DNA of 63,890 nt, the filler included. It is 5 parts of 5 records of this genome, joined end to end, with 100 filler letters (N's around TTAATTAATTAA, not from the genome) between each part and the next. Parts side by side here need not be neighbours in the genome. Positions count along the whole stretch, not along the records: positions 1 to 29,273 come from DRR723986_5151; 4 more parts are not named here. The stretch is one strand, 5' to 3'. Positions 1 through 63,890 of this stretch are shown here, one piece after another. Every line of letters begins with the position of its first letter. Position 1 is the stretch's first letter. A program made the position numbers and the translations under genes. The notes under the pieces were generated by a model, which did no database searches, had not been told where the DNA came from, and saw only the letters and a list, made by a program, of their open reading frames with translations.

Positions 1-1
1 T

Positions 2-499
2 CAGTTCGATGTCGCGGTGCTGCACGGGCGTCCTGAAGCGCAAGGACAGGAAAGCTGGCTGATTGCCCCGGACCGGGTGTTTCCGGTTTGCGCTCCGTCG
101 ATGTTGCATGAACTGCCAGCGAAGCCGAGCCTGCGCGATCTGCTGGATTTTCCGCTGCTGGAATTCGCGCCCACGCTGCGCGACTGGCTGCACTGGCCGG
201 ATTTCCTGAAGGCGCATGGCATCGACACGCTGCCAAAGCCGAAAACCACCTTCGACAGCTATGCCATCGCAATCGAGGCCGCCCGGCTTGGGCAGGGCAT
301 CCTGCTCGGTTGGGAAATTGTGGTCGATCCGCATCTGAAAAACGGGGCTCTGACATCTATCGGCCCGTGGGAAATGGACGCGCCCGGTGGTTTGCGCATC
401 CATTTCTCGCCACGCGGGCTGTCCGACCCCGCCCGATCCTTTGCGCATTGGCTTAGGCATCCCGAGTTGTCCCAGTCCCTCACCCTCCCCGGTGCTTGA
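2..499 (+). CDS. LysR-family (GcvA-like) regulator, substrate-binding C-terminal part; 5'-truncated
   Basis: Frame is open from the window start (QFDVAVLHG...). Contains W..WPDFL and FDSYAIAIEAARLGQGILLGW, typical of GcvA-type LTTR C-termini. Confidence 0.8.
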   Translation, partial: QFDVAVLHGRPEAQGQESWLIAPDRVFPVCAPSMLHELPAKPSLRDLLDFPLLEFAPTLRDWLHWPDFLKAHGIDTLPKPKTTFDSYAIAIEAARLGQGILLGWEIVVDPHLKNGALTSIGPWEMDAPGGLRIHFSPRGLSDPARSFAHWLRHPELSQSLTLPGA

Positions 500-2165
500 A
501 GCTGTCGCGGCGGAAGGAATAGAGCGCGGCCGGGTCCACCGACACATCCACCACTGCGGGCTTGCCGCAATCGAGCGCGGCCTTGATGCAATCCGCAGTC
601 TCATCCAAAGTTTCCGCCTTGAAACCCGCCGCGCCGTAAAGCTCCGCCAGTTTGTCAAACGGCGGGCTGGAGATATCGGCGCCGATATAACGCTGGCCGA
701 AGAAATCGCGCTGATAGGCCTTTTCCGCCCCCCAACAGCCGTTGTTCATGACCACGGTCACGGTGTTGATGCCGTGATCGACGGCGGTGGACAGTTCCGA
801 CACCGTCATGCCAAAGCCGCCATCGCCCATCAGGCTGACAACGGGCCTGTCGGGCATCGCCAGTTTGACGCCCAAACCGCAGGCAAAGGAAAAGCCCACA
901 AGCCCGAAGTCGAGTGGGGTGAACAGGCTTTTGGGTTGCCAATAGTTCATCGCATCCGTGGCCTGCAGACACAGCGTGCCAGCATCCATCGTCAGCGCGC
1001 TGTCCTTCGGCAGCACATCGCGCAGGGTCTTGAACAGGCCCGAAGGCTGGATGGGCATCGTTGCCACATCCGCATCAGCGTCGCGCTTGGCCAGATAGGC
1101 CTGCCGTTCGGTCTTGTAAGCGGCAGTCCATGCCTCTGCCAGTTTGCGGTCATCCAGCTTGGCCAGCGCCGCCACCAGTTGCCGCGCCGCCGTGGGGGCA
1201 TCGGCGAGGATGCCAAGGGTCGAGGGGAAATAGCGCCCTATTGCGGTCGGCTCCTGCTCGATCTGGATGATCGCGGCCTCGCGGTTGATGTTGTCATAGC
1301 TGTAGAAGGTGGAATTGAAGCCGAGCCGGGTGCCAAGCGCCAGGATCACGTCGGCCTCTTTCACCAGCCGGGACGCGACCGGGTTGCCGCGCGGGCCCAT
1401 CTGGCCTGCGTTCAACGGATGGCCGAAGGGCAGCGCGTCGCCGTGGCCGGGTGAGGTCACGATGGGACAGCCCGCCGCCTCGGCCAGCGCCAGCGCGTCG
1501 TCAGCGGCCCCGGTCATCTTGATGCCGCCACCCGCGACGATCACGGGGCGCGCCGCGCCGCGCAGCATGGCGGCGGCCTTGGCAATCGCGTCCGCCGCCC
1601 CGGCAGCGGGGGCATAGGCATAGGTCTCTGGCCCCTGAAGCGGCTCGAACTCTGCCTCGCCCGACAGCACATCGCGCGGCAGGTTCAACTGCACCGGGCC
1701 TTTGCGGGGGGCCTGCGCCACGCGGAAGGCCTCGCGCACCATTTCTGGCACCCGGTCGGTGCTGGTCGCGGTCCATGTCTTCTTGGTGATGGGCGTGAAC
1801 AGCGCCTCCTGATCGACCTCCTGAAAGGCATCGCGGTACTTGTGGCCAGAGGACAGCATCCCCGCGATGGACACGACCGGCGAATAGGCCGCTTTGGCCT
1901 GTGCCAGCCCGGTCACGAGGTTGGTGGCCCCCGGCCCGTTCTGGCCTGCAAGGATTACCCCGGCACGACCCGAAGCGCGGGCAAAGCCATCGGCCATATG
2001 GGTGCCTGTGCGTTCGTCATGTACACCGGTGAACCTGATCTCGGGCGCGTCATACAGCGCGTCGAACATCTCCATCGTGGCAGAGCCGATAAGCCCGAAG
2101 ATATGGTCCACCTTCTCGGCCTTCAGCGCCTCGACCGCCGCCTGTCCGCCTGTCAGTTTCGTCAT
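480..2165 (-). CDS. Thiamine-diphosphate enzyme, sulfoacetaldehyde acetyltransferase (Xsc)-like / acetolactate synthase superfamily
   Basis: HDE catalytic Glu, GQNGPGATN, ThDP motif GDGGFGM...NN. FGLIGSA and WGAEK segments resemble Xsc as recalled. Confidence 0.8.
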   Translation of the reverse strand: MTKLTGGQAAVEALKAEKVDHIFGLIGSATMEMFDALYDAPEIRFTGVHDERTGTHMADGFARASGRAGVILAGQNGPGATNLVTGLAQAKAAYSPVVSIAGMLSSGHKYRDAFQEVDQEALFTPITKKTWTATSTDRVPEMVREAFRVAQAPRKGPVQLNLPRDVLSGEAEFEPLQGPETYAYAPAAGAADAIAKAAAMLRGAARPVIVAGGGIKMTGAADDALALAEAAGCPIVTSPGHGDALPFGHPLNAGQMGPRGNPVASRLVKEADVILALGTRLGFNSTFYSYDNINREAAIIQIEQEPTAIGRYFPSTLGILADAPTAARQLVAALAKLDDRKLAEAWTAAYKTERQAYLAKRDADADVATMPIQPSGLFKTLRDVLPKDSALTMDAGTLCLQATDAMNYWQPKSLFTPLDFGLVGFSFACGLGVKLAMPDRPVVSLMGDGGFGMTVSELSTAVDHGINTVTVVMNNGCWGAEKAYQRDFFGQRYIGADISSPPFDKLAELYGAAGFKAETLDETADCIKAALDCGKPAVVDVSVDPAALYSFRRDSFKHRGG

Positions 2166-2189
2166 TGTCGCGTTTCCTTGTCTGTCGTC

Positions 2190-2984
2190 TCAGCCCTTAT
2201 GACGGGCGAGGAAATCCATCACCGGGGCGCTGAACGCGCCCGGCTGTTCGATAAGCCCCAGATGCTGAAGCCCCGGCACGATGATCGTCTCTGCCCCCGC
2301 GATTTCGCTGGCGATGGCATGGGACATGGCGGGGCTGCTGCCGCTGTCATTTTCGCAGGTCATGACCAGCGTCGGATGGGTGATCGGCGGCGCGGGTCGG
2401 ATCAGCTCTGTCACACCCGCCGCCAGCACCATCCGGTGGCCCGCGTAGTTGACCGGATCGTTGCGCAGGACGACCTGTTTGACCGCCTCAACCGCTTGCG
2501 GATGATCGCGGCGGAACCCGTCCGTAAACCAGCGCGCCAGGGTGACGTCGATATTCGCCCCCGGTCCGCCCGCCGCCGTATCCGCCGCGCGTGCCTCGAC
2601 CAGTTTTTGCTGCTCTTCCCCGCGCTCATGCGGAGAGTTGAGGATCGCCAGCGCCGACACCCGGTCGGGGTGGTCCATCGCCAGACGCCGGTTGATCATG
2701 CCGCCAAGCGAAAAGCCCACAAGCGCCGCCTCAGCAATGCCAAGCCCATCCATCAGCCCGACCAGTTGCTGCGACAGGGTCGTCAGGCTTGGGGGGGTGT
2801 CGGGGATCGCCGTATCCCCATGGCCGAGCAGGTCATAGCGCAGCACCCGGAACCGCGCGGCAAGCGCCGGGGCGATGGCGCCCCAGGTGCTGTCCCGCGT
2901 CAGGCCAAGCCCGTGAATCAGTGCCACGACCGGCGCGTCCTCGGGCCCCGTCAGGTCATAGGCGGTGCCCGAAAGAAACGGCAT
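2190..2984 (-). CDS. Alpha/beta hydrolase (PcaD/TgnD-like)
   Basis: IHGLG oxyanion motif, YDLLGHG, nucleophile elbow GFSLG, C-terminal His in GLQH. Confidence 0.85.
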   Translation of the reverse strand: MPFLSGTAYDLTGPEDAPVVALIHGLGLTRDSTWGAIAPALAARFRVLRYDLLGHGDTAIPDTPPSLTTLSQQLVGLMDGLGIAEAALVGFSLGGMINRRLAMDHPDRVSALAILNSPHERGEEQQKLVEARAADTAAGGPGANIDVTLARWFTDGFRRDHPQAVEAVKQVVLRNDPVNYAGHRMVLAAGVTELIRPAPPITHPTLVMTCENDSGSSPAMSHAIASEIAGAETIIVPGLQHLGLIEQPGAFSAPVMDFLARHKG

Positions 2985-3580
2985 CAGACGCCCGCCGGGT
3001 TGTCCACGTCCCGGCCCATTTCGCGCAAGTCTTCATAGCGGTTGCCGATCCGATGATGGGGGTGGCCGCCAAGGCTGCCACCAAGGGCGACGATGATCTC
3101 ATCCTCTGCGGGGGCATCGGGGATGGTGGTTTGCAGCGTCTGATAATGCGACCGCCGCCCGCCATCATCCTTGTCCATCATCGGAATGGTGATCATGCAG
3201 CCCGCCGCACCACGGGTGTTGGAAAACACCAGATAGGTCTTGGCATCAATCGCCTCGCGCAGCTGGTTGCCGAACCACAAAGAATGGGTCAGCGCCTGCG
3301 CATGTTCCACCTCGCCGCCCATGCCCACGACCGAAGCCTTGCCGACGCCCTCGATGGTGCCACCCGACAGGCGCAGCAATTCCTCGGTCAGCAGCTTGCC
3401 AAGAGGCGGGCAGTGTTCGCGGATCTCTGGCTTCATGTCTTCCACGAAACCGCGTCCGAACCACGGGTTCCGGATCACCGCCATTGCGGCGAACATTCGG
3501 GTGGGTTCAGGCACCTCGCGGCCCCCTTCCACATGGGTGATTTGAGTCATCGTAAGGATGCGGCGGATTTCTACGGCCAT
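2984..3580 (-). CDS. Amino-acid-synthesis family protein (DUF1185)
   Basis: AVIRNPWFGRG, GKASVVGMGGEVEHA, RSHY and DAPAEDEII motifs; TGATG overlap with the next gene. Confidence 0.8.
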   Translation of the reverse strand: MAVEIRRILTMTQITHVEGGREVPEPTRMFAAMAVIRNPWFGRGFVEDMKPEIREHCPPLGKLLTEELLRLSGGTIEGVGKASVVGMGGEVEHAQALTHSLWFGNQLREAIDAKTYLVFSNTRGAAGCMITIPMMDKDDGGRRSHYQTLQTTIPDAPAEDEIIVALGGSLGGHPHHRIGNRYEDLREMGRDVDNPAGV

Positions 3581-3615
3581 GGTCTGTCTGTTCCTGTTCG
3601 CGAGTGTTTCTGGGG

Positions 3616-4647
3616 TCAGGCGTAGGCCGGCATGACCTTGTCGATAAAGAGCTTCAGGCTCTCTTTCTGCTGGTCCATATCCATGCCCATGGAGGCGTAG
3701 TAGATGAAGGAATCCACACCGATCGCCTCATATAGCTTCAGCTTTTCGATCACCGTTTCTGGCGTGCCGAACATCAGGTTTTCTTCCAGCATCACCGGAT
3801 CGACGCGGAAATTGCCTTCCAGCGCCTCGGTGTTCACCGTGTCGGGGAAGCCGTTGTTTACCTCACCCGTCTTGGTCATGAGATTGCCGAACATCGCCAG
3901 TTGCACCCGGATCGCGGCCAGCGCCCGCTGGCGGTCTTCCTCGGTTTCATACACGGCAGTGTGGCGCATCATCGCCCATTGGCCCTTGAACGGCCCATGC
4001 TTGGCAATCGCATCGTCCAGACGGCCGCGATAGCTCTCGGCTTCGCTCATCGGCATGGTCAGCGGCCAGCTCATGATATTGCAGCCGTGTTCCACCGCGT
4101 AATCAAAGGTGATCGGCGCGCGGGCGGCGACCCAGATCGGCACGTCGTCCTGCACCGGCTTGGGGCAAGAGGTCGCCTTGGGGAAATGCCAGAACTCGCC
4201 GTTATGCTCGTAATCGCCCTTCCACAGCTCCTGCACGACGGGCAGCATTTCCTGCATGTAGCGCCAGCTGTCGCGCTGATCGAGGCCCGGCTTCATCCGA
4301 TCAAACTCACGCTGATACGCGCCAGAGCCGATGCCGAATTCGAGCCGTCCGTCACTGGTCAGGTCCAGAAACGCCGCCTCACCGGCAAGGTTGATCGGAT
4401 GCCAATAGGCCGCGTTCACGACGCCGACGCCAAGTCGGATGTTCCTGGTATGCTCGCCCCACCAGGTCAGGATCTGGAACGGGTTCGGCGCAATGGTCAT
4501 TTCCAGCGCGTGGTGTTCTGCGGCCCAGGCAATCTCGAACCCCGCTTCATCGGCCATCTTGACCATGTCCAGCGTATGGTCGCGGACGGCCATGATGTCC
4601 GTGTCGGGGGTCATGCGTTCGAGGTTGATCGCGAGATGGAATTTCAT
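3616..4647 (-). CDS. LLM-class (luciferase-like) flavin-dependent monooxygenase, TgnB-like
   Basis: AEHHALEMTIAPNPF, WHPINLAGEAA, LWKGDYEHNGEFWHFPK closely resemble the trigonelline monooxygenase oxygenase subunit as recalled. Confidence 0.85.
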   Translation of the reverse strand: MKFHLAINLERMTPDTDIMAVRDHTLDMVKMADEAGFEIAWAAEHHALEMTIAPNPFQILTWWGEHTRNIRLGVGVVNAAYWHPINLAGEAAFLDLTSDGRLEFGIGSGAYQREFDRMKPGLDQRDSWRYMQEMLPVVQELWKGDYEHNGEFWHFPKATSCPKPVQDDVPIWVAARAPITFDYAVEHGCNIMSWPLTMPMSEAESYRGRLDDAIAKHGPFKGQWAMMRHTAVYETEEDRQRALAAIRVQLAMFGNLMTKTGEVNNGFPDTVNTEALEGNFRVDPVMLEENLMFGTPETVIEKLKLYEAIGVDSFIYYASMGMDMDQQKESLKLFIDKVMPAYA

Positions 4648-5768
4648 CCTAGAGGCTCCTTCATGGCGTTGAGGGAAAGAGTTGCATCGTCATACCAGCG
4701 CGCAAAGCTGGCGACGTTGGCTTCCAGAAGCGGGTGCAGCACGCCCGGGCGGGCCGAGGGGCAGGCCAGCCCACGCTGCTGGTTTTCCAGCGCTTCCAGG
4801 TCTTCGTCGAGTGCCGCGTCGAGCCGGTCATGATAGATCGCGACAGAGGCGTCTGCCCCGGGCTGTGCCAGTGTTTCGGGGTGGAAACAGGCGGATTGGA
4901 CAACGCGGCAGCGGTCGGGCGTCAGCGGATAGGCTTCGTATACCCACAACGCATCGGAATTGGCTGCGAAGGTCATATTCGGAAAAATCCAAGTATAGCG
5001 CGCGCCATAGGCTTCGCGGCCCGAAAGACCCGGCATCGGCGGCAAGGCATGGGCCTGTTGCGTCTCGAGCAAGCCGCCGGTGCCCGCTGTCGCACCGAAC
5101 TGGCTGGCGTAGGAACCTTGCGTTGGCGTCTTGTCGTCGGGTTGGCCGTAGATGCTGTTGATGGAGTCAGGGTGGACGAAGGGCAGATGATAGTAATCGT
5201 TGAAGACGTCGAGAAACGCCTTCCAGTTGCAAGCGACCTCGATCTCGCGGCGACGGGTCGTCACCAGATCTGCCAGAGGCCAGGGGGCATGGACTGCTTC
5301 GAAATCCCCCAGAACGTCATCGAGCGCAGGCGCGTCATCGGACAGGCACAGGAAGGCAAAGCCCGCCCGTTCCTCCACCCGGTAGGGAATGAGCCCGTTC
5401 TCCGCCTTGTCAAACCCGGCGACAGCATCCATCTGCGGCGCGGCGACCAGCGATCCGTCCAGCCGGTAGGCCCAGGAATGGAACGGGCAGCGGATGCCAC
5501 GGCATTCGCCCTCGCCCTCCATCAGCCGGGCCGCGCGATGGCGGCAGGTGTTGGCGAAGGCGCGCAGCGTGCCCTCACGGTCGCGCAACAGCAGAATGGA
5601 TTGCCCTGCAATGTCGAGCGTGCGGAACCGGCCCGCATCGGGCACCAGATCAGCGCGCCCGATCCCGATCCAGTGACGCCCAAAGAGCGCCTTGTCGAGA
5701 TCATCGAAGGCCGGGGACATGTAGGCCTCCGGGGAAATGGAATACTGGCAGTCGGCTTGATCCCTCAT
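4644..5768 (-). CDS. Rieske non-heme iron oxygenase alpha subunit (choline monooxygenase / quaternary-amine dealkylase-like)
   Basis: Rieske ligands CRH...CPFH; mononuclear Fe motif NWK...DYYHLPFVH; ATGA overlap with the LLM gene. Confidence 0.88.
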   Translation of the reverse strand: MRDQADCQYSISPEAYMSPAFDDLDKALFGRHWIGIGRADLVPDAGRFRTLDIAGQSILLLRDREGTLRAFANTCRHRAARLMEGEGECRGIRCPFHSWAYRLDGSLVAAPQMDAVAGFDKAENGLIPYRVEERAGFAFLCLSDDAPALDDVLGDFEAVHAPWPLADLVTTRRREIEVACNWKAFLDVFNDYYHLPFVHPDSINSIYGQPDDKTPTQGSYASQFGATAGTGGLLETQQAHALPPMPGLSGREAYGARYTWIFPNMTFAANSDALWVYEAYPLTPDRCRVVQSACFHPETLAQPGADASVAIYHDRLDAALDEDLEALENQQRGLACPSARPGVLHPLLEANVASFARWYDDATLSLNAMKEPLG

Positions 5769-5772
5769 GGTG

Positions 5773-7248
5773 TTACCTCGGCTGGAAGGGGCTGGCTACG
5801 GGATCATCGGACATGTTCATCCAGACGGTCTTGGGGCGGGTGAAATCCCACAGCGCCTGAAAGCCGCTTTCGCGCCCGTAGCCAGAGTTTTTCATGCCGC
5901 CAAACTCCGCAATGGGCGAAATGGCGCGATAGGTGTTGACCCAGACAATGCCCGCCTTGATGCGCTTGGACATGCGCAACGCGCGGGCGTTGTTGCGGGT
6001 GAAGATCCCGGCGGCAAGGCCGTGGACCGTGTCATTGGCCAGCGCCAGCGCCTCTTCTTCGGTGCGGAAGCGTTGCACAGCAAGGACGGGGCCAAACAGT
6101 TCCGTGTCGACGATGGTCAGGTCGTTGCGGGGGCAGTCGATGATCGTGGGCTGAAAATACAGCCCCGGCAGCCCCTCGGGCCGCTTGCCGCCGACCAGAA
6201 CGGTGCCGCCCTCTTCCTGCGCGAGTGCCACTTGCCGGGTGATGTGGTCAAGCTGGCCTTGGGTACACAGCGGCCCCATCTCGGTTTCTTCTGCCTGCGG
6301 ATCACCGATCAGGATGCCTTGGGCAATGCCCACCATCCGGGCGAGAAATTCATCCGCGATATCTTCATGCAGGTAGAGCCGTGAGCCCGCCACGCAGCTT
6401 TGCCCCGATGCCGCAAAGATCCCGGCGACCGAGCCATTGACCGCACTTTCGATATCGGCGTCGTCAAACACGATGAAGGGGGATTTGCCGCCCAGTTCCA
6501 GCGACACCTCCGCGAAGTTTTCCGCCGAGTTGCGCACAACATGCCGGGCCGCCGCCGGGCCACCGGTAAAGGCGATGCGGGCGACCAGCGGGTGTTTCGT
6601 CAACGCCTCGCCGCAGGCGACTCCGCCGGTGACGATATTGACGACGCCATCGGGAATGCCGGCCTCAGCGACCAGCTTGCCAAATTCCAGCAAAGGCGCG
6701 GACGCGTGTTCCGAGGCCTTCAGGACGATGGTGTTGCCGGTTGCCAGCGCCGGGCCGATCTTGACCGCGCTCAGGAACATCTGCGAATTCCACGGGATCA
6801 CGGCGGCAATTACCCCAAGCGGTTCGCGGTTGGTGAAAACGAACATGTCGGGCTTGTCTATGGGCAGCGTCTCGCCATGGATCTTGTCGGCAGCCCCCGC
6901 ATAGAAGCGAAGGAATTCCGCGATATAGCTCGCCTGCCAGCGGGTTTCCTTGAACATCTTGCCGGTGTCGCGGGTCTCGACCCGGCCAATATGCTCCGAG
7001 TTTGCCGCCAGCAGATCCGCCAGTCGGCCAAGGCACTTGCCCCGCTCCGTCGGCGTCATCTGTCCCCATGGCCCATCCAGCGCCGCATGGGCGGCCCGCA
7101 CCGCGCAGTCCACATCCTCGGGCGTGGCTTCGGGGATCTGGCACCACTCGATACCGGTCGACGGGTCGAAGGTGGTAAAGCGCTGCCCGTCAGAGGCCTG
7201 CACCCAGTCCCCGCCGATCAGCATGTCGTAAGTCGTCAGCGCAGCCAT
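5773..7248 (-). CDS. Aldehyde dehydrogenase (TgnC/betaine aldehyde DH-like)
   Basis: PWN, ELGGKSP, catalytic Cys in GQSCVAG, ELFGPV, FGGMKNSGYGRE. Confidence 0.93.
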   Translation of the reverse strand: MAALTTYDMLIGGDWVQASDGQRFTTFDPSTGIEWCQIPEATPEDVDCAVRAAHAALDGPWGQMTPTERGKCLGRLADLLAANSEHIGRVETRDTGKMFKETRWQASYIAEFLRFYAGAADKIHGETLPIDKPDMFVFTNREPLGVIAAVIPWNSQMFLSAVKIGPALATGNTIVLKASEHASAPLLEFGKLVAEAGIPDGVVNIVTGGVACGEALTKHPLVARIAFTGGPAAARHVVRNSAENFAEVSLELGGKSPFIVFDDADIESAVNGSVAGIFAASGQSCVAGSRLYLHEDIADEFLARMVGIAQGILIGDPQAEETEMGPLCTQGQLDHITRQVALAQEEGGTVLVGGKRPEGLPGLYFQPTIIDCPRNDLTIVDTELFGPVLAVQRFRTEEEALALANDTVHGLAAGIFTRNNARALRMSKRIKAGIVWVNTYRAISPIAEFGGMKNSGYGRESGFQALWDFTRPKTVWMNMSDDPVASPFQPR

Positions 7249-7781
7249 CAGTTCAGGGCCCCTCTGGTTTCAATGATCTTGGGCAGGACGCGGTGATAGG
7301 CGCCGTCCAGGTAAGTCAGGGGTTCGCGGTCGCCATGGCCCACGGCCTCGACCCGGCCAAAGACGACAAGGTGACTGCCCGATTGCACCACGTTGTCGAC
7401 GGTGCAGGCAAAGCTGGTCGCCCCCTTGATCTGCGGCGGCATTCCCTTGGTTCCCTGGCAGGGAATATCGGTGAACCGATCCTCGACATCGCGGTCATGG
7501 GCGCCTGCAAACCGGTCGGCGATGCCGTCGCTGTGTTCGGGCAGCACGTTGACGCAAAAGCGCCCGTTGCTTTCGACCGCAGACGCGATGCGGCTTTTGG
7601 CATGCAGGCAGACCAGCACCGTCGGCGGATCGGCCGAGACCGATGAAAAGGCGCTGACCGTGGCTCCGTGACGGCCTGCGGTGCCGTCGGTGGTGACAAC
7701 CGTCACGCTCGACGCCACGCGGCGCATGGCGGTGATGAATTCAGACCGCTCGACAGCGGGTGTTGGGGGCGTTCCCTGCAT
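7248..7781 (-). CDS. Flavin reductase (HpaC/TgnA-like)
   Basis: VTVVTTDG, SVSADPPTVLVCL, GSHLVVFGRV, PLTYLDGAY. Confidence 0.9.
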   Translation of the reverse strand: MQGTPPTPAVERSEFITAMRRVASSVTVVTTDGTAGRHGATVSAFSSVSADPPTVLVCLHAKSRIASAVESNGRFCVNVLPEHSDGIADRFAGAHDRDVEDRFTDIPCQGTKGMPPQIKGATSFACTVDNVVQSGSHLVVFGRVEAVGHGDREPLTYLDGAYHRVLPKIIETRGALN

Positions 7782-7868
7782 CGCAACCTCCCTTGCTCTG
7801 CGTTTTCGCGTATTGGGAGAGTTGCAGATTCTGACATATCTGTATAACGAATTATTTTAAGCAATAAA

Positions 7869-7883
7869 TTCAAAATACCTGAA
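7869..7883. promoter_or_regulatory. LysR recognition box (T-N11-A) in the divergent promoter region
   Basis: TTCA-AAATACC-TGAA dyad in the AT-rich intergenic region 7782-7893. Confidence 0.55.
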
Positions 7884-7893
7884 GTGAGATTCC

Positions 7894-8724
7894 ATGAACC
7901 TCGCCGCCCTGCAAACCTTCGTGGCCATCGTCGAAACCGGGTCGCTGGTACGGGCCTCGGAACGCCTACATGTGACGCAATCGACCGTGACCATGCGCCT
8001 GAAGGCGCTGGAGGCCGAACTGGGGCAAACCGTGCTGAACCGGCAGAAATCCGGTGTGACCCTGACGCCCGCAGGCACCAAGCTGCTGAACTATGCGCAG
8101 ATCATGATTGGCCTGTGGCGCCAGGCCAAGCTGGAGGCCGGGCTGCCAACGGGCGTCAACATGATCTGCAATTTCGGCTGCACCCCCGAGCTCTGGCCCA
8201 TTCGGGGCAAGCGTATCTTCGACATGATCCGCAGCCGCCAGCCGGATATTGCCCTGTCCGTCTATCACGGTAGCCCAGAGATTCTGGATCGGTGGATGGC
8301 GACCGGGCAGATCGACCTGTGCCTGACGCGCGACCCGGTGGCACGCAAGGGCCAGACAGTTATGACACTGCCTGCGGACGCGCTGGCACTTTATTCGGAC
8401 CGGCCCGATACGCCGATCCGCAGCGGGTCCAACTATATCTTCGTGGACTACGGCGAGGATTTCCGGCGCAGCCATGGCGAGGAATATCACGACGCGGGCA
8501 CCGCGCGGACAACCTTCAACGCTGCTGGCGCTGCTCTGGACTATCTGCTGGAGGTCGGCGGTTCCGTCTATCTTCCCCGCTCGCTGGTCGCGATCCGGCC
8601 GGACGCAGACAGATTGCACGAGATCACCGATGCGCCGCTTTTTGAACTGGGCACCTATCTGCTCATGCCCGAAGCGGCCCGCGACAGCTGGGGCTGGATT
8701 GCCGAAACCCAAGCCGCCACTTAA
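7894..8724 (+). CDS. LysR-family transcriptional regulator, divergent from the catabolic operon
   Basis: N-terminal HTH: LQTFVAIVETGSLVRASERLHVTQSTVTMRLKALEAELG. Confidence 0.93.
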   Translation: MNLAALQTFVAIVETGSLVRASERLHVTQSTVTMRLKALEAELGQTVLNRQKSGVTLTPAGTKLLNYAQIMIGLWRQAKLEAGLPTGVNMICNFGCTPELWPIRGKRIFDMIRSRQPDIALSVYHGSPEILDRWMATGQIDLCLTRDPVARKGQTVMTLPADALALYSDRPDTPIRSGSNYIFVDYGEDFRRSHGEEYHDAGTARTTFNAAGAALDYLLEVGGSVYLPRSLVAIRPDADRLHEITDAPLFELGTYLLMPEAARDSWGWIAETQAAT

Positions 8725-8799
8725 GCCCGTGACTTAAATTGCGCGCCCCCGGACAGTTTGCTAGCTTGCTGTCAGCACCGGGGAGGGTGCAGGGACATC

Positions 8800-9903
8800 A
8801 TGCTCGACTATACGCATAATGGCTGGCTTGTTGCGGCGTCTTTGGCCGTGGCTCTGATGGCGGGTTTCACAGGCTTGTCGTTGACCCATGGCGCGTCACA
8901 ACTTGACCGGCCAAGGCGCAAGATCATCGTGGCCTTGGCGGCGGTGGTCCTCGGCGGCGGCATCTGGTCGATGCATTTCGTGGCGATGCTGGGGCTGCAA
9001 CTGCCGATTCTGTTCTACTACGATGCGCTGATAACGCTCGCCTCGGCACTGATCGCGATCCTGATGGTGGGGCTGGCGCTGCTGCTATTGCATTTTCGCG
9101 CCCGGTCCCTGCCGGTCATTGTCGGTGCGGGCACGATCGTGGGGCTTGGCATCGTTGTGATGCACTATGTCGGCATGGAGGGGATGCAGCTGTGCCGTCC
9201 TGTCTACACCGCCTGGGACGTGGCCCTGGCGACACTGGCCTCGGTTGTTCTTTCTGTGCTGGCGATCTGGGTGGCCTATGATAGCCGCACGCATCGCAAC
9301 ATCGTGCTTGGCACCGCCTGTTTCGGGCTGGCGGTCTTCACCATGCATTTCGTTGCTACGGGACTGACCGGGTTCACTGCCGCCGATGCGGGTGGCGGGG
9401 CCGGACCGCTGCTCAGCAATCAGGTGCTGGCCATGGGCGTGACCGTGTCGGCCTTCCTGATCTGCGGGGCCTTCCTGCTGACCGGCATCACCTTTATCGA
9501 GCCTGCGGCCCCCGCAGCGGCTGTCCCTGTCCCCGCCGCGCCCCCTGCCCCGCGCGCAGCCCATGGCGCGACAGCGGGCGTGCCCTATGAGCGCGACGGA
9601 AAAACCGTGTTCGCCGCCCCTGTCCGCATCGCGGCGCTGCGCGCCGAGGGGCATTACACCGTGCTTTATGTCGGGGCCGAAAAGCTCTTCTGCCCATGGA
9701 GTATTTCCGAGGCAGAAGACCGGTTGGGCGCATCGGGTTTTTTACGCGTCCACCGCAGCTATCTGGTGAACCCCTCCCATGTCTCCAGCTTTGAGCGGCA
9801 CAAGGACAACGGAACCTGTTATTTCGAGGGAGTCGCGGCGCTGCCCAAGGTGCCAGTCAGCCGATCGCGCCTGAATGACATTCGCGAGGCGCTTGGGCTC
9901 TGA
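8800..9903 (+). CDS. coxC: MHYT-LytTR membrane sensor/regulator CoxC
   Basis: Three MHYT repeats (IWSMHFV, VMHYVGM, TMHFV) and C-terminal LytTR (FLRVHRSYLVN); directly upstream of coxM. Start moved to ATG 8800. Confidence 0.88.
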   Translation: MLDYTHNGWLVAASLAVALMAGFTGLSLTHGASQLDRPRRKIIVALAAVVLGGGIWSMHFVAMLGLQLPILFYYDALITLASALIAILMVGLALLLLHFRARSLPVIVGAGTIVGLGIVVMHYVGMEGMQLCRPVYTAWDVALATLASVVLSVLAIWVAYDSRTHRNIVLGTACFGLAVFTMHFVATGLTGFTAADAGGGAGPLLSNQVLAMGVTVSAFLICGAFLLTGITFIEPAAPAAAVPVPAAPPAPRAAHGATAGVPYERDGKTVFAAPVRIAALRAEGHYTVLYVGAEKLFCPWSISEAEDRLGASGFLRVHRSYLVNPSHVSSFERHKDNGTCYFEGVAALPKVPVSRSRLNDIREALGL

Positions 9904-9956
9904 TCGCAATTCGTGCGGCCCATTCGCATTTCGTGAAACAGATGGCGCGGATCGTT
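9904..9956 (+). promoter_or_regulatory. Triple direct repeat, candidate LytTR (CoxC) binding site
   Basis: TCGCAATTCGTG (9904), TCGCATTTCGTG (9924) and a degenerate ATCGTT (9951); period 20-21 bp. Confidence 0.55.
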
Positions 9957-10044
9957 CTCAACCTCTGGAACGGTTCACGCGCTGTCTCATTAGCTGCCTG
10001 CAGACCCCGATGGCCAAAGCCGCGGGCGCAGGGAGGACACCAGA

Positions 10045-10878
10045 ATGATACCAGCCGGATTCGAGTATCACCGGCCGAGCGATGTTGCCTCGGCCATCAG
10101 CATCTTGCACCAGCACGGAGACGAAGCGCGCGTGATCGCGGGCGGGCACAGCCTGATCCCGATGATGAAACTGCGCATGGCCGATCTGGCCCACGTCGTC
10201 GATTTGCAGGACATCGCCGAGATGAAGGGCATTGAGGTGGGGGCCGACAGCGTGTCCATCGGTGCGATGGTGACGCAGCACGAGTTGATCACCCATGACG
10301 GTCTGGCCGCTGCAGTGCCGATCATCCGCGAGGCGGCGCTGCAAATCGCAGACCCGCAAGTGCGCTACATGGGCACCGTCGGCGGCAATGTCGCCAATGG
10401 CGATCCGGGCAATGACATGCCGGGGCTGATGCAGTGCCTGAATGCCAGTTTTGAACTGGCGGGCGCCGATGGCACCCGATCCGTGGCGGCGCGCGACTTT
10501 TACGAGGCCGCTTACTTCACCGCCCGTGATGATGAAGAAATCCTGACGCGGATCACGATCCCGGTCCCGGCTGCTGGCACGGGACAGGCCTATGAAAAGC
10601 AAAAGCGCAAGATCGGCGACTATGCCACCGCTGCTGCTGCCGTGATGGTTGGCGCAGGCTCGGCCTCGGTCGCCATGACCAACCTTGCCGACACGCCGAT
10701 CTGGTCGGCAGAGGCCAGCACCGCGCTCGCAGGCGGAGACGTAGAGGGCTGCGTAGCTGCGATGCTCGACGCGATTGATCCGGTCGAGGACAACCGTGGC
10801 CCGGTCGAATTCAAGAAACATGTCGCCGCCGTCATGCTGCGCCGCGCGATTGCGCGCGCCATGAGCCGCGCAAGCTGA
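10045..10878 (+). CDS. coxM: Aerobic CO dehydrogenase medium (FAD) subunit
   Basis: [41 protein letters not shown]. Confidence 0.95.
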
Positions 10879-10889
10879 GGAGAACACCC

Positions 10890-11384
10890 ATGTCAAAGAT
10901 GCACGTAAAACTGAACGTGAACGGACGCGAGGTCGAGGGCCTTGCCGAGCCGCGCACCCTATTGATCCATTTCCTGCGGGAAAACCTTCGGATCACCGGG
11001 CCGCACATTGGCTGTGAAACCAGCCATTGCGGGGCCTGCACCGTCGATATCGACGGCAAGTCTGTCAAATCCTGCACGGTCTTCGTGGCGCAGGCAAACG
11101 GCGCCGACGTGACCACCGTTGAGGGGCTGGTGAACGAGGATGGCAGCCTTGGCGTCATCCAGGAAATGTTCCGCGAACATCACGGGCTGCAATGCGGATT
11201 CTGCACGCCGGGCATGATCACCCGCGCACACCGCCTGTTGCAGGAAAACCCGAGCCCGAGCGAGGAAGAGGTGCGTTTCGGCATGGCCGGAAACCTCTGC
11301 CGCTGCACCGGCTACCAGAACATCGTCAAGGCAATCCTCGCGTCGGCTGACATGCTGAACGCGCAGAAGGAGGCTGCGGAATGA
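10890..11384 (+). CDS. coxS: Aerobic CO dehydrogenase small (2x[2Fe-2S]) subunit
   Basis: [11 protein letters not shown]...[15 protein letters not shown]. Confidence 0.96.
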
Positions 11385-13798
11385 ACGACCAGACCCTAAC
11401 CCCCGAAGAACGCACCGCCAACCTCAAGGGCATGGGCTGCTCGCGCAAGCGGGTCGAGGATGTGCGCTTTACCCAAGGCAAGGGCAACTATGTCGATGAC
11501 ATTAAGATGGACGGGATGCTGTTTGGCGACTTCGTCCGCTCGCCCTACGCCCATGCCCGCGTGGTGTCTGTCAACAAGGAAGCCGCTCTGGCAATGCCCG
11601 GCGTCATCGCCGTTCTGACCGCCGAAGACCTCGCGCCACTTGGCCTGCACTGGATGCCCACACTGGCCGGTGACAAGCAGATGGTTCTGGCCGACGGCAA
11701 GGTGCTGTTCCAGGGCCAGGAGGTCGCCTATGTGGTCGCCGAGGATCGCTACATCGCGGCGGACGCCGTGGAACTGGTGGAGGTGGAATACGAGGAACTT
11801 CCGGTTCTGGTCGACCCGTTCGAGGCGCTGAAATCGGACGTTGTCCTGCGCGAAGACCTTGCCGGTCAGACCGAGGGTGCCCATGGCCCCCGCAAGCATC
11901 ACAACCATATTTTCACTTGGGAAGCTGGTGAAAAGGACGCGACCGAGGCGGTGATCGACGGCGCGGACGTGGTGGCCGAGGAGATGGTCTACTACCACCG
12001 CACCCACCCCTGCCCGCTGGAAACCTGCGGCTGCGTGGCGTCGATGGACAAGGTCACCGGCAAGCTGACGCTTTACGGCACCTTCCAGGCCCCGCACGCG
12101 ATCCGCACCGTGGTGTCGCTGATCTCGGGCCTGGCCGAACACAACATCCGCGTGATCAGCCCCGATATCGGCGGCGGGTTCGGCAACAAGGTGGGCGCGT
12201 ATCCGGGCTATGTCTGTTCTGTCGTGGCGTCGATCGTGACCGGGAAGCCGGTGAAGTGGGTCGAGGACCGGATGGAAAATCTGATGTCCACCGCATTCGC
12301 CCGCGACTACTGGATGCAGGGCAAGATCGCGGCCACGAAAGAGGGCAAGATCACCGGGCTGTGGTGCCACACCACGGCGGATCACGGCGGCTTTGACGCC
12401 TGTGCCGACCCCACCAAGTTCCCGGCCGGCTTCATGAACATCTGCACCGGGTCTTACGACATCCCCACGGCCTATCTGGCTGTGGACGGGGTCTACACCA
12501 ACAAGGCACCGGGCGGCGTGGCCTATCGCTGTTCCTTCCGGGTGACGGAAGCGGCCTATTTCATCGAGCGGATGATCGAGGTTCTGGCGATCAAGCTTGA
12601 TATGGATGCAGCCGAACTGCGCCGGATCAACTTCATCCGCAAGGATCAGTTCCCCTATCAGTCGGCACTTGGCTGGGAATATGACTCGGGCGATTACCAC
12701 ACCGCATGGGACAAGGCGCTGAAGGCCGTGGACTATGACGGGCTGCGGGCCGAACAGGCGCAAAGGGTTGAGGATTTCAAGGCTGGCAAGACGCGCAAGC
12801 TGCTTGGGGTTGGCCTGTGTCACTTCACGGAAATCGTGGGGGCCGGGCCGGTCAAGAACTGCGATATCCTCGGGCTTGGCATGTTCGACAGCTGCGAGAT
12901 CCGCATCCATCCCACCGGATCGGCCATCGCAAGGCTTGGCACCATCAGCCAGGGTCAGGGCCACGCCACGACTTTTGCGCAGATCATCGCCTCGGAAATC
13001 GGCCTCCCCGCCGATGACATCACGCTGGAGGAAGGCGACACCGACACCGCGCCTTATGGTCTGGGCACCTACGGGTCACGGTCCACCCCGGTCGCGGGGG
13101 CTGCCACCGCCATGGCTGCCCGCAAGATCCGCGCCAAGGCGCAGATGATCGCGGCCTATCTGCTGGAGGTCCACGACAACGACGTGGAATGGGACGTGGA
13201 TCGCTTCGCGGTCAAGGGCGCGCCCGAGCGCTTCAAGACCATGAAGAAGATCGCCTTTGCCGCCTACAACCAGGCCATTCCGGGTCTGGAACCGGGGCTG
13301 GAGGCGGTCAGCTACTATGACCCGCCGAACATGACCTACCCGTTCGGGGCCTATATCTGCGTGATGGAGATCGACGTCGATACCGGCGAGTGGGAAATCC
13401 GGCAGTTCTATGCGCTGGACGATTGCGGCACCCGGATCAACCCGATGATCATCGAGGGGCAGGTCCATGGCGGCGTCACCGAGGCGCTGGCCATCGCCAT
13501 GGGGCAGGAGATCGCCTATGACGAGATGGGCAACGTCAAGACCGGCACGCTGATGGATTTCTTCATCCCGACCGCGTGGGAAACGCCCAACTACACCACC
13601 GACCACACGGTCACCCCGTCGCCGCATCATCCGATCGGGGCCAAGGGCGTGGGCGAAAGCCCCAATGTGGGCGGGGTTCCGGCCTTCTCGAACGCCGTGC
13701 ACGATGCCTTCCGGGCCTTCGGTCTGGTGCAAAGCCACATGCCGCATGATCATTGGCGGATCTGGAAGATCGCCAACAATTTGGGTCTTCACGGCTGA
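11381..13798 (+). CDS. coxL: Aerobic CO dehydrogenase large subunit, form I (Mo-Cu)
   Basis: Form I active-site motif AYRCSFR; M-S-L gene order. Confidence 0.97.
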
Positions 13799-13807
13799 TC
13801 GTGAACC

Positions 13808-13841
13808 GGGCTGCCGCGCACGCACCAATGCGCGGCGGCCC
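13808..13841 (+). other. 13-bp GC-rich stem-loop between coxL and coxD
   Basis: GGGCTGCCGCGCA-N8-TGCGCGGCGGCCC, with no U-tract. Confidence 0.6.
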
Positions 13842-13858
13842 ACAACCGGGAGGGTTAG

Positions 13859-14719
13859 ATGAGCGTCACCGACATTCAGCAAGGACTGGCCCGCGCGGGC
13901 TATGTCGCCGATGACCGTCTGGCAATGGCGCTGCATCTGGCGCAGGTTCTGGGTCGGCCCCTGCTGCTGGAAGGGCCTGCCGGTGTGGGCAAGACCGAGG
14001 TGGCCAAGGCCCTTTCGGCGATGCGCGATGCGCGACTGATCCGCCTGCAATGCTACGAAGGGCTCGATGCCAGCCACGCGATCTACGAATGGAACTACCA
14101 GCGTCAATTGCTGGCCATCCGCGCCGCGGAAGGCAGCGCCAGCGAGGACCAGCTTTTCACCGATAAATTCCTGCTGAAGCGCCCATTGCTGGAGGCGATC
14201 AGCCAGGACACCCCACCGGTTCTGCTGATAGACGAGATCGACCGGGCGGATGAGGAATTCGAGGCCTACCTGCTCGAAATCCTGTCCGATTTCCAGATCA
14301 CGATCCCGGAACTTGGGACGATCAAGGCGCGGTCCAAACCCATCGTGATCCTGACCGCCAATGGCACCCGCGATCTATCCGACGCACTGCGCCGCCGGTG
14401 CCTATACAGTTTCCTCGACTACCCAGACAGGGCGACCGAACTGGCCATTCTCAAGGCCCGGATGCCTGCGGTTGAAGGGTTGCTCGCCCGCCAGATCGTC
14501 GGCGTCGTGCAGGCGCTGCGTAAGGAAGACCTGGAAAAGACGCCGGGCATTGCCGAGATGCTGGATTGGGCGGCAGCGCTGTCGGGCCTTGGGGTCAACG
14601 ATCTGGCAAAGGCGCCGGGCGAGGTGCAGGCAACGCTGGTGTGTCTGTTGAAAACAGCGGCCGACTACGACGCCGCCCCGCCAGAGGTCATGGACCGGCT
14701 GATCGGGAAAGTGGCATGA
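13859..14719 (+). CDS. coxD: MoxR-type AAA+ ATPase CoxD
   Basis: Walker A GPAGVGKT, Walker B LLIDEID, DALRRRC. Confidence 0.93.
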   Translation: MSVTDIQQGLARAGYVADDRLAMALHLAQVLGRPLLLEGPAGVGKTEVAKALSAMRDARLIRLQCYEGLDASHAIYEWNYQRQLLAIRAAEGSASEDQLFTDKFLLKRPLLEAISQDTPPVLLIDEIDRADEEFEAYLLEILSDFQITIPELGTIKARSKPIVILTANGTRDLSDALRRRCLYSFLDYPDRATELAILKARMPAVEGLLARQIVGVVQALRKEDLEKTPGIAEMLDWAAALSGLGVNDLAKAPGEVQATLVCLLKTAADYDAAPPEVMDRLIGKVA

Positions 14720-15912
14720 TGCAGGTCACCCGCTTCCCATCCCGCGCCGAGGGGCTTTCCGACCGGATGTCGGGCTTTATCGCGCATCTCAGGATGAACG
14801 GGCTGCGCGTGGGGCCGCGTGAAACCGGGGATGCGCTGTCTGCATTGGCCGCCGTTGATGCCACCGACAGAGATCAGGCCCGGCAGGCGCTCTGCGCGTT
14901 GCTGGCGGGTGATGCGGAGGACTGGCGGCGCTTCGATGAACTGTTCGATGCCTACTGGTTCAACGCGGGCAAGCAACGCGCGGGAACGGCGCAGAACGCC
15001 CATGTAAGGGTGCAATCCGCAAAACCGAAGATCTGGCAGGACAGGGAACAGGGGGACGGGGCCGAAGATCGTCACTCACGGAACGACGACGCCACCACCC
15101 CCGATCCCGGCGACGGAGAGGCCGAAGGGACAGACGGGAAGCTTATCGCGACCCGCACGGCCAACCTCAACCGCCGGGATCTGCGCGAGTTGATGGATGA
15201 GGAGGCGTTAAGGCAGGCAGAAGCTGCAGCCCTCTCCATCGCTCGCGCCATCCGTGACCGCCGCTCGCGCCGCCGCAAGCAGGCGCTGCGCGGTCCGGCA
15301 CTGGACATGCGGCGCATCCAGCGCGCCAGCCTCGCACGCGGCGGCGAGCCGCTGGATCTTTTCCGCCGCGCCCGCCCGCCCCGGCCCATGCGGATCGTGG
15401 CGCTGTGCGATGTCAGCGGCTCGATGACCGTCTATTCCCGTGTGTTCCTGGCCTTTCTGAAAGGGCTTGTCGGCAGCGGCTGCGAGGCGGATGCCTACCT
15501 CTTCCACACCCGCCTGATGCGGGTGACGGACGCGCTGCGCGATCATGACAGCATCCGCGCCGCAGGTCGGCTGTCTCTGATGGCCGAGGGCTTTGGCGGC
15601 GGTACGGATATTTCCGGCAGTCTGGACAGCTTCCTCAGCGGGTATGGAGCGCGGGCGCTGAATGGCCGGACCGTGGTGGTGATCCTTTCGGACGGCTATT
15701 GCACCCGCGACCCGCAGGCGCTGGCCGATGTGCTGGCCCGCATCCGGCGCAAGTCGCGGCGGATCGTCTGGCTGAACCCCTTGAAGGGCTGGAAGGATTA
15801 CGCGCCGGTGGCCGCCGCAATGCAGGCCGCCCTGCCCCATCTCGACGCCCATCTGCCGGCCAATACGCTGGACGCGCTGGCCGCGCTTGAACCCGAATTC
15901 CGAAAGCTGTGA
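14716..15912 (+). CDS. coxE: vWA-domain protein CoxE
   Basis: MIDAS DVSGSM, FHTRL, ILSDG, IVWLNP; ATGA overlap with coxD sets the start at 14716. Confidence 0.92.
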   Translation: MMQVTRFPSRAEGLSDRMSGFIAHLRMNGLRVGPRETGDALSALAAVDATDRDQARQALCALLAGDAEDWRRFDELFDAYWFNAGKQRAGTAQNAHVRVQSAKPKIWQDREQGDGAEDRHSRNDDATTPDPGDGEAEGTDGKLIATRTANLNRRDLRELMDEEALRQAEAAALSIARAIRDRRSRRRKQALRGPALDMRRIQRASLARGGEPLDLFRRARPPRPMRIVALCDVSGSMTVYSRVFLAFLKGLVGSGCEADAYLFHTRLMRVTDALRDHDSIRAAGRLSLMAEGFGGGTDISGSLDSFLSGYGARALNGRTVVVILSDGYCTRDPQALADVLARIRRKSRRIVWLNPLKGWKDYAPVAAAMQAALPHLDAHLPANTLDALAALEPEFRKL

Positions 15913-15923
15913 AAGGATGCCCG

Positions 15924-16733
15924 ATGGCAGGTTTCGACATCTTCGACACGATCGACAGTCTCCGGCAGACCGGCGACGCCTTCTGCGTGGCGACCGTCCT
16001 GCGCACGGCGGACGCGACAAGTGCAAAGGCCGGGGCCAAGGCCGCCGTGACGCGCGGCGGCGACATTCTGGGGCATCTTGGGGGGGCCTGCGTGCAGCGC
16101 GCGGTTCGATCCGCGGTGACCGAGGCGCTGGCCGAAGGCGCGCCCCGGATGATCCGCGTCAAACCCTCTGACAAGGTGGTGGCCATGACCGATCCCGACG
16201 GTGTGCAGACATACAAAAGCGGCTGCCCGTCCGGGGGCACGGTGGATCTGCTGATCGAGCCCTATCAACACGCCCCCCGGCTGGTGATCTTTGGCGATAG
16301 CCCAATCGCCGAGGCACTGGCCACACATGCCGCCCTGACCGGTTTGCGGGTGGTCGTTTCGGGCAGCTTCGATCTGCCAAAGGTCAACAGGTTCGACCCG
16401 GAAAACATGGATGCACTCGGGGTGGATCCCCGCGATTTCGTGGTAGTCGCCTCGCAGGGCAAGGGCGATGGCGTGGCGCTGAAAGCCGCCTTGGAAACGC
16501 CTGCCCGCCGCGTGTCCATGGTGGCCAGCCGCCGCAAGGCCGCGGTTCTGACGGATAAACTGGTAGAAGCCGGATTGAACCCTGACCGCGCCGCCCGGCT
16601 GAAATCGCCCGCCGGTCTGGATATCCACGCCATCGACCCGCATGAAATTGCGCTCTCGATTTTGGCCGAGATCGTTCTTTGGCGAAACACCGACACCAAT
16701 CGGGAGGCGACCCATGATGAAAAGCATGCGTGA
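15924..16733 (+). CDS. coxF: XdhC/CoxF-family maturation protein
   Basis: GGACV, SGCPSGG, SPAGLDI...PHEIALSILAEIV. Confidence 0.88.
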   Translation: MAGFDIFDTIDSLRQTGDAFCVATVLRTADATSAKAGAKAAVTRGGDILGHLGGACVQRAVRSAVTEALAEGAPRMIRVKPSDKVVAMTDPDGVQTYKSGCPSGGTVDLLIEPYQHAPRLVIFGDSPIAEALATHAALTGLRVVVSGSFDLPKVNRFDPENMDALGVDPRDFVVVASQGKGDGVALKAALETPARRVSMVASRRKAAVLTDKLVEAGLNPDRAARLKSPAGLDIHAIDPHEIALSILAEIVLWRNTDTNREATHDEKHA

Positions 16734-16824
16734 CTGGTTCCGGGCCCGTTGGCCAGCGCCTGCCGAAATGACACCGGAAGAGAAGGCCGAGGCCGCTCTT
16801 CGTGCTTACCCCAGATGTTGCTGA
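16714..16824 (+). CDS. Putative 36-aa small protein ending in PRCC
   Basis: SD GGGAGG 6 nt upstream; overlaps the coxF 3' end and fills the coxF-coxG gap. Sequence MMKSMRDWFRARWPAPAEMTPEEKAEAALRAYPRCC. Confidence 0.6.
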   Translation: MMKSMRDWFRARWPAPAEMTPEEKAEAALRAYPRCC

Positions 16825-16839
16825 CAAGAGGAATCCAAG

Positions 16840-17292
16840 ATGGACCTGAGTGACGAAATCCGCATCTCCGCCCCCCGTGACGCGGTCTACCGCGCGCTGA
16901 ATGACCCCGAGATTTTGCGGGAATGCATCCCAGGATGCGAGGAATTGATCCAGCACTCGCCGGAACAACTGGAGGCCAAAGTTGTCCTGAAGATCGGTCC
17001 GGTGAAGGCGCGTTTTGCTGGTGAGGTGACGCTCGACACTTCGAACGCACCGGGGGGCTTTACCCTGACTGGCGAAGGCAAGGGGGGGGCTGCGGGCTTT
17101 GCCAAGGGCGGCGCGGATGTGACCTTGACCGAGGATGGCGACGATACAATCCTTGCCTACACGGCGACGGTCGATATCGGGGGCAAGATCGCGCAGCTTG
17201 GCAGCCGGTTGATTGCGGGCACCGCAAAGAAGCTGTCGGGCAAGTTCTTCACCCGATTTGGCGAGATCGTCTCGGAACAATCCGTAGGCTGA
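16840..17292 (+). CDS. coxG: CoxG (SRPBCC fold)
   Basis: LNDPEILRECIPGCE, KIGPVKARF, GGKIAQLGSRLI. Confidence 0.92.
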   Translation: MDLSDEIRISAPRDAVYRALNDPEILRECIPGCEELIQHSPEQLEAKVVLKIGPVKARFAGEVTLDTSNAPGGFTLTGEGKGGAAGFAKGGADVTLTEDGDDTILAYTATVDIGGKIAQLGSRLIAGTAKKLSGKFFTRFGEIVSEQSVG

Positions 17293-17299
17293 GGCGAAA

Positions 17300-17315
17300 A
17301 AGGAACCGGTTGCAA
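17300..17315. promoter_or_regulatory. Degenerate LacI-type operator (candidate autoregulatory site)
   Basis: AAGGAACCGGTTGCAA matches the palindrome at 21643 at 13/16 positions. Confidence 0.6.
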
Positions 17316-17370
17316 TCCGGCCCTGCCCGCTGTCTGATTTCCCCGAGGAAAAAGCAAGGGGCGGGGCCTT

Positions 17371-18372
17371 ATGACAGTGACCCTAAAAGATGTCGCCATG
17401 CGGGCAGGTGTGTCACGCTCAGCCGTGTCGCGCACCTTTACCCCGGGCGCATCCGTATCGGCCAAGACCCGCGACAAGGTGGAACAGGCAGCGTCCGAGC
17501 TTGGCTATGCGCCAAGCGCACTGGCCTCGGGCCTGTCCACCGGGCGCACCAAGCTGATCGGGCTGGTGTCCAACAACTTTCGCAACCCGATCTTTCTGGA
17601 GGTCTTCGACCTGTTCACCCGCGCGATCCAGGATCGGGGGCTGCGGCCGCTGTTGGTGAACCTGTCGGGCGACACCGACCCCGGCGCGGCCATCCGCATG
17701 TTGCGCCAATATTCCGTCGATGCGGTGATTGTGGCGTCCTCGACCCTGTCGCCCGCCTTTGCGGCGGAATGCAAGGCTGCCGGGCTGCCCGTGGTCCATG
17801 CATTCGGGCGGGCAACGCAACGCCCCGTGGTGCCCGTGGTGGGCATCGACAATGTCGAAGCAGGGCGCATGGCGGCGCAGGCGCTGTTGGCGCGGGGGTA
17901 TCGCGACATCGGGTTTCTGGGCGGCCCCGCAACGGCAACCACCACGCAGGACCGACTTGCGGGATTTCGAGAGGAGCTGTCCCGGCATCCCGGCACCCGT
18001 TTGCGCGACAGCTTTGCCGACAGCTATTCCCACGATGCGGGCGCGGCGGAAATAGCCCGGCTGATCGAGAGCGGACCCTTGGCCGAAGCCTATTTCTGCG
18101 GCGATGACGTGATTGCCATCGGCGCGCTTGGCGCCTTGCACAAGGCCGGGCGGGATGTGCCGCGTGATGTGGGGCTGATCGGGTTCAACGACATGGAAGC
18201 GGCATCCTGGGGGCTGGTGAGCCTGACCACCATTCGCCAGCCTCTGGATGAGATCATTGCCGCCTCGGTGGGGCAGGCCATTGCGTTGTCGGAACAGCCC
18301 GAGACAGCCGCCACGCAGACCCTGCTGCCCCTGACACTCATAGAACGTGGCACGCTCCGCCCGAGGATGTGA
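17371..18372 (+). CDS. LacI-family regulator (probably of the inositol cluster)
   Basis: TLKDVAMRAGVSRSAVSR HTH; LTTIRQP. Confidence 0.93.
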   Translation: MTVTLKDVAMRAGVSRSAVSRTFTPGASVSAKTRDKVEQAASELGYAPSALASGLSTGRTKLIGLVSNNFRNPIFLEVFDLFTRAIQDRGLRPLLVNLSGDTDPGAAIRMLRQYSVDAVIVASSTLSPAFAAECKAAGLPVVHAFGRATQRPVVPVVGIDNVEAGRMAAQALLARGYRDIGFLGGPATATTTQDRLAGFREELSRHPGTRLRDSFADSYSHDAGAAEIARLIESGPLAEAYFCGDDVIAIGALGALHKAGRDVPRDVGLIGFNDMEAASWGLVSLTTIRQPLDEIIAASVGQAIALSEQPETAATQTLLPLTLIERGTLRPRM

Positions 18373-18377
18373 GCGGG

Positions 18378-18426
18378 AAAAGGGCCTTCGAAGGGCCTTT
18401 TGGAACGCGGTTTCGAAACCGCGTTC
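18378..18426. terminator. Twin hairpins between convergent genes; probable bidirectional terminator
   Basis: AAAAGGGCCTTCGAAGGGCCTTTT followed by the perfect 24-bp palindrome GAACGCGGTTTCGAAACCGCGTTC. Confidence 0.6.
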
Positions 18427-18444
18427 TCATGCTTCTGCTCGCTG

Positions 18445-19602
18445 TCAGCGGAACATCGGCGGGCGGGCATCAACCCACCGGCCCTCGGCCTTGCCGCTTT
18501 CTGCCACGGCAAAGACCGCCGCCATCGAGCGCAACCCGTCTTCGGCGCGCGGATAAAGATCGGCGGCCGGGTCCATCGCTCGGCCGTCTTTATCGGCCCG
18601 GATCGCTTCGGCCAGATCGCGATAGATATTGGCAAAAGCCAGCGGCATGCCCTCGGCGTGACCGACTGTCACCCGGCTGGACCGATCGGCTTCCGGAGAC
18701 AATCCGCCCTCGCCCCGCTCGATCACCTGCAAGCGGCCCCGCAGCGGCATCCAATAGAGCTGATTGGGCTGTTCCTGGCTCCACCGCAAGCCACCGTTTT
18801 CCCCGAACACCTGCAAGGTCAGCCCATGCTGGCGCCCAAGCGCCACGGACGACGTCCACAGCCGCCCCACAGCCCCGCCATCAAAGCGCAGGTTGACCAT
18901 CGCGTCATCCTCCAGCTCGCGGCTGGCGATACAGCTGACGGTGTCGGCGGACAGGCGCTCTGCCTCCTGCCCGATCACGAAGCTGGCCATGTGCAGCGCG
19001 TGGATGCCGCAATCGGCGAATTGCGCCGACACCCCCGCCTGCGCCGGATCATAGCGCCACCGCACCCGCGGGTTGTCGGCATCGGCGGCATCGGCGTGGT
19101 GGCCATGGGCGAATTCCGCCTTAACCAGCCGGATCGCCCCAAGATCGCCACGCGCCACCATCGCGCGCATGTGGCGCACCAGCGGATAGCCGGTATAGCC
19201 GTAGTTCACTGCACAGATCCGCCCCGTGGCACGCGCGATCTTCACGATCTCTTCGCCCTCTTCCACGGTCATCGTCATGGGCTTTTCGCACAGGACATGA
19301 AAACCGGCCTCCAGATAGGCCTTGGTGATCTCGAAATGCGTGGCATTGGGTGTGGCGACAGTCACCAGATCCACGCGATCCGCCCGGCCCCGTTCACCGT
19401 CCAGCATCTCGCGCCAGTCGCCATAGGCACGGTCGGAATCCAGCCCAAGCCGCTTGCCATAGTCCCGGCCCGCATCGGGGCGATGGTCCAGCGCACCGGC
19501 CACAAATGAAAATTCACCGTCCAGCCCGGACCCAAGCCTATGTGCCGGGCCGATCTGGCTGCCTTCACCGCCGCCGATCATACCCCAGTTCAGTTTTCCC
19601 AT
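18445..19602 (-). CDS. Gfo/Idh/MocA oxidoreductase
   Basis: GMIGGGEGSQIG, TPNATH, CEKP, DCGIH. Confidence 0.9.
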   Translation of the reverse strand: MGKLNWGMIGGGEGSQIGPAHRLGSGLDGEFSFVAGALDHRPDAGRDYGKRLGLDSDRAYGDWREMLDGERGRADRVDLVTVATPNATHFEITKAYLEAGFHVLCEKPMTMTVEEGEEIVKIARATGRICAVNYGYTGYPLVRHMRAMVARGDLGAIRLVKAEFAHGHHADAADADNPRVRWRYDPAQAGVSAQFADCGIHALHMASFVIGQEAERLSADTVSCIASRELEDDAMVNLRFDGGAVGRLWTSSVALGRQHGLTLQVFGENGGLRWSQEQPNQLYWMPLRGRLQVIERGEGGLSPEADRSSRVTVGHAEGMPLAFANIYRDLAEAIRADKDGRAMDPAADLYPRAEDGLRSMAAVFAVAESGKAEGRWVDARPPMFR

Positions 19603-19614
19603 GGCGGGTCTCCC

Positions 19615-20505
19615 TCAGTCGAAGCCAATGGTTGTAAGATAGTCCCGGTTCGCCCGTGCATCGGCGAGCGGGGAAATGTTCAGCGTCGGATCGCAATCCT
19701 GTTCGACCGTGCACCAGCCGCGAAAGCCCTTGCGGCGCAGCACTTCGCGCGCGGCCTCGAAATTCACGTCGCCCTTGCCCAGATTGCAGAATATTCCCTG
19801 CCCGCATGCATCATAGAAGCCGGTGCGATTGGCGATCACCTCGGCCTTCACGCCCGGGTCGATATCCTTGAAGTGAATGTAGCTGATGCGATCCATGTGC
19901 CGCTTCATGAAGGCCACCGGATCGTAGCCCGCATAGGAATGGTGCCCGGTGTCAAAACAGATCTTCAACAGGTCTGCGTCAACCTCTTCCAGCAGGCGTT
20001 CCAATTCTGGCTCGAAATCGATGAAGCCCCCCGCATGGGCGTGGATCGACACAGTCAGCCCATAGACCTCGGCCCCCATCTTGGCGATGGTGACGATGCG
20101 GTTGCGAAAGGCGGTCCATTCCGCTGAATCCATTTGCTCGGCCTCATCCGCGCGACCGGCTGTGGGCGCGCGGCGCGGGGAAATCGCGTCGATCAGAACC
20201 AGTTGTTTCGCCCCGTGCGAGGCCAGCGCCTTGCAGGTGCGTTCCGCCCCGTCGACCACATCGAGCCACTTGCCGGGGTCATGAAACGGCCGGTAGACCA
20301 CGCCACCGATCAGCGACAGCCCGTGTTCATCCAGCGCTTCGGCCAGCACTTCGGGATTTTCCGGCATATAGCCCACGGGGCCAAGCTCTATGCCCTTGTA
20401 CCCTGCCTCGGTGCATTCCTTCAGAACCTTCCGCCATGGCGGGTTTCGCGGGTCGTTTGGATGTTCAACGCCCCACGAACAGGGCGCATTGCCGATCTGG
20501 ATCAT
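19615..20505 (-). CDS. Myo-inosose-2 dehydratase (IolE)-like TIM-barrel protein
   Basis: NAPCSWG, GIELGP, DTGH, IHFKD, VEQD. Confidence 0.75.
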   Translation of the reverse strand: MIQIGNAPCSWGVEHPNDPRNPPWRKVLKECTEAGYKGIELGPVGYMPENPEVLAEALDEHGLSLIGGVVYRPFHDPGKWLDVVDGAERTCKALASHGAKQLVLIDAISPRRAPTAGRADEAEQMDSAEWTAFRNRIVTIAKMGAEVYGLTVSIHAHAGGFIDFEPELERLLEEVDADLLKICFDTGHHSYAGYDPVAFMKRHMDRISYIHFKDIDPGVKAEVIANRTGFYDACGQGIFCNLGKGDVNFEAAREVLRRKGFRGWCTVEQDCDPTLNISPLADARANRDYLTTIGFD

Positions 20506-20514
20506 TTCCTGCCC

Positions 20515-21615
20515 TTAGAAATCCGATGGCGCTTGCCAACTGCGTGTAGAATCCGATGCCCGTGCCGCAGCAATAACGCGATGCACATCCAGCCCGGCTT
20601 CGAAGGTCGGCCAAACTGCCTTGCCCGTGTCGATGGCGGTCAGGAAATCATGCGCCTCGATGATGATCTGGTCCTGATAGCCGGTGCCATGACCTGCCCC
20701 CTGGCAAAATGGCAGATAGTCGGGGTGATCGGGGCCGGTCAGGATCTTGCGAAAGCCCTTTTGCCCTGTGGCATCGTCTTTGCGGTAGAGCCAGATCGCA
20801 TTCTGGTCCTCCTGATCGAAGCGGATCGCACCATCGGTGCCGGTAATCTCATAGGCATAGCCCATCTTGCGGCCCGTGGCGACGCGCGAAGCGCTGATAT
20901 GGCCCGTCACACCGCTGTCAAAGCGCACCATCATTTGCACCTGATCGTCGTTTGTCACCGGGATGCCGTTGCGGTCGGGGTAGACCGTTTCCATGACCGC
21001 GTTCAGTTCGGCAATCGGGCCCATCAGCGCAAGCGCCGCGTTGATGGCATGTGGGGCCAGATCGCCAAGGCACCCGTTGGCATCGCCTTCGCAGCGCCAG
21101 GCGGGGGTTTTCTGGGCGATATGGAAGTCCTCATCATGGGCACAGCGGAACCCGGTGATCCGGCCAAGTGCCCCCTCGGCCAGCAACTTGCGCACATACT
21201 GAGAGGCAGGGGTGCGGATGTAGTTATAGGCCACCATATTGGCGACACCGGCAGCCTTTGCGGCCGCCACCATCTCGCGCGCCTCGGCCGCATCCAGCCC
21301 CATCGGTTTTTCACACAGCACCGGCTTGCCCAGCGCCAGCGCTGTCTTTGCAATCTCCAGATGGGTACTTTGCGGCGAGGCGATCACTACGGCATCGACA
21401 GCGGGATCGGCAACCAGATCCTGCCAGTCCTGTGCCGCGCGGACGAATCCGAAGGCCTGCGCGTAGCGGTCCGCACTGGCGGGAGACGAGGCCGCGATGG
21501 CCGCAAGGCGCGGCTTCAGGCGAGTTTCGAACACGGCTCCGACAGAGGCAAACGCCACTGAATGGGCCTTGCCCATATAGCCGCCTCCCACGATTCCGAT
21601 GCCGATCTGGCTCAT
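20515..21615 (-). CDS. Gfo/Idh/MocA oxidoreductase (inositol dehydrogenase-like)
   Basis: IGIVGGGYMG, CEKP, GCLGDLAPH; start set to ATG 21615. Confidence 0.88.
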   Translation of the reverse strand: MSQIGIGIVGGGYMGKAHSVAFASVGAVFETRLKPRLAAIAASSPASADRYAQAFGFVRAAQDWQDLVADPAVDAVVIASPQSTHLEIAKTALALGKPVLCEKPMGLDAAEAREMVAAAKAAGVANMVAYNYIRTPASQYVRKLLAEGALGRITGFRCAHDEDFHIAQKTPAWRCEGDANGCLGDLAPHAINAALALMGPIAELNAVMETVYPDRNGIPVTNDDQVQMMVRFDSGVTGHISASRVATGRKMGYAYEITGTDGAIRFDQEDQNAIWLYRKDDATGQKGFRKILTGPDHPDYLPFCQGAGHGTGYQDQIIIEAHDFLTAIDTGKAVWPTFEAGLDVHRVIAAARASDSTRSWQAPSDF

Positions 21616-21642
21616 CGTTTCGGACCCCCCTAAATCACCATA

Positions 21643-21658
21643 TTGCAACCGGTTGCAA
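21643..21658. promoter_or_regulatory. LacI-type operator, perfect 16-bp palindrome in the divergent iol promoter
   Basis: TTGCAACCGGTTGCAA. Confidence 0.75.
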
Positions 21659-21714
21659 AATTGTTATCCTGAGCGCAAGCTTCATGCAACAGGGAATTCC
21701 GAGAGGATTGCGAA

Positions 21715-22683
21715 ATGGCAGATCTGGCGCGGCTTTCGGGCAAGTCTTTCCTTGTGATCGGGCGGGCGGGGATGGATCTCTATGCCGATCCCCCTGGTGC
21801 CCGGACAGAAGACGCGATGCAGTTCACAACCGCGCTTGGCGGGTCATCCGCCAATATCGCGGCGGGGCTGTGCCGTTTGGGCTGTCGGGCGGCGCTGCTC
21901 ACGCGGGTATCGGATGACGCAATCGGGCGGTTCTGCCTGAACCAACTGGACGCCTATGGCATTGATCGCACCCATGTTCACACCCAAGGCGGCGAGGCGC
22001 GCAATTCACTGGCGCTGGTCGAAACCCGGCTGGAAGATACGCAATCGGTGATCTACCGCAACGGCGCTGCGGATTTCGAAATGACAAAGGCGGATGTGGA
22101 GGCGGTCGACTATGCGCCGTTCTCTGCGCTCGTCACCACCGGAACCGTTCTGGCGGCTGAGCCGTCGCGCAGCGCCTGTTTCCGGGCCTTCGAGCTTGCC
22201 CAGGCCGCTGGCGTGCCACTGATCTTCGACGTGGATTATCGCCCCTATTCCTGGGCCTCGGCGGAAGAGGCCGCCAAGGTCTATTCCCGCGCCGCCGCGC
22301 TTTGCGACATCATCATCGGCAATGACGTGGAGTTCGGCTTCATGGCAGGCGGAATTGAAAAAGGGCTCGAAAAGGCTCGGTCGCTCATCAAGGACGGGGC
22401 GCAGATCGTCGTCTACAAGATGGGTGAACACGGCGCGATCACCCTTACCCAAGAAGGCGAGGTGCAAACAGGTATCTACAAGACCGAGGCGCTGAAACCC
22501 ACCGGCGCGGGTGACAGCTTCATGGCCGGGTTCCTCTCGGTACTGGCCTCGGGCGGCGATGTGGAAACGGCGGTGAAAACCGGATCGGCCGCTGCCGCCA
22601 TCGTCGTCTCTCGCGTCGGATGCGCCCCCGCCATGCCCACACCTGACGAACTTTCCGGCTTTATGGCCGATGCCGAGATATAA
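21715..22683 (+). CDS. iolC: 5-dehydro-2-deoxygluconokinase (PfkB family)
   Basis: GRAGMDLY, GGSSANIA, DVDYRPYSW, PTGAGDSF. Confidence 0.9.
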   Translation: MADLARLSGKSFLVIGRAGMDLYADPPGARTEDAMQFTTALGGSSANIAAGLCRLGCRAALLTRVSDDAIGRFCLNQLDAYGIDRTHVHTQGGEARNSLALVETRLEDTQSVIYRNGAADFEMTKADVEAVDYAPFSALVTTGTVLAAEPSRSACFRAFELAQAAGVPLIFDVDYRPYSWASAEEAAKVYSRAAALCDIIIGNDVEFGFMAGGIEKGLEKARSLIKDGAQIVVYKMGEHGAITLTQEGEVQTGIYKTEALKPTGAGDSFMAGFLSVLASGGDVETAVKTGSAAAAIVVSRVGCAPAMPTPDELSGFMADAEI

Positions 22684-22695
22684 AAGGATATCGCG

Positions 22696-23535
22696 ATGCA
22701 CATTCCCCCCCATGACAATCAGAACAAGGCGATTGTGGACATCGAAGACGCCCATGTTCCGCTGACCTATTTCAACATCGTCAAGCTGAAGGCGGGCGAG
22801 ACCTTCGATTATCGCCTTCAGGGCTATGAAACCTGCGTTGTTCCGGCCACGGGCACCGTCACAGTGGATTGCGGCGGAGAAACCTTCACGGATATCGGCA
22901 ACCGGGGCGCGGATGTCTGGGATGGGGAGCCCGAGGGCGTCTATGTGCCAACCGACACCGGCTGCCGCATCACCGCCCGGACCGATACCGAGACCTTCAT
23001 CGCAGGCGCGAAATTTGCCGAGACATTGAAGCCCTTCGCCGTTCGCAAGACCGAGCTGGATCTCGTTCAATACGGGTCAGACGACACCAAGACGCATCGC
23101 AAGATCAAGCATATCCTTGGCGCGGGCCATCATGACCGCGTCGGCCGGTTGCTTGTCAGCGAGTTGTTTACCGTCGGCGCGGGCGGCTGGTCGGGTTTCC
23201 CGTCCCACAAGCACGATACCGACCGCCTGCCCGACGAAACCCGCCATGACGAATGTTACAACTTCCGCTTCAAGCCGGATTACGGCTCCGGCCTTCAGAT
23301 GTTGCAGCGCGTCAACAACGAGCCGGGCGACGCCTATCACATCATGGATGGCTCGACCGTGCTGATCGACAAGGGCTATCACCCCTGCTGCGCACTGCCG
23401 GGCTATGAGATGTATTATTTTACCATTCTGGGCGGGCTCAGCCAACGCAGCCTCAAACAGTTTTTCCAGCCCACCCACGCGGAACAGCTGCACACGATCC
23501 CGGGCATCATGGATATGGTGGCGAAGTTCAAATGA
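22696..23535 (+). CDS. iolB: 5-deoxy-glucuronate isomerase
   Basis: GWSGFPSHKHD, HDECY, KGYHP; follows iolC. Confidence 0.9.
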   Translation: MHIPPHDNQNKAIVDIEDAHVPLTYFNIVKLKAGETFDYRLQGYETCVVPATGTVTVDCGGETFTDIGNRGADVWDGEPEGVYVPTDTGCRITARTDTETFIAGAKFAETLKPFAVRKTELDLVQYGSDDTKTHRKIKHILGAGHHDRVGRLLVSELFTVGAGGWSGFPSHKHDTDRLPDETRHDECYNFRFKPDYGSGLQMLQRVNNEPGDAYHIMDGSTVLIDKGYHPCCALPGYEMYYFTILGGLSQRSLKQFFQPTHAEQLHTIPGIMDMVAKFK

Positions 23536-24359
23536 CCCGAGCAACGCTGTCAGAGGTTCTGCAACCGGCATTGGCGGGCGGCTATGCGGTGGCGGGATTG
23601 GTGTGCCTAGGCTGGGAAGACGCCCGCGCCTATGTGGCCGCCGCCGAAGCCGAAGGCGCGCCGGTCATCCTGCAAGCGGGCCCCGGCGCGCGGGCGCATA
23701 CCCCCCTGCCCGTCTGGGGCGCGATGTTCCGGGAACTGGCAGGGGGCGCTTCGGTGCCGGTGGTCACGCATCTGGACCATGGCACGGATGAAGAAGACTG
23801 CCGGATCGCCATTGAAGAGGGCTTCACTTCGGTAATGTATGACGGGTCGCGGCTGGCCCTGGAGGACAACATCGCGCAGACCGCCCGCATCGCGAGGATG
23901 GCCCATGCCGCTGGCGTCAGCTGCGAGGGCGAGATCGGGTTCGTAGGATACGCGGCGGGCGAGGCCTCTCGCGGGACCGACCCGGACGAGGCCGCACGCT
24001 TTGCAGGGGAAACCGGGGTTGATGCCATGGCCATATCCGTCGGCAACACACACCTGCAAACCACGGCGGGTGATGGGCTGGACGAGGCGCGCATCGCGGC
24101 AATTGCGGCGCTGACCCCGACACCCTTGGTCATCCATGGCGGATCGGGCGTGCCGCATGACCAGCGCCTGCGCCTCGCCACCGGGACCAGCATCTGCAAG
24201 TTCAACATCGGCACCGAACTGCGCCAGATCTTCGGCACGACCCTCCGGCATACACTGGCGGCGCACCCGGAGATGTATGATCGGATCGGTATTCTGTCGT
24301 CCCTTCATGACCCGCTTGTGCAGGCTGCGCGGACGGTGATCCGGGGCCTGCGCCCCTGA
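23532..24359 (+). CDS. Class II fructose-bisphosphate aldolase family (IolJ-like)
   Basis: HLDH, SVMYDGS, EGEIG, GNTH, IHGGSG, KFNIGTELR. Confidence 0.88.
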   Translation: MTRATLSEVLQPALAGGYAVAGLVCLGWEDARAYVAAAEAEGAPVILQAGPGARAHTPLPVWGAMFRELAGGASVPVVTHLDHGTDEEDCRIAIEEGFTSVMYDGSRLALEDNIAQTARIARMAHAAGVSCEGEIGFVGYAAGEASRGTDPDEAARFAGETGVDAMAISVGNTHLQTTAGDGLDEARIAAIAALTPTPLVIHGGSGVPHDQRLRLATGTSICKFNIGTELRQIFGTTLRHTLAAHPEMYDRIGILSSLHDPLVQAARTVIRGLRP

Positions 24360-24361
24360 TC

Positions 24362-24398
24362 TGGCAGGATCGGTCAACGCCTTGGCAGGCGCGGTCAA
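24362..24398 (+). promoter_or_regulatory. 16-bp direct repeat at 21-bp period, AraC-type site candidate
   Basis: TGGCAGGATCGGTCAA and TGGCAGGCGCGGTCAA. Confidence 0.55.
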
Positions 24399-24459
24399 GA
24401 CCCGCGCCGCCATCCTCTGGCAATTCCTTTGCATCACCACCAAGCAAAGGATTGACCCC

Positions 24460-25299
24460 ATGCAAGACCAACCCATCCTCGTTATCGGCGCCACCGGCAA
24501 AACCGGCGCGCGGATTGTCGAACTGCTGGAAGCCCGTGGCCACAGCGTCCGCCCCGGTGCCCGCACTGCCCCCATCCCCTTCGACTGGGAGGATGAGACC
24601 ACATGGCAGCCCGCGCTGACCGGCGTGCGTGCGGCCTATGTCAGCTACTTCCCCGACCTCGCCTTCCCCGGCGCGGCGGAAAAGATCGAGGCCCTGACAA
24701 AGCTCTCCAGGGAAATGGGCACCGGGCGGCTGGTGCTGCTGTCGGGCCGCGGCGAAACCCATGCCAAGCATTGTGAGGACATCGTGCGCAACTCCGGCGT
24801 TGATTTCACCCTCGTGCGCTGTGCGTGGTTTGCTCAGAACTTCTCGGAAGGATACCTGCGCGACCCGGTGATGGGTGGCGTGCTGGCTATTCCGGCGGGC
24901 GATGTGCGTGAACCGATCGTGGACGTGGACGATATTGCCGAAGTCGCCGCCGCCGCGCTGACCGAGGACCGCCATTCCGGCGAGTTGTACGAGATCACCG
25001 GCCCGCGCCTGCTGCACTTTTCCGATGCCGGGAAAGCCTTGGAAGAGGCCACGGGCCGCCCCGTCCGCTATCAGCCAATCACGTTGCAGCAGTTTCACGA
25101 GGCCATGACCGGGATCGGCGGCAGCTTCATCGCCGATGTCTTCACCCATGTCTGTGAAGAGGCGCTGGATGGCCGCAACGAATGGCTTGGCGACGGGGTA
25201 GAGCGCGCTCTTGGTCGGCAACCCACGGACTTCACGGAATTCTGTCGCCGCGCCGCCGATGCGGGCGCATGGGCCGACACCGCCGCAGGGAGGATCTGA
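24460..25299 (+). CDS. NmrA-like NAD(P)H-binding protein
   Basis: GATGKTG, LLSGRGE, WFAQNFSE; start set to ATG 24460. Confidence 0.85.
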   Translation: MQDQPILVIGATGKTGARIVELLEARGHSVRPGARTAPIPFDWEDETTWQPALTGVRAAYVSYFPDLAFPGAAEKIEALTKLSREMGTGRLVLLSGRGETHAKHCEDIVRNSGVDFTLVRCAWFAQNFSEGYLRDPVMGGVLAIPAGDVREPIVDVDDIAEVAAAALTEDRHSGELYEITGPRLLHFSDAGKALEEATGRPVRYQPITLQQFHEAMTGIGGSFIADVFTHVCEEALDGRNEWLGDGVERALGRQPTDFTEFCRRAADAGAWADTAAGRI

Positions 25300-25301
25300 C
25301 A

Positions 25302-25805
25302 ATGGCCGTCTGGATTCTTCTGATCGCACAGGTCTCGGTCCTGGCCTACGGGCTGCTTGGCGGGGTGTTTCTGGCGTTTTCCGATTTCATCATGCGCTCG
25401 CTCGGGCAGGTCGCGGGCCATGGCGGGGTAGAGGCCATGCAATTCATCAACCGAGAGGTCTTTCGCATCGTCTTCATGGCGCTTTTCCTTGGCATGGCAC
25501 CGGTGTCGATCCTGCTGATCGTGCATGGCCTGGCCTGGGGCGAAGGCAGCGGATCGCTGCTGATCGCGGGGGCCGGGGCCACCTACCTGATCGGTGGCTT
25601 TCTGGTGACGGTGGTCTTCAACGTGCCGCTGAACGAAACGCTCGCCACGATGGACACCGAGGCCCCTGCCACGGCCCGGTTCTGGCAGGAGACATATCTG
25701 CCGCGCTGGACCTTCTGGAACTCGGTCCGGACCGGTGCCTGTGCGCTGGCCTCGGTCCTGATGATGCTGGGTCTGATCTGGTCAGTGCAAGGCACCCCGG
25801 CCTGA
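25302..25805 (+). CDS. DUF1772 / anthrone oxygenase family membrane protein
   Basis: GGVFLAFSDFIM, AMQFIN, FNVPLNE, WTFWNSVRT; SD GGGAGG. Confidence 0.85.
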   Translation: MAVWILLIAQVSVLAYGLLGGVFLAFSDFIMRSLGQVAGHGGVEAMQFINREVFRIVFMALFLGMAPVSILLIVHGLAWGEGSGSLLIAGAGATYLIGGFLVTVVFNVPLNETLATMDTEAPATARFWQETYLPRWTFWNSVRTGACALASVLMMLGLIWSVQGTPA

Positions 25806-25947
25806 GACACGACTTGACTCGTTCCCGGCACGCTGCCGGGGGCGATTTGATGCTTACGGACAACAGCTTGATACGCATGGTCATGGTGGTTGAGGCGGCC
25901 AATTCCTAATTTTGACCTATCGCAACCCAGAACCAAGGCCCGAACCA

Positions 25948-26817
25948 ATGCTCCGCCCCCCTGCCGACCTCGCACCCACCCCGCACGCCAAAACCGTCCT
26001 GATTGCCGGGGCGACCGGTTATCTCGGGCGCTTTCTGGTTCAGGAATATGCGCGCCGGGGCTGGCGGGTGAAGGCGCTGGTGCGCCGCGATGCGGATCTG
26101 CCGGTCGAGATGGTCCATGCCGAAGCCACGAGGCCCGACACCCTTGAAGGCACCATGGACGGCGTCGATCTGGTGATCTCTGCGCTTGGCATCACCCGGC
26201 AGCGCGACGGGCTGACCTATCGCGACGTGGATTATCAGGCGAATGCAAACCTGCTGGCCGAGGCTGTCCATGCCGGGGTGTCCCGCTTTGCCTATATCCA
26301 TGTGCTGAACGCAGACCGCATGGCCCATGTGCCGCTGGTGGCCGCGAAAGCGGAATTCGTAACCTTGTTGCAAGCGGCCCCGATAGCCTCGACGATCATC
26401 GCGCCCTCCGGCTATTTCTCGGATATGGGCGATTTCCTATCCATGGCGCGCAGTGGCCGGGTCTGGCTGTTCGGCAACGGCACCCACAGGATCAACCCGA
26501 TCCACGGTGCCGATCTGGCCCGAGCCACGGCAGAGGCAATTGATGCTGGCCGCGACTGGATGGATGTGGGCGGCCCGACTGCGTTCAGCCATGATGAACT
26601 GGCGGCTCTTGCCTTCGATGCGCTTGGCAAGCCGCCCCGCATCACCCACTTGCCCGATGCGCTGCGCCGTCTGACCCTGAAAGTCCTGCCCTGGGTGACA
26701 CCTGCCCATATCCATGGCCCGGCGCTCTTTTTCCTGACCGCCATGGGCGATGATATGGTGGGCGAGCTGCGCGGGTCGCATCGGTTGTCCACCCATTTCA
26801 GAACCCTCGCGTCCTGA
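25948..26817 (+). CDS. Atypical SDR / NAD(P)H-binding oxidoreductase
   Basis: AGATGYLG, DVDYQAN, NPIHGADLA; start codon uncertain (25912 or 25948). Confidence 0.82.
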   Translation: MLRPPADLAPTPHAKTVLIAGATGYLGRFLVQEYARRGWRVKALVRRDADLPVEMVHAEATRPDTLEGTMDGVDLVISALGITRQRDGLTYRDVDYQANANLLAEAVHAGVSRFAYIHVLNADRMAHVPLVAAKAEFVTLLQAAPIASTIIAPSGYFSDMGDFLSMARSGRVWLFGNGTHRINPIHGADLARATAEAIDAGRDWMDVGGPTAFSHDELAALAFDALGKPPRITHLPDALRRLTLKVLPWVTPAHIHGPALFFLTAMGDDMVGELRGSHRLSTHFRTLAS

Positions 26818-26834
26818 CCCTGTCGGAGCCTCTG

Positions 26835-27500
26835 ATGACCCTGATCAAACCCGGTGGCATCGCCGCCTTCGTCTGCGCCGCGACATATATCGTAGGCTTT
26901 GCGCTGCTGCTGACGCTTCTGGCCCCGCTTGGCTATGGCAGCGACAGCATCGACCCAGTCGCCGTGGTGGCGTTCACTGCAGATAATCCCGGCCTGATGA
27001 TCGCGTGGAACAGCACGATCTATATCGTCAATGCACTGGCGCTTGTGCTGCTTGTGCTGGCCATCCATGCGCGTCTGGCTTGTGCAACACCCGGTTGGGC
27101 GGAAGCGACAAAGGGCATCGGGCTGATCTGGGCGACGCTGGTGCTTGGCGCGGGAATGCTGGCCAATGTGTCGGTGGAACAGACGTTGCGGCTGGCCCAG
27201 ATCGACCCCGTCGCGGCCGCACAGACCTGGGTCTTGCTGCACGCAGTCGAACTGGGGCTTGGCGGCGGAAACGAGATCGCGGGCGGCGTCTGGATTCTGT
27301 GCGTCGGATTGGCCGCCCTTCAAGGCCACGCTTTGCCCCGGGTGACCGCCCTGCTCGCGGTGCTGGTCGGGGGCGCGGGCCTGCTGACCGTAGTGCCAGC
27401 CCTGGGCGAACTGGCCGGGGCCGTGTTCGGCCTTGGCGCGATCCTTTGGTTCTTGCTGGTCGGCCTGAGTCTTTTGCGCCACAGCCCCACGGGCCCGTGA
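26835..27500 (+). CDS. Integral membrane protein (DUF4386-like)
   Basis: About six hydrophobic segments; GLGGGNEIAGGVW motif. Confidence 0.7.
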   Translation: MTLIKPGGIAAFVCAATYIVGFALLLTLLAPLGYGSDSIDPVAVVAFTADNPGLMIAWNSTIYIVNALALVLLVLAIHARLACATPGWAEATKGIGLIWATLVLGAGMLANVSVEQTLRLAQIDPVAAAQTWVLLHAVELGLGGGNEIAGGVWILCVGLAALQGHALPRVTALLAVLVGGAGLLTVVPALGELAGAVFGLGAILWFLLVGLSLLRHSPTGP

Positions 27501-27579
27501 TTTGCAATCCCCAAAGCTTTACCCTATGTAAAGGTTTCCCAACCTATAAAATCAAAACCCGAGCAGTCGTTTAACAATT

Positions 27580-28038
27580 ATGGTCGATTTCCTGAAGAAA
27601 GCCTGGAGCGAGGTGCTCCATCCGTTTCTGCAACGCCCCAAGCGTTTGCAGGTGGCGGCGCTGTGCTATCGGACGGATGCGGCAGGCAAGAAGGTTCTGC
27701 TTGTGACCAGCCGGGGCACCGGTCGCTGGATCCTGCCCAAGGGCTGGCCGATCAACGGGCTGGATGCGGGGCAAGCCGCGCTGCAGGAAGCCTGGGAAGA
27801 GGCCGGGGTGCGCAAGGGCGCGGTCGAGGGTCGCGCGATCGGCACCTACACCTATGACAAGGCCCTGGACGAGGGCTGGAGCATCGAGATCGAGACACTG
27901 GTCTACCCGGTCGAGGTCGAAACCATGCGCGAAAAGTTCCCCGAAGCGCATCAGCGCAGACGCGCCTGGGTAAAGCCATCGGAAGCCGCCAATATGGTCC
28001 GCGAGCCAGAGCTTCAGTCGATCCTGCGTGATTTGTAA
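27580..28038 (+). CDS. NUDIX hydrolase (Ap6A/DIPP-like)
   Basis: LLVTSRGTGRWILPKGW...AALQEAWEEAGV. Confidence 0.9.
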   Translation: MVDFLKKAWSEVLHPFLQRPKRLQVAALCYRTDAAGKKVLLVTSRGTGRWILPKGWPINGLDAGQAALQEAWEEAGVRKGAVEGRAIGTYTYDKALDEGWSIEIETLVYPVEVETMREKFPEAHQRRRAWVKPSEAANMVREPELQSILRDL

Positions 28039-28061
28039 CGCTTTTATGAAGAATTTGTAAC
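28033..28061 (+). promoter_or_regulatory. Pho-box-like / OmpR-family repeats upstream of pit
   Basis: TTGTAAC-N4-TTATGAA-N4-TTGTAAC, 11-bp period. Confidence 0.4.
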
Positions 28062-28127
28062 AAGGGCGGTTGATTTGCGACACGCTCTTGCCTAGGCCCA
28101 AGCCGCAGAGCGAGGGGAGCACTGGGC

Positions 28128-29273
28128 ATGAGCGACGATTCCGACAACAGCCGCCATCTTGAAACACTGGACCGCGATCTGCATCGCCTGTCCTATCTGG
28201 AATCGGCCACCAGCTACGTCGCGCGTCCGATGGTCGGCCCCGGCGTGGCGCTGATCTTCATCGTGATGGCGGGGCTTCTGGCCGCGATTTTCTTCGGTCA
28301 GGATTCCAACGGCATGATCGTCATCGTGGCCGCAGGTATCGGCGCCTATATGGCGATCAATATCGGTGCCAATGACGTCGCCAACAACATGGGCCCCGCT
28401 GTCGGGGCCAATGCGCTGACGATGGGCGGAGCGATTGCCATTGCCGCCGTTTTTGAAAGCGCTGGCGCTTTGATTGCGGGCGGCGATGTGGTGTCGACCA
28501 TTGCCAAGGGCATCATCGAGCCGGAATCCATGGTCACCGCCGAAATCTTCATCTGGGCCATGCTGGCCGCCCTGCTGTCCTCCGCCCTGTGGGTCAATCT
28601 TGCCACCTGGGTCGGAGCGCCTGTGTCCACAACCCATTCTGTCGTGGGCGGCGTCATGGGCGCAGGCATCGCTGCGGCAGGGTTCACAGCGGTGAACTGG
28701 CCAACGATGAGCGCGATTGCCGCAAGCTGGGTTATCTCGCCGGTGCTTGGTGGAGGCATTGCGGCGCTGTTCCTGTGGTTCATCAAGGCCAACATCATCT
28801 ACACCCCCGACAAGATCGCCGCCGCCCGCAAGTGGGTTCCGGTTCTGGTCGGAATCATGGCGGGCACCTTCGCGGCCTACCTTGCGCTGAAGGGCCTCAA
28901 GCATCTGATGCGGGTCTCGCTCGGGCTGGCGCTGAGCATCGGGTTCGGCGTCACTATCGTGACGTGGCTTGGCATGATCCCGGTCATCCGCAAGCAGTCC
29001 GAAGGGCTGGAGAACCGCAACAAATCGCTGAAGGTTCTGTTTGGCATTCCGCTTGTCGTCTCGGCGGCGTTGCTCAGCTTTGCACATGGTGCCAATGATG
29101 TGGCCAACGCGGTCGGGCCGCTGGCCGCGATTGTTCAGGCGTCCCAGTCCGGGGACTTTACTCATGCGGTCAATATCCCGACCTGGGTCATGATCATCGG
29201 TGCGTTCGGCATCTCGTTCGGCCTGTTCCTGTTCGGCCCGAAGCTGATCCGCATGGTTGGCAGCCAGATCACC
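28128..29273 (+). CDS. pit: Inorganic phosphate transporter (PiT), 3'-truncated
   Basis: Two GANDVAN motifs and PVSTTH. Confidence 0.93.
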
Positions 29274-29373
29274 NNNNNNNNNNNNNNNNNNNNNNNNNNN
29301 NNNNNNNNNNNNNNNNNTTAATTAATTAANNNNNNNNNNNNNNNNNNNNNNNNNNNNNNNNNNNNNNNNNNNN
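29274..29373. other. Artificial contig spacer
   Basis: N-run + TTAATTAATTAA (stops in all six frames) + N-run, 100 nt. Confidence 0.98.
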
Positions 29374-29419
29374 CTGCCCCTTAGGAGGGGGCTGCTCTAT
29401 CCAATTGAGCCACGGGGCC
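29374..29419 (-). tRNA. tRNA-Arg(CCT), 5' part; 3' end cut by the contig edge
   Basis: Minus strand reads GGCCCCG TG GCTC AATTGGATA GAGC A GCCCC CTCCTAA GGGGC AG: acceptor 5' strand, D-arm, and anticodon arm with CCT. Confidence 0.92.
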
Positions 29420-29479
29420 AGCATGCACTGTCTAACGGCAGGCGGGCGCTTGAACAAGGGTGGCGCTTCGCGCTAACGT

Positions 29480-30532
29480 TTGCGTGAGTTGAAATGGAAA
29501 ACCCCCTTGCAGCGCCCAACACACCGCCCCCTTACGCTACGTGACGTCTCTGAAGCATCGGGGGTGTCGGAAATGACCGTCAGCCGCGTGTTGCGCAACC
29601 GCGGCGATGTCAGCCCAGCCACGCGCGAGCGGGTGCTGCAGGCGGCCAAGGCGCTGGGATACGTGCCCAACAAGATTGCCGGCTCGCTGGCCAGCCAGCG
29701 GGTAAACCTGGTGGCGGTGATCATTCCTTCGATGTCGAATATGGTCTTTCCCGAGGTATTGACCGGCATCAACAAAGTGCTGGAAGGCACGCCGCTACAG
29801 GCGGTGGTTGGCATCACCGATTATCTGCCTGAAAAAGAGGAAAAGGTGCTTTACGATATGCTGTCGTGGCGCCCCTCGGGCATCATTATTGCGGGGCTGG
29901 AACATTCCGATGCCACGCGCGCCATGCTGCGCGCCAGTGGCATTCCGGTGGTCGAGATCATGGATACCGACGGCCAGCCCGTGGATGCGATGGTGGGCAT
30001 CAGCCACCGCCGTGCCGGGCGGATGATGGGCGAAGAGATATTAAAGGCAGGCTACCGGCGCATTGGCTTTATGGGCACGAAAATGCCGCTTGATCACCGC
30101 GCGCGCAAGCGGTTCGAGGGGTTCACCCAGGCCTTGGCACGCGGTGGCGTCGAAATTACTGACCAAGAGTTTTATTCCGGCGGGTCGGCCCTGTCGAAGG
30201 GGCGCGAACTGACCGCGGCAATGCTAAAGCGCAGCCCAGATTTGGATTTTCTATATTACTCGAACGATATGATCGGGGCAGGCGGGCTGCTGTGGCTGAT
30301 TGAACAGGGCTACGACATTCCCGGCCGCATTGGCTTGGCCGGGTTTAACGGGGTCGAGCTGTTGCAAGGTTTGCCGCTGCGGCTGGCCACAATGGATGCC
30401 TGCCGTGCCGAGGTGGGCCGCCGTGCGGCAGAAATTATTGTGGCGCGCACCGAAAACCCCGATGCCCCGCTAGAGGCCAGCGTCACGCTGACGCCCACAC
30501 TTTCGCCCGGCGATACTTTGCGCCGCGGCTAG
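29480..30532 (+). CDS. LacI-family (GntR/IdnR-type) regulator
   Basis: TLRDVSEASGVSEMTVSRVL; true start may be slightly downstream. Confidence 0.9.
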   Translation: MRELKWKTPLQRPTHRPLTLRDVSEASGVSEMTVSRVLRNRGDVSPATRERVLQAAKALGYVPNKIAGSLASQRVNLVAVIIPSMSNMVFPEVLTGINKVLEGTPLQAVVGITDYLPEKEEKVLYDMLSWRPSGIIIAGLEHSDATRAMLRASGIPVVEIMDTDGQPVDAMVGISHRRAGRMMGEEILKAGYRRIGFMGTKMPLDHRARKRFEGFTQALARGGVEITDQEFYSGGSALSKGRELTAAMLKRSPDLDFLYYSNDMIGAGGLLWLIEQGYDIPGRIGLAGFNGVELLQGLPLRLATMDACRAEVGRRAAEIIVARTENPDAPLEASVTLTPTLSPGDTLRRG

Positions 30533-30535
30533 GGC

Positions 30536-30823
30536 TTAGAAGCGCAGAAAAAACGCGCCTGCAGCGCCCTGGCGGCTGGGCAAGCCGGCATCATCAAATA
30601 CAGAAACAACCGTCAGCAGCTGCCACCCCGCTGCCGCCAAACGTGGGCGCAGCTGGGTTGTTGCCGTGTCTTTGGTGCAGGCACCCTGCACCTGCGCCAC
30701 ACCGTAATGCAGCTGCAATGGGTTGTCTTTACGCGCCTTGTAATCGGCATAGCAGGCGGCATGGGCCACCTGCCCCACCATCATCAAGGCACCAATAACA
30801 AAGGGGGCAAAGGCGTGTCTCAT
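30536..30823 (-). CDS. Small exported hypothetical protein
   Basis: Signal peptide ending AHA, then CYADYKARKDNPLQLHYG; two Cys. Confidence 0.7.
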   Translation of the reverse strand: MRHAFAPFVIGALMMVGQVAHAACYADYKARKDNPLQLHYGVAQVQGACTKDTATTQLRPRLAAAGWQLLTVVSVFDDAGLPSRQGAAGAFFLRF

Positions 30824-31018
30824 GCCGGCAACTATCTGCTTTTGCAGGGCGTTATTCAATATCAATCGCAGGTTTAGGGCCCTGATATTCGATAACACGG
30901 CGCTGTTATTGCCTGTCGGGGGGCACTGGGCGCATCCCTTAGGCATCGCTCTTGGCTGTTTTGGGCCGGGGGCGCAAACCGCCGCAGAATGTGGCGCCCA
31001 TGGATCAAGGAGTTTCTG

Positions 31019-31447
31019 ATGTCACGCAAATTTATGTCGTTCGTTTTGGCCACCGCTCTTACCGTCACCGGCCTGTCCAGCGCCCCCGCCCATGCCGGCA
31101 ATAACGATTTTGCAAAGGCACTGGTGGGCATCGCTGCCGTGGCCATGATTGCCAAGGCGATTGAACAAGAAAACACCACGCGCCGCGCCGCGCAGGCACA
31201 GCCCCACCACAGCCATACATATGCCAAGCCACAGTATCACAAGCCACAGTATCACAAGCCACAATATCACAAGCACGGGCACTATCGCCACAACCAGGCA
31301 GAAACCTATGGCCATGTGGTGGCACCGCGCCCCCTGCCCCACCGGGTGGCGCGCGCCAATCAGGCGGCCTTGTGCAAACAAGTCACCTATGGCCGCAATG
31401 GCCGCGTGCTGCGTGAAACCTGGGCGCCCTGCAGCAGCCTGCGCTAG
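31019..31447 (+). CDS. Exported His-rich hypothetical protein
   Basis: SD AAGGAG, signal peptide ending PAHA, KPQYH x3. Confidence 0.72.
   Translation: MSRKFMSFVLATALTVTGLSSAPAHAGNNDFAKALVGIAAVAMIAKAIEQENTTRRAAQAQPHHSHTYAKPQYHKPQYHKPQYHKHGHYRHNQAETYGHVVAPRPLPHRVARANQAALCKQVTYGRNGRVLRETWAPCSSLR
31225..31274 (+). repeat. In-frame 15-bp tandem repeat, about 3.3 copies
   Basis: CAAGCCACAGTATCA x2, CAAGCCACAATATCA, then CAAGC. Confidence 0.9.
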
Positions 31448-31528
31448 GGGGCACAAACCGGCACCGGGGCTGTTTCCGCAGGCCCGGTTTGCCATTGCAC
31501 TGCCTCGGCCCACGGGCATAGTGGGGCC

Positions 31529-32161
31529 ATGACACAGCCTGATTTCAGTTTGGAAACCGCCGCCCATCATGCGGGCTTTACCCGCATCGCCGGCATCGAC
31601 GAGGTGGGCCGCGGCCCTTTGGCGGGGCCGGTTGTGGCCGCAGCCGTTATCTTGGACCCCCAAAATATACCCGATGGATTGAACGATTCAAAAAAACTAA
31701 CGGCCAAACGCCGCGATGCGCTGGCCCAACAGATCATGGCGCAGGCCGAGGTGGGGGTAGGCCAGGCCAGCGTGGCCGAGATTGACGCGCTCAATATCCT
31801 GCGTGCCACCCATTTGGCCATGGAACGCGCGCTGGCTGCGCTGCCGAACCGCCCCGATCACCTGTTGATTGACGGCAATCAATTGCCCAAGGCATTGACC
31901 ATTTCTGCCCAAGCAGTGGTAAAGGGCGACGCCCGCGCGCTCAGCATTGCCGCCGCCTCGATTGTGGCCAAAACAACACGCGACACATTGATGTGGGATT
32001 TGGCGCAACACTTCCCCGGCTATGGCTGGGAGGCAAACGCCGGCTACCCAACCAAAAGCCACCTGAATGCGCTCCGAAATCTGGGGGTTACCCCACATCA
32101 TAGACGTTCGTTCAAACCGGTACACAATATCTTGTATCAAGAAAAAACTGTAAGTAACTGA
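31529..32161 (+). CDS. rnhB: Ribonuclease HII
   Basis: [38 protein letters not shown]. Confidence 0.96.
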
Positions 32162-32198
32162 TTCAAAAAAGAATTTGACGCCGAATCATGTTTGAATC
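32160..32198. promoter_or_regulatory. Three GANTC sites clustered upstream of ccrM
   Basis: GATTC at 32160, GAATC at 32183, GAATC at 32194. Confidence 0.6.
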
Positions 32199-32241
32199 AT
32201 CTTTGCACTAACCACAGAGCACGCAAATGTGCCGGGGATAG

Positions 32242-33354
<1,113 letters not shown>

Positions 33355-33419
33355 GCCCACATCAACCCCGAACACCGCCTGGTGCCTGTGGCCTGACTTA
33401 CACAGGCACCATTGCCTAT

Positions 33420-33447
33420 GCCCCGCCCCTGTGGCGGGGCCTTTTTT
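33420..33447 (+). terminator. Rho-independent terminator
   Basis: GCCCCGCC-CCTGT-GGCGGGGC then CTTTTTT. Confidence 0.75.
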
Positions 33448-33527
33448 GATACTGCATCGTGATCGGCCAGCCCTTGTGACCGCCGCGCTTTTCCTGTTTG
33501 CTGCGCGCACGCGAAAAGGAGGCTGCC

Positions 33528-34388
33528 ATGACTGACGAATACACCCCCCCCAAAGTATGGACCTGGAACCAAGAATCCGGCGGCCGCTTTGCCAGTATCA
33601 ACCGGCCCATCGCAGGTGCCACCCATGAAAAAGACCTGCCCGTGGGCAAACACCCGCTGCAGCTATATTCGCTGGCCACGCCCAATGGCGTGAAAGTCAC
33701 CGTAATGCTGGAAGAGCTGCTGGCGCGGGGCATTTCCGAGGCGGAATATGATGCTTGGCTGATCAAGATTGGCGATGGCGATCAGTTCAGCAGCGGCTTT
33801 GTGGCCGCCAACCCCAACTCGAAAATTCCAGCGCTGATGGATCACTCGCAAAACCCGCCTGTGCGGGTGTTTGAAAGCGCATCAATCCTGCTGTATTTGG
33901 CCGAAAAATTTGGCGCTTTCCTGCCGACCGATCTGCGCCAGCGCACCGAGGTGATGAACTGGGTGTTTTGGCAGATGGGTAGCGCGCCTTATCTGGGCGG
34001 TGGCTTTGGCCATTTCTATGCCTATGCGCCCAAACGCTGGGAATACCCCATCAACCGTTTTGCCATGGAGGTAAAACGCCAGCTTGATGTGCTGGACCGC
34101 CATCTAGAGGGCCAAGAATTCATGGTGGGCGACTATTCCATCGCCGATATGGCGATTTGGCCGTGGTATGGCCAGCTGGCCCTTGGGCGCCAATACGAGG
34201 CGGCCGAATTTCTCGATGTCGAAAGCTACACCAATGTCCAGCGCTGGGCCAAAGCGATAGATGCGCGCCCCGCTGTTTTGCGCGGGCGCATGGTAAACCG
34301 CATGGTGGGCGATCCGGCGTTGCAGCTGCACGAACGCCACGATGCCAGCGATTTCGAAACCAAAACCCAAGATAAGATCGGCGGCTAA
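33528..34388 (+). CDS. yghU: Glutathione-dependent disulfide-bond oxidoreductase (GST nu class)
   Basis: YTPPKVWTW, INRPIAGATH, YSLATPNG, NPNSKIP, FESASIL; SD AAGGAGG. Confidence 0.93.
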   Translation: MTDEYTPPKVWTWNQESGGRFASINRPIAGATHEKDLPVGKHPLQLYSLATPNGVKVTVMLEELLARGISEAEYDAWLIKIGDGDQFSSGFVAANPNSKIPALMDHSQNPPVRVFESASILLYLAEKFGAFLPTDLRQRTEVMNWVFWQMGSAPYLGGGFGHFYAYAPKRWEYPINRFAMEVKRQLDVLDRHLEGQEFMVGDYSIADMAIWPWYGQLALGRQYEAAEFLDVESYTNVQRWAKAIDARPAVLRGRMVNRMVGDPALQLHERHDASDFETKTQDKIGG

Positions 34389-34412
34389 ACCCGCCCACCG
34401 GCACAGCCGATG

Positions 34413-34443
34413 AAAAACGCGCCCAATTAGGGCGCGTTTTTTT
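34413..34443 (+). terminator. Rho-independent terminator
   Basis: AAAAACGCGCCC-AATTA-GGGCGCGTTTTTTT. Confidence 0.8.
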
Positions 34444-34448
34444 GTGAT

Positions 34449-34477
34449 TTGACAAAAAAGGAACACAAACGAACATT
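34449..34477 (+). promoter_or_regulatory. TTGACA -35 element and GlpR-like half-site upstream of glpD
   Basis: TTGACA at 34449; AACGAACATT at 34468-34477. Confidence 0.45.
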
Positions 34478-34526
34478 AGATCGCGTATAACCGCAACGAA
34501 TCGCGCGCGCAGGCAAAGGGCCCTAA

Positions 34527-36134
34527 ATGCCAGACAACACACACCCCGCCCCCCCTATCGACCTGCTGGTCATCGGCGGTGGCATCAATGGCTGCGGCAT
34601 TGCCCGCGATGCGGTGGGGCGCGGCCTGTCGGTGATGCTGTGCGAAATGGGCGATTTGGGGCAGGCCACCTCTTCGGCCAGCACCAAGCTGTTTCATGGC
34701 GGGCTGCGGTATCTGGAATATTTCCAATTCCGCCTTGTCCGCGAAGCTTTGGCCGAACGCGAGGTGCTGTTGCGCAACATGCCCCATATCAGTTGGCCCA
34801 TGCGGTTTGTGTTGCCGCTACACCCCGATATGCGCTTTGACAGCGAAACCCCCGCCTCGCGGCTATTGGCCTGGGTGGCGCCCTGGGCCAAGGGGCGCCG
34901 CCCCGCCTGGCTGATACGGCTGGGGCTGTTTTTATACGATCACTTGGGCCAACGCCAAACCTTACCCGCCACGCGCCGCTTGGCGCTGCACAACAGCCCC
35001 GAAGGCGCGCCCCTGCAGCCGCAGTTTTCGCAGGCCTTTGAATATTCCGATTGCTGGGTGCAAGATAGCCGCCTGGTCAGCCTGAATGCCCGCGACGCCG
35101 CTGAACGTGGCGCCAGAATTTGCACGCGCACCCGCGTTGTGGCCGCCCAGCGCGGCGACAGCCATTGGGATGTTACGCTGCAAGATACCAAAACCGGCAC
35201 GCAACACGTGGTGCAAGCACGCATGTTAGTAAATGCCGCAGGCCCATGGGCGGCGCAGGTTTTGGGGCAGGTGCTGCAGCAAAACAGCCCCGACCGCCTG
35301 CGCCTTGTGCGGGGCAGCCATATCGTGACCAGGCGCTTGTTTGCGCATGAAAAGGCGTATTTCTTCCAAGGGTCCGACGGGCGCATCATCTTTGCCATTC
35401 CCTACGAGCAGGATTTTACCCTGATCGGCACCACCGATGCCAACCACGACAGCGCAGATACCGCCCCCCAATGCACCGAGGCCGAGCAAGACTATTTACT
35501 GGCCTTTGCCAGCCAATATCTCAAAACCCCGCTCACCCCCGCCGATATTGTGTGGCAGTTTTCCGGCATGCGGCCGCTGCACGATGATGGCGGGCAAAGC
35601 GCCAGCGCCATCACCCGCGATTACAGCCTGAAACTGGATGACAGTGCCGCGCCGGTGCTGCATGTTTTTGGCGGCAAAATCACCACCTATCGGCGCCTAG
35701 CTGAAAAGGCGCTGGCGCATATCTTGCCTGCCCTTCAAACCACCGCCCCAAACTGGACGCATAATGCCCCCCTGCCGGGCGGTGCCTTTGCTGTGGGTGA
35801 TGCCGGCAAACTGATGGCGCAGCTGGGCACGCGCTATGGGTTTTTGGGCCCAGACTGGGCCGCGCGGCTGGTGCGGGCCTATGGGCTGGATGCCCAGCGC
35901 ATTTTGGGGCAGGCCACACACCAGGCTGATCTGGGCATAGATTTTGGCGCTAGCCTGACACAGGCCGAGGTAGATTGGCTGGTGGCCCATGAATTTGCCC
36001 AAACCGCCGATGATATCTTATGGCGCCGCACCCGATTGGGGCTGAAAATGCCCGCCCAGGGCAAGGCGGCGCTGGAAACCTACTTGCAGGGCCTGGATGG
36101 CGGTGCAAAGGGGCTTGCGCAAAGCGCGGCTTGA
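34527..36134 (+). CDS. glpD: Aerobic glycerol-3-phosphate dehydrogenase
   Basis: GGGINGCGIARD, SSASTKLFHGGLRYLE, GGKITTYRRLAE, DDILWRRTRLG. Confidence 0.96.
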   Translation: MPDNTHPAPPIDLLVIGGGINGCGIARDAVGRGLSVMLCEMGDLGQATSSASTKLFHGGLRYLEYFQFRLVREALAEREVLLRNMPHISWPMRFVLPLHPDMRFDSETPASRLLAWVAPWAKGRRPAWLIRLGLFLYDHLGQRQTLPATRRLALHNSPEGAPLQPQFSQAFEYSDCWVQDSRLVSLNARDAAERGARICTRTRVVAAQRGDSHWDVTLQDTKTGTQHVVQARMLVNAAGPWAAQVLGQVLQQNSPDRLRLVRGSHIVTRRLFAHEKAYFFQGSDGRIIFAIPYEQDFTLIGTTDANHDSADTAPQCTEAEQDYLLAFASQYLKTPLTPADIVWQFSGMRPLHDDGGQSASAITRDYSLKLDDSAAPVLHVFGGKITTYRRLAEKALAHILPALQTTAPNWTHNAPLPGGAFAVGDAGKLMAQLGTRYGFLGPDWAARLVRAYGLDAQRILGQATHQADLGIDFGASLTQAEVDWLVAHEFAQTADDILWRRTRLGLKMPAQGKAALETYLQGLDGGAKGLAQSAA

Positions 36135-36197
36135 ACGGCACCATCAGCGTGGGGCGCACAGGCGATAACAGGCCATAAAGGGCCATAGGGGGGGCAA

Positions 36198-37691
36198 ATG
36201 GGGTATATTTTAGCAATCGATCAGGGCACCACATCGTCGCGGGCCATCGTGTTTGACGCAAAAATGCGCCCCATAGCCATGGCGCAACAAGAATTTCCAC
36301 AGATCTTTCCCGCCTCGGGCTGGGTTGAACATGCACCAGATGCGATTTGGAACAGCGTTTTGGCCACCTGTCGGATGGCTATAAAACAGGCAGGTATCGA
36401 TGCGGGGCAATTGGCCGGAATTGGCCTGACCAACCAGCGCGAAACCACCCTGATTTGGGATCGGAAAACGGGCGCGCCCATTGGCAACGCCATCGTGTGG
36501 CAAGATCGGCGCACCGCCGCGCGCTGCACCCAGCTGAAAGAGCAAGGGCACGAGGCGTTGATCGCCGAAAAAACCGGCTTGCTGCTAGATCCTTATTTTT
36601 CAGCCACCAAGGCGGCTTGGCTACTGGATAACACGCCCGGCGCGCGGGCGCGTGCACAGGCGGGCCAGCTGGCCTTTGGCACGGTTGACAGCTGGCTGAT
36701 CTGGAACCTGACGGGCGGGCGCATACATGCCACCGATGCCACCAATGCCGCGCGCACTATGCTGTATGATATCCACACCGGCACCTGGTGCGACACGCTG
36801 TGCCAGATACTGGATGTGCCGCGCGCCATGCTGCCCGAAATTCACGATTGCGCCGCGCAGTTTGGCACAACCGATGCGGCGCTATTGGGCGCTGCGGTGC
36901 CAATTTTGGGCGTTGCCGGCGATCAGCAGGCCGCCGCAATCGGGCAGGCCTGTTTTACCCCCGGCATGATGAAATCCACTTATGGCACGGGCTGTTTTGC
37001 CCTGCTGAATACCGGCGCCACGCCTGTGCGGTCTAAAAACCGGCTGCTTGGCACGGTGGCCTATCAGCTGCAGGGCCAGCGCTGTTATGCGCTAGAGGGC
37101 TCTATTTTTGTGGCGGGCGCTGTGGTGCAATGGCTGCGCGATGGGCTGGGGCTGATCGCGCAGGCCAGTGATACGCAGGCTTTGGCCGAACGGGCCGACG
37201 CCAACCAAGATGTGGTGATCGTGCCGGCCTTTACCGGGCTGGGGGCGCCGCATTGGCACCCAGACAGCCGCGGCGCCATTTTTGGGCTGACCCGCGCCAC
37301 TGGCCCGGCCGAGCTGGCGCGCGCGGCCTTGGAAAGCATCGGGTTTCAAACCTTGGATTTGCTGCAAGCCATGCAGGCAGATTGGCCAGATGCCGATGCC
37401 ACAGGGCAGGCTATTTTGCGCGTTGATGGCGGCATGTGCGCCTCGAACTGGGCGATGCAGTTTTTGGCCGATATCACCGGCCTGCCGGTAGACCGGCCTG
37501 CACTGCAAGAAACCACCGCCCTTGGGGCCGCGTGGCTGGCGGGCATGCAGGCAGGCGTTTGGCCCGGCATGGATGAATTTGCCAAAACTTGGGCGTTAGA
37601 GCACCGCTTTACCCCAGAAATGCCCGGGCAAACCCGCAGCACGCGCCACGCCCGCTGGCAACGTGCCGTGGCAGCAACCCTGGCGGTTTAG
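36198..37691 (+). CDS. glpK: Glycerol kinase
   Basis: [36 protein letters not shown]. Confidence 0.96.
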
Positions 37692-37697
37692 GCCAAA

Positions 37698-38522
37698 TCA
37701 GCGCCGCGCCTGCCAGCTCAGCGAGGCATGCCGGCGCGTGTAAAATTCGCCCATCAAGCCAATCATCAACAGCACCAACCCCACCCAAAGCGGGTATTCC
37801 CAGTTCGAATTGCGCGGAAAATAGTTAATAAATACATAGCCGCGGGCCTGATCGATGCAGTGAAACAGCGGGTTCCAATCGAACATGGTCAGCATAAAGG
37901 GGGGCAGGGAATTGGCCACAAACATCTTGCCCGATGCAATCATATTGGCGCGCTGATAGAGCGTTTTGAACATCATCACGAAATTGGGAAACCACGGCGT
38001 GAGCGCCAGCACCACCATACCCACGCCAACCCCGGTAAACCACGCCAAGATCAGCATCATAAAGGCGCCCGCCACATCGATAATAACAACGGGCGCGATC
38101 AAGACATCATAGATAAACAGGCACAAAAACAGCGACAGCAGCTGAATATAAAGCGCACCAAAGGCCGCAGACAGGATGGCGACAAAGGTGGTCATCGGGG
38201 CATGTTTCATCATCGCCGATGATGGCCCCTCGGCACCAGAAACAGCGCCCATTGTTTTGGTATGGGTCAAAAACAGGAAAATGCCCGACATGATATACAG
38301 CATAAAATCGCCACGTATCGCGGCGCGGCGCATGCCAAGCAGGTTGAACAGCAGATAAAACGACAACACGAAAAAGATGACCTGCAGCATATTCAGGCCC
38401 AGCGCGATCACGGCATTGCCATGCATTTTGCGCACATCGCGCACGATGCTGTGGTAAACCAGCTCGAAAATCGTCAGAAACGAGGAAAGGCCCCTGCGAT
38501 ACCTTGGGCGCTGCTGGAACAT
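37698..38522 (-). CDS. kpsM: Capsular polysaccharide ABC-2 exporter permease
   Basis: Six hydrophobic segments, WNPLFHCIDQAR; adjacent to kdsB. Confidence 0.75.
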   Translation of the reverse strand: MFQQRPRYRRGLSSFLTIFELVYHSIVRDVRKMHGNAVIALGLNMLQVIFFVLSFYLLFNLLGMRRAAIRGDFMLYIMSGIFLFLTHTKTMGAVSGAEGPSSAMMKHAPMTTFVAILSAAFGALYIQLLSLFLCLFIYDVLIAPVVIIDVAGAFMMLILAWFTGVGVGMVVLALTPWFPNFVMMFKTLYQRANMIASGKMFVANSLPPFMLTMFDWNPLFHCIDQARGYVFINYFPRNSNWEYPLWVGLVLLMIGLMGEFYTRRHASLSWQARR

Positions 38523-38656
38523 AAAAACCGCCTACATCAAACCGGGCCGGGGCAGGCGTGGCTTGCCCATTATGGCCAAGCCCAGCATAAGAGGGCGCAA
38601 GTTAATTTGCAATTGTCGCTGGTGGAATTCGTGCCAGCCTGTTGAAAGGGACATCA

Positions 38657-39454
38657 GTGGATTACGAAAAGCTGACACATGTGATGCGCGATCTGGCGCT
38701 GCAGGCGGGTGATGCGATCATGCAGATCTATGGCGCCGATGATTTCGCCATCGAGGTCAAGGATGATGCCAGCCCCGTAACCGCAGCAGACAAGGCCGCC
38801 GATGCGCTGATCGCCGCCGGGCTGCGTGCCGCCTTTCCCGAAACTTTGCTGATCACCGAAGAACAGGCCGCCTCGCACAGCCAATCGGCCGATACGTTTT
38901 TGATTGTTGATCCCCTGGATGGCACCAAAGAGTTTATCAAACGGCGCGGCGATTTTACCGTGAATATCGCCTATGTGGAAAACGGCACGCCCACCCGCGG
39001 CGTGGTGTTTGCCCCCGCGCGCAACCGCATGTTTTACACCCTGGCCAATGGTCAATCCGTCGAGGAAAGCGGCGCCTTGCAGCCGGGCCTGCCCGGGCCA
39101 TGCAAAACACTGGCGGTGGCGCAGGCAGATAATGGCGCGCTGCGGGTTGTGGCCTCGAAAAGCCACCGCGACCAGGCCACAGATGAGTATATCGAAAAAT
39201 ATGCCACCGCTGAAATGCGCTCGGCTGGGTCTTCGCTGAAATTTTGCCTGCTGGCCACCGGCGAGGCAGATCTATACCCGCGCCTTGGGCGCACCATGGA
39301 ATGGGACACTGCCGCAGGCCATGCAGTGCTGGCAGGGGCCGGCGGGCAGGTGGTGCGGTTTGACGATCACACCCCCCTTGTTTATGGCAAATCTGGCTAT
39401 GAAAACCCCTTCTTCATTGCCTTGGCCCCCAGCGTAAAGTTGCACACAGCATGA
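38657..39454 (+). CDS. cysQ: 3'(2'),5'-bisphosphate nucleotidase
   Basis: SPVTAAD, VDPLDGTKEF, GSSLKFC, EWDTAAG; GTG start after an SD. Confidence 0.93.
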   Translation: MDYEKLTHVMRDLALQAGDAIMQIYGADDFAIEVKDDASPVTAADKAADALIAAGLRAAFPETLLITEEQAASHSQSADTFLIVDPLDGTKEFIKRRGDFTVNIAYVENGTPTRGVVFAPARNRMFYTLANGQSVEESGALQPGLPGPCKTLAVAQADNGALRVVASKSHRDQATDEYIEKYATAEMRSAGSSLKFCLLATGEADLYPRLGRTMEWDTAAGHAVLAGAGGQVVRFDDHTPLVYGKSGYENPFFIALAPSVKLHTA

Positions 39455-40251
39455 GCGTCTTAATCGTTATTCCCGCCCGCTACGCCAGCACCCGCTACCC
39501 CGGCAAACCCCTTGTGGGCCTTACGGGGGCCACGGGCGAAACCCGCAGCCTGATCGAACGCAGCTGGCGCGCGGCACAACAGGTGCAAGGCGCAGATCGC
39601 GTGGTGGTGGCCACCGATGACACCCGCATTCGCGATGCCGCCCACGCCTTTGGGGCCGAGGTGGTGATGACATCGGAAAGCTGCCAAAATGGCACCGAGC
39701 GCTGCGCCGAGGCGCATCAGGCCTTGGGTGGCGGCTATGATATTGTGGTCAACCTGCAGGGCGATGCCCCGCTGACGCCGCATTGGTTTGTCGAAGATCT
39801 GGTGCAAGGCCTGCGCGCCGACCCGGCTGCCGATATTGCCACACCGGTTCTGCGCTGCGATGGGCGCGCGCTAAACGGGTTTCTGGCCGATCGCCGCGCC
39901 GGGCGGGTGGGCGGCACAACGGCCGTGTTTGCCGCCAATCGCCATGCGCTCTATTTTTCGAAAGAGGTGGTGCCCTACACGGCCCAAACCTATGCCGATC
40001 ACGATGAAACCCCGGTGTTTCACCACGTGGGTGTCTATGCCTATCGCCCCGCCGCGCTGGCGGCCTATACCGGCTGGCCCATGGGCCCGATCGAGGCGCT
40101 GGAAGGGCTGGAGCAGCTGCGGTTTTTGGAAAACAATCACGCGGTTTTATGCGTGCAGGTGCAGGCCCGCGGGCGCCAGTTTTGGGAATTGAACAACCCC
40201 GAAGACGTGCCCCGCCTGCAGGCCATGATGGCCGAGATGGGCATGGAATGA
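39451..40251 (+). CDS. kdsB: CMP-Kdo synthetase (KdsB/KpsU)
   Basis: IPARYASTRYPGKPL, NGTER, NLQGD, HVGVYAY, EGLEQLR. Confidence 0.92.
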   Translation: MSVLIVIPARYASTRYPGKPLVGLTGATGETRSLIERSWRAAQQVQGADRVVVATDDTRIRDAAHAFGAEVVMTSESCQNGTERCAEAHQALGGGYDIVVNLQGDAPLTPHWFVEDLVQGLRADPAADIATPVLRCDGRALNGFLADRRAGRVGGTTAVFAANRHALYFSKEVVPYTAQTYADHDETPVFHHVGVYAYRPAALAAYTGWPMGPIEALEGLEQLRFLENNHAVLCVQVQARGRQFWELNNPEDVPRLQAMMAEMGME

Positions 40252-41477
40252 GCCTGCCCACCACCAGCGTTATTGTCGTCAGCTGGCAACGGCCCGACGC
40301 GCTGGTTTTGTGCGTGCAATCACTGGCGCGGCAAAGGCTGGCCCCCGCTTACGAAATTATCGTTGTGGCAGATGCCGCAGGCCGTGCCGCCGTTGCCCGC
40401 CTGCCTGATGCGGCGATGATAAAACTGGTGGCCTGCGACCAGCCCAATATCTCTGCCGCGCGCAATCTGGGGCTGGCTGTGGCCGCAGGCCAGGTGGTGG
40501 CCTTTATCGATGACGATGCCCAGGCCGAGCCACGGTGGCTGTCGCATTTGGTGGCCCCCTTTGCACAGGGTGATCTGGCCTGCACCGGCGGCTATGTGCG
40601 CGGGCGCAACGGCATTTCCTTTCAGTGGACCAGCCGCAGCATAGACAGCACCGGCACCGCCCACCCCGCGCCCCTGCATGGCCAGCAACCCGGGCGCCCG
40701 GCGCTGCCGCCGGGCCATGCGCTGAAAACCGAAGGCACAAATATGGCGGTGCGCCGCGATGTTTTGGCCCGGCTTGGCGGTTTTGACGAGGCCTATCACT
40801 ATTACCTTGATGAAACCGACCTGAACTGGCGCCTACATCTGGGGGGCTATCAAACCCAGCTGGTGCCCTTGGCGCAGGTGGTGCATGGCTTTGCCCCCGC
40901 CGCCCATCGCGGGGCAGACCGGCGCATCGCGTCGCTGGTGCAAATTGGGGCATCGCAGGCGGTTTTTCTGCGCCGTCATCACCCCAAACACGGGCAGGGC
41001 GCGGCCTTGCAAGCAGCAGCACAGCATCAAAAACACCGGGTGCTGGCGCAAATGGTGGATGGGCGGCTTTGCGCCTCGGATGTGGGGGGGCTGTTGCGCG
41101 GCTATCATCTGGGCGTGGCCCAGGGCATGGCGCGCGCCCTGCCCCACTTGGCCCCGCGGCCAGACCAGCCCGCACTGCCCTTTCGCCCCTTTCCCAGCCG
41201 CGCCACAGGCGGCGTGACCTGGCTGGCGGGGCGGCCTTGGCAACGCCGGGCGCTGATGGGGCGCGCTGCCAGTTTGGCGCAATCAGGCGAAACGGTATGC
41301 GCCTTTTGCCTTGGGCCCAACAGCTTGTTTCACCATATGCGTTTTCACCCAGATGGGTTTTGGCTGCAAACCGGGGGGCTGTGGGGGCGCAGCCAGCGCG
41401 ATAGCGCCTTGGTGCAATTTTGGCGTTTTTCACAGCGCGTTGCGGCCGAACGCCTAAGGATAGAGCCGCTTAAATAA
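40248..41477 (+). CDS. Glycosyltransferase family 2
   Basis: ISAARNLG, FIDDDA, GGFDE...ETDL; ATGA overlap with kdsB. Confidence 0.88.
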   Translation: MSLPTTSVIVVSWQRPDALVLCVQSLARQRLAPAYEIIVVADAAGRAAVARLPDAAMIKLVACDQPNISAARNLGLAVAAGQVVAFIDDDAQAEPRWLSHLVAPFAQGDLACTGGYVRGRNGISFQWTSRSIDSTGTAHPAPLHGQQPGRPALPPGHALKTEGTNMAVRRDVLARLGGFDEAYHYYLDETDLNWRLHLGGYQTQLVPLAQVVHGFAPAAHRGADRRIASLVQIGASQAVFLRRHHPKHGQGAALQAAAQHQKHRVLAQMVDGRLCASDVGGLLRGYHLGVAQGMARALPHLAPRPDQPALPFRPFPSRATGGVTWLAGRPWQRRALMGRAASLAQSGETVCAFCLGPNSLFHHMRFHPDGFWLQTGGLWGRSQRDSALVQFWRFSQRVAAERLRIEPLK

Positions 41478-41596
41478 GCCCAATTTGCGTCGTATCCCCT
41501 TTATGGGGGCAAACGTGTAGACGCAGATATAGACTTGGGCATATAGATATACCCATTCGTAGGTTTGAATAACGAGTAGCGGAAGTTTTCTGAGTA

Positions 41597-41782
41597 ATGC
41601 GCAAAAAAATAACAAAAGCCATCTTTCCAGTGGCAGGGCTGGGCACGCGGTTTTTGCCGGCAACAAAATCTGTTCCAAAAGAAATCATGACATTGGTCGA
41701 TAGGCCCTTGGTGCAATACGCCATCGACGAGGCCCGCGCCGCGGGCATACGCGAATTTATCTTTGTTACCTCGCGCGGCAAA
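41597..41782 (+). CDS. galU: UTP-glucose-1-phosphate uridylyltransferase, 5' fragment
   Basis: [23 protein letters not shown]. Confidence 0.93.
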
Positions 41783-41882
41783 NNNNNNNNNNNNNNNNNN
41801 NNNNNNNNNNNNNNNNNNNNNNNNNNTTAATTAATTAANNNNNNNNNNNNNNNNNNNNNNNNNNNNNNNNNNNNNNNNNNNN
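41783..41882. other. Artificial contig spacer
   Basis: Same 100-nt N/TTAATTAATTAA linker. Confidence 0.98.
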
Positions 41883-41971
41883 ACGTGGGCATTTCCTATA
41901 TCTTTGGTTGTACTGCTATTGCTGAGCTAGGGCAGGGTGGATAAAGTATCTTTGTATAAAAGGGAGATGCA

Positions 41972-42727
41972 TTGATGCCAAACGCGCAGTTTAGGACGCC
42001 CTTAAATTTTGTTTTTTTCGCACTGTTAGTTGCGGTCAGCTTTAGCGCTAAATCGAGCGTGATAGAACAGGCTTCATCTGCACCGGCTCGAAGTGTAGAA
42101 GGTAATATTGTTATCTCCACAAGTGAGCCAGAGTTGGCAATGCGGATCGACAGCAGCTTTCGTTACCTCGGTAAACATCCGATTAGAATAAGAGATGTTG
42201 CAGCGGGCGAACGAATGATTTTTGTAGACCTTGAAGGGTCAAAAGCGCGGCGGTTACTTATTATTCAATTTGAAGGGTTCTTGCCGGGAGTTGACGACGA
42301 GTATCGCTATAATTTAAGCAAAAGTCCCATTGTCGCAGGGTATCCGTTTCGCAGTAATGCCTATGCATTTGATTTCGAGAAATCTGCCAAAGACAATCCG
42401 GGCTTGGAAACTGCTGCAACAGCTAGGTTTCTCGCTGCGCAAGGGATAAATGCACCTCAGCGATTGGCAATGTGGCGGTCTTTAACGGTGGTGAGCAACG
42501 ACAAGCGGAAAGAAATGCTGATCTATTATTTGGAAGATTTATCTACCTTAAGAATGTCGTTAGATGAAATTTATGACCCTGAAACTGATCAGGATACCCC
42601 AGCATGGGCTGAGCTTCAGCCTGCGCTGGAGCGGCGTGCGAATGCATCGTTTAGATTGACCGGGCTTGATGCACGCAAACAACCCAAAGAGGCCAGTTGG
42701 CAGCATGTTCCTTTAAGCCTGAATTAA
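41972..42727 (+). CDS. Exported hypothetical protein
   Basis: 251-aa ORF with SD (GGGAG) and signal-like N-terminus; no family recognised. Confidence 0.65.
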   Translation: MMPNAQFRTPLNFVFFALLVAVSFSAKSSVIEQASSAPARSVEGNIVISTSEPELAMRIDSSFRYLGKHPIRIRDVAAGERMIFVDLEGSKARRLLIIQFEGFLPGVDDEYRYNLSKSPIVAGYPFRSNAYAFDFEKSAKDNPGLETAATARFLAAQGINAPQRLAMWRSLTVVSNDKRKEMLIYYLEDLSTLRMSLDEIYDPETDQDTPAWAELQPALERRANASFRLTGLDARKQPKEASWQHVPLSLN

Positions 42728-42735
42728 CAGGAACC

Positions 42736-43500
42736 TTATCGGTCAGCTGTTTCGTCGTCATCTTTAAGGGTCGAAAGCCATGCTATTATGTTCGCTCTGT
42801 CTTTCGCTCGTTTGAGTGTGCGGAACGCCATGTGGCTGCCTTGATCAAATTGTTTTCTCTCTGAGAAAAAAATCTCCAGGTTCGCGGGGGTCCATATGCC
42901 TTCTCGGCGCATCAATCTTTCGCTGTAATCGAAGTTATCGGCGCTGGCGATAGGACGTCCAACTATGCCCCATAGATTGGGGCCAATATAGTTGCCATCA
43001 TCTTTGCCAAAGGAATGACACGCGGTGCAGGGAGCCGCGAGCTCAGAGCCGCGCATTGCGTCAGCTTGGGGCATGGATATCTCGAATTTTTCCGGATTTG
43101 ATTTTAGCCATTCAATGAGGTCGGAACGCTGATGCGGGCTGGTGAGGCCACCGAAGGCCATATTGTTACCGGGCGCTAGCAGCTTGGGCCTTGCAATGTA
43201 GCGATTTAGGCGGCTTTGGTCCCACACGCCCTGCATAGACCGAAGCGTTTCACTAAATTCGTAATTTGGCATACTGGCAATATCGCGGCCAAAAACGCCG
43301 TGCAGGTTTGGCCCAACAAGGTTTGGCCCACCTTCCTCAATTGTATGACAACCTGCGCAAAGTTTGAAAACGGCTTGGCCTTTCTCAAGCCGTTCAGGGT
43401 CGGCAAAGCCGTGTAAAGCAGTTGGCGAAACAAGAATGTAAAGTGCCAAAAGGCAAACTAACCTAGCTGTTTTGAACTGTTTGGAGAAGAAACGAGACAC
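42736..43500 (-). CDS. Diheme cytochrome c with two tandem c2-like domains
   Basis: CAGCH...GPNLHG...NMAF and CTACH...GPNLWG...HMAF; signal peptide. Confidence 0.88.
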   Translation of the reverse strand: MSRFFSKQFKTARLVCLLALYILVSPTALHGFADPERLEKGQAVFKLCAGCHTIEEGGPNLVGPNLHGVFGRDIASMPNYEFSETLRSMQGVWDQSRLNRYIARPKLLAPGNNMAFGGLTSPHQRSDLIEWLKSNPEKFEISMPQADAMRGSELAAPCTACHSFGKDDGNYIGPNLWGIVGRPIASADNFDYSERLMRREGIWTPANLEIFFSERKQFDQGSHMAFRTLKRAKDRANIIAWLSTLKDDDETADR

Positions 43501-43754
43501 TTTTATACCTATCCCTTCAAGTTGCCCTTTACTCTTCGCATAGTATCAAATGTTCCCCCGAGCCCGTATCAATGTCTTTGACCGATATCAAAACTCTGCT
43601 TCACTTGGCAGAAATATATGCTGCGTCAGCACAGGCGCAGTTTTAAATGTCTTAATAATATCAAATTTTTGGTTCTTATTTACGTTTGGTTCAAAAGTCT
43701 GACATAATGTTTGAATATCGCAGTAGGGGGCGGAATGAAATTGAGAAATGAAGT

Positions 43755-45770
43755 ATGACTGATGGTGTTTCAGGTGTAGAATCTACGGTTCCAGCGGAAG
43801 ATGTTTCGCCGTCCGGTAATAATACGATTGACGGCCTAGTGTATGGCAGGCGCTGGGTAAGCGATACCAATTCTGACACCACGACTTTAAGTTTTAGCTT
43901 TCCAGACGAAAACAGCCTTTATAGCACTGTACCTGAATTAGGGTATGGAACGTCCGGAAACGAGCCACATACAGGGCTTGCAGGTTTGTCAGCGGCTGCA
44001 CAGGAGTTGTTCTTGGCCGGGCTTGCAAACTTGAGCTCTTTTTCCAAACTTGCATTTACGCAGGTGGAAGATAGCGGTCAAAGTGCGGGCACCATTAGGG
44101 TGGCCTTCACAGGTATTGAGGACGAAGACTCGGTTGCTTGGGCATACCTGCCAGGTAATTACCAGGCAGCCGGCGATATTTGGGTTTTGTCCAAGAACCA
44201 TTCAGAAGACGATATTGATTTTGGCCAAACTTTAATCCATGAGCTTGGTCATGCGCTTGGCCTAAAGCATCCATTTGAGGAAGAGAACGGTTTTCCAGCA
44301 TTGGCCAGTGAATTTGACGGCGTTGACTACACTGTAATGTCATACAATATTTCTGCACGGTTCCCCACGGCAACATATGCTGATTTGTGGCCGCAAACCT
44401 ATATGTATGCGGACATTCTGGCCCTGCAATATATGTACGGCGTTGATACCGTTACGACCGCTGGCACGGACACGTATGTTTACGACCAAGAAGACCGGCA
44501 TTATCTCACAATTTGGGACTACGGCGGTAATGACACCTTTGGTGTAGCTGGCGGCACTCGTGCGGTAAAACTGGACCTGACACCTGGCAGCTGGAGCAAT
44601 GTGGGAACAACAATTGAATATTCAGATGATGTTCAACTGTTTACTGACACCGACACAGTTTACATAACGCCCGATACTATTATTGAAAACGCATACGGTG
44701 CTGGCGGAGATGACACCTTGCAGGGAAATGACGTTGCGAACAGGCTAACTGGCAACGACGGCAATGATAAAATAATGGGTGGAGACGGTGCAGATCGCCT
44801 TCTAGGAAATACTGGCAACGATTCTCTCTTCGGCGGAGAGGGAGGCGACACCTTGTCTGGCGGCACCGGTGACGATGTTGCTGTGGCTGGCAACGGTAAT
44901 GATAAGTTATTTGCAGGCGCAGGTGATGCCGGTGCTGATATTATGGCTGGCGGCGCTGGCAATGACGTTATTGCCGGTGGGGCTGGCAACGACCTGCTTG
45001 TTGGCGGTGGCGCAGATGATGGCGTTACACTGCAATTCTTAACCACCAATGAAGATTCCACCGATGATGGAAACGACACATTGTTTGGCGGGGCTGGTGC
45101 TGACACTTTGCTTGGTGGTGGTTGGGACGATAAGGTCAATGACAATGGCCAGTATGATGACGGCGAGGCTGTGACAAGCAGCACTGGAAGTGATGCCATC
45201 TGGGCTGGTAGCGGGAACGATAAAATTGTTGCAGCTGCTGGAAATGATGTTCTCGGCGGCGGTGTTGGAGACGATACAATTGATGGCGGTGGCGGTGATG
45301 ACCTGTTTTACGGCGGCAAGGATGCCGGAGATACTGGAACAAACGATGTATTAAACGGCGGCGATGGTGCAGACACTATTTTTGGTGGTGCAGGCAACGA
45401 TTCAGTCAACGGTGGCGCTGGCGATGATGACCTGTTCGGCGGTGGCGGCGATGACACCGTTAACGGAGATGCCGGTAACGACACATTATGGGGCGGTGGC
45501 GGCGACGATGAATTCACCGGCGGCGCGGGTGATGATATATTCGTATTCGCGACTGGCGCAGGGGATGACCGAGTTACTGACTTTGACTTATCAGATGACA
45601 CCCTTCGTCTGGTTAACACCACAACTGACTTCACCTCTGTTACCGACGTTCAAAATGCCGCGACTGCACAGGGCGGTGGTATTTTGATTGACCTAGGGGG
45701 CGGAGACAGTCTTTTCCTTGCGGGTATATCAATTAATAACATTGCATCAATGAACTTGGTGCTCGATTAG
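43755..45770 (+). CDS. Serralysin-like M10B metalloprotease with RTX Ca2+-binding repeats
   Basis: HELGHALGLKH zinc motif, Met-turn TVMSY, IENAYG, many GGxGxD nonapeptides, C-terminal VTDF signal-like region; no Sec signal. Confidence 0.9.
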   Translation: MTDGVSGVESTVPAEDVSPSGNNTIDGLVYGRRWVSDTNSDTTTLSFSFPDENSLYSTVPELGYGTSGNEPHTGLAGLSAAAQELFLAGLANLSSFSKLAFTQVEDSGQSAGTIRVAFTGIEDEDSVAWAYLPGNYQAAGDIWVLSKNHSEDDIDFGQTLIHELGHALGLKHPFEEENGFPALASEFDGVDYTVMSYNISARFPTATYADLWPQTYMYADILALQYMYGVDTVTTAGTDTYVYDQEDRHYLTIWDYGGNDTFGVAGGTRAVKLDLTPGSWSNVGTTIEYSDDVQLFTDTDTVYITPDTIIENAYGAGGDDTLQGNDVANRLTGNDGNDKIMGGDGADRLLGNTGNDSLFGGEGGDTLSGGTGDDVAVAGNGNDKLFAGAGDAGADIMAGGAGNDVIAGGAGNDLLVGGGADDGVTLQFLTTNEDSTDDGNDTLFGGAGADTLLGGGWDDKVNDNGQYDDGEAVTSSTGSDAIWAGSGNDKIVAAAGNDVLGGGVGDDTIDGGGGDDLFYGGKDAGDTGTNDVLNGGDGADTIFGGAGNDSVNGGAGDDDLFGGGGDDTVNGDAGNDTLWGGGGDDEFTGGAGDDIFVFATGAGDDRVTDFDLSDDTLRLVNTTTDFTSVTDVQNAATAQGGGILIDLGGGDSLFLAGISINNIASMNLVLD

Positions 45771-45806
45771 CCGCTTTTGGTCAGGTCACACGCGTCGATA
45801 GTGCAG

Positions 45807-45841
45807 AAAAAAGCCATGCCCAAATTTAGGCATGGCTTTTT
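45807..45841. terminator. Bidirectional rho-independent terminator
   Basis: AAAAAAGCCATGCC-CAAATTTA-GGCATGGCTTTTT between convergent genes. Confidence 0.85.
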
Positions 45842-45870
45842 GTACTCAAGCGCATTTTTACTGGAGAAGG

Positions 45871-47784
45871 TTACTTGCCCATGCGCGCCAATATAACTTC
45901 TGCTTCGTCCATTAAGCGGTTCATCCGGCTAATGAGCGTTACATAAGGTGTCTCGGTTGTAAGGTCCACGCCCGCTTTTTGAAGCAATGGGTGCGGGTAC
46001 TCTGAACCCCCGGCTTTTAGCGTATTGATATAGTCTTCACGGGCGGTTTTATCACCAGCCAGCATACGCTCAGCGAACATGGTACCGCCTGAAATACTGG
46101 TCGCATATTGATAGACATAAAAATTGAAGTAGAAATGCGGAATATAAGCCCATTCAATGGCATAGGCTGGGTCAATGGTCATAACGCCTTCATCGTGGCC
46201 GTGATATTTTTTCAAGAGTTCCAGATAAAGTTCGGTCATGCGTCGGCCAGAAAGGGCCTCGCCAGCTTCTGCTAATTCGTGAATTCTCAGCTCAAATTCA
46301 GCGAACATGGTTTGGCGGAAAAAGGTGCCTCGAATGCCTTCAAGCGCGCGGTCAATATAATATAACCGCTCCTCGTCAGACAGGTCTTTCGCAAGCATAT
46401 ATTCCTGCAACAATACTTCGTTGGTTGTTGAAGCAAGCTCAGCGGTGAATGTCGTGTAGCTATATGTTTCGTATGGATTATTCGCCCGTGCAAGAAGCGT
46501 GTGAACCGCATGTCCCCATTCGTGAGAGAAGGTGGAAACATCCTCAAAGCCCTTGTTAAAGTTAAGCAAAACATAAGGGTGGACATCATAGCCAGCGCCT
46601 TGCATATAAGCGCCAGAGCGCTTGCCTGGTTGCGGGTAAACATGCATCCAGTCGGCGCTTAAACCTTGCTCCAATAGCGTTAGATACTCGTCACCGAACG
46701 GCGCGAGCGATTCGAGCGTTAACTTGGTTGCGTCCTCCACTGTAAACTCGCGCTCAAGCTGGGTTGTTTCCGGGTAAATGTCATAATAATGCAGATCATC
46801 CAGCCCCATGATACGTTGGCGCAGTTTCAGGTATCTATGCATTGAAGGTAGATTGTCATTCGCCGCTTTTACAAGCGCAAGGTATACGTCTGATGGCACA
46901 TTGCTGCCTGATACGGCTTGATCAAGTGAAGATTCGTATCCGCGAGACTTAGACGTAAAGATATGGGTGCGCACCAGCGTGTCGAGTGTTTGTCCGAACG
47001 GCGCTTCATATGTTTTCCATGTTTTCCAAAATGCGTCGAAAACCTTTTTGCGGTCTGCCCGGTTTTGCACCGCCCGATATTTGGTGTACGCAGCTTGGTC
47101 CAAGGTAATGACCTGTTCGCTCGCAAGTGTTACTTTTGGCCATGGAATAGCCGCTGTGCTCAATAGGCTATAGATGCGCTGTGGGCCGCCAAGTACCTCG
47201 CTGGCGTTTGCTAGAACCGACTCTGCCTCGCCGCCAAGGGTGAACTTTTTCTGACGCAAAATGTCGCGCAATTGGAAGGCGTGTTTCTCAAGACCCGGTT
47301 CAGAGGTGATAAAGGCCTCTATTTTGTCGTTGCCGATAGCTAAAACCTCTGGTGCAATGAAAGCTGTTTGCTGACCAAGAGAGGCAAACATTGAGCGCGC
47401 AAGGCTCAACTTTTCTTGGCCTTCAGCGTTTCGCAAGTCTTCGTCACTGCCAAGCGATGCATAAATAAACACCCGAGCGCTTTCTTTATTAATGGCGGAA
47501 ATTGCATCAAAGGCCGCTTGTAGCTTTTTGGCGCTTTCACCGAGCGTACCCTTAAACTCTGCAATTGTAGGTATTTCAGCGTTAAGGCGCTGCCGTTCAG
47601 CATCCCAAGCTTCAATATTTGGGTATAGGTCGGTAAGGTCCCAGCGTATCTGCCTGTCATTTTGGCTCTGCGCTGAGGCTTCCTGTGATGCAAAAAAAGT
47701 AGGTGCCGTCGCCAGCGAAGCAGTGGTCACTATTAATGCCAATGCGGATACATTGCATTTCATGATTTTTATGGCTTTGATCAT
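45871..47784 (-). CDS. pepF: Oligoendopeptidase F (M3B) with N-terminal signal peptide
   Basis: WDLTDLY, GKRSGAY, HEWGH, RQTMFAEFE, WAYIPHFY..FYVYQYAT. Confidence 0.92.
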   Translation of the reverse strand: MIKAIKIMKCNVSALALIVTTASLATAPTFFASQEASAQSQNDRQIRWDLTDLYPNIEAWDAERQRLNAEIPTIAEFKGTLGESAKKLQAAFDAISAINKESARVFIYASLGSDEDLRNAEGQEKLSLARSMFASLGQQTAFIAPEVLAIGNDKIEAFITSEPGLEKHAFQLRDILRQKKFTLGGEAESVLANASEVLGGPQRIYSLLSTAAIPWPKVTLASEQVITLDQAAYTKYRAVQNRADRKKVFDAFWKTWKTYEAPFGQTLDTLVRTHIFTSKSRGYESSLDQAVSGSNVPSDVYLALVKAANDNLPSMHRYLKLRQRIMGLDDLHYYDIYPETTQLEREFTVEDATKLTLESLAPFGDEYLTLLEQGLSADWMHVYPQPGKRSGAYMQGAGYDVHPYVLLNFNKGFEDVSTFSHEWGHAVHTLLARANNPYETYSYTTFTAELASTTNEVLLQEYMLAKDLSDEERLYYIDRALEGIRGTFFRQTMFAEFELRIHELAEAGEALSGRRMTELYLELLKKYHGHDEGVMTIDPAYAIEWAYIPHFYFNFYVYQYATSISGGTMFAERMLAGDKTAREDYINTLKAGGSEYPHPLLQKAGVDLTTETPYVTLISRMNRLMDEAEVILARMGK

Positions 47785-47978
47785 CGTTTTTAGATCCTCG
47801 GTGTGTTAATTTTTTTTTGATTTAGTCCATACTAAGCAAAACGCACTTTAGACGCCAGCGTGCAACATTTATGCGATAAACTGTTTTTTTGCGCTTAGAT
47901 ATGGCTTTTGATGATAGTTTCTTGAGTGCGCGGGTTCTTCTACGTGAACCCTTTAAAACAGATGAAAGCCGCTGTTGA

Positions 47979-48301
47979 ATGGCCAAATTACGTTTCCAGA
48001 CAAAGTTTATCAGCGTCTATATGGCCTTGTTTTTGGTACTTCAGGCCATGGTAATTGCAGCGGTTTATCTATCTATCTCTATCATTGTGCGAGAAAATAT
48101 AAGCGAACAATTGCGTTCAACCAGCCGCATTATTGAACGGATGACCGCCAGTAATTCTGTTACCTTGGCACCCCACGCTACTGTGCTAGACCGGGATGCG
48201 TTGTTTTCAGCAAAAGAACTCGCCCCGATTGATATCGATATTGCATTGCTGGACAACTCGGCGGAGCAAAAGCATATTTTAACGGCACCGCCCGACATCA
48301 A
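47979..48301 (+). CDS. Membrane-anchored signalling protein, N-terminal fragment
   Basis: Basic N-terminus plus one TM helix, typical of sensor proteins; truncated by the contig end. Confidence 0.45.
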
Positions 48302-48401
48302 NNNNNNNNNNNNNNNNNNNNNNNNNNNNNNNNNNNNNNNNNNNNTTAATTAATTAANNNNNNNNNNNNNNNNNNNNNNNNNNNNNNNNNNNNNNNNNNN
48401 N
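48302..48401. other. Artificial contig spacer
   Basis: Same linker. Confidence 0.98.
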
Positions 48402-48577
48402 TACCAATTTGTGGATGGGGTCTGGTTCTAGCCCCGAGACTCCTGCCTCCAGGACAAACAAGAAAATCAATACAGGCTAAGACAAAGGCGCAGCCAAAGG
48501 CTTAAAGCCGCCGCTGAAGTCTCGATCGATACAAGGGCCGCTCAAACCAACCGTGCAGTTTCATTCGTGCCCCCCAT

Positions 48578-48614
48578 AAAATAACAATGGCCGCCCCCAA
48601 ACTGGAAGCGGCCA
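48578..48614 (-). terminator. Terminator downstream of sppA
   Basis: Minus strand TGGCCGCTTCCA-GTT-TGGGGGCGGCCA then TTGTTATTTT. Confidence 0.65.
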
Positions 48615-48657
48615 AAGTTTAACACTTCAGGCGAGAACTAAAACAAAACTGAACAAT

Positions 48658-50625
48658 TTATTCGATGATTGGCAGGTGCGGCAGTGCCATCAGCGCGCGT
48701 TCACGAGTGGCCAGTTCGTTAAGTTCAGTCATATAACTCAGCTGCTGGCGCATGGCGCTCGGCATCATCTTCCAGAGGTGACGATACGGCCCCATGGCGG
48801 AAGCAGCGGCAAAGTCCTCGTACTTGGCGGCCAGGCCTTCGGCGCTTAAACCGGCACTGGCATCAACGTCCAGCATACGCAGGAAAGCCTTAAACGAATC
48901 TTGGGGTTTGGGATAGACGCTGATCATGACTTTATCACCATCGGCAACACCAAGTGAGCTTTTAACAATATCGATTGAGCCGGAGAAGTCGGCGACAACA
49001 TCAATTAATCCATGCTCAAGGGCTTGCTCACCTGTCCAGACGCGGCCTTTAGCCAGGCTGCGCATCTCTTCAAACGTTTTGCCGCGTGACTCAGCAGCGC
49101 GCGTTACAAAACGATTGTAAATCGATGAACCAATTTTGTGCAGCTTGTTCTGCTGAACGGTATCGATTGGCAAACCAGGGTTGAGGAAGGCTGCCGATGG
49201 CGATGTTAAGACTGTATCAATTGTCACACCAACGTTATCGAACATTTCAGTCATGTCCGGTACGGCCATGATTACACCAATTGAACCGGTGATTGTTGAC
49301 TCGTGCGCAAAAATGGAGTCACAAGCCATGCCGATGTAATAACCGCCGGAAGCGGCAACGTCACTCATGGAACAGTAGACTGGTTTAACCTTGCGCGTTT
49401 CCATGATTTCCTGCCAGATTACATCGGAAGCCGTAGCCGAACCGCCCGGGCTATCGATGCGCAGCAGAACAGCGTCAACATCTTCGTCTTCACGGGCTGA
49501 GCGGATATAGTCGATGAAAGTCTCGGAGGCAATGCCGTCCGCGCCACCACCGAATGGATCGGGCTCAATTTCACCGGAAACAATTGTACCGCTACCAAAA
49601 ATGACGGCGATAGAAATGTCTTTGTTAACATTGCTGTCGTCTGGCGAGTACGGCGCGTTAATGTATTTGCGCAGTGAGATAGTCCGCAGACTTTCAAGTG
49701 AATCGGCTGCACTCAGGTCGGCATTAATACGCTCACGGATATTTTCTTTAAGTGCGGTTTCGGACATCAGTCCGTCAACCAGATCATTGCCGGACATTTC
49801 ATCCGGCGTGTAGATTCCAATGCTCATGAGGCCGTGCACATCGTCGGAAGTCATACCGCGCGCATCGGCAACGGCATCAAGGATGATGTTGTAGCGCTGG
49901 TCGATAAGGGCGCGCAATTGTTCGCGGGCTTCATCGCTAAAACCTGTGCGTGAGAAGGATTCGCCGGCAGACTTGTATTCTTCGAACTGCACAACGTGAT
50001 AGTCCACGCCGATTTTATCGAAAGTACCTTCCATGAACATACCGACGCTGCCAAAACCATTCAATTCAGCAAAACCTTCGGTGGCCATAAAAACTGAGTC
50101 GGCGGCCGTCGCCAGGTAGTAGTCGAATTCATTCGCATTTTCAATAAACGCATACACAAACTTGCCAGACTCTCTGAAGTCGATCAGCGCATTGCGAATT
50201 TCAACTAATTTGCTGAAACCGGTTTGAATTCCGCCGGTTCGGTAGTAGATACCGCGGATTTCATCATCGTCTTTGGCGCGTTCGATAGCCGAGAGGGTGT
50301 TTAAGAAGTTAACACCTCGGTTGCCGGAGTTGCTAAGGAAAGCAAAGGGGTTGGCCTCGGCAGTTTCACCAATTGCACCGGAAGCTGAGAGCTGCAGGAC
50401 ACTATTGGATTTAACATCAACGGCTTCGGCTTCAAATGGGCTCGAGAGCGCCATGAACATAATTCCGCCGATCGCCATCATACCCACAACGATGACGGCA
50501 ATCACCGTGACTGGTATCCACCAGCGGAAGGGTTTCTTCTTACGACGTTGATAGTTCTGCGGATTTGGGGGTGTCCTACGCGGCTCGTTTTCTGCCGAAC
50601 TTTGAGCGGATTCGTTCGTTGCCAT
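48658..50625 (-). CDS. sppA: Signal peptide peptidase SppA (67-kDa type)
   Basis: N-terminal TM, EYKSAGE, RIDSPGGS, AASGGYY, ITGSIGV, GRVWTG. Confidence 0.94.
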   Translation of the reverse strand: MATNESAQSSAENEPRRTPPNPQNYQRRKKKPFRWWIPVTVIAVIVVGMMAIGGIMFMALSSPFEAEAVDVKSNSVLQLSASGAIGETAEANPFAFLSNSGNRGVNFLNTLSAIERAKDDDEIRGIYYRTGGIQTGFSKLVEIRNALIDFRESGKFVYAFIENANEFDYYLATAADSVFMATEGFAELNGFGSVGMFMEGTFDKIGVDYHVVQFEEYKSAGESFSRTGFSDEAREQLRALIDQRYNIILDAVADARGMTSDDVHGLMSIGIYTPDEMSGNDLVDGLMSETALKENIRERINADLSAADSLESLRTISLRKYINAPYSPDDSNVNKDISIAVIFGSGTIVSGEIEPDPFGGGADGIASETFIDYIRSAREDEDVDAVLLRIDSPGGSATASDVIWQEIMETRKVKPVYCSMSDVAASGGYYIGMACDSIFAHESTITGSIGVIMAVPDMTEMFDNVGVTIDTVLTSPSAAFLNPGLPIDTVQQNKLHKIGSSIYNRFVTRAAESRGKTFEEMRSLAKGRVWTGEQALEHGLIDVVADFSGSIDIVKSSLGVADGDKVMISVYPKPQDSFKAFLRMLDVDASAGLSAEGLAAKYEDFAAASAMGPYRHLWKMMPSAMRQQLSYMTELNELATRERALMALPHLPIIE

Positions 50626-50686
50626 GAGCTGGCCACCTTCTGTGTATGTGAATAAATGTCAGACGCAGTTAAGCGGGGAGTCTCCT

Positions 50687-50712
50687 AACGACAAACTAGC
50701 GATTAGGTTTCA
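50687..50712 (-). promoter_or_regulatory. ECF-sigma-type promoter upstream of sppA
   Basis: Minus strand TGAAAC-N16-CGTT. Confidence 0.55.
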
Positions 50713-50741
50713 GCCCGCTGCGTAATCATGCCTGAACATCC

Positions 50742-51476
50742 TCAGGCCGAAGCCTTTTGGCGCTTGCCGCGCACACGCATGTTCAGGAATTCGACCAAGA
50801 CGGAAAAAGCCATCGCAAAGTATACGTAACCCTTGGGCACGTGTACCTGGAAACCCTCTACGAGCAGCAGCAATCCGATCATAAGCAGGAAGGAAAGCGC
50901 CAGCATTTTCATGGTTGGATGTTTTTCAATGAATTCACTCACAGAACGTGCAAAAATGAGCATCACAACCATTGCAAGCACAACGGCAATCACCATAATT
51001 GCAAGTTCATCCACGAGGCCAATCGCAGTAATCACGGAGTCGAGCGAGAAAACAATGTCCAGCAGGATAACCTGTGTGATCACCGACCAGAAGGTGGGCA
51101 TGCGCTTCTGTTTCATGTCACCTTCGGGGTCTCCTTCCACCTTGTCGTGAATCTCCTTGGTGCTCTTGGCTATCAGGAATCCACCACCGCCTATCAGGAT
51201 CAGATCCCGGCCACTGAGGTCAAAACCGGCAATACTGACTATCGGATCGGTCAGCTGCGCCAGGAAGGCGATGAGCGAGAGCAGCAGGAGGCGCAGGAGC
51301 AGGGCCAGCGTCAGACCGATGCGGCGTGCCTTTTCGCGCTGTTCTTCCGGCAGGCGTCCCACCAGAATGGAAATGAAGATGATATTGTCAATCCCCAGGA
51401 CAATTTCCATTACGGTTAATGTCGTGAGGCTCAGCCAGACTTCCGGCTGCGCAAACAGTTCAAAGAATCCAATCAT
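50742..51476 (-). CDS. TerC-family membrane protein
   Basis: EIVLGIDN, DIVFSLDSVITA, PKGYVYFAMAFS. Confidence 0.92.
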   Translation of the reverse strand: MIGFFELFAQPEVWLSLTTLTVMEIVLGIDNIIFISILVGRLPEEQREKARRIGLTLALLLRLLLLSLIAFLAQLTDPIVSIAGFDLSGRDLILIGGGGFLIAKSTKEIHDKVEGDPEGDMKQKRMPTFWSVITQVILLDIVFSLDSVITAIGLVDELAIMVIAVVLAMVVMLIFARSVSEFIEKHPTMKMLALSFLLMIGLLLLVEGFQVHVPKGYVYFAMAFSVLVEFLNMRVRGKRQKASA

Positions 51477-51520
51477 AGAGCGTGTGTAAAAACTAATGAA
51501 ACGTAAGGCCTGGAATACTT

Positions 51521-53701
51521 TTATGGGCGGCAGACAAGCAGGCAGGTAAGGCCGTTATCGTTGGACCATTCCTGGCGTCGCACCACTCCGCTCCCCTGAA
51601 TGCGCGTTTTAATCTTGGCGGCATGCAGCAGGTTGAGCGCGCGCCTGAGCGTCATGCCGCGCACATCCGGTTTGGTTTTGTGCAGCTGCGTCAGAACCGG
51701 CAGGGAATCAGAGTGAGCAGTCACGATTGTCGAGTGCAGGAAAGTCTGCACAATTGAGCCGGGCTCCAGCGCTTCGCCGCGTTTGGGGTCCTGCTTAAGG
51801 ACCATACCTTCGCGATAGTCGGACTCCAGGCGCAGGCCATGGCGCTGCAGCATGGCGCGCGCCTCGTCCACATCCAGTCCACGCACATCCGGCACGCGCA
51901 CCGTCGGCACCTGTTCTTCTGCCAGCGAGTCCAGCGGCGTAGCATCGGCAATCAGGGTGGGATCCGGTACATCCACCAGCCCCGCAGCCACAAGGCGCCG
52001 CGCGATGCGCTGGAAGATAGGCGCGGAAACGCGCCCACCGTAATAGCCGCGCCGCGGTTTGTCCAGCATCACAATCAAAGCCAGCTTGGGCGCTTCGACT
52101 GGAAAGTAGCCCACAAACGAGGCCGTATAATTGCGCTTGCTGTAGCTGCCTTCCTCCAGCTGCTGCGCCGTGCCGGTTTTACCGGCGATCGCCAGGCCGG
52201 GCACACGTGCCAGCGAACCCGAGCCGTGATCAACAACGCCGCGCAGCAGCGTCGAGAGCTCCTGCGCCGTTTCTGAGCGAATTACGCGGCGGATGCGCTG
52301 CGGGTTCATCTCAAAAATAGTAGCGCCGTCGTTGTCTCTGACGGAAGCAACAATGAATGGACGCATCATCACGCCGTCATTGGCGACGGTGGCATAGGCA
52401 TTCACAATCTGCAGGGCTGTAGCGGCCAACTCATAGCCGTAAGCCATAAAACTTTTAGTGGTGGGGTCAAAGGCGCGCGGTTTCTTGAGGATGCCGCGGA
52501 CCTCGCCCGGCAGATCAATTCCGGAATAGATTCCGAAGCCAAAATCGCGCACATACTTGTAAAACTTGTCGGTGCGGATGCTGTCCACCAGACTGGCGAA
52601 AACAACATTGCTGGAATGCTCCACGGCTTCGGCAAAAGTGACGCGCTCCAGCGGCACTTCGTCGCGAATCTCGTGGTCGTCAGCAATACGCATCGTGCCG
52701 CCCAGGCCGTCGACGCTGTCGCTGGAGCTGACGACACCTTCTTCAATCAGCGCAGCGGCACTGACGAGTTTGAATGTCGAGCCGGGCTCGTACATGTCGG
52801 TAATCGCGCGATTCCGCGCATTCTCGGCCGTAGCGGTCGCAATATTATTCGGATTAAAGGACGGCCAGGACGCCATCGCCAGAATGGCGCCGGTGCTTGG
52901 GTCTATAGCTACAGCGGTTCCGGACTGGGCGTCTGCGGCGCGCACACCCTGGCGCAGCTCACTTTCCACTACGCCCTGAATGTCCATGTCAAGCGTCAGG
53001 CTGATGTCATGACCCTTAAGCGGCTCAATTACGGGCAGATCGGGCTTGCGGCGGCGCACACCGCGGCCGTCGCGCTGCATAATCACGTAGCCGGGGCGGC
53101 CGCGCAGGACGGTATCCCAACGCAGCTCAATGCCGCTCAGTCCGTGATTGTCAATGTTCGTAAAACCAACAATCTGCGCGGCAAGTGTGCCGTAGGCGTA
53201 CTGCCGGCCGGCCTCCCAGCGCCGAATCAGGCCCGGATCTTCATTGGTTTTGAGCGAGGAGAATTCAGCGCGGTCGAGCGCACGGCCCAGCCACACAAAA
53301 CGCGAGGAAGAATTGGTAATTTTCTGGTGGAAAACGGAGTCGGGCCGCCCAGTCAGTGAGTCCAAAGCACGGCAGATTGGCACCGGGTCCTCGAGCATGC
53401 CAGGATCCACGGCTATCGACATTTTGCGGAGTGTTGTGGCTATCTCGCGGCCTCCGGCATCAAAAATACGTCCGCGGTCGGCCGCCAGCTCAATACGGGA
53501 CTCGTACTGCCGCCGCGCTTTTTCACGCAGGCCGTCACCGTCCACGACCTGTACGGTAAACAGGCGCACGGCAATCACACAAAAACCGGCTACAAAAAGC
53601 AGGAGAATCAACGCCAGTTTGGCTGTGCCACGCCTGCGGCGCGGCGGTGCAGCCGGTTCCAGCCCGTCAACATCCTCCGGAAATTCTTCCCTCATGCTCA
53701 T
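51521..53701 (-). CDS. ftsI: Class B PBP / FtsI with two PASTA domains
   Basis: RGRIFD, EPGSTFK, SSN, KTGTAQ; PASTA segments VPDVRG and KPDVRGM. Confidence 0.92.
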   Translation of the reverse strand: MSMREEFPEDVDGLEPAAPPRRRRGTAKLALILLLFVAGFCVIAVRLFTVQVVDGDGLREKARRQYESRIELAADRGRIFDAGGREIATTLRKMSIAVDPGMLEDPVPICRALDSLTGRPDSVFHQKITNSSSRFVWLGRALDRAEFSSLKTNEDPGLIRRWEAGRQYAYGTLAAQIVGFTNIDNHGLSGIELRWDTVLRGRPGYVIMQRDGRGVRRRKPDLPVIEPLKGHDISLTLDMDIQGVVESELRQGVRAADAQSGTAVAIDPSTGAILAMASWPSFNPNNIATATAENARNRAITDMYEPGSTFKLVSAAALIEEGVVSSSDSVDGLGGTMRIADDHEIRDEVPLERVTFAEAVEHSSNVVFASLVDSIRTDKFYKYVRDFGFGIYSGIDLPGEVRGILKKPRAFDPTTKSFMAYGYELAATALQIVNAYATVANDGVMMRPFIVASVRDNDGATIFEMNPQRIRRVIRSETAQELSTLLRGVVDHGSGSLARVPGLAIAGKTGTAQQLEEGSYSKRNYTASFVGYFPVEAPKLALIVMLDKPRRGYYGGRVSAPIFQRIARRLVAAGLVDVPDPTLIADATPLDSLAEEQVPTVRVPDVRGLDVDEARAMLQRHGLRLESDYREGMVLKQDPKRGEALEPGSIVQTFLHSTIVTAHSDSLPVLTQLHKTKPDVRGMTLRRALNLLHAAKIKTRIQGSGVVRRQEWSNDNGLTCLLVCRP

Positions 53702-53732
53702 GCTGCATTCTCGCTATCGTGCCGCAGCACGT

Positions 53733-54062
53733 TTAACGTAGCTTGTTGGGCGCCTGCGGTGCCTGAATCATCCCCAGGTTCTCACGGGCAAATGCCGTCA
53801 CACGGTCCGGCGACTGCAAACGCACCAGTTCGGCCTTAAGCCGCTCATTGCTGCGCTCCAGTACTTCCAGGTCTACACGGCGCGCGTCTATATCGTCAAC
53901 TAATTTGTTGACGGCAATTACATTGCTCACAAAAAAGACGATAAGTGCTGCGCTGACTACAAGCATGCCCAGCAATCCCCAGCGGCTAAAGAGCCGTCGG
54001 CTTTTGCTGACTGCCGGTGGATTGTTGCGACCTGGCCCAGAACGTGTTTGACGTTTCCCCAT
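53733..54062 (-). CDS. ftsL: Cell division protein FtsL
   Basis: Single TM, coiled coil, SPDRV...ARENLGM; upstream of ftsI. Confidence 0.8.
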   Translation of the reverse strand: MGKRQTRSGPGRNNPPAVSKSRRLFSRWGLLGMLVVSAALIVFFVSNVIAVNKLVDDIDARRVDLEVLERSNERLKAELVRLQSPDRVTAFARENLGMIQAPQAPNKLR

Positions 54063-54266
54063 AGTTTCACCACAAAATGTGGCTTCCCTCCTCCAAAGAG
54101 CAATTTAGCACTATATTTGCTCATATTAATAGACTGCCGATTTGTGGTAACAAAATCAGCCCTTCCGTCCTTTTTGCGAGTGTGCTGTATGTCAAAGCCA
54201 GGCATGGCAAACTACATGCTACAAACCACAGCAGATTCGCATTAACCAATGCCCAAGGAGAAAAGT

Positions 54267-55139
54267 ATGCGGCAATTGTTTCGCATTTTCATCTGTTTTC
54301 TATGCGCATCGGTCGCCACACAGGCCGAAGACGTTCTGCGGCCCGGAACGGCTGGCGCAGGCGCGTCATCCGCAGAGAACGAACCCGACGGCCGCCAATG
54401 GCACGCGGGCGTCGAAGCCGGACTAACGTTCAACATGTTCTCCGAAGACCTGAGCGGCCTCGTCGATCGGTCCGTCTATGCGCCCCTCGACAGCAAGTCC
54501 GGAATTGCACCGTACTTTTCCGTTTATGTCGACATTCCCGCACCGTTCTCGGATGACCTTGACTTCCGTGTCAAACTGGCGTACGACCAAAAGGACTTCA
54601 GCAATGATGGCCGTGGCGTAAGCGAATGCGACGTGGCCGGTCTTGGCTTCGTTGAAATGGCAGTCGATTCAGAATTCGAACGCACAATTACGTATTTGGA
54701 TTTAGGCCTGGCGATCAATTGGCGCGTCGCGGAAAATATCTATATACTCGCCGGCCCAGTATTACAGTTCGCCGGCGGCGATATTGAAAGCACCGTAACA
54801 CAAACAATCGTGGCACCGGAAGAATGTGCGTGGGACACGAACGAAAATGGCATCCTGGACAGTGAAGACCTTCAAACACGAACCCTTGTAATCGAAGAGC
54901 CTGCCACGGAAGGTTTTCGGTTTGGACTGGAGTTTGGAGCCGGGTATTCCATTCCCCTGATCGCCGGCATAGAACTGACACCAGCCGTGATGTATCAATT
55001 GATGCTAACCGCGCCACTCGAAGACAGAGTCAGCATCGATGACTCGCGAACAATACTTACAGGCCTGCCACCAACAGTTCTGGAAAACTCAGCCCTAAAC
55101 AGTCTCATTTTCACGATTGGTCTACGCTTCGGCATCTAA
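54267..55139 (+). CDS. Outer-membrane beta-barrel protein (PorT/OMP_b-brl-like)
   Basis: Signal peptide, amphipathic strands (GVEAGLTFNMFS), C-terminal IGLRFGI; start 54249 or 54267. Confidence 0.7.
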   Translation: MRQLFRIFICFLCASVATQAEDVLRPGTAGAGASSAENEPDGRQWHAGVEAGLTFNMFSEDLSGLVDRSVYAPLDSKSGIAPYFSVYVDIPAPFSDDLDFRVKLAYDQKDFSNDGRGVSECDVAGLGFVEMAVDSEFERTITYLDLGLAINWRVAENIYILAGPVLQFAGGDIESTVTQTIVAPEECAWDTNENGILDSEDLQTRTLVIEEPATEGFRFGLEFGAGYSIPLIAGIELTPAVMYQLMLTAPLEDRVSIDDSRTILTGLPPTVLENSALNSLIFTIGLRFGI

Positions 55140-55169
55140 TCTCAACCTCTTTCAATTCGGAGAATCATT

Positions 55170-56660
55170 ATGAAACACTTCTTCAAACTGAGCCTGAAGG
55201 TTGGGGTTCTACTTGCCCTGATCTTGCCCCTCAACCCGACAGCAGCTGCGGCACAAACCGTCAAAGTCTCGCCGCTCGTCATCAACTCGGCAGATGACGA
55301 CTTTGGTACCGCCTTCAGCGCGGGCCGTAACGTGATGATGTTCACATCCGCGCGCGCCGCCAAAGGTGTCGATAGTGACGTCGTCCAGAAAATATTCTCA
55401 TCCGTCAGCTGGACCAAGCCGGAAGCCTTAAACGACGATATCAATTCCGGTACACAGAACGGCTCCCCCAGCATAACTCCCGACGGCCAGTACATGGTTT
55501 TTGCGGCCTACGAACACGATGAAGATGGCGAAGGCCGCACTGACATCTATTCGGCACGCAAAGTACGCGGCGAATGGACCGACGTGCAGAATCTGGGCCG
55601 CTCAATCAACTCCGACGCCTGGGACTCGCAGCCCTGGATTAGTGGTGACGGCCAGCTGCTTTACTTTGCCAGCGACCGCCCCGGTGGACGCGGCGGCACC
55701 GATATTTACATCAGCCAACGCAGCGGCAACGGCTGGGGACCGGCGCGCAATGCCGGCGATCGCATCAATTCTAGTTATGATGAGATGTGCCCCGTCCTGG
55801 CGCCGGATAACTCCACCTTCTACTTTGCGAGCAATCGCGACGAAGCCATCGGTGGTTTTGACATCTGGGCTAGCAAACGCGATAATGGCGACTTCGGGCC
55901 GCTCTTCCACATTAAAACTCCAATCAACACTGCATTTGATGAGTTTTACTACAGCGCGCAGGTTAATTCAGACGTAGCCTACTTCTCCAGCGACCGCCCG
56001 GACGACAACAAAGGTGGACTCGATATTTACACGGCGATCCCAAATCCCGTAATCCCCGAGCCCGTACGCATCGTCGCCGGCAAAGTCACCGACGCCGAAA
56101 CAGGACGCCCGGTTCAGGCGCGCCTCGTAGTCACGGATCTCTACACCGGCGCTTTTGTTGGCGAAATGCAGAGTGATGACATCACCGGTGATTACACTGT
56201 CTGGCTGCCCGCCGGCACGCGTTATTCCGTTACGGCCGAACATCCCGACTATCTTTTTTACAGCGAGCAGTTTGAGATTCTGGGTGGCGAAGAAGGTAGC
56301 CAGGTACGCCACGACATCGCATTATCCCGAACTAAAACGCGCCTTCTTGTGTTCTTCGATTTTGACAGCAGCAAACTCACCAACCAGTCGCAATCAGAAT
56401 TAGATCGATTAGTTGGTTACATGCAGTCCAATAATAAGTCTGTAGAGTTAGTTGGTCATACCGATGACGTCGGTGATGATGATTACAACGACAAACTGTC
56501 CAAGCGCCGCGCCGAAGCCGTCAAGTCCTTTTTGCTCGAGAATGGCGTCAGCGATTCCCGCATCAATACGGTCGGCAAGGGTAAACGCGAACCAATTTTG
56601 AATGAAACGACGGACGAAGCCAGAGCGCGCAATCGGCGTGTGGAAATGCGAGTGATTTAG
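55170..56660 (+). CDS. PD40 beta-propeller + carboxypeptidase-regulatory-like + OmpA C-terminal domain protein (PorE-like, no TPR)
   Basis: Repeats such as SQPWISGDGQLLYFASDRPGGRGGTDIY; OmpA motifs GHTDDVG...LSKRRAEAV...NRRVE. Confidence 0.88.
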   Translation: MKHFFKLSLKVGVLLALILPLNPTAAAAQTVKVSPLVINSADDDFGTAFSAGRNVMMFTSARAAKGVDSDVVQKIFSSVSWTKPEALNDDINSGTQNGSPSITPDGQYMVFAAYEHDEDGEGRTDIYSARKVRGEWTDVQNLGRSINSDAWDSQPWISGDGQLLYFASDRPGGRGGTDIYISQRSGNGWGPARNAGDRINSSYDEMCPVLAPDNSTFYFASNRDEAIGGFDIWASKRDNGDFGPLFHIKTPINTAFDEFYYSAQVNSDVAYFSSDRPDDNKGGLDIYTAIPNPVIPEPVRIVAGKVTDAETGRPVQARLVVTDLYTGAFVGEMQSDDITGDYTVWLPAGTRYSVTAEHPDYLFYSEQFEILGGEEGSQVRHDIALSRTKTRLLVFFDFDSSKLTNQSQSELDRLVGYMQSNNKSVELVGHTDDVGDDDYNDKLSKRRAEAVKSFLLENGVSDSRINTVGKGKREPILNETTDEARARNRRVEMRVI

Positions 56661-56825
56661 GCTGGACGGCTCTCAGAGCTTCCCTTTGCCGCTAACAAAA
56701 TCGACCGGTCGGCTGCCTGCCTTGGCACATGCCGATCGGTCCTTTGATTGATCTCTCAGCTTCTCCACGTCCTCATCCGCCTGCCGCTGCCTTCCCGCCC
56801 GCGTTGCTCATCGGAAGCCATTCCT

Positions 56826-57767
56826 ATGTTTCAGCAACTCCTCCGGCCAATTCCCCGCATTCTCGCCCTGGCAATCTGTTTTGCCGCAAGTGAACTGTAT
56901 GCCCAAAATGCCTCCGAATCGGAAGCCCCAGGTGATGATACGGCTCTTGTGCAGGAACAAGACGATCAGCAGATTCCTCCGACAATCGATCCCCTCACCG
57001 GCGAGATAATCGAAGGCTCAACGGAAGCCAGCGTCTCTCGCCGCGAAATCGCAATTGGGCTCGTAGCAGGGCTTAATTACAACATGTTTTCGGGCAAACT
57101 GGAAAACGCTCTACCCGAGTCCAGCCTCTCAATCCTCGAAGGCGGCAGTGGTTTCAGCGGCATGTTTGGTGTTACGATCGATCTGTTACCATTAAAAGCC
57201 AACGGTGCCCAGTTTCGTTTTGCTTACGAAAATAAAGCATACACACACACGGCACAGTGGACCGGCGAGGCCATGAGTCCCGACGGTGCACCAAGCACCT
57301 TCACAGCCGAAAGCGAACATCATTTTTCACTTGGTCACATCGCCTTCGCCGCACTCCTCCGCTTCGAACTCGTCGAAAAATTTTCTCTCTTGATTGGTCC
57401 AACTATCCAAAAAAGCATCGGCAAAACTTCCGGTGAAATTGAAAGCCGCAGCATCAATCCGCCCAACTTCCTGACTCTCCCCTCAAACGTCGATGGCGAA
57501 AACAGTCGCAACGCAATCACAAGCAATCCCGACCAGGATTTCCGCTGGGGCCTCGACGCTGCAATTGCCTACCGCACACTTCTCGCGGACGACTGGATTC
57601 TCTCTGCCGAACTCGGCGGCCAATACTTTATTACCTACTTGCACCGCAACGCGGACGACATTCCCGACTATTCACGTCAGCGCACCGATGGCGTACCACG
57701 CGCCCAAATCACCGAACAAATTCTGCATTCATTGCAGGCCCGCATTGGTTTACTCTACACGCTTTGA
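56826..57767 (+). CDS. Outer-membrane beta-barrel protein, probable paralogue of 54267-55139
   Basis: Signal peptide, GLVAGLNYNMFS, C-terminal RIGLLYTL. Confidence 0.7.
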   Translation: MFQQLLRPIPRILALAICFAASELYAQNASESEAPGDDTALVQEQDDQQIPPTIDPLTGEIIEGSTEASVSRREIAIGLVAGLNYNMFSGKLENALPESSLSILEGGSGFSGMFGVTIDLLPLKANGAQFRFAYENKAYTHTAQWTGEAMSPDGAPSTFTAESEHHFSLGHIAFAALLRFELVEKFSLLIGPTIQKSIGKTSGEIESRSINPPNFLTLPSNVDGENSRNAITSNPDQDFRWGLDAAIAYRTLLADDWILSAELGGQYFITYLHRNADDIPDYSRQRTDGVPRAQITEQILHSLQARIGLLYTL

Positions 57768-57874
57768 TTTATCGTACTGTTTAAGCCCGGCTTCTTATAT
57801 CGACTTAAACAAACAGACTTAACATTCCTGCTGGATATTTATTACAAACCCAGAATCTTGAGCGCTGCGCCCCT

Positions 57875-57903
57875 GCCACTGACGTTCGGTGGCTTACTTT
57901 TTT
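57875..57903 (+). terminator. Rho-independent terminator
   Basis: GCCACTGA-CGT-TCGGTGGC then TTACTTTTTT. Confidence 0.65.
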
Positions 57904-58334
57904 CTCTCATGTTAGTAAGTGTGTCTCAAGACTCAAGCACTTGAGTCTGTGCCAGGTCTCTGCACCACAGGCTCAAAGACTTTGAGATTAACATCTCAGC
58001 GGCAAACTCAGAGTCTGGCGCTTAGCCCCAGGTTCTACGTTCTGCCAATCATCATTCAAGTCTCGCAACATGTGCTGTAGGGCGAAATCCGCGTATGTCT
58101 GTTGGTGTATTCAAAAGCCTGGGCAAAGACGCCGGTGCCACGTTCCCTGTATGTTAAACTTCGGCCATTACACGTTCAGCTCAAGGTTCAACCCGCAGGG
58201 CCATGACCAGCGCCCGGTAGGACAGATTGCCTTGTGATTGTCAGTTATTGGCAAATTTGAGGATTGTGCATGGATGTTATGGGATTTGGAGTCTAAAACT
58301 CATCTCAAAACAACCGGGTCGAGCCCTAAGGGCT

Positions 58335-58434
58335 NNNNNNNNNNNNNNNNNNNNNNNNNNNNNNNNNNNNNNNNNNNNTTAATTAATTAANNNNNNNNNN
58401 NNNNNNNNNNNNNNNNNNNNNNNNNNNNNNNNNN
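58335..58434. other. Artificial contig spacer
   Basis: Same linker. Confidence 0.98.
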
Positions 58435-58464
58435 TCCGGCGGGAGTATTTTTACAAGGAGAAGC

Positions 58465-59688
58465 TCAGAGCGGCTTGCCCTGCAACAGGCGTGGGACGTC
58501 CCCGGTCAGGCCGGCGGCTTCGCGGATGAAGCTGCGGCGGGCGGCGGGGAAGGCGTTGATGATGCCAATGCCCAGATCGCGCCCTGCCCGCAGCAGCGGG
58601 TTGTCATTGGAGAAGAGCCTGTTGATCAGGTCGGTGGAGGCGGCGAGCGTGGCCGTATCGAAGCGCCGCCAGCGTTGATAGCGTTCGAGGACCAGAAGGC
58701 TTGCGATATCCTCGCCACGGCGTTTGGCGTCGGTCAGGACTTCCGCCAAGGCACCCACGTCGCGCAGGCCGAGGTTTAGGCCCTGACCGGCAATCGGGTG
58801 CACCCCGTGGGCGGCATCGCCAACCAGCGCCAGGCGGTCATCCACGAAGCGTTCGGAAATGGTCAGGTTCAGCGGGTAGGTGAACCGGTCGCCATCAAGC
58901 GAAATCTCGCCAAGGAAGTCCCCGAAGCGGGGGCGCAGGATGTCGAGATAGTCGTCATCGCCGAGGGCGTTTATTTCTGCCGCGCGGGCGTGGGTTTCGC
59001 TCCAGACAATGGAGCAGCGGTTGCCCGGCAGGGGCAGGATGGCCAGCGGCCCGGCGGGCATGAAGAACTGATGCGCGATGCCGTGATGGGGCAGGTCGTG
59101 GCGCAGCGAACAGACGAGCGCCGTCTGGCCATAGTCCCAGCCTTGCCGCTTGATCCCGGCCCGCGCGCCGGTGCCGCTTTGCCGTCCGTCTGCGCCGACC
59201 AGAAGGCGGCCGGTCAGGGTGCGGCCATCCTCCAGCGTCACGGATGCGGGGCCGGATGTGTCCTGTGCAACAACGCGGGTTGCGGGCAGGTGGGTGATGT
59301 TTGGATCGGCTTCCATCCGGGTCAACAGGGCGTGGCGCAGGAAGCGATCTTCCAGCATATAGCCCATCGGGCCTTCCTCGATCTCGGCATGGTCGAAATG
59401 CAGGAAGAACGGGGCGGGGCCTTCACCCGCGCGCCCGTCGCTGGCCTTGATTTCCAGCATCGGTTGCGCGTTGGCCTTCACGTCGTCCCAGACGTGCAGC
59501 GCCATCAACAGCCGGGCCGAAGCCAGCGCCAGCGCGTAGGAGCGTCCGTCAAAGCGGGCGTCGTCACTGGTTTCCACGGGCAGCGCGTCAATGACCGTGC
59601 TGGTCAGGCCCGCCTGTGACAGGGCCAGCGCAAGGCAAGGGCCGTTCAGGCCGCCGCCGACGATCAGGATATCTGTATCGAGTGCCAT
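58465..59688 (-). CDS. UbiH/UbiL/Coq6-family FAD-dependent ubiquinone hydroxylase
   Basis: IVGGGLNG, GADG, GDAAHGVHPIAGQGLNLGLRD; start set to ATG 59688. Confidence 0.92.
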   Translation of the reverse strand: MALDTDILIVGGGLNGPCLALALSQAGLTSTVIDALPVETSDDARFDGRSYALALASARLLMALHVWDDVKANAQPMLEIKASDGRAGEGPAPFFLHFDHAEIEEGPMGYMLEDRFLRHALLTRMEADPNITHLPATRVVAQDTSGPASVTLEDGRTLTGRLLVGADGRQSGTGARAGIKRQGWDYGQTALVCSLRHDLPHHGIAHQFFMPAGPLAILPLPGNRCSIVWSETHARAAEINALGDDDYLDILRPRFGDFLGEISLDGDRFTYPLNLTISERFVDDRLALVGDAAHGVHPIAGQGLNLGLRDVGALAEVLTDAKRRGEDIASLLVLERYQRWRRFDTATLAASTDLINRLFSNDNPLLRAGRDLGIGIINAFPAARRSFIREAAGLTGDVPRLLQGKPL

Positions 59689-59775
59689 GCCCCGCAATAT
59701 GGGCACACAGCCGGGATTGTCCATGTGGCATGAGCCCGCTAGCGTGGCCCGCGACAACATGGCGGAGGGCGTGCA

Positions 59776-61104
59776 ATGCGGGACGATTGGCAGACACTCG
59801 GGGTGGCGGATCTGGGCCGCGCAATCGGTGCGGGAGAGATTGACCCGGCGAAGCTGACCGAGGCTTATCTGGCTGCCATCGCAGGGCATGAACACGCTGA
59901 TCACATCTATTGCGTGGTGACGGCAGATCGCGCGCGGGCCGAGGCTGCGGCTGCGTCTGAGCGCGCCCGGGTTGGTGTGCGGCGCGGGCTGCTGGACGGG
60001 GTTCCCTTGTCCTGGAAAGACCTGTTCGACAGCGCCGGAGATGAGACGAAGTCAGGGTCCGACCTGCTGGCGGGGCGCGTTCCGGACACCGATTGCGAGG
60101 TGCTGGCCAATGCAACGCGCGCAGGGATGGTCTGCCTGGGCAAGACCCATATGAGCGAACTGGCCTTTTCCGGCCTTGGCATCAACCCGGTGACGCAAAC
60201 GCCGCCCAATATCCACGACCCAGAGCTTGTGCCGGGCGGATCGTCTTCGGGTGCGGCGGCCTCTACGGCTTGGGGGTTGGCCCCTGCGGGGATCGGGTCT
60301 GATACCGGCGGGTCGGTGCGTATTCCATCTGCGTTCAATGACTTGGTCGGGCTCAAGACAACCTCGGGCCGGCTTTCCTTGTCGGGTGTCGTGCCGCTTT
60401 GCGAACGGTTTGACACGGTGGGGCCGCTGGCCAAGACGGTGGAAGATTGCGCGCTACTGCTGGCTGTCATGGAAGGCGGCAAGTCAGCCGATCTGGAGGG
60501 GGCAACCCTGAAGGGGCGACGGTTCCTTGTGCTGGAAACCTATACGGATGATGTGCGCGACGAACCGGCGGCGGGCTTTGCCCATGCGCTGGATCGGATG
60601 ACGCAAGCGGGGGCAGAGATCACCCGTGGCACCGTGGACGGGATCGAGGCGGCGATGGACCTTGCGCCGATCCTCTTCACCTCCGAGGCCTATGGAACGT
60701 GGAAACACGCGATCGAGGCGGCCCCTGAAAAAATGTTCCCCCGCATTCTGGAACGGTTCCGGTCGGGCGCGGGGTTTGCGGCGGTGGACTATGTGTCGGC
60801 GTGGCAGTTTCTGGACCATCTGCGCGGCGAATGGGCGGCACAGGTGGCGGGCTATGACGCGGTGCTTTTGCCGACCGCGCCGAATCTGCCACCCCATGCC
60901 GCGCGCCTGATGGAGGATGACGATTATTACGTCACTGAAAACCTGCTGACCTTGCGCAATACGCGGGTGGGGAACCTGATGGGCCTGTCTGCCCTGACCA
61001 TTCCGACGGGAGTGCCGGGGACCGGTGTGATGCTGCTTGGCCAACCCTTCGGCGAGGAGGCCCTGCTGCGGATCGGCAAGGCAACCGAGGCGGCATTGGC
61101 CTGA
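59776..61104 (+). CDS. Amidase-signature family amidase
   Basis: KDLFD, PGGSSSG, GSDTGGSVRIP. Confidence 0.92.
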   Translation: MRDDWQTLGVADLGRAIGAGEIDPAKLTEAYLAAIAGHEHADHIYCVVTADRARAEAAAASERARVGVRRGLLDGVPLSWKDLFDSAGDETKSGSDLLAGRVPDTDCEVLANATRAGMVCLGKTHMSELAFSGLGINPVTQTPPNIHDPELVPGGSSSGAAASTAWGLAPAGIGSDTGGSVRIPSAFNDLVGLKTTSGRLSLSGVVPLCERFDTVGPLAKTVEDCALLLAVMEGGKSADLEGATLKGRRFLVLETYTDDVRDEPAAGFAHALDRMTQAGAEITRGTVDGIEAAMDLAPILFTSEAYGTWKHAIEAAPEKMFPRILERFRSGAGFAAVDYVSAWQFLDHLRGEWAAQVAGYDAVLLPTAPNLPPHAARLMEDDDYYVTENLLTLRNTRVGNLMGLSALTIPTGVPGTGVMLLGQPFGEEALLRIGKATEAALA

Positions 61105-61221
61105 AGGCCACAGCCCCGCCATGCAATCGCCCGGGAAGGGCTCGTTTTTCTGGACCAAAGCCGCGCAAGCCGCTAACCTGCCTGCAAACAGGGCGAAAAT
61201 GACCCTGAACCAGAGGCAGAC

Positions 61222-62406
61222 ATGGCATTTCCTGAGCGGTTTTCGAACCTGCCAGCATACGCGTTCCCGCGTCTTCGGGCGCTTCTCGATCCCCATGCAG
61301 CGGGGGCCGAGCCCATAAACATGACGATCGGGGAACCAACGCATGCCTTCCCCGACTGGGTTCCGCAGGTCATCGCTGACAACGCTGCCGGGTTCGGCAA
61401 ATACCCCGCAAATGATGGAACGCCAGAATTGCAGGCGGCAATTGCCGGATGGATCCAGCGCCGCTATGGCGTGGCCGTCGATCCTGCTACGCAGATACTG
61501 CCGCTGAATGGTACGCGGGAAGGGCTGTTCAACGCCTGTATCGCGCTCTGCCCTGAGGAGAAGCGCGGGCAAAAGCCTATCGTCCTGACGCCGAACCCCT
61601 TTTATCAAGTCTACGCGGTTGCTGCGCTGGCCGTGGGGGCAGAGCCTGTCTATGTGCCCGCGACCGACGCCACCGGGAACCTGCCCGACTATGCCAGCTT
61701 GCCAGTTGACGTGCTGAACCGCACCGCTGTTGCCTATATCTGTTCCCCCGCCAACCCGCAGGGGGCCGTGGCCGGCGACACCTATTGGCGAGAGCTGATC
61801 GGGCTGGCCGAGCGCTATGACTTCCAGATCTTCGCGGATGAATGCTATTCCGAGATCTATCGCGACACGCCGCCCATTGGGGCCTTGCAGGTCGCCGCAC
61901 ACATGGGTGCGGACCCCGAACGGGTGGTGCTGTTCAACTCGCTGTCCAAGCGGTCGAACCTTGCGGGATTGCGGTCGGGCTTTGCCGCTGGCGGCCCTGA
62001 CAGCGTGAAGCGTCTGAAACAACTGCGCGCTTATGCGGGTGCCCCCTTGCCGGGACCGTTGCAGTCGGTGGCGGCGCGGGCGTGGTCGGATGAGGATCAC
62101 GTCACGGCGAACCGGGCGCTCTATGCCGAGAAATACGCGATTGCCGACGAGGTGTTCGCGGACCTTCAGGGTTACACGCCGCCCGAGGCGGGATTTTTCC
62201 TGTGGCTGCCCGTCGACAATGACGAAGCAGCGACATTGAAACTGTGGCGCGAGGCAGGGGTTCGGGTTCTGCCCGGATCCTACTTCGCCCGCGACGTGAA
62301 CGGCCACACGCCTGGCACGGACCGCATCCGCGTGGCGATGGTGGCTGAAAAAAATGACATGCAACGCGGGCTGATCAAGCTGCGCGATTGCCTGTATGCA
62401 ACGTGA
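61222..62406 (+). CDS. PLP aminotransferase class I/II (DapC-like)
   Basis: LNGTREGLF, CSPANPQG, DECYSEIY, SLSKRSNLAGLRSG. Confidence 0.88.
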   Translation: MAFPERFSNLPAYAFPRLRALLDPHAAGAEPINMTIGEPTHAFPDWVPQVIADNAAGFGKYPANDGTPELQAAIAGWIQRRYGVAVDPATQILPLNGTREGLFNACIALCPEEKRGQKPIVLTPNPFYQVYAVAALAVGAEPVYVPATDATGNLPDYASLPVDVLNRTAVAYICSPANPQGAVAGDTYWRELIGLAERYDFQIFADECYSEIYRDTPPIGALQVAAHMGADPERVVLFNSLSKRSNLAGLRSGFAAGGPDSVKRLKQLRAYAGAPLPGPLQSVAARAWSDEDHVTANRALYAEKYAIADEVFADLQGYTPPEAGFFLWLPVDNDEAATLKLWREAGVRVLPGSYFARDVNGHTPGTDRIRVAMVAEKNDMQRGLIKLRDCLYAT

Positions 62407-62417
62407 GGTAACGGGAC

Positions 62418-63890
62418 ATGGCCTATCAGACGCGACAGAGAGATCCGCTGCTCGACAGCTCGATGCAGGCGGCGCTGGAAAAGCGCGGGCGCGAGGCGCT
62501 TGGGATTGTTCTGATCCTGACCGGGATTGCCCTGACCCTGATGTTGGCGTCCTACAACCCCGATGATCCCAGCTGGTGGGCGGCTACGGATGCTGTGCCG
62601 CAGAACCTGCTAGGCCGCTTCGGTGCGTCTTGTGCGGCGCTTCTGATGCTGGTCGTGGGGTGGGGGGCCTATGGGTTGGCGATTGGTGCGCTCGTGTGGG
62701 GATTGCGCCTTGCCTCGCATCTGGGTGGCGAACGCATTCTTTCGCGGATCATCTTCTTGCCGATTGCCGTCGCACTGGGTGCGATTTACGCCGCCACCCA
62801 TCAACCTCCCGCGACCTGGGTCCAAAGCTACGGGCTTGGCGGCGTGTTCGGAGATACCGTGTTGGGCGCGCTTCTGAATGTGGTGCCCTTTGCCATCGGC
62901 ACCGGGTTGAAGATCCTTGCGGCCGTGGCTTTCCTGACATTGATCGCACTCGGCTTGTTCGTCTTCGGCGTCAATGGGCGCGAGTTGCGCGTTGCGCTGC
63001 GGTTCATGCTGTTCGGGCTGGTCAATTCCTTCGCCTGGATCGGGGCGATGTTCGGCCAGGCCGGCCGTGGCGCCGGGCAGGCCGCCATGCAGATGCGTGA
63101 TCGCCGTCGCACCCGGGTAGATCGCCCTGCACAGACCTATGACGACGAGGCATTGACCTATGACGAGCCGGGGTTGTTCGAAGAAGAAGAGGCCCCCCGA
63201 TCCCGCTTGGGCCTGCTCGACCGGATGCCGCCGATTCTGCGGCGCGAGCGTGTGGCAGAGCCGGAGCCCGAATTGGTGGAACGTGCGCCCGTCGCCCCTG
63301 CCGACCTGCAAGCTCCTGATGACGACCGCATCCGCAGCAAGATCACCTCGGTCATACAAAATCGCGTTCGTCGTCCCGGTGCCGTTTCCGAGCCGGTTCC
63401 GGAACCGGAACAACCGCAATCCGCGGTTGCTGCCGCCGTCGCAGCGCGCCGGGCAGAGCATATCTCCGCCCGAGTAGAGCCGCCGATTACCGCCGCGCGT
63501 GTTGAACCGCCGCTGACCGCGTCCCGGGTCGAGCCGCCGCTGTCGGCAGCCCGTTCGTACCAGCCCGAACCGCAGGCCCAAGCCGAACCGGAATACATCG
63601 AAGACGCACCGGTCGAAACGATCCCGCTGCCGCATTCGGAACGGACCGTCGCACACGCTACGCCGCGTCCGGTTGTAACATCCGAACCCAAGCGAGTGGT
63701 GCAGCCTCTTCAACGCCGGACCTTGCCGCAATCGCGCGCCGCGCGCGCCGAGGCTCAGCCGCCCTTGCCGCTGGACGACACCGCGCAGGCCTACGAATTC
63801 CCGCCGCTCAACCTGCTGACCAGCCCGGTCAGCGTTGAACGTCACCACCTGTCCGACGAGGCGTTGGAAGAAAACGCGCGGATGCTGGAA
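62418..63890 (+). CDS. ftsK: DNA translocase FtsK, N-terminal TM domain and linker; 3'-truncated and absent from the ORF track
   Basis: MAYQTRQRDPLL...SYNPDDPSW...NLLGRFGA, GLGGVFG; frame ends in YEFPPLNLL...LEENARMLE at the window edge. Confidence 0.93.
   Translation, partial: MAYQTRQRDPLLDSSMQAALEKRGREALGIVLILTGIALTLMLASYNPDDPSWWAATDAVPQNLLGRFGASCAALLMLVVGWGAYGLAIGALVWGLRLASHLGGERILSRIIFLPIAVALGAIYAATHQPPATWVQSYGLGGVFGDTVLGALLNVVPFAIGTGLKILAAVAFLTLIALGLFVFGVNGRELRVALRFMLFGLVNSFAWIGAMFGQAGRGAGQAAMQMRDRRRTRVDRPAQTYDDEALTYDEPGLFEEEEAPRSRLGLLDRMPPILRRERVAEPEPELVERAPVAPADLQAPDDDRIRSKITSVIQNRVRRPGAVSEPVPEPEQPQSAVAAAVAARRAEHISARVEPPITAARVEPPLTASRVEPPLSAARSYQPEPQAQAEPEYIEDAPVETIPLPHSERTVAHATPRPVVTSEPKRVVQPLQRRTLPQSRAARAEAQPPLPLDDTAQAYEFPPLNLLTSPVSVERHHLSDEALEENARMLE

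What the first reader, a model, noticed from the sequence alone, without database searches (positions are those of the whole stretch)
480..8724. Trigonelline/homarine-type ring-cleavage operon extended with a Rieske oxygenase and an Xsc-like ThDP enzyme: candidate pathway for an uncharacterised N-substituted pyridinium or betaine
Seen: seven co-oriented, tightly packed genes (three ATGA/TGATG overlaps): flavin reductase, ALDH, Rieske alpha, LLM monooxygenase, DUF1185, alpha/beta hydrolase, ThDP enzyme, with a divergent LysR and a T-N11-A box. Known: flavin reductase + LLM + ALDH + hydrolase is the TgnABCD core that opens the N-methylpyridinium ring of trigonelline, and a similar set is linked to homarine use in marine bacteria. 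As I recall those clusters, they include neither a Rieske oxygenase nor an Xsc-like enzyme, and there is no second ALDH (TgnE equivalent) here. Inference: the operon degrades a different zwitterionic pyridinium or amine whose N-substituent is removed by the Rieske enzyme and whose aldehyde product, possibly sulfonated, is cleaved by the ThDP enzyme.
Basis: partly seen in the sequence, partly recalled or inferred. Interest (0 to 1): 0.78.

Follow-up and report, generated by a model that had tools for sequence, protein, structure and literature searches.

The report
Trigonelline-like ring-opening operon, marine variant
This is a real seven-gene operon in a marine Nioella-like bacterium: an uncharacterised sister version of the known pathway that breaks open the ring of trigonelline, with a thiamine-dependent enzyme as a regular extra gene and an iron-sulfur oxygenase as a rare add-on.

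Summary
Seven co-oriented minus-strand genes sit opposite a divergent LysR gene: flavin reductase, ALDH, Rieske oxygenase, LLM monooxygenase, DUF1185, alpha/beta hydrolase and a ThDP enzyme. There are three start/stop overlaps.

- **Not TgnB.** The LLM is 39% identical to an Acinetobacter gene annotated tgnB. The S. meliloti pSymA homologue is 72% identical to that gene. The window's hydrolase is only 26% identical to the Tgn-position hydrolase.
- **ThDP enzyme.** It is a regular partner of this LLM clade, next to the LLM in 26 of 38 loci. In 401 sampled Alphaproteobacteria, 5 of the 6 genomes with this LLM type have its orthologue and none of the other 395 do. It is not Xsc: it scores 397 bits against a 676-bit cut-off, and relatives carry a true Xsc elsewhere.
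- **Rieske gene.** It is a sporadic cassette (5 of 38 loci) and a clean insertion/deletion between Nioella species, so it cannot be an obligatory step.
- **Homarine.** The published hom operon is described with a different gene set.
- **Substrate.** Betaine-type transporters and methylamine genes beside relatives suggest an N-methylated zwitterion. The compound is unknown.

This scan has already noted related Tgn-like clusters on other DNA.

The parts
7894..8724 (+). Divergent LysR-family regulator (276 aa)
   Evidence: PF00126 HTH_1 at 4.9e-20, with a weak LysR_substrate match. A homologue sits in the same divergent position in 31 of 38 clade loci.
7782..7893 (.). Shared regulatory region between LysR and the operon, with a conserved AT-rich motif block
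   Evidence: Alignment A1 of 23 relatives has 10 invariant and 9 nearly invariant columns and an interrupted TTGC...GCAA dyad in the consensus. A sigma-70-like match lies at 7831-7858 on the + strand, but the scan found 3 sites against 1.9 expected, so this is not significant.
7248..7781 (-). Short flavin reductase (177 aa), TgnA-like in role
   Evidence: PF01613 at 8e-36. It is 32% identical over 153 aa to the 310-aa protein annotated tgnA. It is present in 25 of 38 clade loci, so it is dispensable.
5773..7248 (-). Aldehyde dehydrogenase, TgnC-like
   Evidence: PF00171 at 3.9e-157. It is 53% identical to the protein annotated tgnC and 33% to the SSADH of the same Acinetobacter cluster.
4644..5768 (-). 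Accessory Rieske non-haem iron oxygenase alpha subunit (374 aa); no reductase partner in the operon
   Evidence: PF00355 + PF00848. GbcA model 153.6 bits against a cut-off of 670. Best solved relative is CntA at 128 bits. Motifs are intact. It is a clean insertion/deletion relative to L004 and L008.
3616..4647 (-). Luciferase-like flavin monooxygenase, the predicted ring-opening enzyme; sister clade to TgnB
   Evidence: PF00296 at 3.9e-56. It is 39% identical to the annotated tgnB. It falls in a 38-row clade with 100% SH-aLRT support, separated from the S. meliloti-type clade by a branch of 2.04.
2984..3580 (-). DUF1185 / PF06684 protein, TgnF-like helper
   Evidence: PF06684 at 2.2e-57. It is 55% identical to the DUF1185 gene of the Acinetobacter tgn cluster.
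2190..2984 (-). Alpha/beta hydrolase, PcaD-like, in the TgnD role; a divergent allele in this window
   Evidence: PF00561/PF12697. PcaD model 176 bits against a cut-off of 256. It is 26% identical to the hydrolase in the Tgn position. It is 71-72% identical to the other Nioella copies, which are 90-93% identical to each other. The GFSLG nucleophile elbow is kept.
480..2165 (-). ThDP-dependent enzyme (561 aa), an Xsc/acetolactate-synthase-family paralogue; the terminal gene here
   Evidence: Three TPP domains. Xsc models score 397-414 bits against cut-offs of 620-676. Orthologues lie directly after the hydrolase in 26 of 38 clade loci. At genome level it co-occurs with this LLM type.

Best explanation
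This is a LysR-controlled catabolic operon of a marine Paracoccaceae bacterium close to Nioella. It encodes a paralogous, uncharacterised version of the trigonelline (Tgn) ring-opening pathway.

Proposed mechanism, by homology with Tgn:
1. The flavin reductase supplies reduced flavin.
2. The LLM oxidatively opens an N-heterocyclic, most likely N-methylated, zwitterion.
3. The ALDH oxidises the resulting aldehyde or lactol.
4. The PcaD-like hydrolase releases the nitrogen fragment (formate plus methylamine in Tgn) and a short oxo-acid or aldehyde. The DUF1185 protein acts as a helper.
5. The ThDP enzyme handles the carbonyl product of the hydrolase. In relatives it is followed by a small CMD-family decarboxylase-like gene. 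This pair sits where Tgn clusters carry SSADH (plus CMD in Acinetobacter).
6. The Rieske oxygenase is an optional cassette. It probably N-dealkylates or hydroxylates a related quaternary compound so that it can enter the pathway, and it uses a reductase encoded elsewhere.

What is shown: gene content, operon structure, clade membership and co-occurrence patterns. What is inferred: every chemical step and the substrate class.
For: **Gene set and coupling.**

**Homology to an annotated tgn cluster** (Acinetobacter sp. PK01 plasmid: GntR, then DUF1185, hydrolase, tgnA, tgnB, tgnC, permease, hypothetical gene, SSADH, CMD). Identities are ALDH 53%, DUF1185 55%, LLM 39%, hydrolase 26%.

**Distinct clade.** The S. 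meliloti pSymA LLM is 72% identical to that tgnB. S. meliloti without pSymA does not grow on trigonelline (PMC4207669, methods passage). In the quick tree the window's LLM lies across a 2.04 branch from that clade.

**Paralogy.** Single assemblies hold both types: L010 with L080, L013 with L076, and L033 with L061.

**ThDP link.**
- It lies next to the LLM in 26 of 38 clade loci.
- It is always directly after the hydrolase.
- In 401 sampled Alphaproteobacteria, orthologues of at least 72% identity occur in 5 genomes. All 5 are among the 6 genomes with an LLM of at least 62% identity.
- In three of those genomes the hydrolase-ThDP unit lies apart from the LLM.
- None of 11 S. meliloti-type loci has it.

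**N-methyl zwitterion context in relatives** (families named).
- OpuAC-type ABC transporter beside LysR in 11 of 38 loci.
- N-methylglutamate-pathway genes (mgs/gmaS-like) nearby in 4 of 38.

**Rieske as an accessory.**
- Present in 5 of 38 clade loci.
- In every cluster copy found it sits between ALDH and LLM, in two cluster architectures: the window, L005, L011, L016 and L100, and also L102.
- 4 of 5 genomes with its orthologue have an LLM of at least 63% identity.

**Presence in RNA libraries.** Contigs from four runs cover 698-7778 and bridge gene junctions.
Against: - No substrate, product or induction data exist for this clade. My searches found no paper on it.
- The hydrolase is so distant from the Tgn-position hydrolase (26%) that step 4 may differ.
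- Relatives carry SSADH-like genes elsewhere: 637 bits in the two Nioella genomes, just under the 646 cut-off, and over the cut-off in G003 and G440. A ThDP enzyme is therefore not needed merely to dispose of succinate semialdehyde.
- 12 of 38 clade loci lack the ThDP gene, and in L027 and L012 the operon simply ends at the hydrolase.
- This window lacks both the CMD gene and any nearby transporter.
- No Rieske reductase is in the operon.
- 2 of 5 sampled Rieske orthologues sit in unrelated contexts.
- The tree is the quick IQ-TREE search, not the finished one.
Confidence: 0.55

Rival explanations
1. It is simply the marine orthologue of the trigonelline pathway. The substrate is the same, the ThDP enzyme stands in for the dedicated SSADH, and the Rieske gene is a functionally unrelated passenger.
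For: - Five of seven genes are Tgn families.
- Trigonelline is a common marine metabolite, and Ruegeria pomeroyi grows on it (PMC8269262, passage seen).
- The two Nioella genomes searched hold only this one LLM type.
- [ThDP-CMD] here parallels [SSADH-CMD] in the Acinetobacter cluster.
Against: - The LLM is 39% and the hydrolase 26% identical to the annotated tgn genes, while S. meliloti, Pantoea and Acinetobacter versions are 68-72% identical to one another.
- The same assembly can carry both types.
- S. meliloti-type clusters also occur in Rhodobacterales, for example Leisingera, Thioclava and Aliiroseovarius.
- The Rieske gene recurs at the same slot in two architectures, which argues against a random passenger.
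Confidence: 0.22
2. One reading: the substrate is a pyridinium or amine whose N-substituent must be removed by the Rieske enzyme, and whose sulfonated aldehyde product is cleaved Xsc-style by the ThDP enzyme.
For: - Xsc is the nearest named family of the ThDP enzyme.
- The Rieske protein is nearest to N-demethylating and C-N-cleaving quaternary-amine oxygenases.
Against: - The Rieske gene is absent from 33 of 38 clade loci, including the 96%-identical N. aestuarii operon.
- The ThDP enzyme scores 397 bits against a 676-bit cut-off.
- G001, G002, G003 and G303 each have a true Xsc (912-936 bits) elsewhere.
- The recurrent flank families I named (OpuAC transporter, arginase family, TauD, CMD, mgs/gmaS, MttB) include no sulfite exporter or phosphotransacetylase. 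I did not search for those two families specifically.
Confidence: 0.08
3. The module does not open a pyridinium ring. The LLM, the PcaD-like hydrolase, the CMD protein and the ThDP enzyme act on a lactone or a non-aromatic cyclic amine or betaine such as a proline- or pipecolate-type betaine. The Rieske or TauD oxygenases do the first demethylation.
For: - The hydrolase is PcaD-like, and the CMD family includes PcaC-type decarboxylases.
- Two different accessory oxygenases occupy slots in the operon: Rieske in 5 loci and TauD-family in 6.
- ThDP paralogues of 45-50% identity lie near MttB-family genes in 4 loci. In the two I annotated they sit in operons with MttB and an FMN/FAD amine-dehydrogenase-like gene.
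- MttB-family genes lie near some clade loci.
Against: - The conserved co-occurrence of LLM, ALDH, DUF1185 and hydrolase is the signature of the Tgn module.
- In the text I could read, the only characterised member of this LLM group is TgnB (PMC11354265, figure legend).
- The accessory oxygenases are each in a minority of loci.
Confidence: 0.15

Closest known systems
Trigonelline catabolic cluster tgnABCDEF (Acinetobacter baylyi ADP1, Perchat et al. 2018; paper not held). Compared here through an Acinetobacter sp. PK01 plasmid annotated tgnA/tgnB/tgnC and the S. meliloti pSymA cluster.
   Same: Flavin reductase, LLM monooxygenase, ALDH, alpha/beta hydrolase and DUF1185 lie in one operon. The ALDH is 53% and the DUF1185 55% identical.
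   Different: - The LLM is 39% identical and lies in a separate clade.
- The hydrolase is 26% identical.
- The flavin reductase is short (177 aa against 310 aa).
- The regulator is LysR instead of GntR.
- There is no SSADH and no NCS1-type permease.
- A ThDP enzyme and a Rieske oxygenase are added.
Sulfoacetaldehyde acetyltransferase Xsc (TIGR03457 / PRK07525)
   Same: It has the same three-domain ThDP fold, and Xsc is the best-scoring named family.
   Different: It scores 397-414 bits against cut-offs of 620-676. Related genomes have a true Xsc at 912-936 bits elsewhere, and their cluster copy scores 393-415 bits. The best solved relative is BbmA (8x3x, 251 bits), followed by acetolactate synthases and glyoxylate carboligase.
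Quaternary-amine Rieske oxygenases: carnitine monooxygenase CntA, glycine betaine monooxygenase GbcA, and the stachydrine demethylase-type entries 3vca/4qup
   Same: Rieske domain plus catalytic domain with intact metal motifs. These are the nearest solved structures and the nearest named family.
   Different: The GbcA model scores 153.6 bits against a cut-off of 670. The CntA match is 128 bits. No partner reductase gene is in the operon. The gene sits inside a Tgn-like operon.
Homarine operon homABCDER (PMC13236597)
   Same: Both target (or are proposed to target) an N-methylpyridinium carboxylate, and both include an ALDH-like enzyme and a flavin-linked first step.
   Different: The gene families are different as described in the main text: FAD-binding HomA, HomB and a peptidase-like HomC, with N-methylglutamate as product. 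Supplementary Table 3, which holds the full gene descriptions, could not be seen.
Related Tgn-like clusters already noted by this scan on other DNA (SAR11 cassettes with a look-alike ThDP enzyme; marine clusters joined to CoA genes)
   Same: The same module families occur. The ThDP enzyme shares short words with the SAR11 cassette enzyme. The Aminobacter/Ruegeria-type architecture with CoA genes was seen here too.
   Different: Those have different LLM lineages and gene orders. In what was shown to me, none was described with the Rieske insert.

Membership tests
Tgn trigonelline pathway (tgnABCDEF) | LLM oxygenase orthologous to TgnB | tested here: not met
   It is 39% identical to the plasmid gene annotated tgnB, whereas the S. 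meliloti pSymA LLM is 72% identical to it. The two lie in separate clades across a 2.04 branch (quick tree). ADP1 TgnB itself was not available to me.
Tgn trigonelline pathway (tgnABCDEF) | Companion genes: flavin reductase (TgnA), ALDH (TgnC), hydrolase (TgnD), DUF1185 (TgnF) | tested here: inconclusive
   All four families are present. ALDH (53%) and DUF1185 (55%) look orthologous. The reductase is 32% identical over half the length and the hydrolase 26%, so these two do not look orthologous.
Tgn trigonelline pathway (tgnABCDEF) | Dedicated succinate-semialdehyde dehydrogenase (TgnE) in the cluster | tested here: not met
   The S. meliloti cluster SSADH hits only the operon ALDH, at 32%, in the whole 63.9-kb window.
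Tgn trigonelline pathway (tgnABCDEF) | Trigonelline as substrate and inducer | not testable with these tools
   This needs growth, induction or enzyme assays.
Sulfoacetaldehyde acetyltransferase (Xsc) | Score above the curated equivalog cut-off (TIGR03457, 676.4 bits) | tested here: not met
   It scores 397.3 bits. Orthologues in four relatives score 393-415 bits, while a second gene in each genome scores 912-936 bits.
Sulfoacetaldehyde acetyltransferase (Xsc) | Sulfonate context: neighbouring pta and sulfite export or oxidation genes (feature recalled, not taken from a call) | not tested
   The recurrent flank families I named contain none. I made no targeted search for them.
GbcA/CntA/Stc2-type Rieske monooxygenases | Rieske [2Fe-2S] and mononuclear iron motifs | tested here: met
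   CRH-X17-CPFH at residues 75-97 and D-X3-D-X2-H-X4-H at 187-199.
GbcA/CntA/Stc2-type Rieske monooxygenases | Equivalog-level similarity to a characterised member | tested here: not met
   GbcA scores 153.6 bits against a cut-off of 670. CntA scores 128 bits and the 3vca/4qup entries about 105 bits, the latter over the N-terminal half only.
GbcA/CntA/Stc2-type Rieske monooxygenases | Cognate reductase gene adjacent | tested here: not met
   The only redox partner in the operon is a PF01613 flavin reductase. No ferredoxin-reductase-type ORF lies between 480 and 8724.
Homarine hom operon | homABCD gene families as published | tested here: not met
   The main-text descriptions do not match this gene set. 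No hom sequences were available, so this is a comparison of descriptions only.

The most novel reading that the evidence does not exclude
The clade defines a second, widespread marine pathway for an as yet unidentified N-methylated heteroaromatic or cyclic betaine that is not trigonelline. Its hydrolase-ThDP(-CMD) unit would be a new terminal module. In it an Xsc-related ThDP enzyme performs a previously undescribed C-C or C-X cleavage or a decarboxylation on the ring-opened product. That unit also works alone on an imported intermediate in genomes where it sits beside a TRAP transporter. Plug-in oxygenases (Rieske here, TauD-family elsewhere) would extend the pathway to quaternary precursors.
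Probability: 0.3. Interest if true: 0.72.

Novelty: new variant of a known kind. Interest (0 to 1): 0.5.

Why it matters
Small nitrogen-rich zwitterions made by phytoplankton are a major currency between algae and marine bacteria. Only the trigonelline (2018) and homarine (2026) routes have been worked out for the pyridinium ones.

This operon type occurs in Roseovarius, Nioella, Marivivens, Cognatishimia, SAR116-like and other marine lineages, and it turns up in RNA libraries.

Identifying its substrate would add a pathway to marine carbon and nitrogen budgets. Explaining the ThDP step could reveal new thiamine-dependent chemistry.

N. ostreopsis carries the Rieske gene and N. aestuarii lacks it. 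This natural pair gives a ready-made test of what the add-on oxygenase contributes.

Tried and rejected
- **Perchat et al. 2018.** The paper could not be read by DOI or PMC id. What I say about Tgn chemistry is recalled, or taken from citing papers.
- **Whole genome.** None is held for the window, so I worked through relatives' genomes.
- **Protein atlas.** It gave only generic LLM names.
- **Rfam.** No match in 1-10000 at E up to 0.1, so no known riboswitch. Earlier scan notes report leader RNAs in SAR11 cassettes; I did not look for an unlisted one here.
- **BbmA/CsmA literature search.** It returned nothing relevant.
- **Promoter and terminator scans.** Not above shuffled expectation.
- **RNA libraries.** In X14, X15 and X17 no contig lay on the LysR gene (7921-8580). 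Their contigs ended at 7767-7778, near the reductase start. No DNA run was laid as a control, and uncovered parts prove nothing, so I draw no conclusion on transcript ends or on LysR expression.
- **'ThDP is present because relatives lack SSADH'.** Rejected, because SSADH-like genes exist elsewhere in all four genomes searched.
- **Stand-alone Rieske orthologues.** Their contexts in L101 (TatC, M20 peptidase, DUF815, SDR, amidophosphoribosyltransferase-like) and L103 (GMC oxidoreductase, cupin, GNAT, ABC-F) gave no functional hint.
- **Rows dropped from the tree.** L050, L062 and L070 were left out because their LLM matches were partial. L050 does carry the ThDP gene.

Full report
**Observation.**

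The window's first 8.7 kb holds seven co-oriented minus-strand ORFs and a divergent LysR gene at exactly the stated coordinates. Pfam and NCBIfam give these assignments:

| Gene | Coordinates | Assignment |
|---|---|---|
| Flavin reductase | 7248-7781 | PF01613 |
| ALDH | 5773-7248 | PF00171 |
| Rieske alpha subunit | 4644-5768 | PF00355 + PF00848 |
| LLM monooxygenase | 3616-4647 | PF00296 |
| DUF1185 | 2984-3580 | PF06684 |
| Alpha/beta hydrolase | 2190-2984 | PcaD-like, 176 bits, below cut-off |
| ThDP enzyme | 480-2165 | three TPP domains |
| LysR | 7894-8724 (+) | PF00126 |

The three overlaps are TGATG at 7248, ATGA at 4644-4647 and TGATG at 2984. Metal and cofactor motifs of the Rieske and ThDP proteins are intact. 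The organism is close to Nioella: the LLM is 96% identical to those of N. aestuarii and N. ostreopsis. No whole genome is held for the window.

**Relation to the known pathways.**

TgnB is a luciferase-like enzyme (PMC11354265, figure legend). TgnF is a DUF1185 homologue that stimulates TgnE (PMC7913881, discussion passage). Five of the seven genes are therefore Tgn families, not four.

An Acinetobacter sp. PK01 plasmid carries a cluster annotated tgnA, tgnB and tgnC. Its order is GntR, then DUF1185, hydrolase, tgnA, tgnB, tgnC, an NCS1-type permease, a hypothetical gene, SSADH and a CMD-family gene.

S. meliloti pSymA carries the same core beside noeAB, plus NIPSNAP, an ABC transporter and SSADH. 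Its LLM is 72% identical to that tgnB. S. meliloti cured of pSymA cannot grow on trigonelline (PMC4207669, methods passage).

Identities of the window's proteins to the Acinetobacter set are:
- LLM 39%
- ALDH 53%
- DUF1185 55%
- hydrolase 26%
- reductase 32% over 153 residues

In a quick maximum-likelihood tree of 83 LLMs, the S. meliloti-type sequences sit across a branch of 2.04 from all the others. The window falls in a 38-row clade with 100% SH-aLRT support. The careful tree search did not finish, and three partial rows were dropped.

Single assemblies hold both types: L010 with L080, L013 with L076, and L033 with L061. These are paralogous systems.

The homarine operon is described in the paper's main text as a different gene set.

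**The ThDP enzyme.**

Its best named family is Xsc, but it scores 397-414 bits against cut-offs of 620-676. In four related genomes a different gene scores 912-936 bits, and the cluster copy scores 393-415 bits. It is therefore an Xsc-family paralogue, not Xsc. The best solved relatives are BbmA, then acetolactate synthases and glyoxylate carboligase.

It is nevertheless a regular partner of this LLM clade:
- It lies within 6 kb of the LLM in 26 of 38 clade loci.
- It is always directly after the hydrolase, and in 20 of 26 cases a small CMD-family gene follows it.
- In an evenly drawn sample of 401 Alphaproteobacteria, orthologues of at least 72% identity occur in 5 genomes.
- Those 5 are among the 6 genomes with an LLM of at least 62% identity. 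None of the other 395 has one.
- In three of the five the ThDP gene sits apart from the LLM: as a hydrolase-ThDP pair in L114 and L116, and as ThDP-CMD at a contig end in L117. L114 is beside a TRAP transporter and L116 beside MttB/GcvT-type genes.
- None of 11 S. meliloti-type loci has the ThDP gene or the Rieske gene.

Against a strict requirement, 12 of 38 clade loci lack it. Where I looked (L027, L012), the operon simply ends at the hydrolase. Relatives also carry SSADH-like genes elsewhere.

**The Rieske oxygenase.**

Its nearest solved relatives are carnitine monooxygenase CntA and the stachydrine demethylase-type entries. Its nearest NCBIfam is GbcA, far below cut-off.

It is rare:
- 3 of 80 LLM-anchored loci.
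- 5 of 38 clade loci.
- 5 of 301 sampled genomes of the family.

N. aestuarii has no orthologue; its best match is 32% identical. DNA alignment shows a clean presence/absence. The window and N. ostreopsis are colinear across the gene. In L004 and L008 the ALDH stop is followed after about 10 bases by the LLM start.

The gene is still not random:
- Every cluster copy found sits between ALDH and LLM. This holds in the window's architecture (L005, L011, L016, L100) and in a second, Aminobacter/Ruegeria-type architecture (L102).
- 4 of the 5 genomes with an orthologue have an LLM of at least 63% identity.
- In other relatives a TauD-family dioxygenase occupies another slot, between ThDP and CMD, in 6 loci.

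I read both oxygenases as optional plug-ins.

**Context that bears on the substrate.**

| Feature in relatives | Loci (of 38) |
|---|---|
| OpuAC-type betaine ABC transporter co-directional with LysR | 11 |
| Arginase-family gene | 8 |
| N-methylglutamate-pathway genes (GATase, GXGXG, Glu_synthase, Gln-synt_C) | 4 |

The Acinetobacter tgn cluster likewise lies next to sarcosine-oxidase-type genes. This fits release of methylamine from an N-methylated zwitterion.

The window itself has no transporter, CMD, TauD or methylamine genes anywhere in its 63.9 kb. Upstream of LysR lie an MHYT-LytTR regulator and a cox-type molybdenum hydroxylase cluster.

**Regulation and expression.**

The LysR/operon intergenic region is conserved across 23 relatives, with an interrupted dyad. 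Contigs from three culture-type RNA libraries (two studies) and one estuary metatranscriptome match at 95-100% identity. They cover 698-7778 and bridge the Hyd/DUF1185, LLM/Rieske and Rieske/ALDH/reductase junctions. These are contigs from RNA libraries. They show presence, not a single transcript, and DNA carry-over is not excluded.

**Verdict.**

This is a real operon and a new variant of a known kind. The core mechanism is inferred by homology with Tgn. The substrate is probably an N-methylated heterocyclic zwitterion, and I think it is less likely than not to be trigonelline itself.

The ThDP (plus CMD) tail is the most interesting unexplained part. The Rieske gene is an accessory.

Earlier notes of this scan describe related Tgn-like clusters in SAR11 and other marine genomes, some with a look-alike ThDP enzyme. 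The theme is therefore not new to the scan, and I treated those notes as leads only. My literature searches found no paper on this clade.

Noticed in passing
window 2190-2984: The hydrolase gene is a local outlier. DNA identity to N. ostreopsis is 0.73, against 0.86-0.90 for the neighbouring genes. Its protein is 71-72% identical to five other Nioella copies, which are 90-93% identical to each other, and 74% to a Roseovarius copy. This looks like allelic replacement by recombination inside the operon. The GFSLG motif is kept.
   Followed up: partly
window 1-499: Synteny with N. ostreopsis ends at base 484, right after the ThDP stop. The CMD-family gene that follows ThDP in 20 of 26 relatives is missing. 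A convergent LysR gene lies there instead; only its C-terminal part is in the window, and its best match is the choline-sulfate utilisation regulator, below cut-off.
   Followed up: partly
window 8758-16733: An MHYT-LytTR regulator is followed by a cox-type molybdenum hydroxylase cluster: a large subunit at 11381-13798, an AAA ATPase, a VWA CoxE-like protein and an XdhC-like protein. The medium and small subunits at 10045-11384 were presumed and not scanned. The cluster is colinear in N. ostreopsis and probably unrelated to the operon.
   Followed up: no
window 17371-22683: A sugar- or inositol-like block: a LacI regulator, two GFO/IDH/MocA oxidoreductases, a xylose-isomerase-like TIM barrel protein and a PfkB kinase.
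   Followed up: no
L120 6248-11441; L122 8990-14158: Paralogues of the ThDP enzyme (45-50% identical) lie near MttB-family genes in four loci (L119-L122). In the two I annotated they sit in tight operons with an MttB-family methyltransferase and a 648-aa FMN/FAD oxidoreductase (Oxidored_FMN + Pyr_redox_2). The wider ThDP subfamily therefore recurs in methylated-amine catabolism.
   Followed up: partly
L114 9381-14890; L116 9518-17016: Hydrolase-ThDP pairs stand alone without an LLM. One is next to a fused TRAP DctM transporter. The other is next to a second hydrolase, an MttB-family gene and a GcvT-like gene. The same genomes carry the LLM elsewhere.
   Followed up: partly
L005 15144-18334: In N. 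ostreopsis, just beyond the operon, there is a second ThDP paralogue (31% identical to the operon's) followed by an ALDH-like gene.
   Followed up: no
window 4822 and 6054: Contigs of one RNA-library sample (X14 = X17) match up to these places and then continue with unlike sequence. This may come from a second, more divergent strain or from a rearranged copy (table 7).
   Followed up: no
L153 16086-16472: The Acinetobacter tgn-annotated cluster also ends with a CMD-family gene directly after SSADH. This parallels ThDP-CMD in the window's clade, although the two CMD proteins are only weakly similar (34% over 50 residues).
   Followed up: partly
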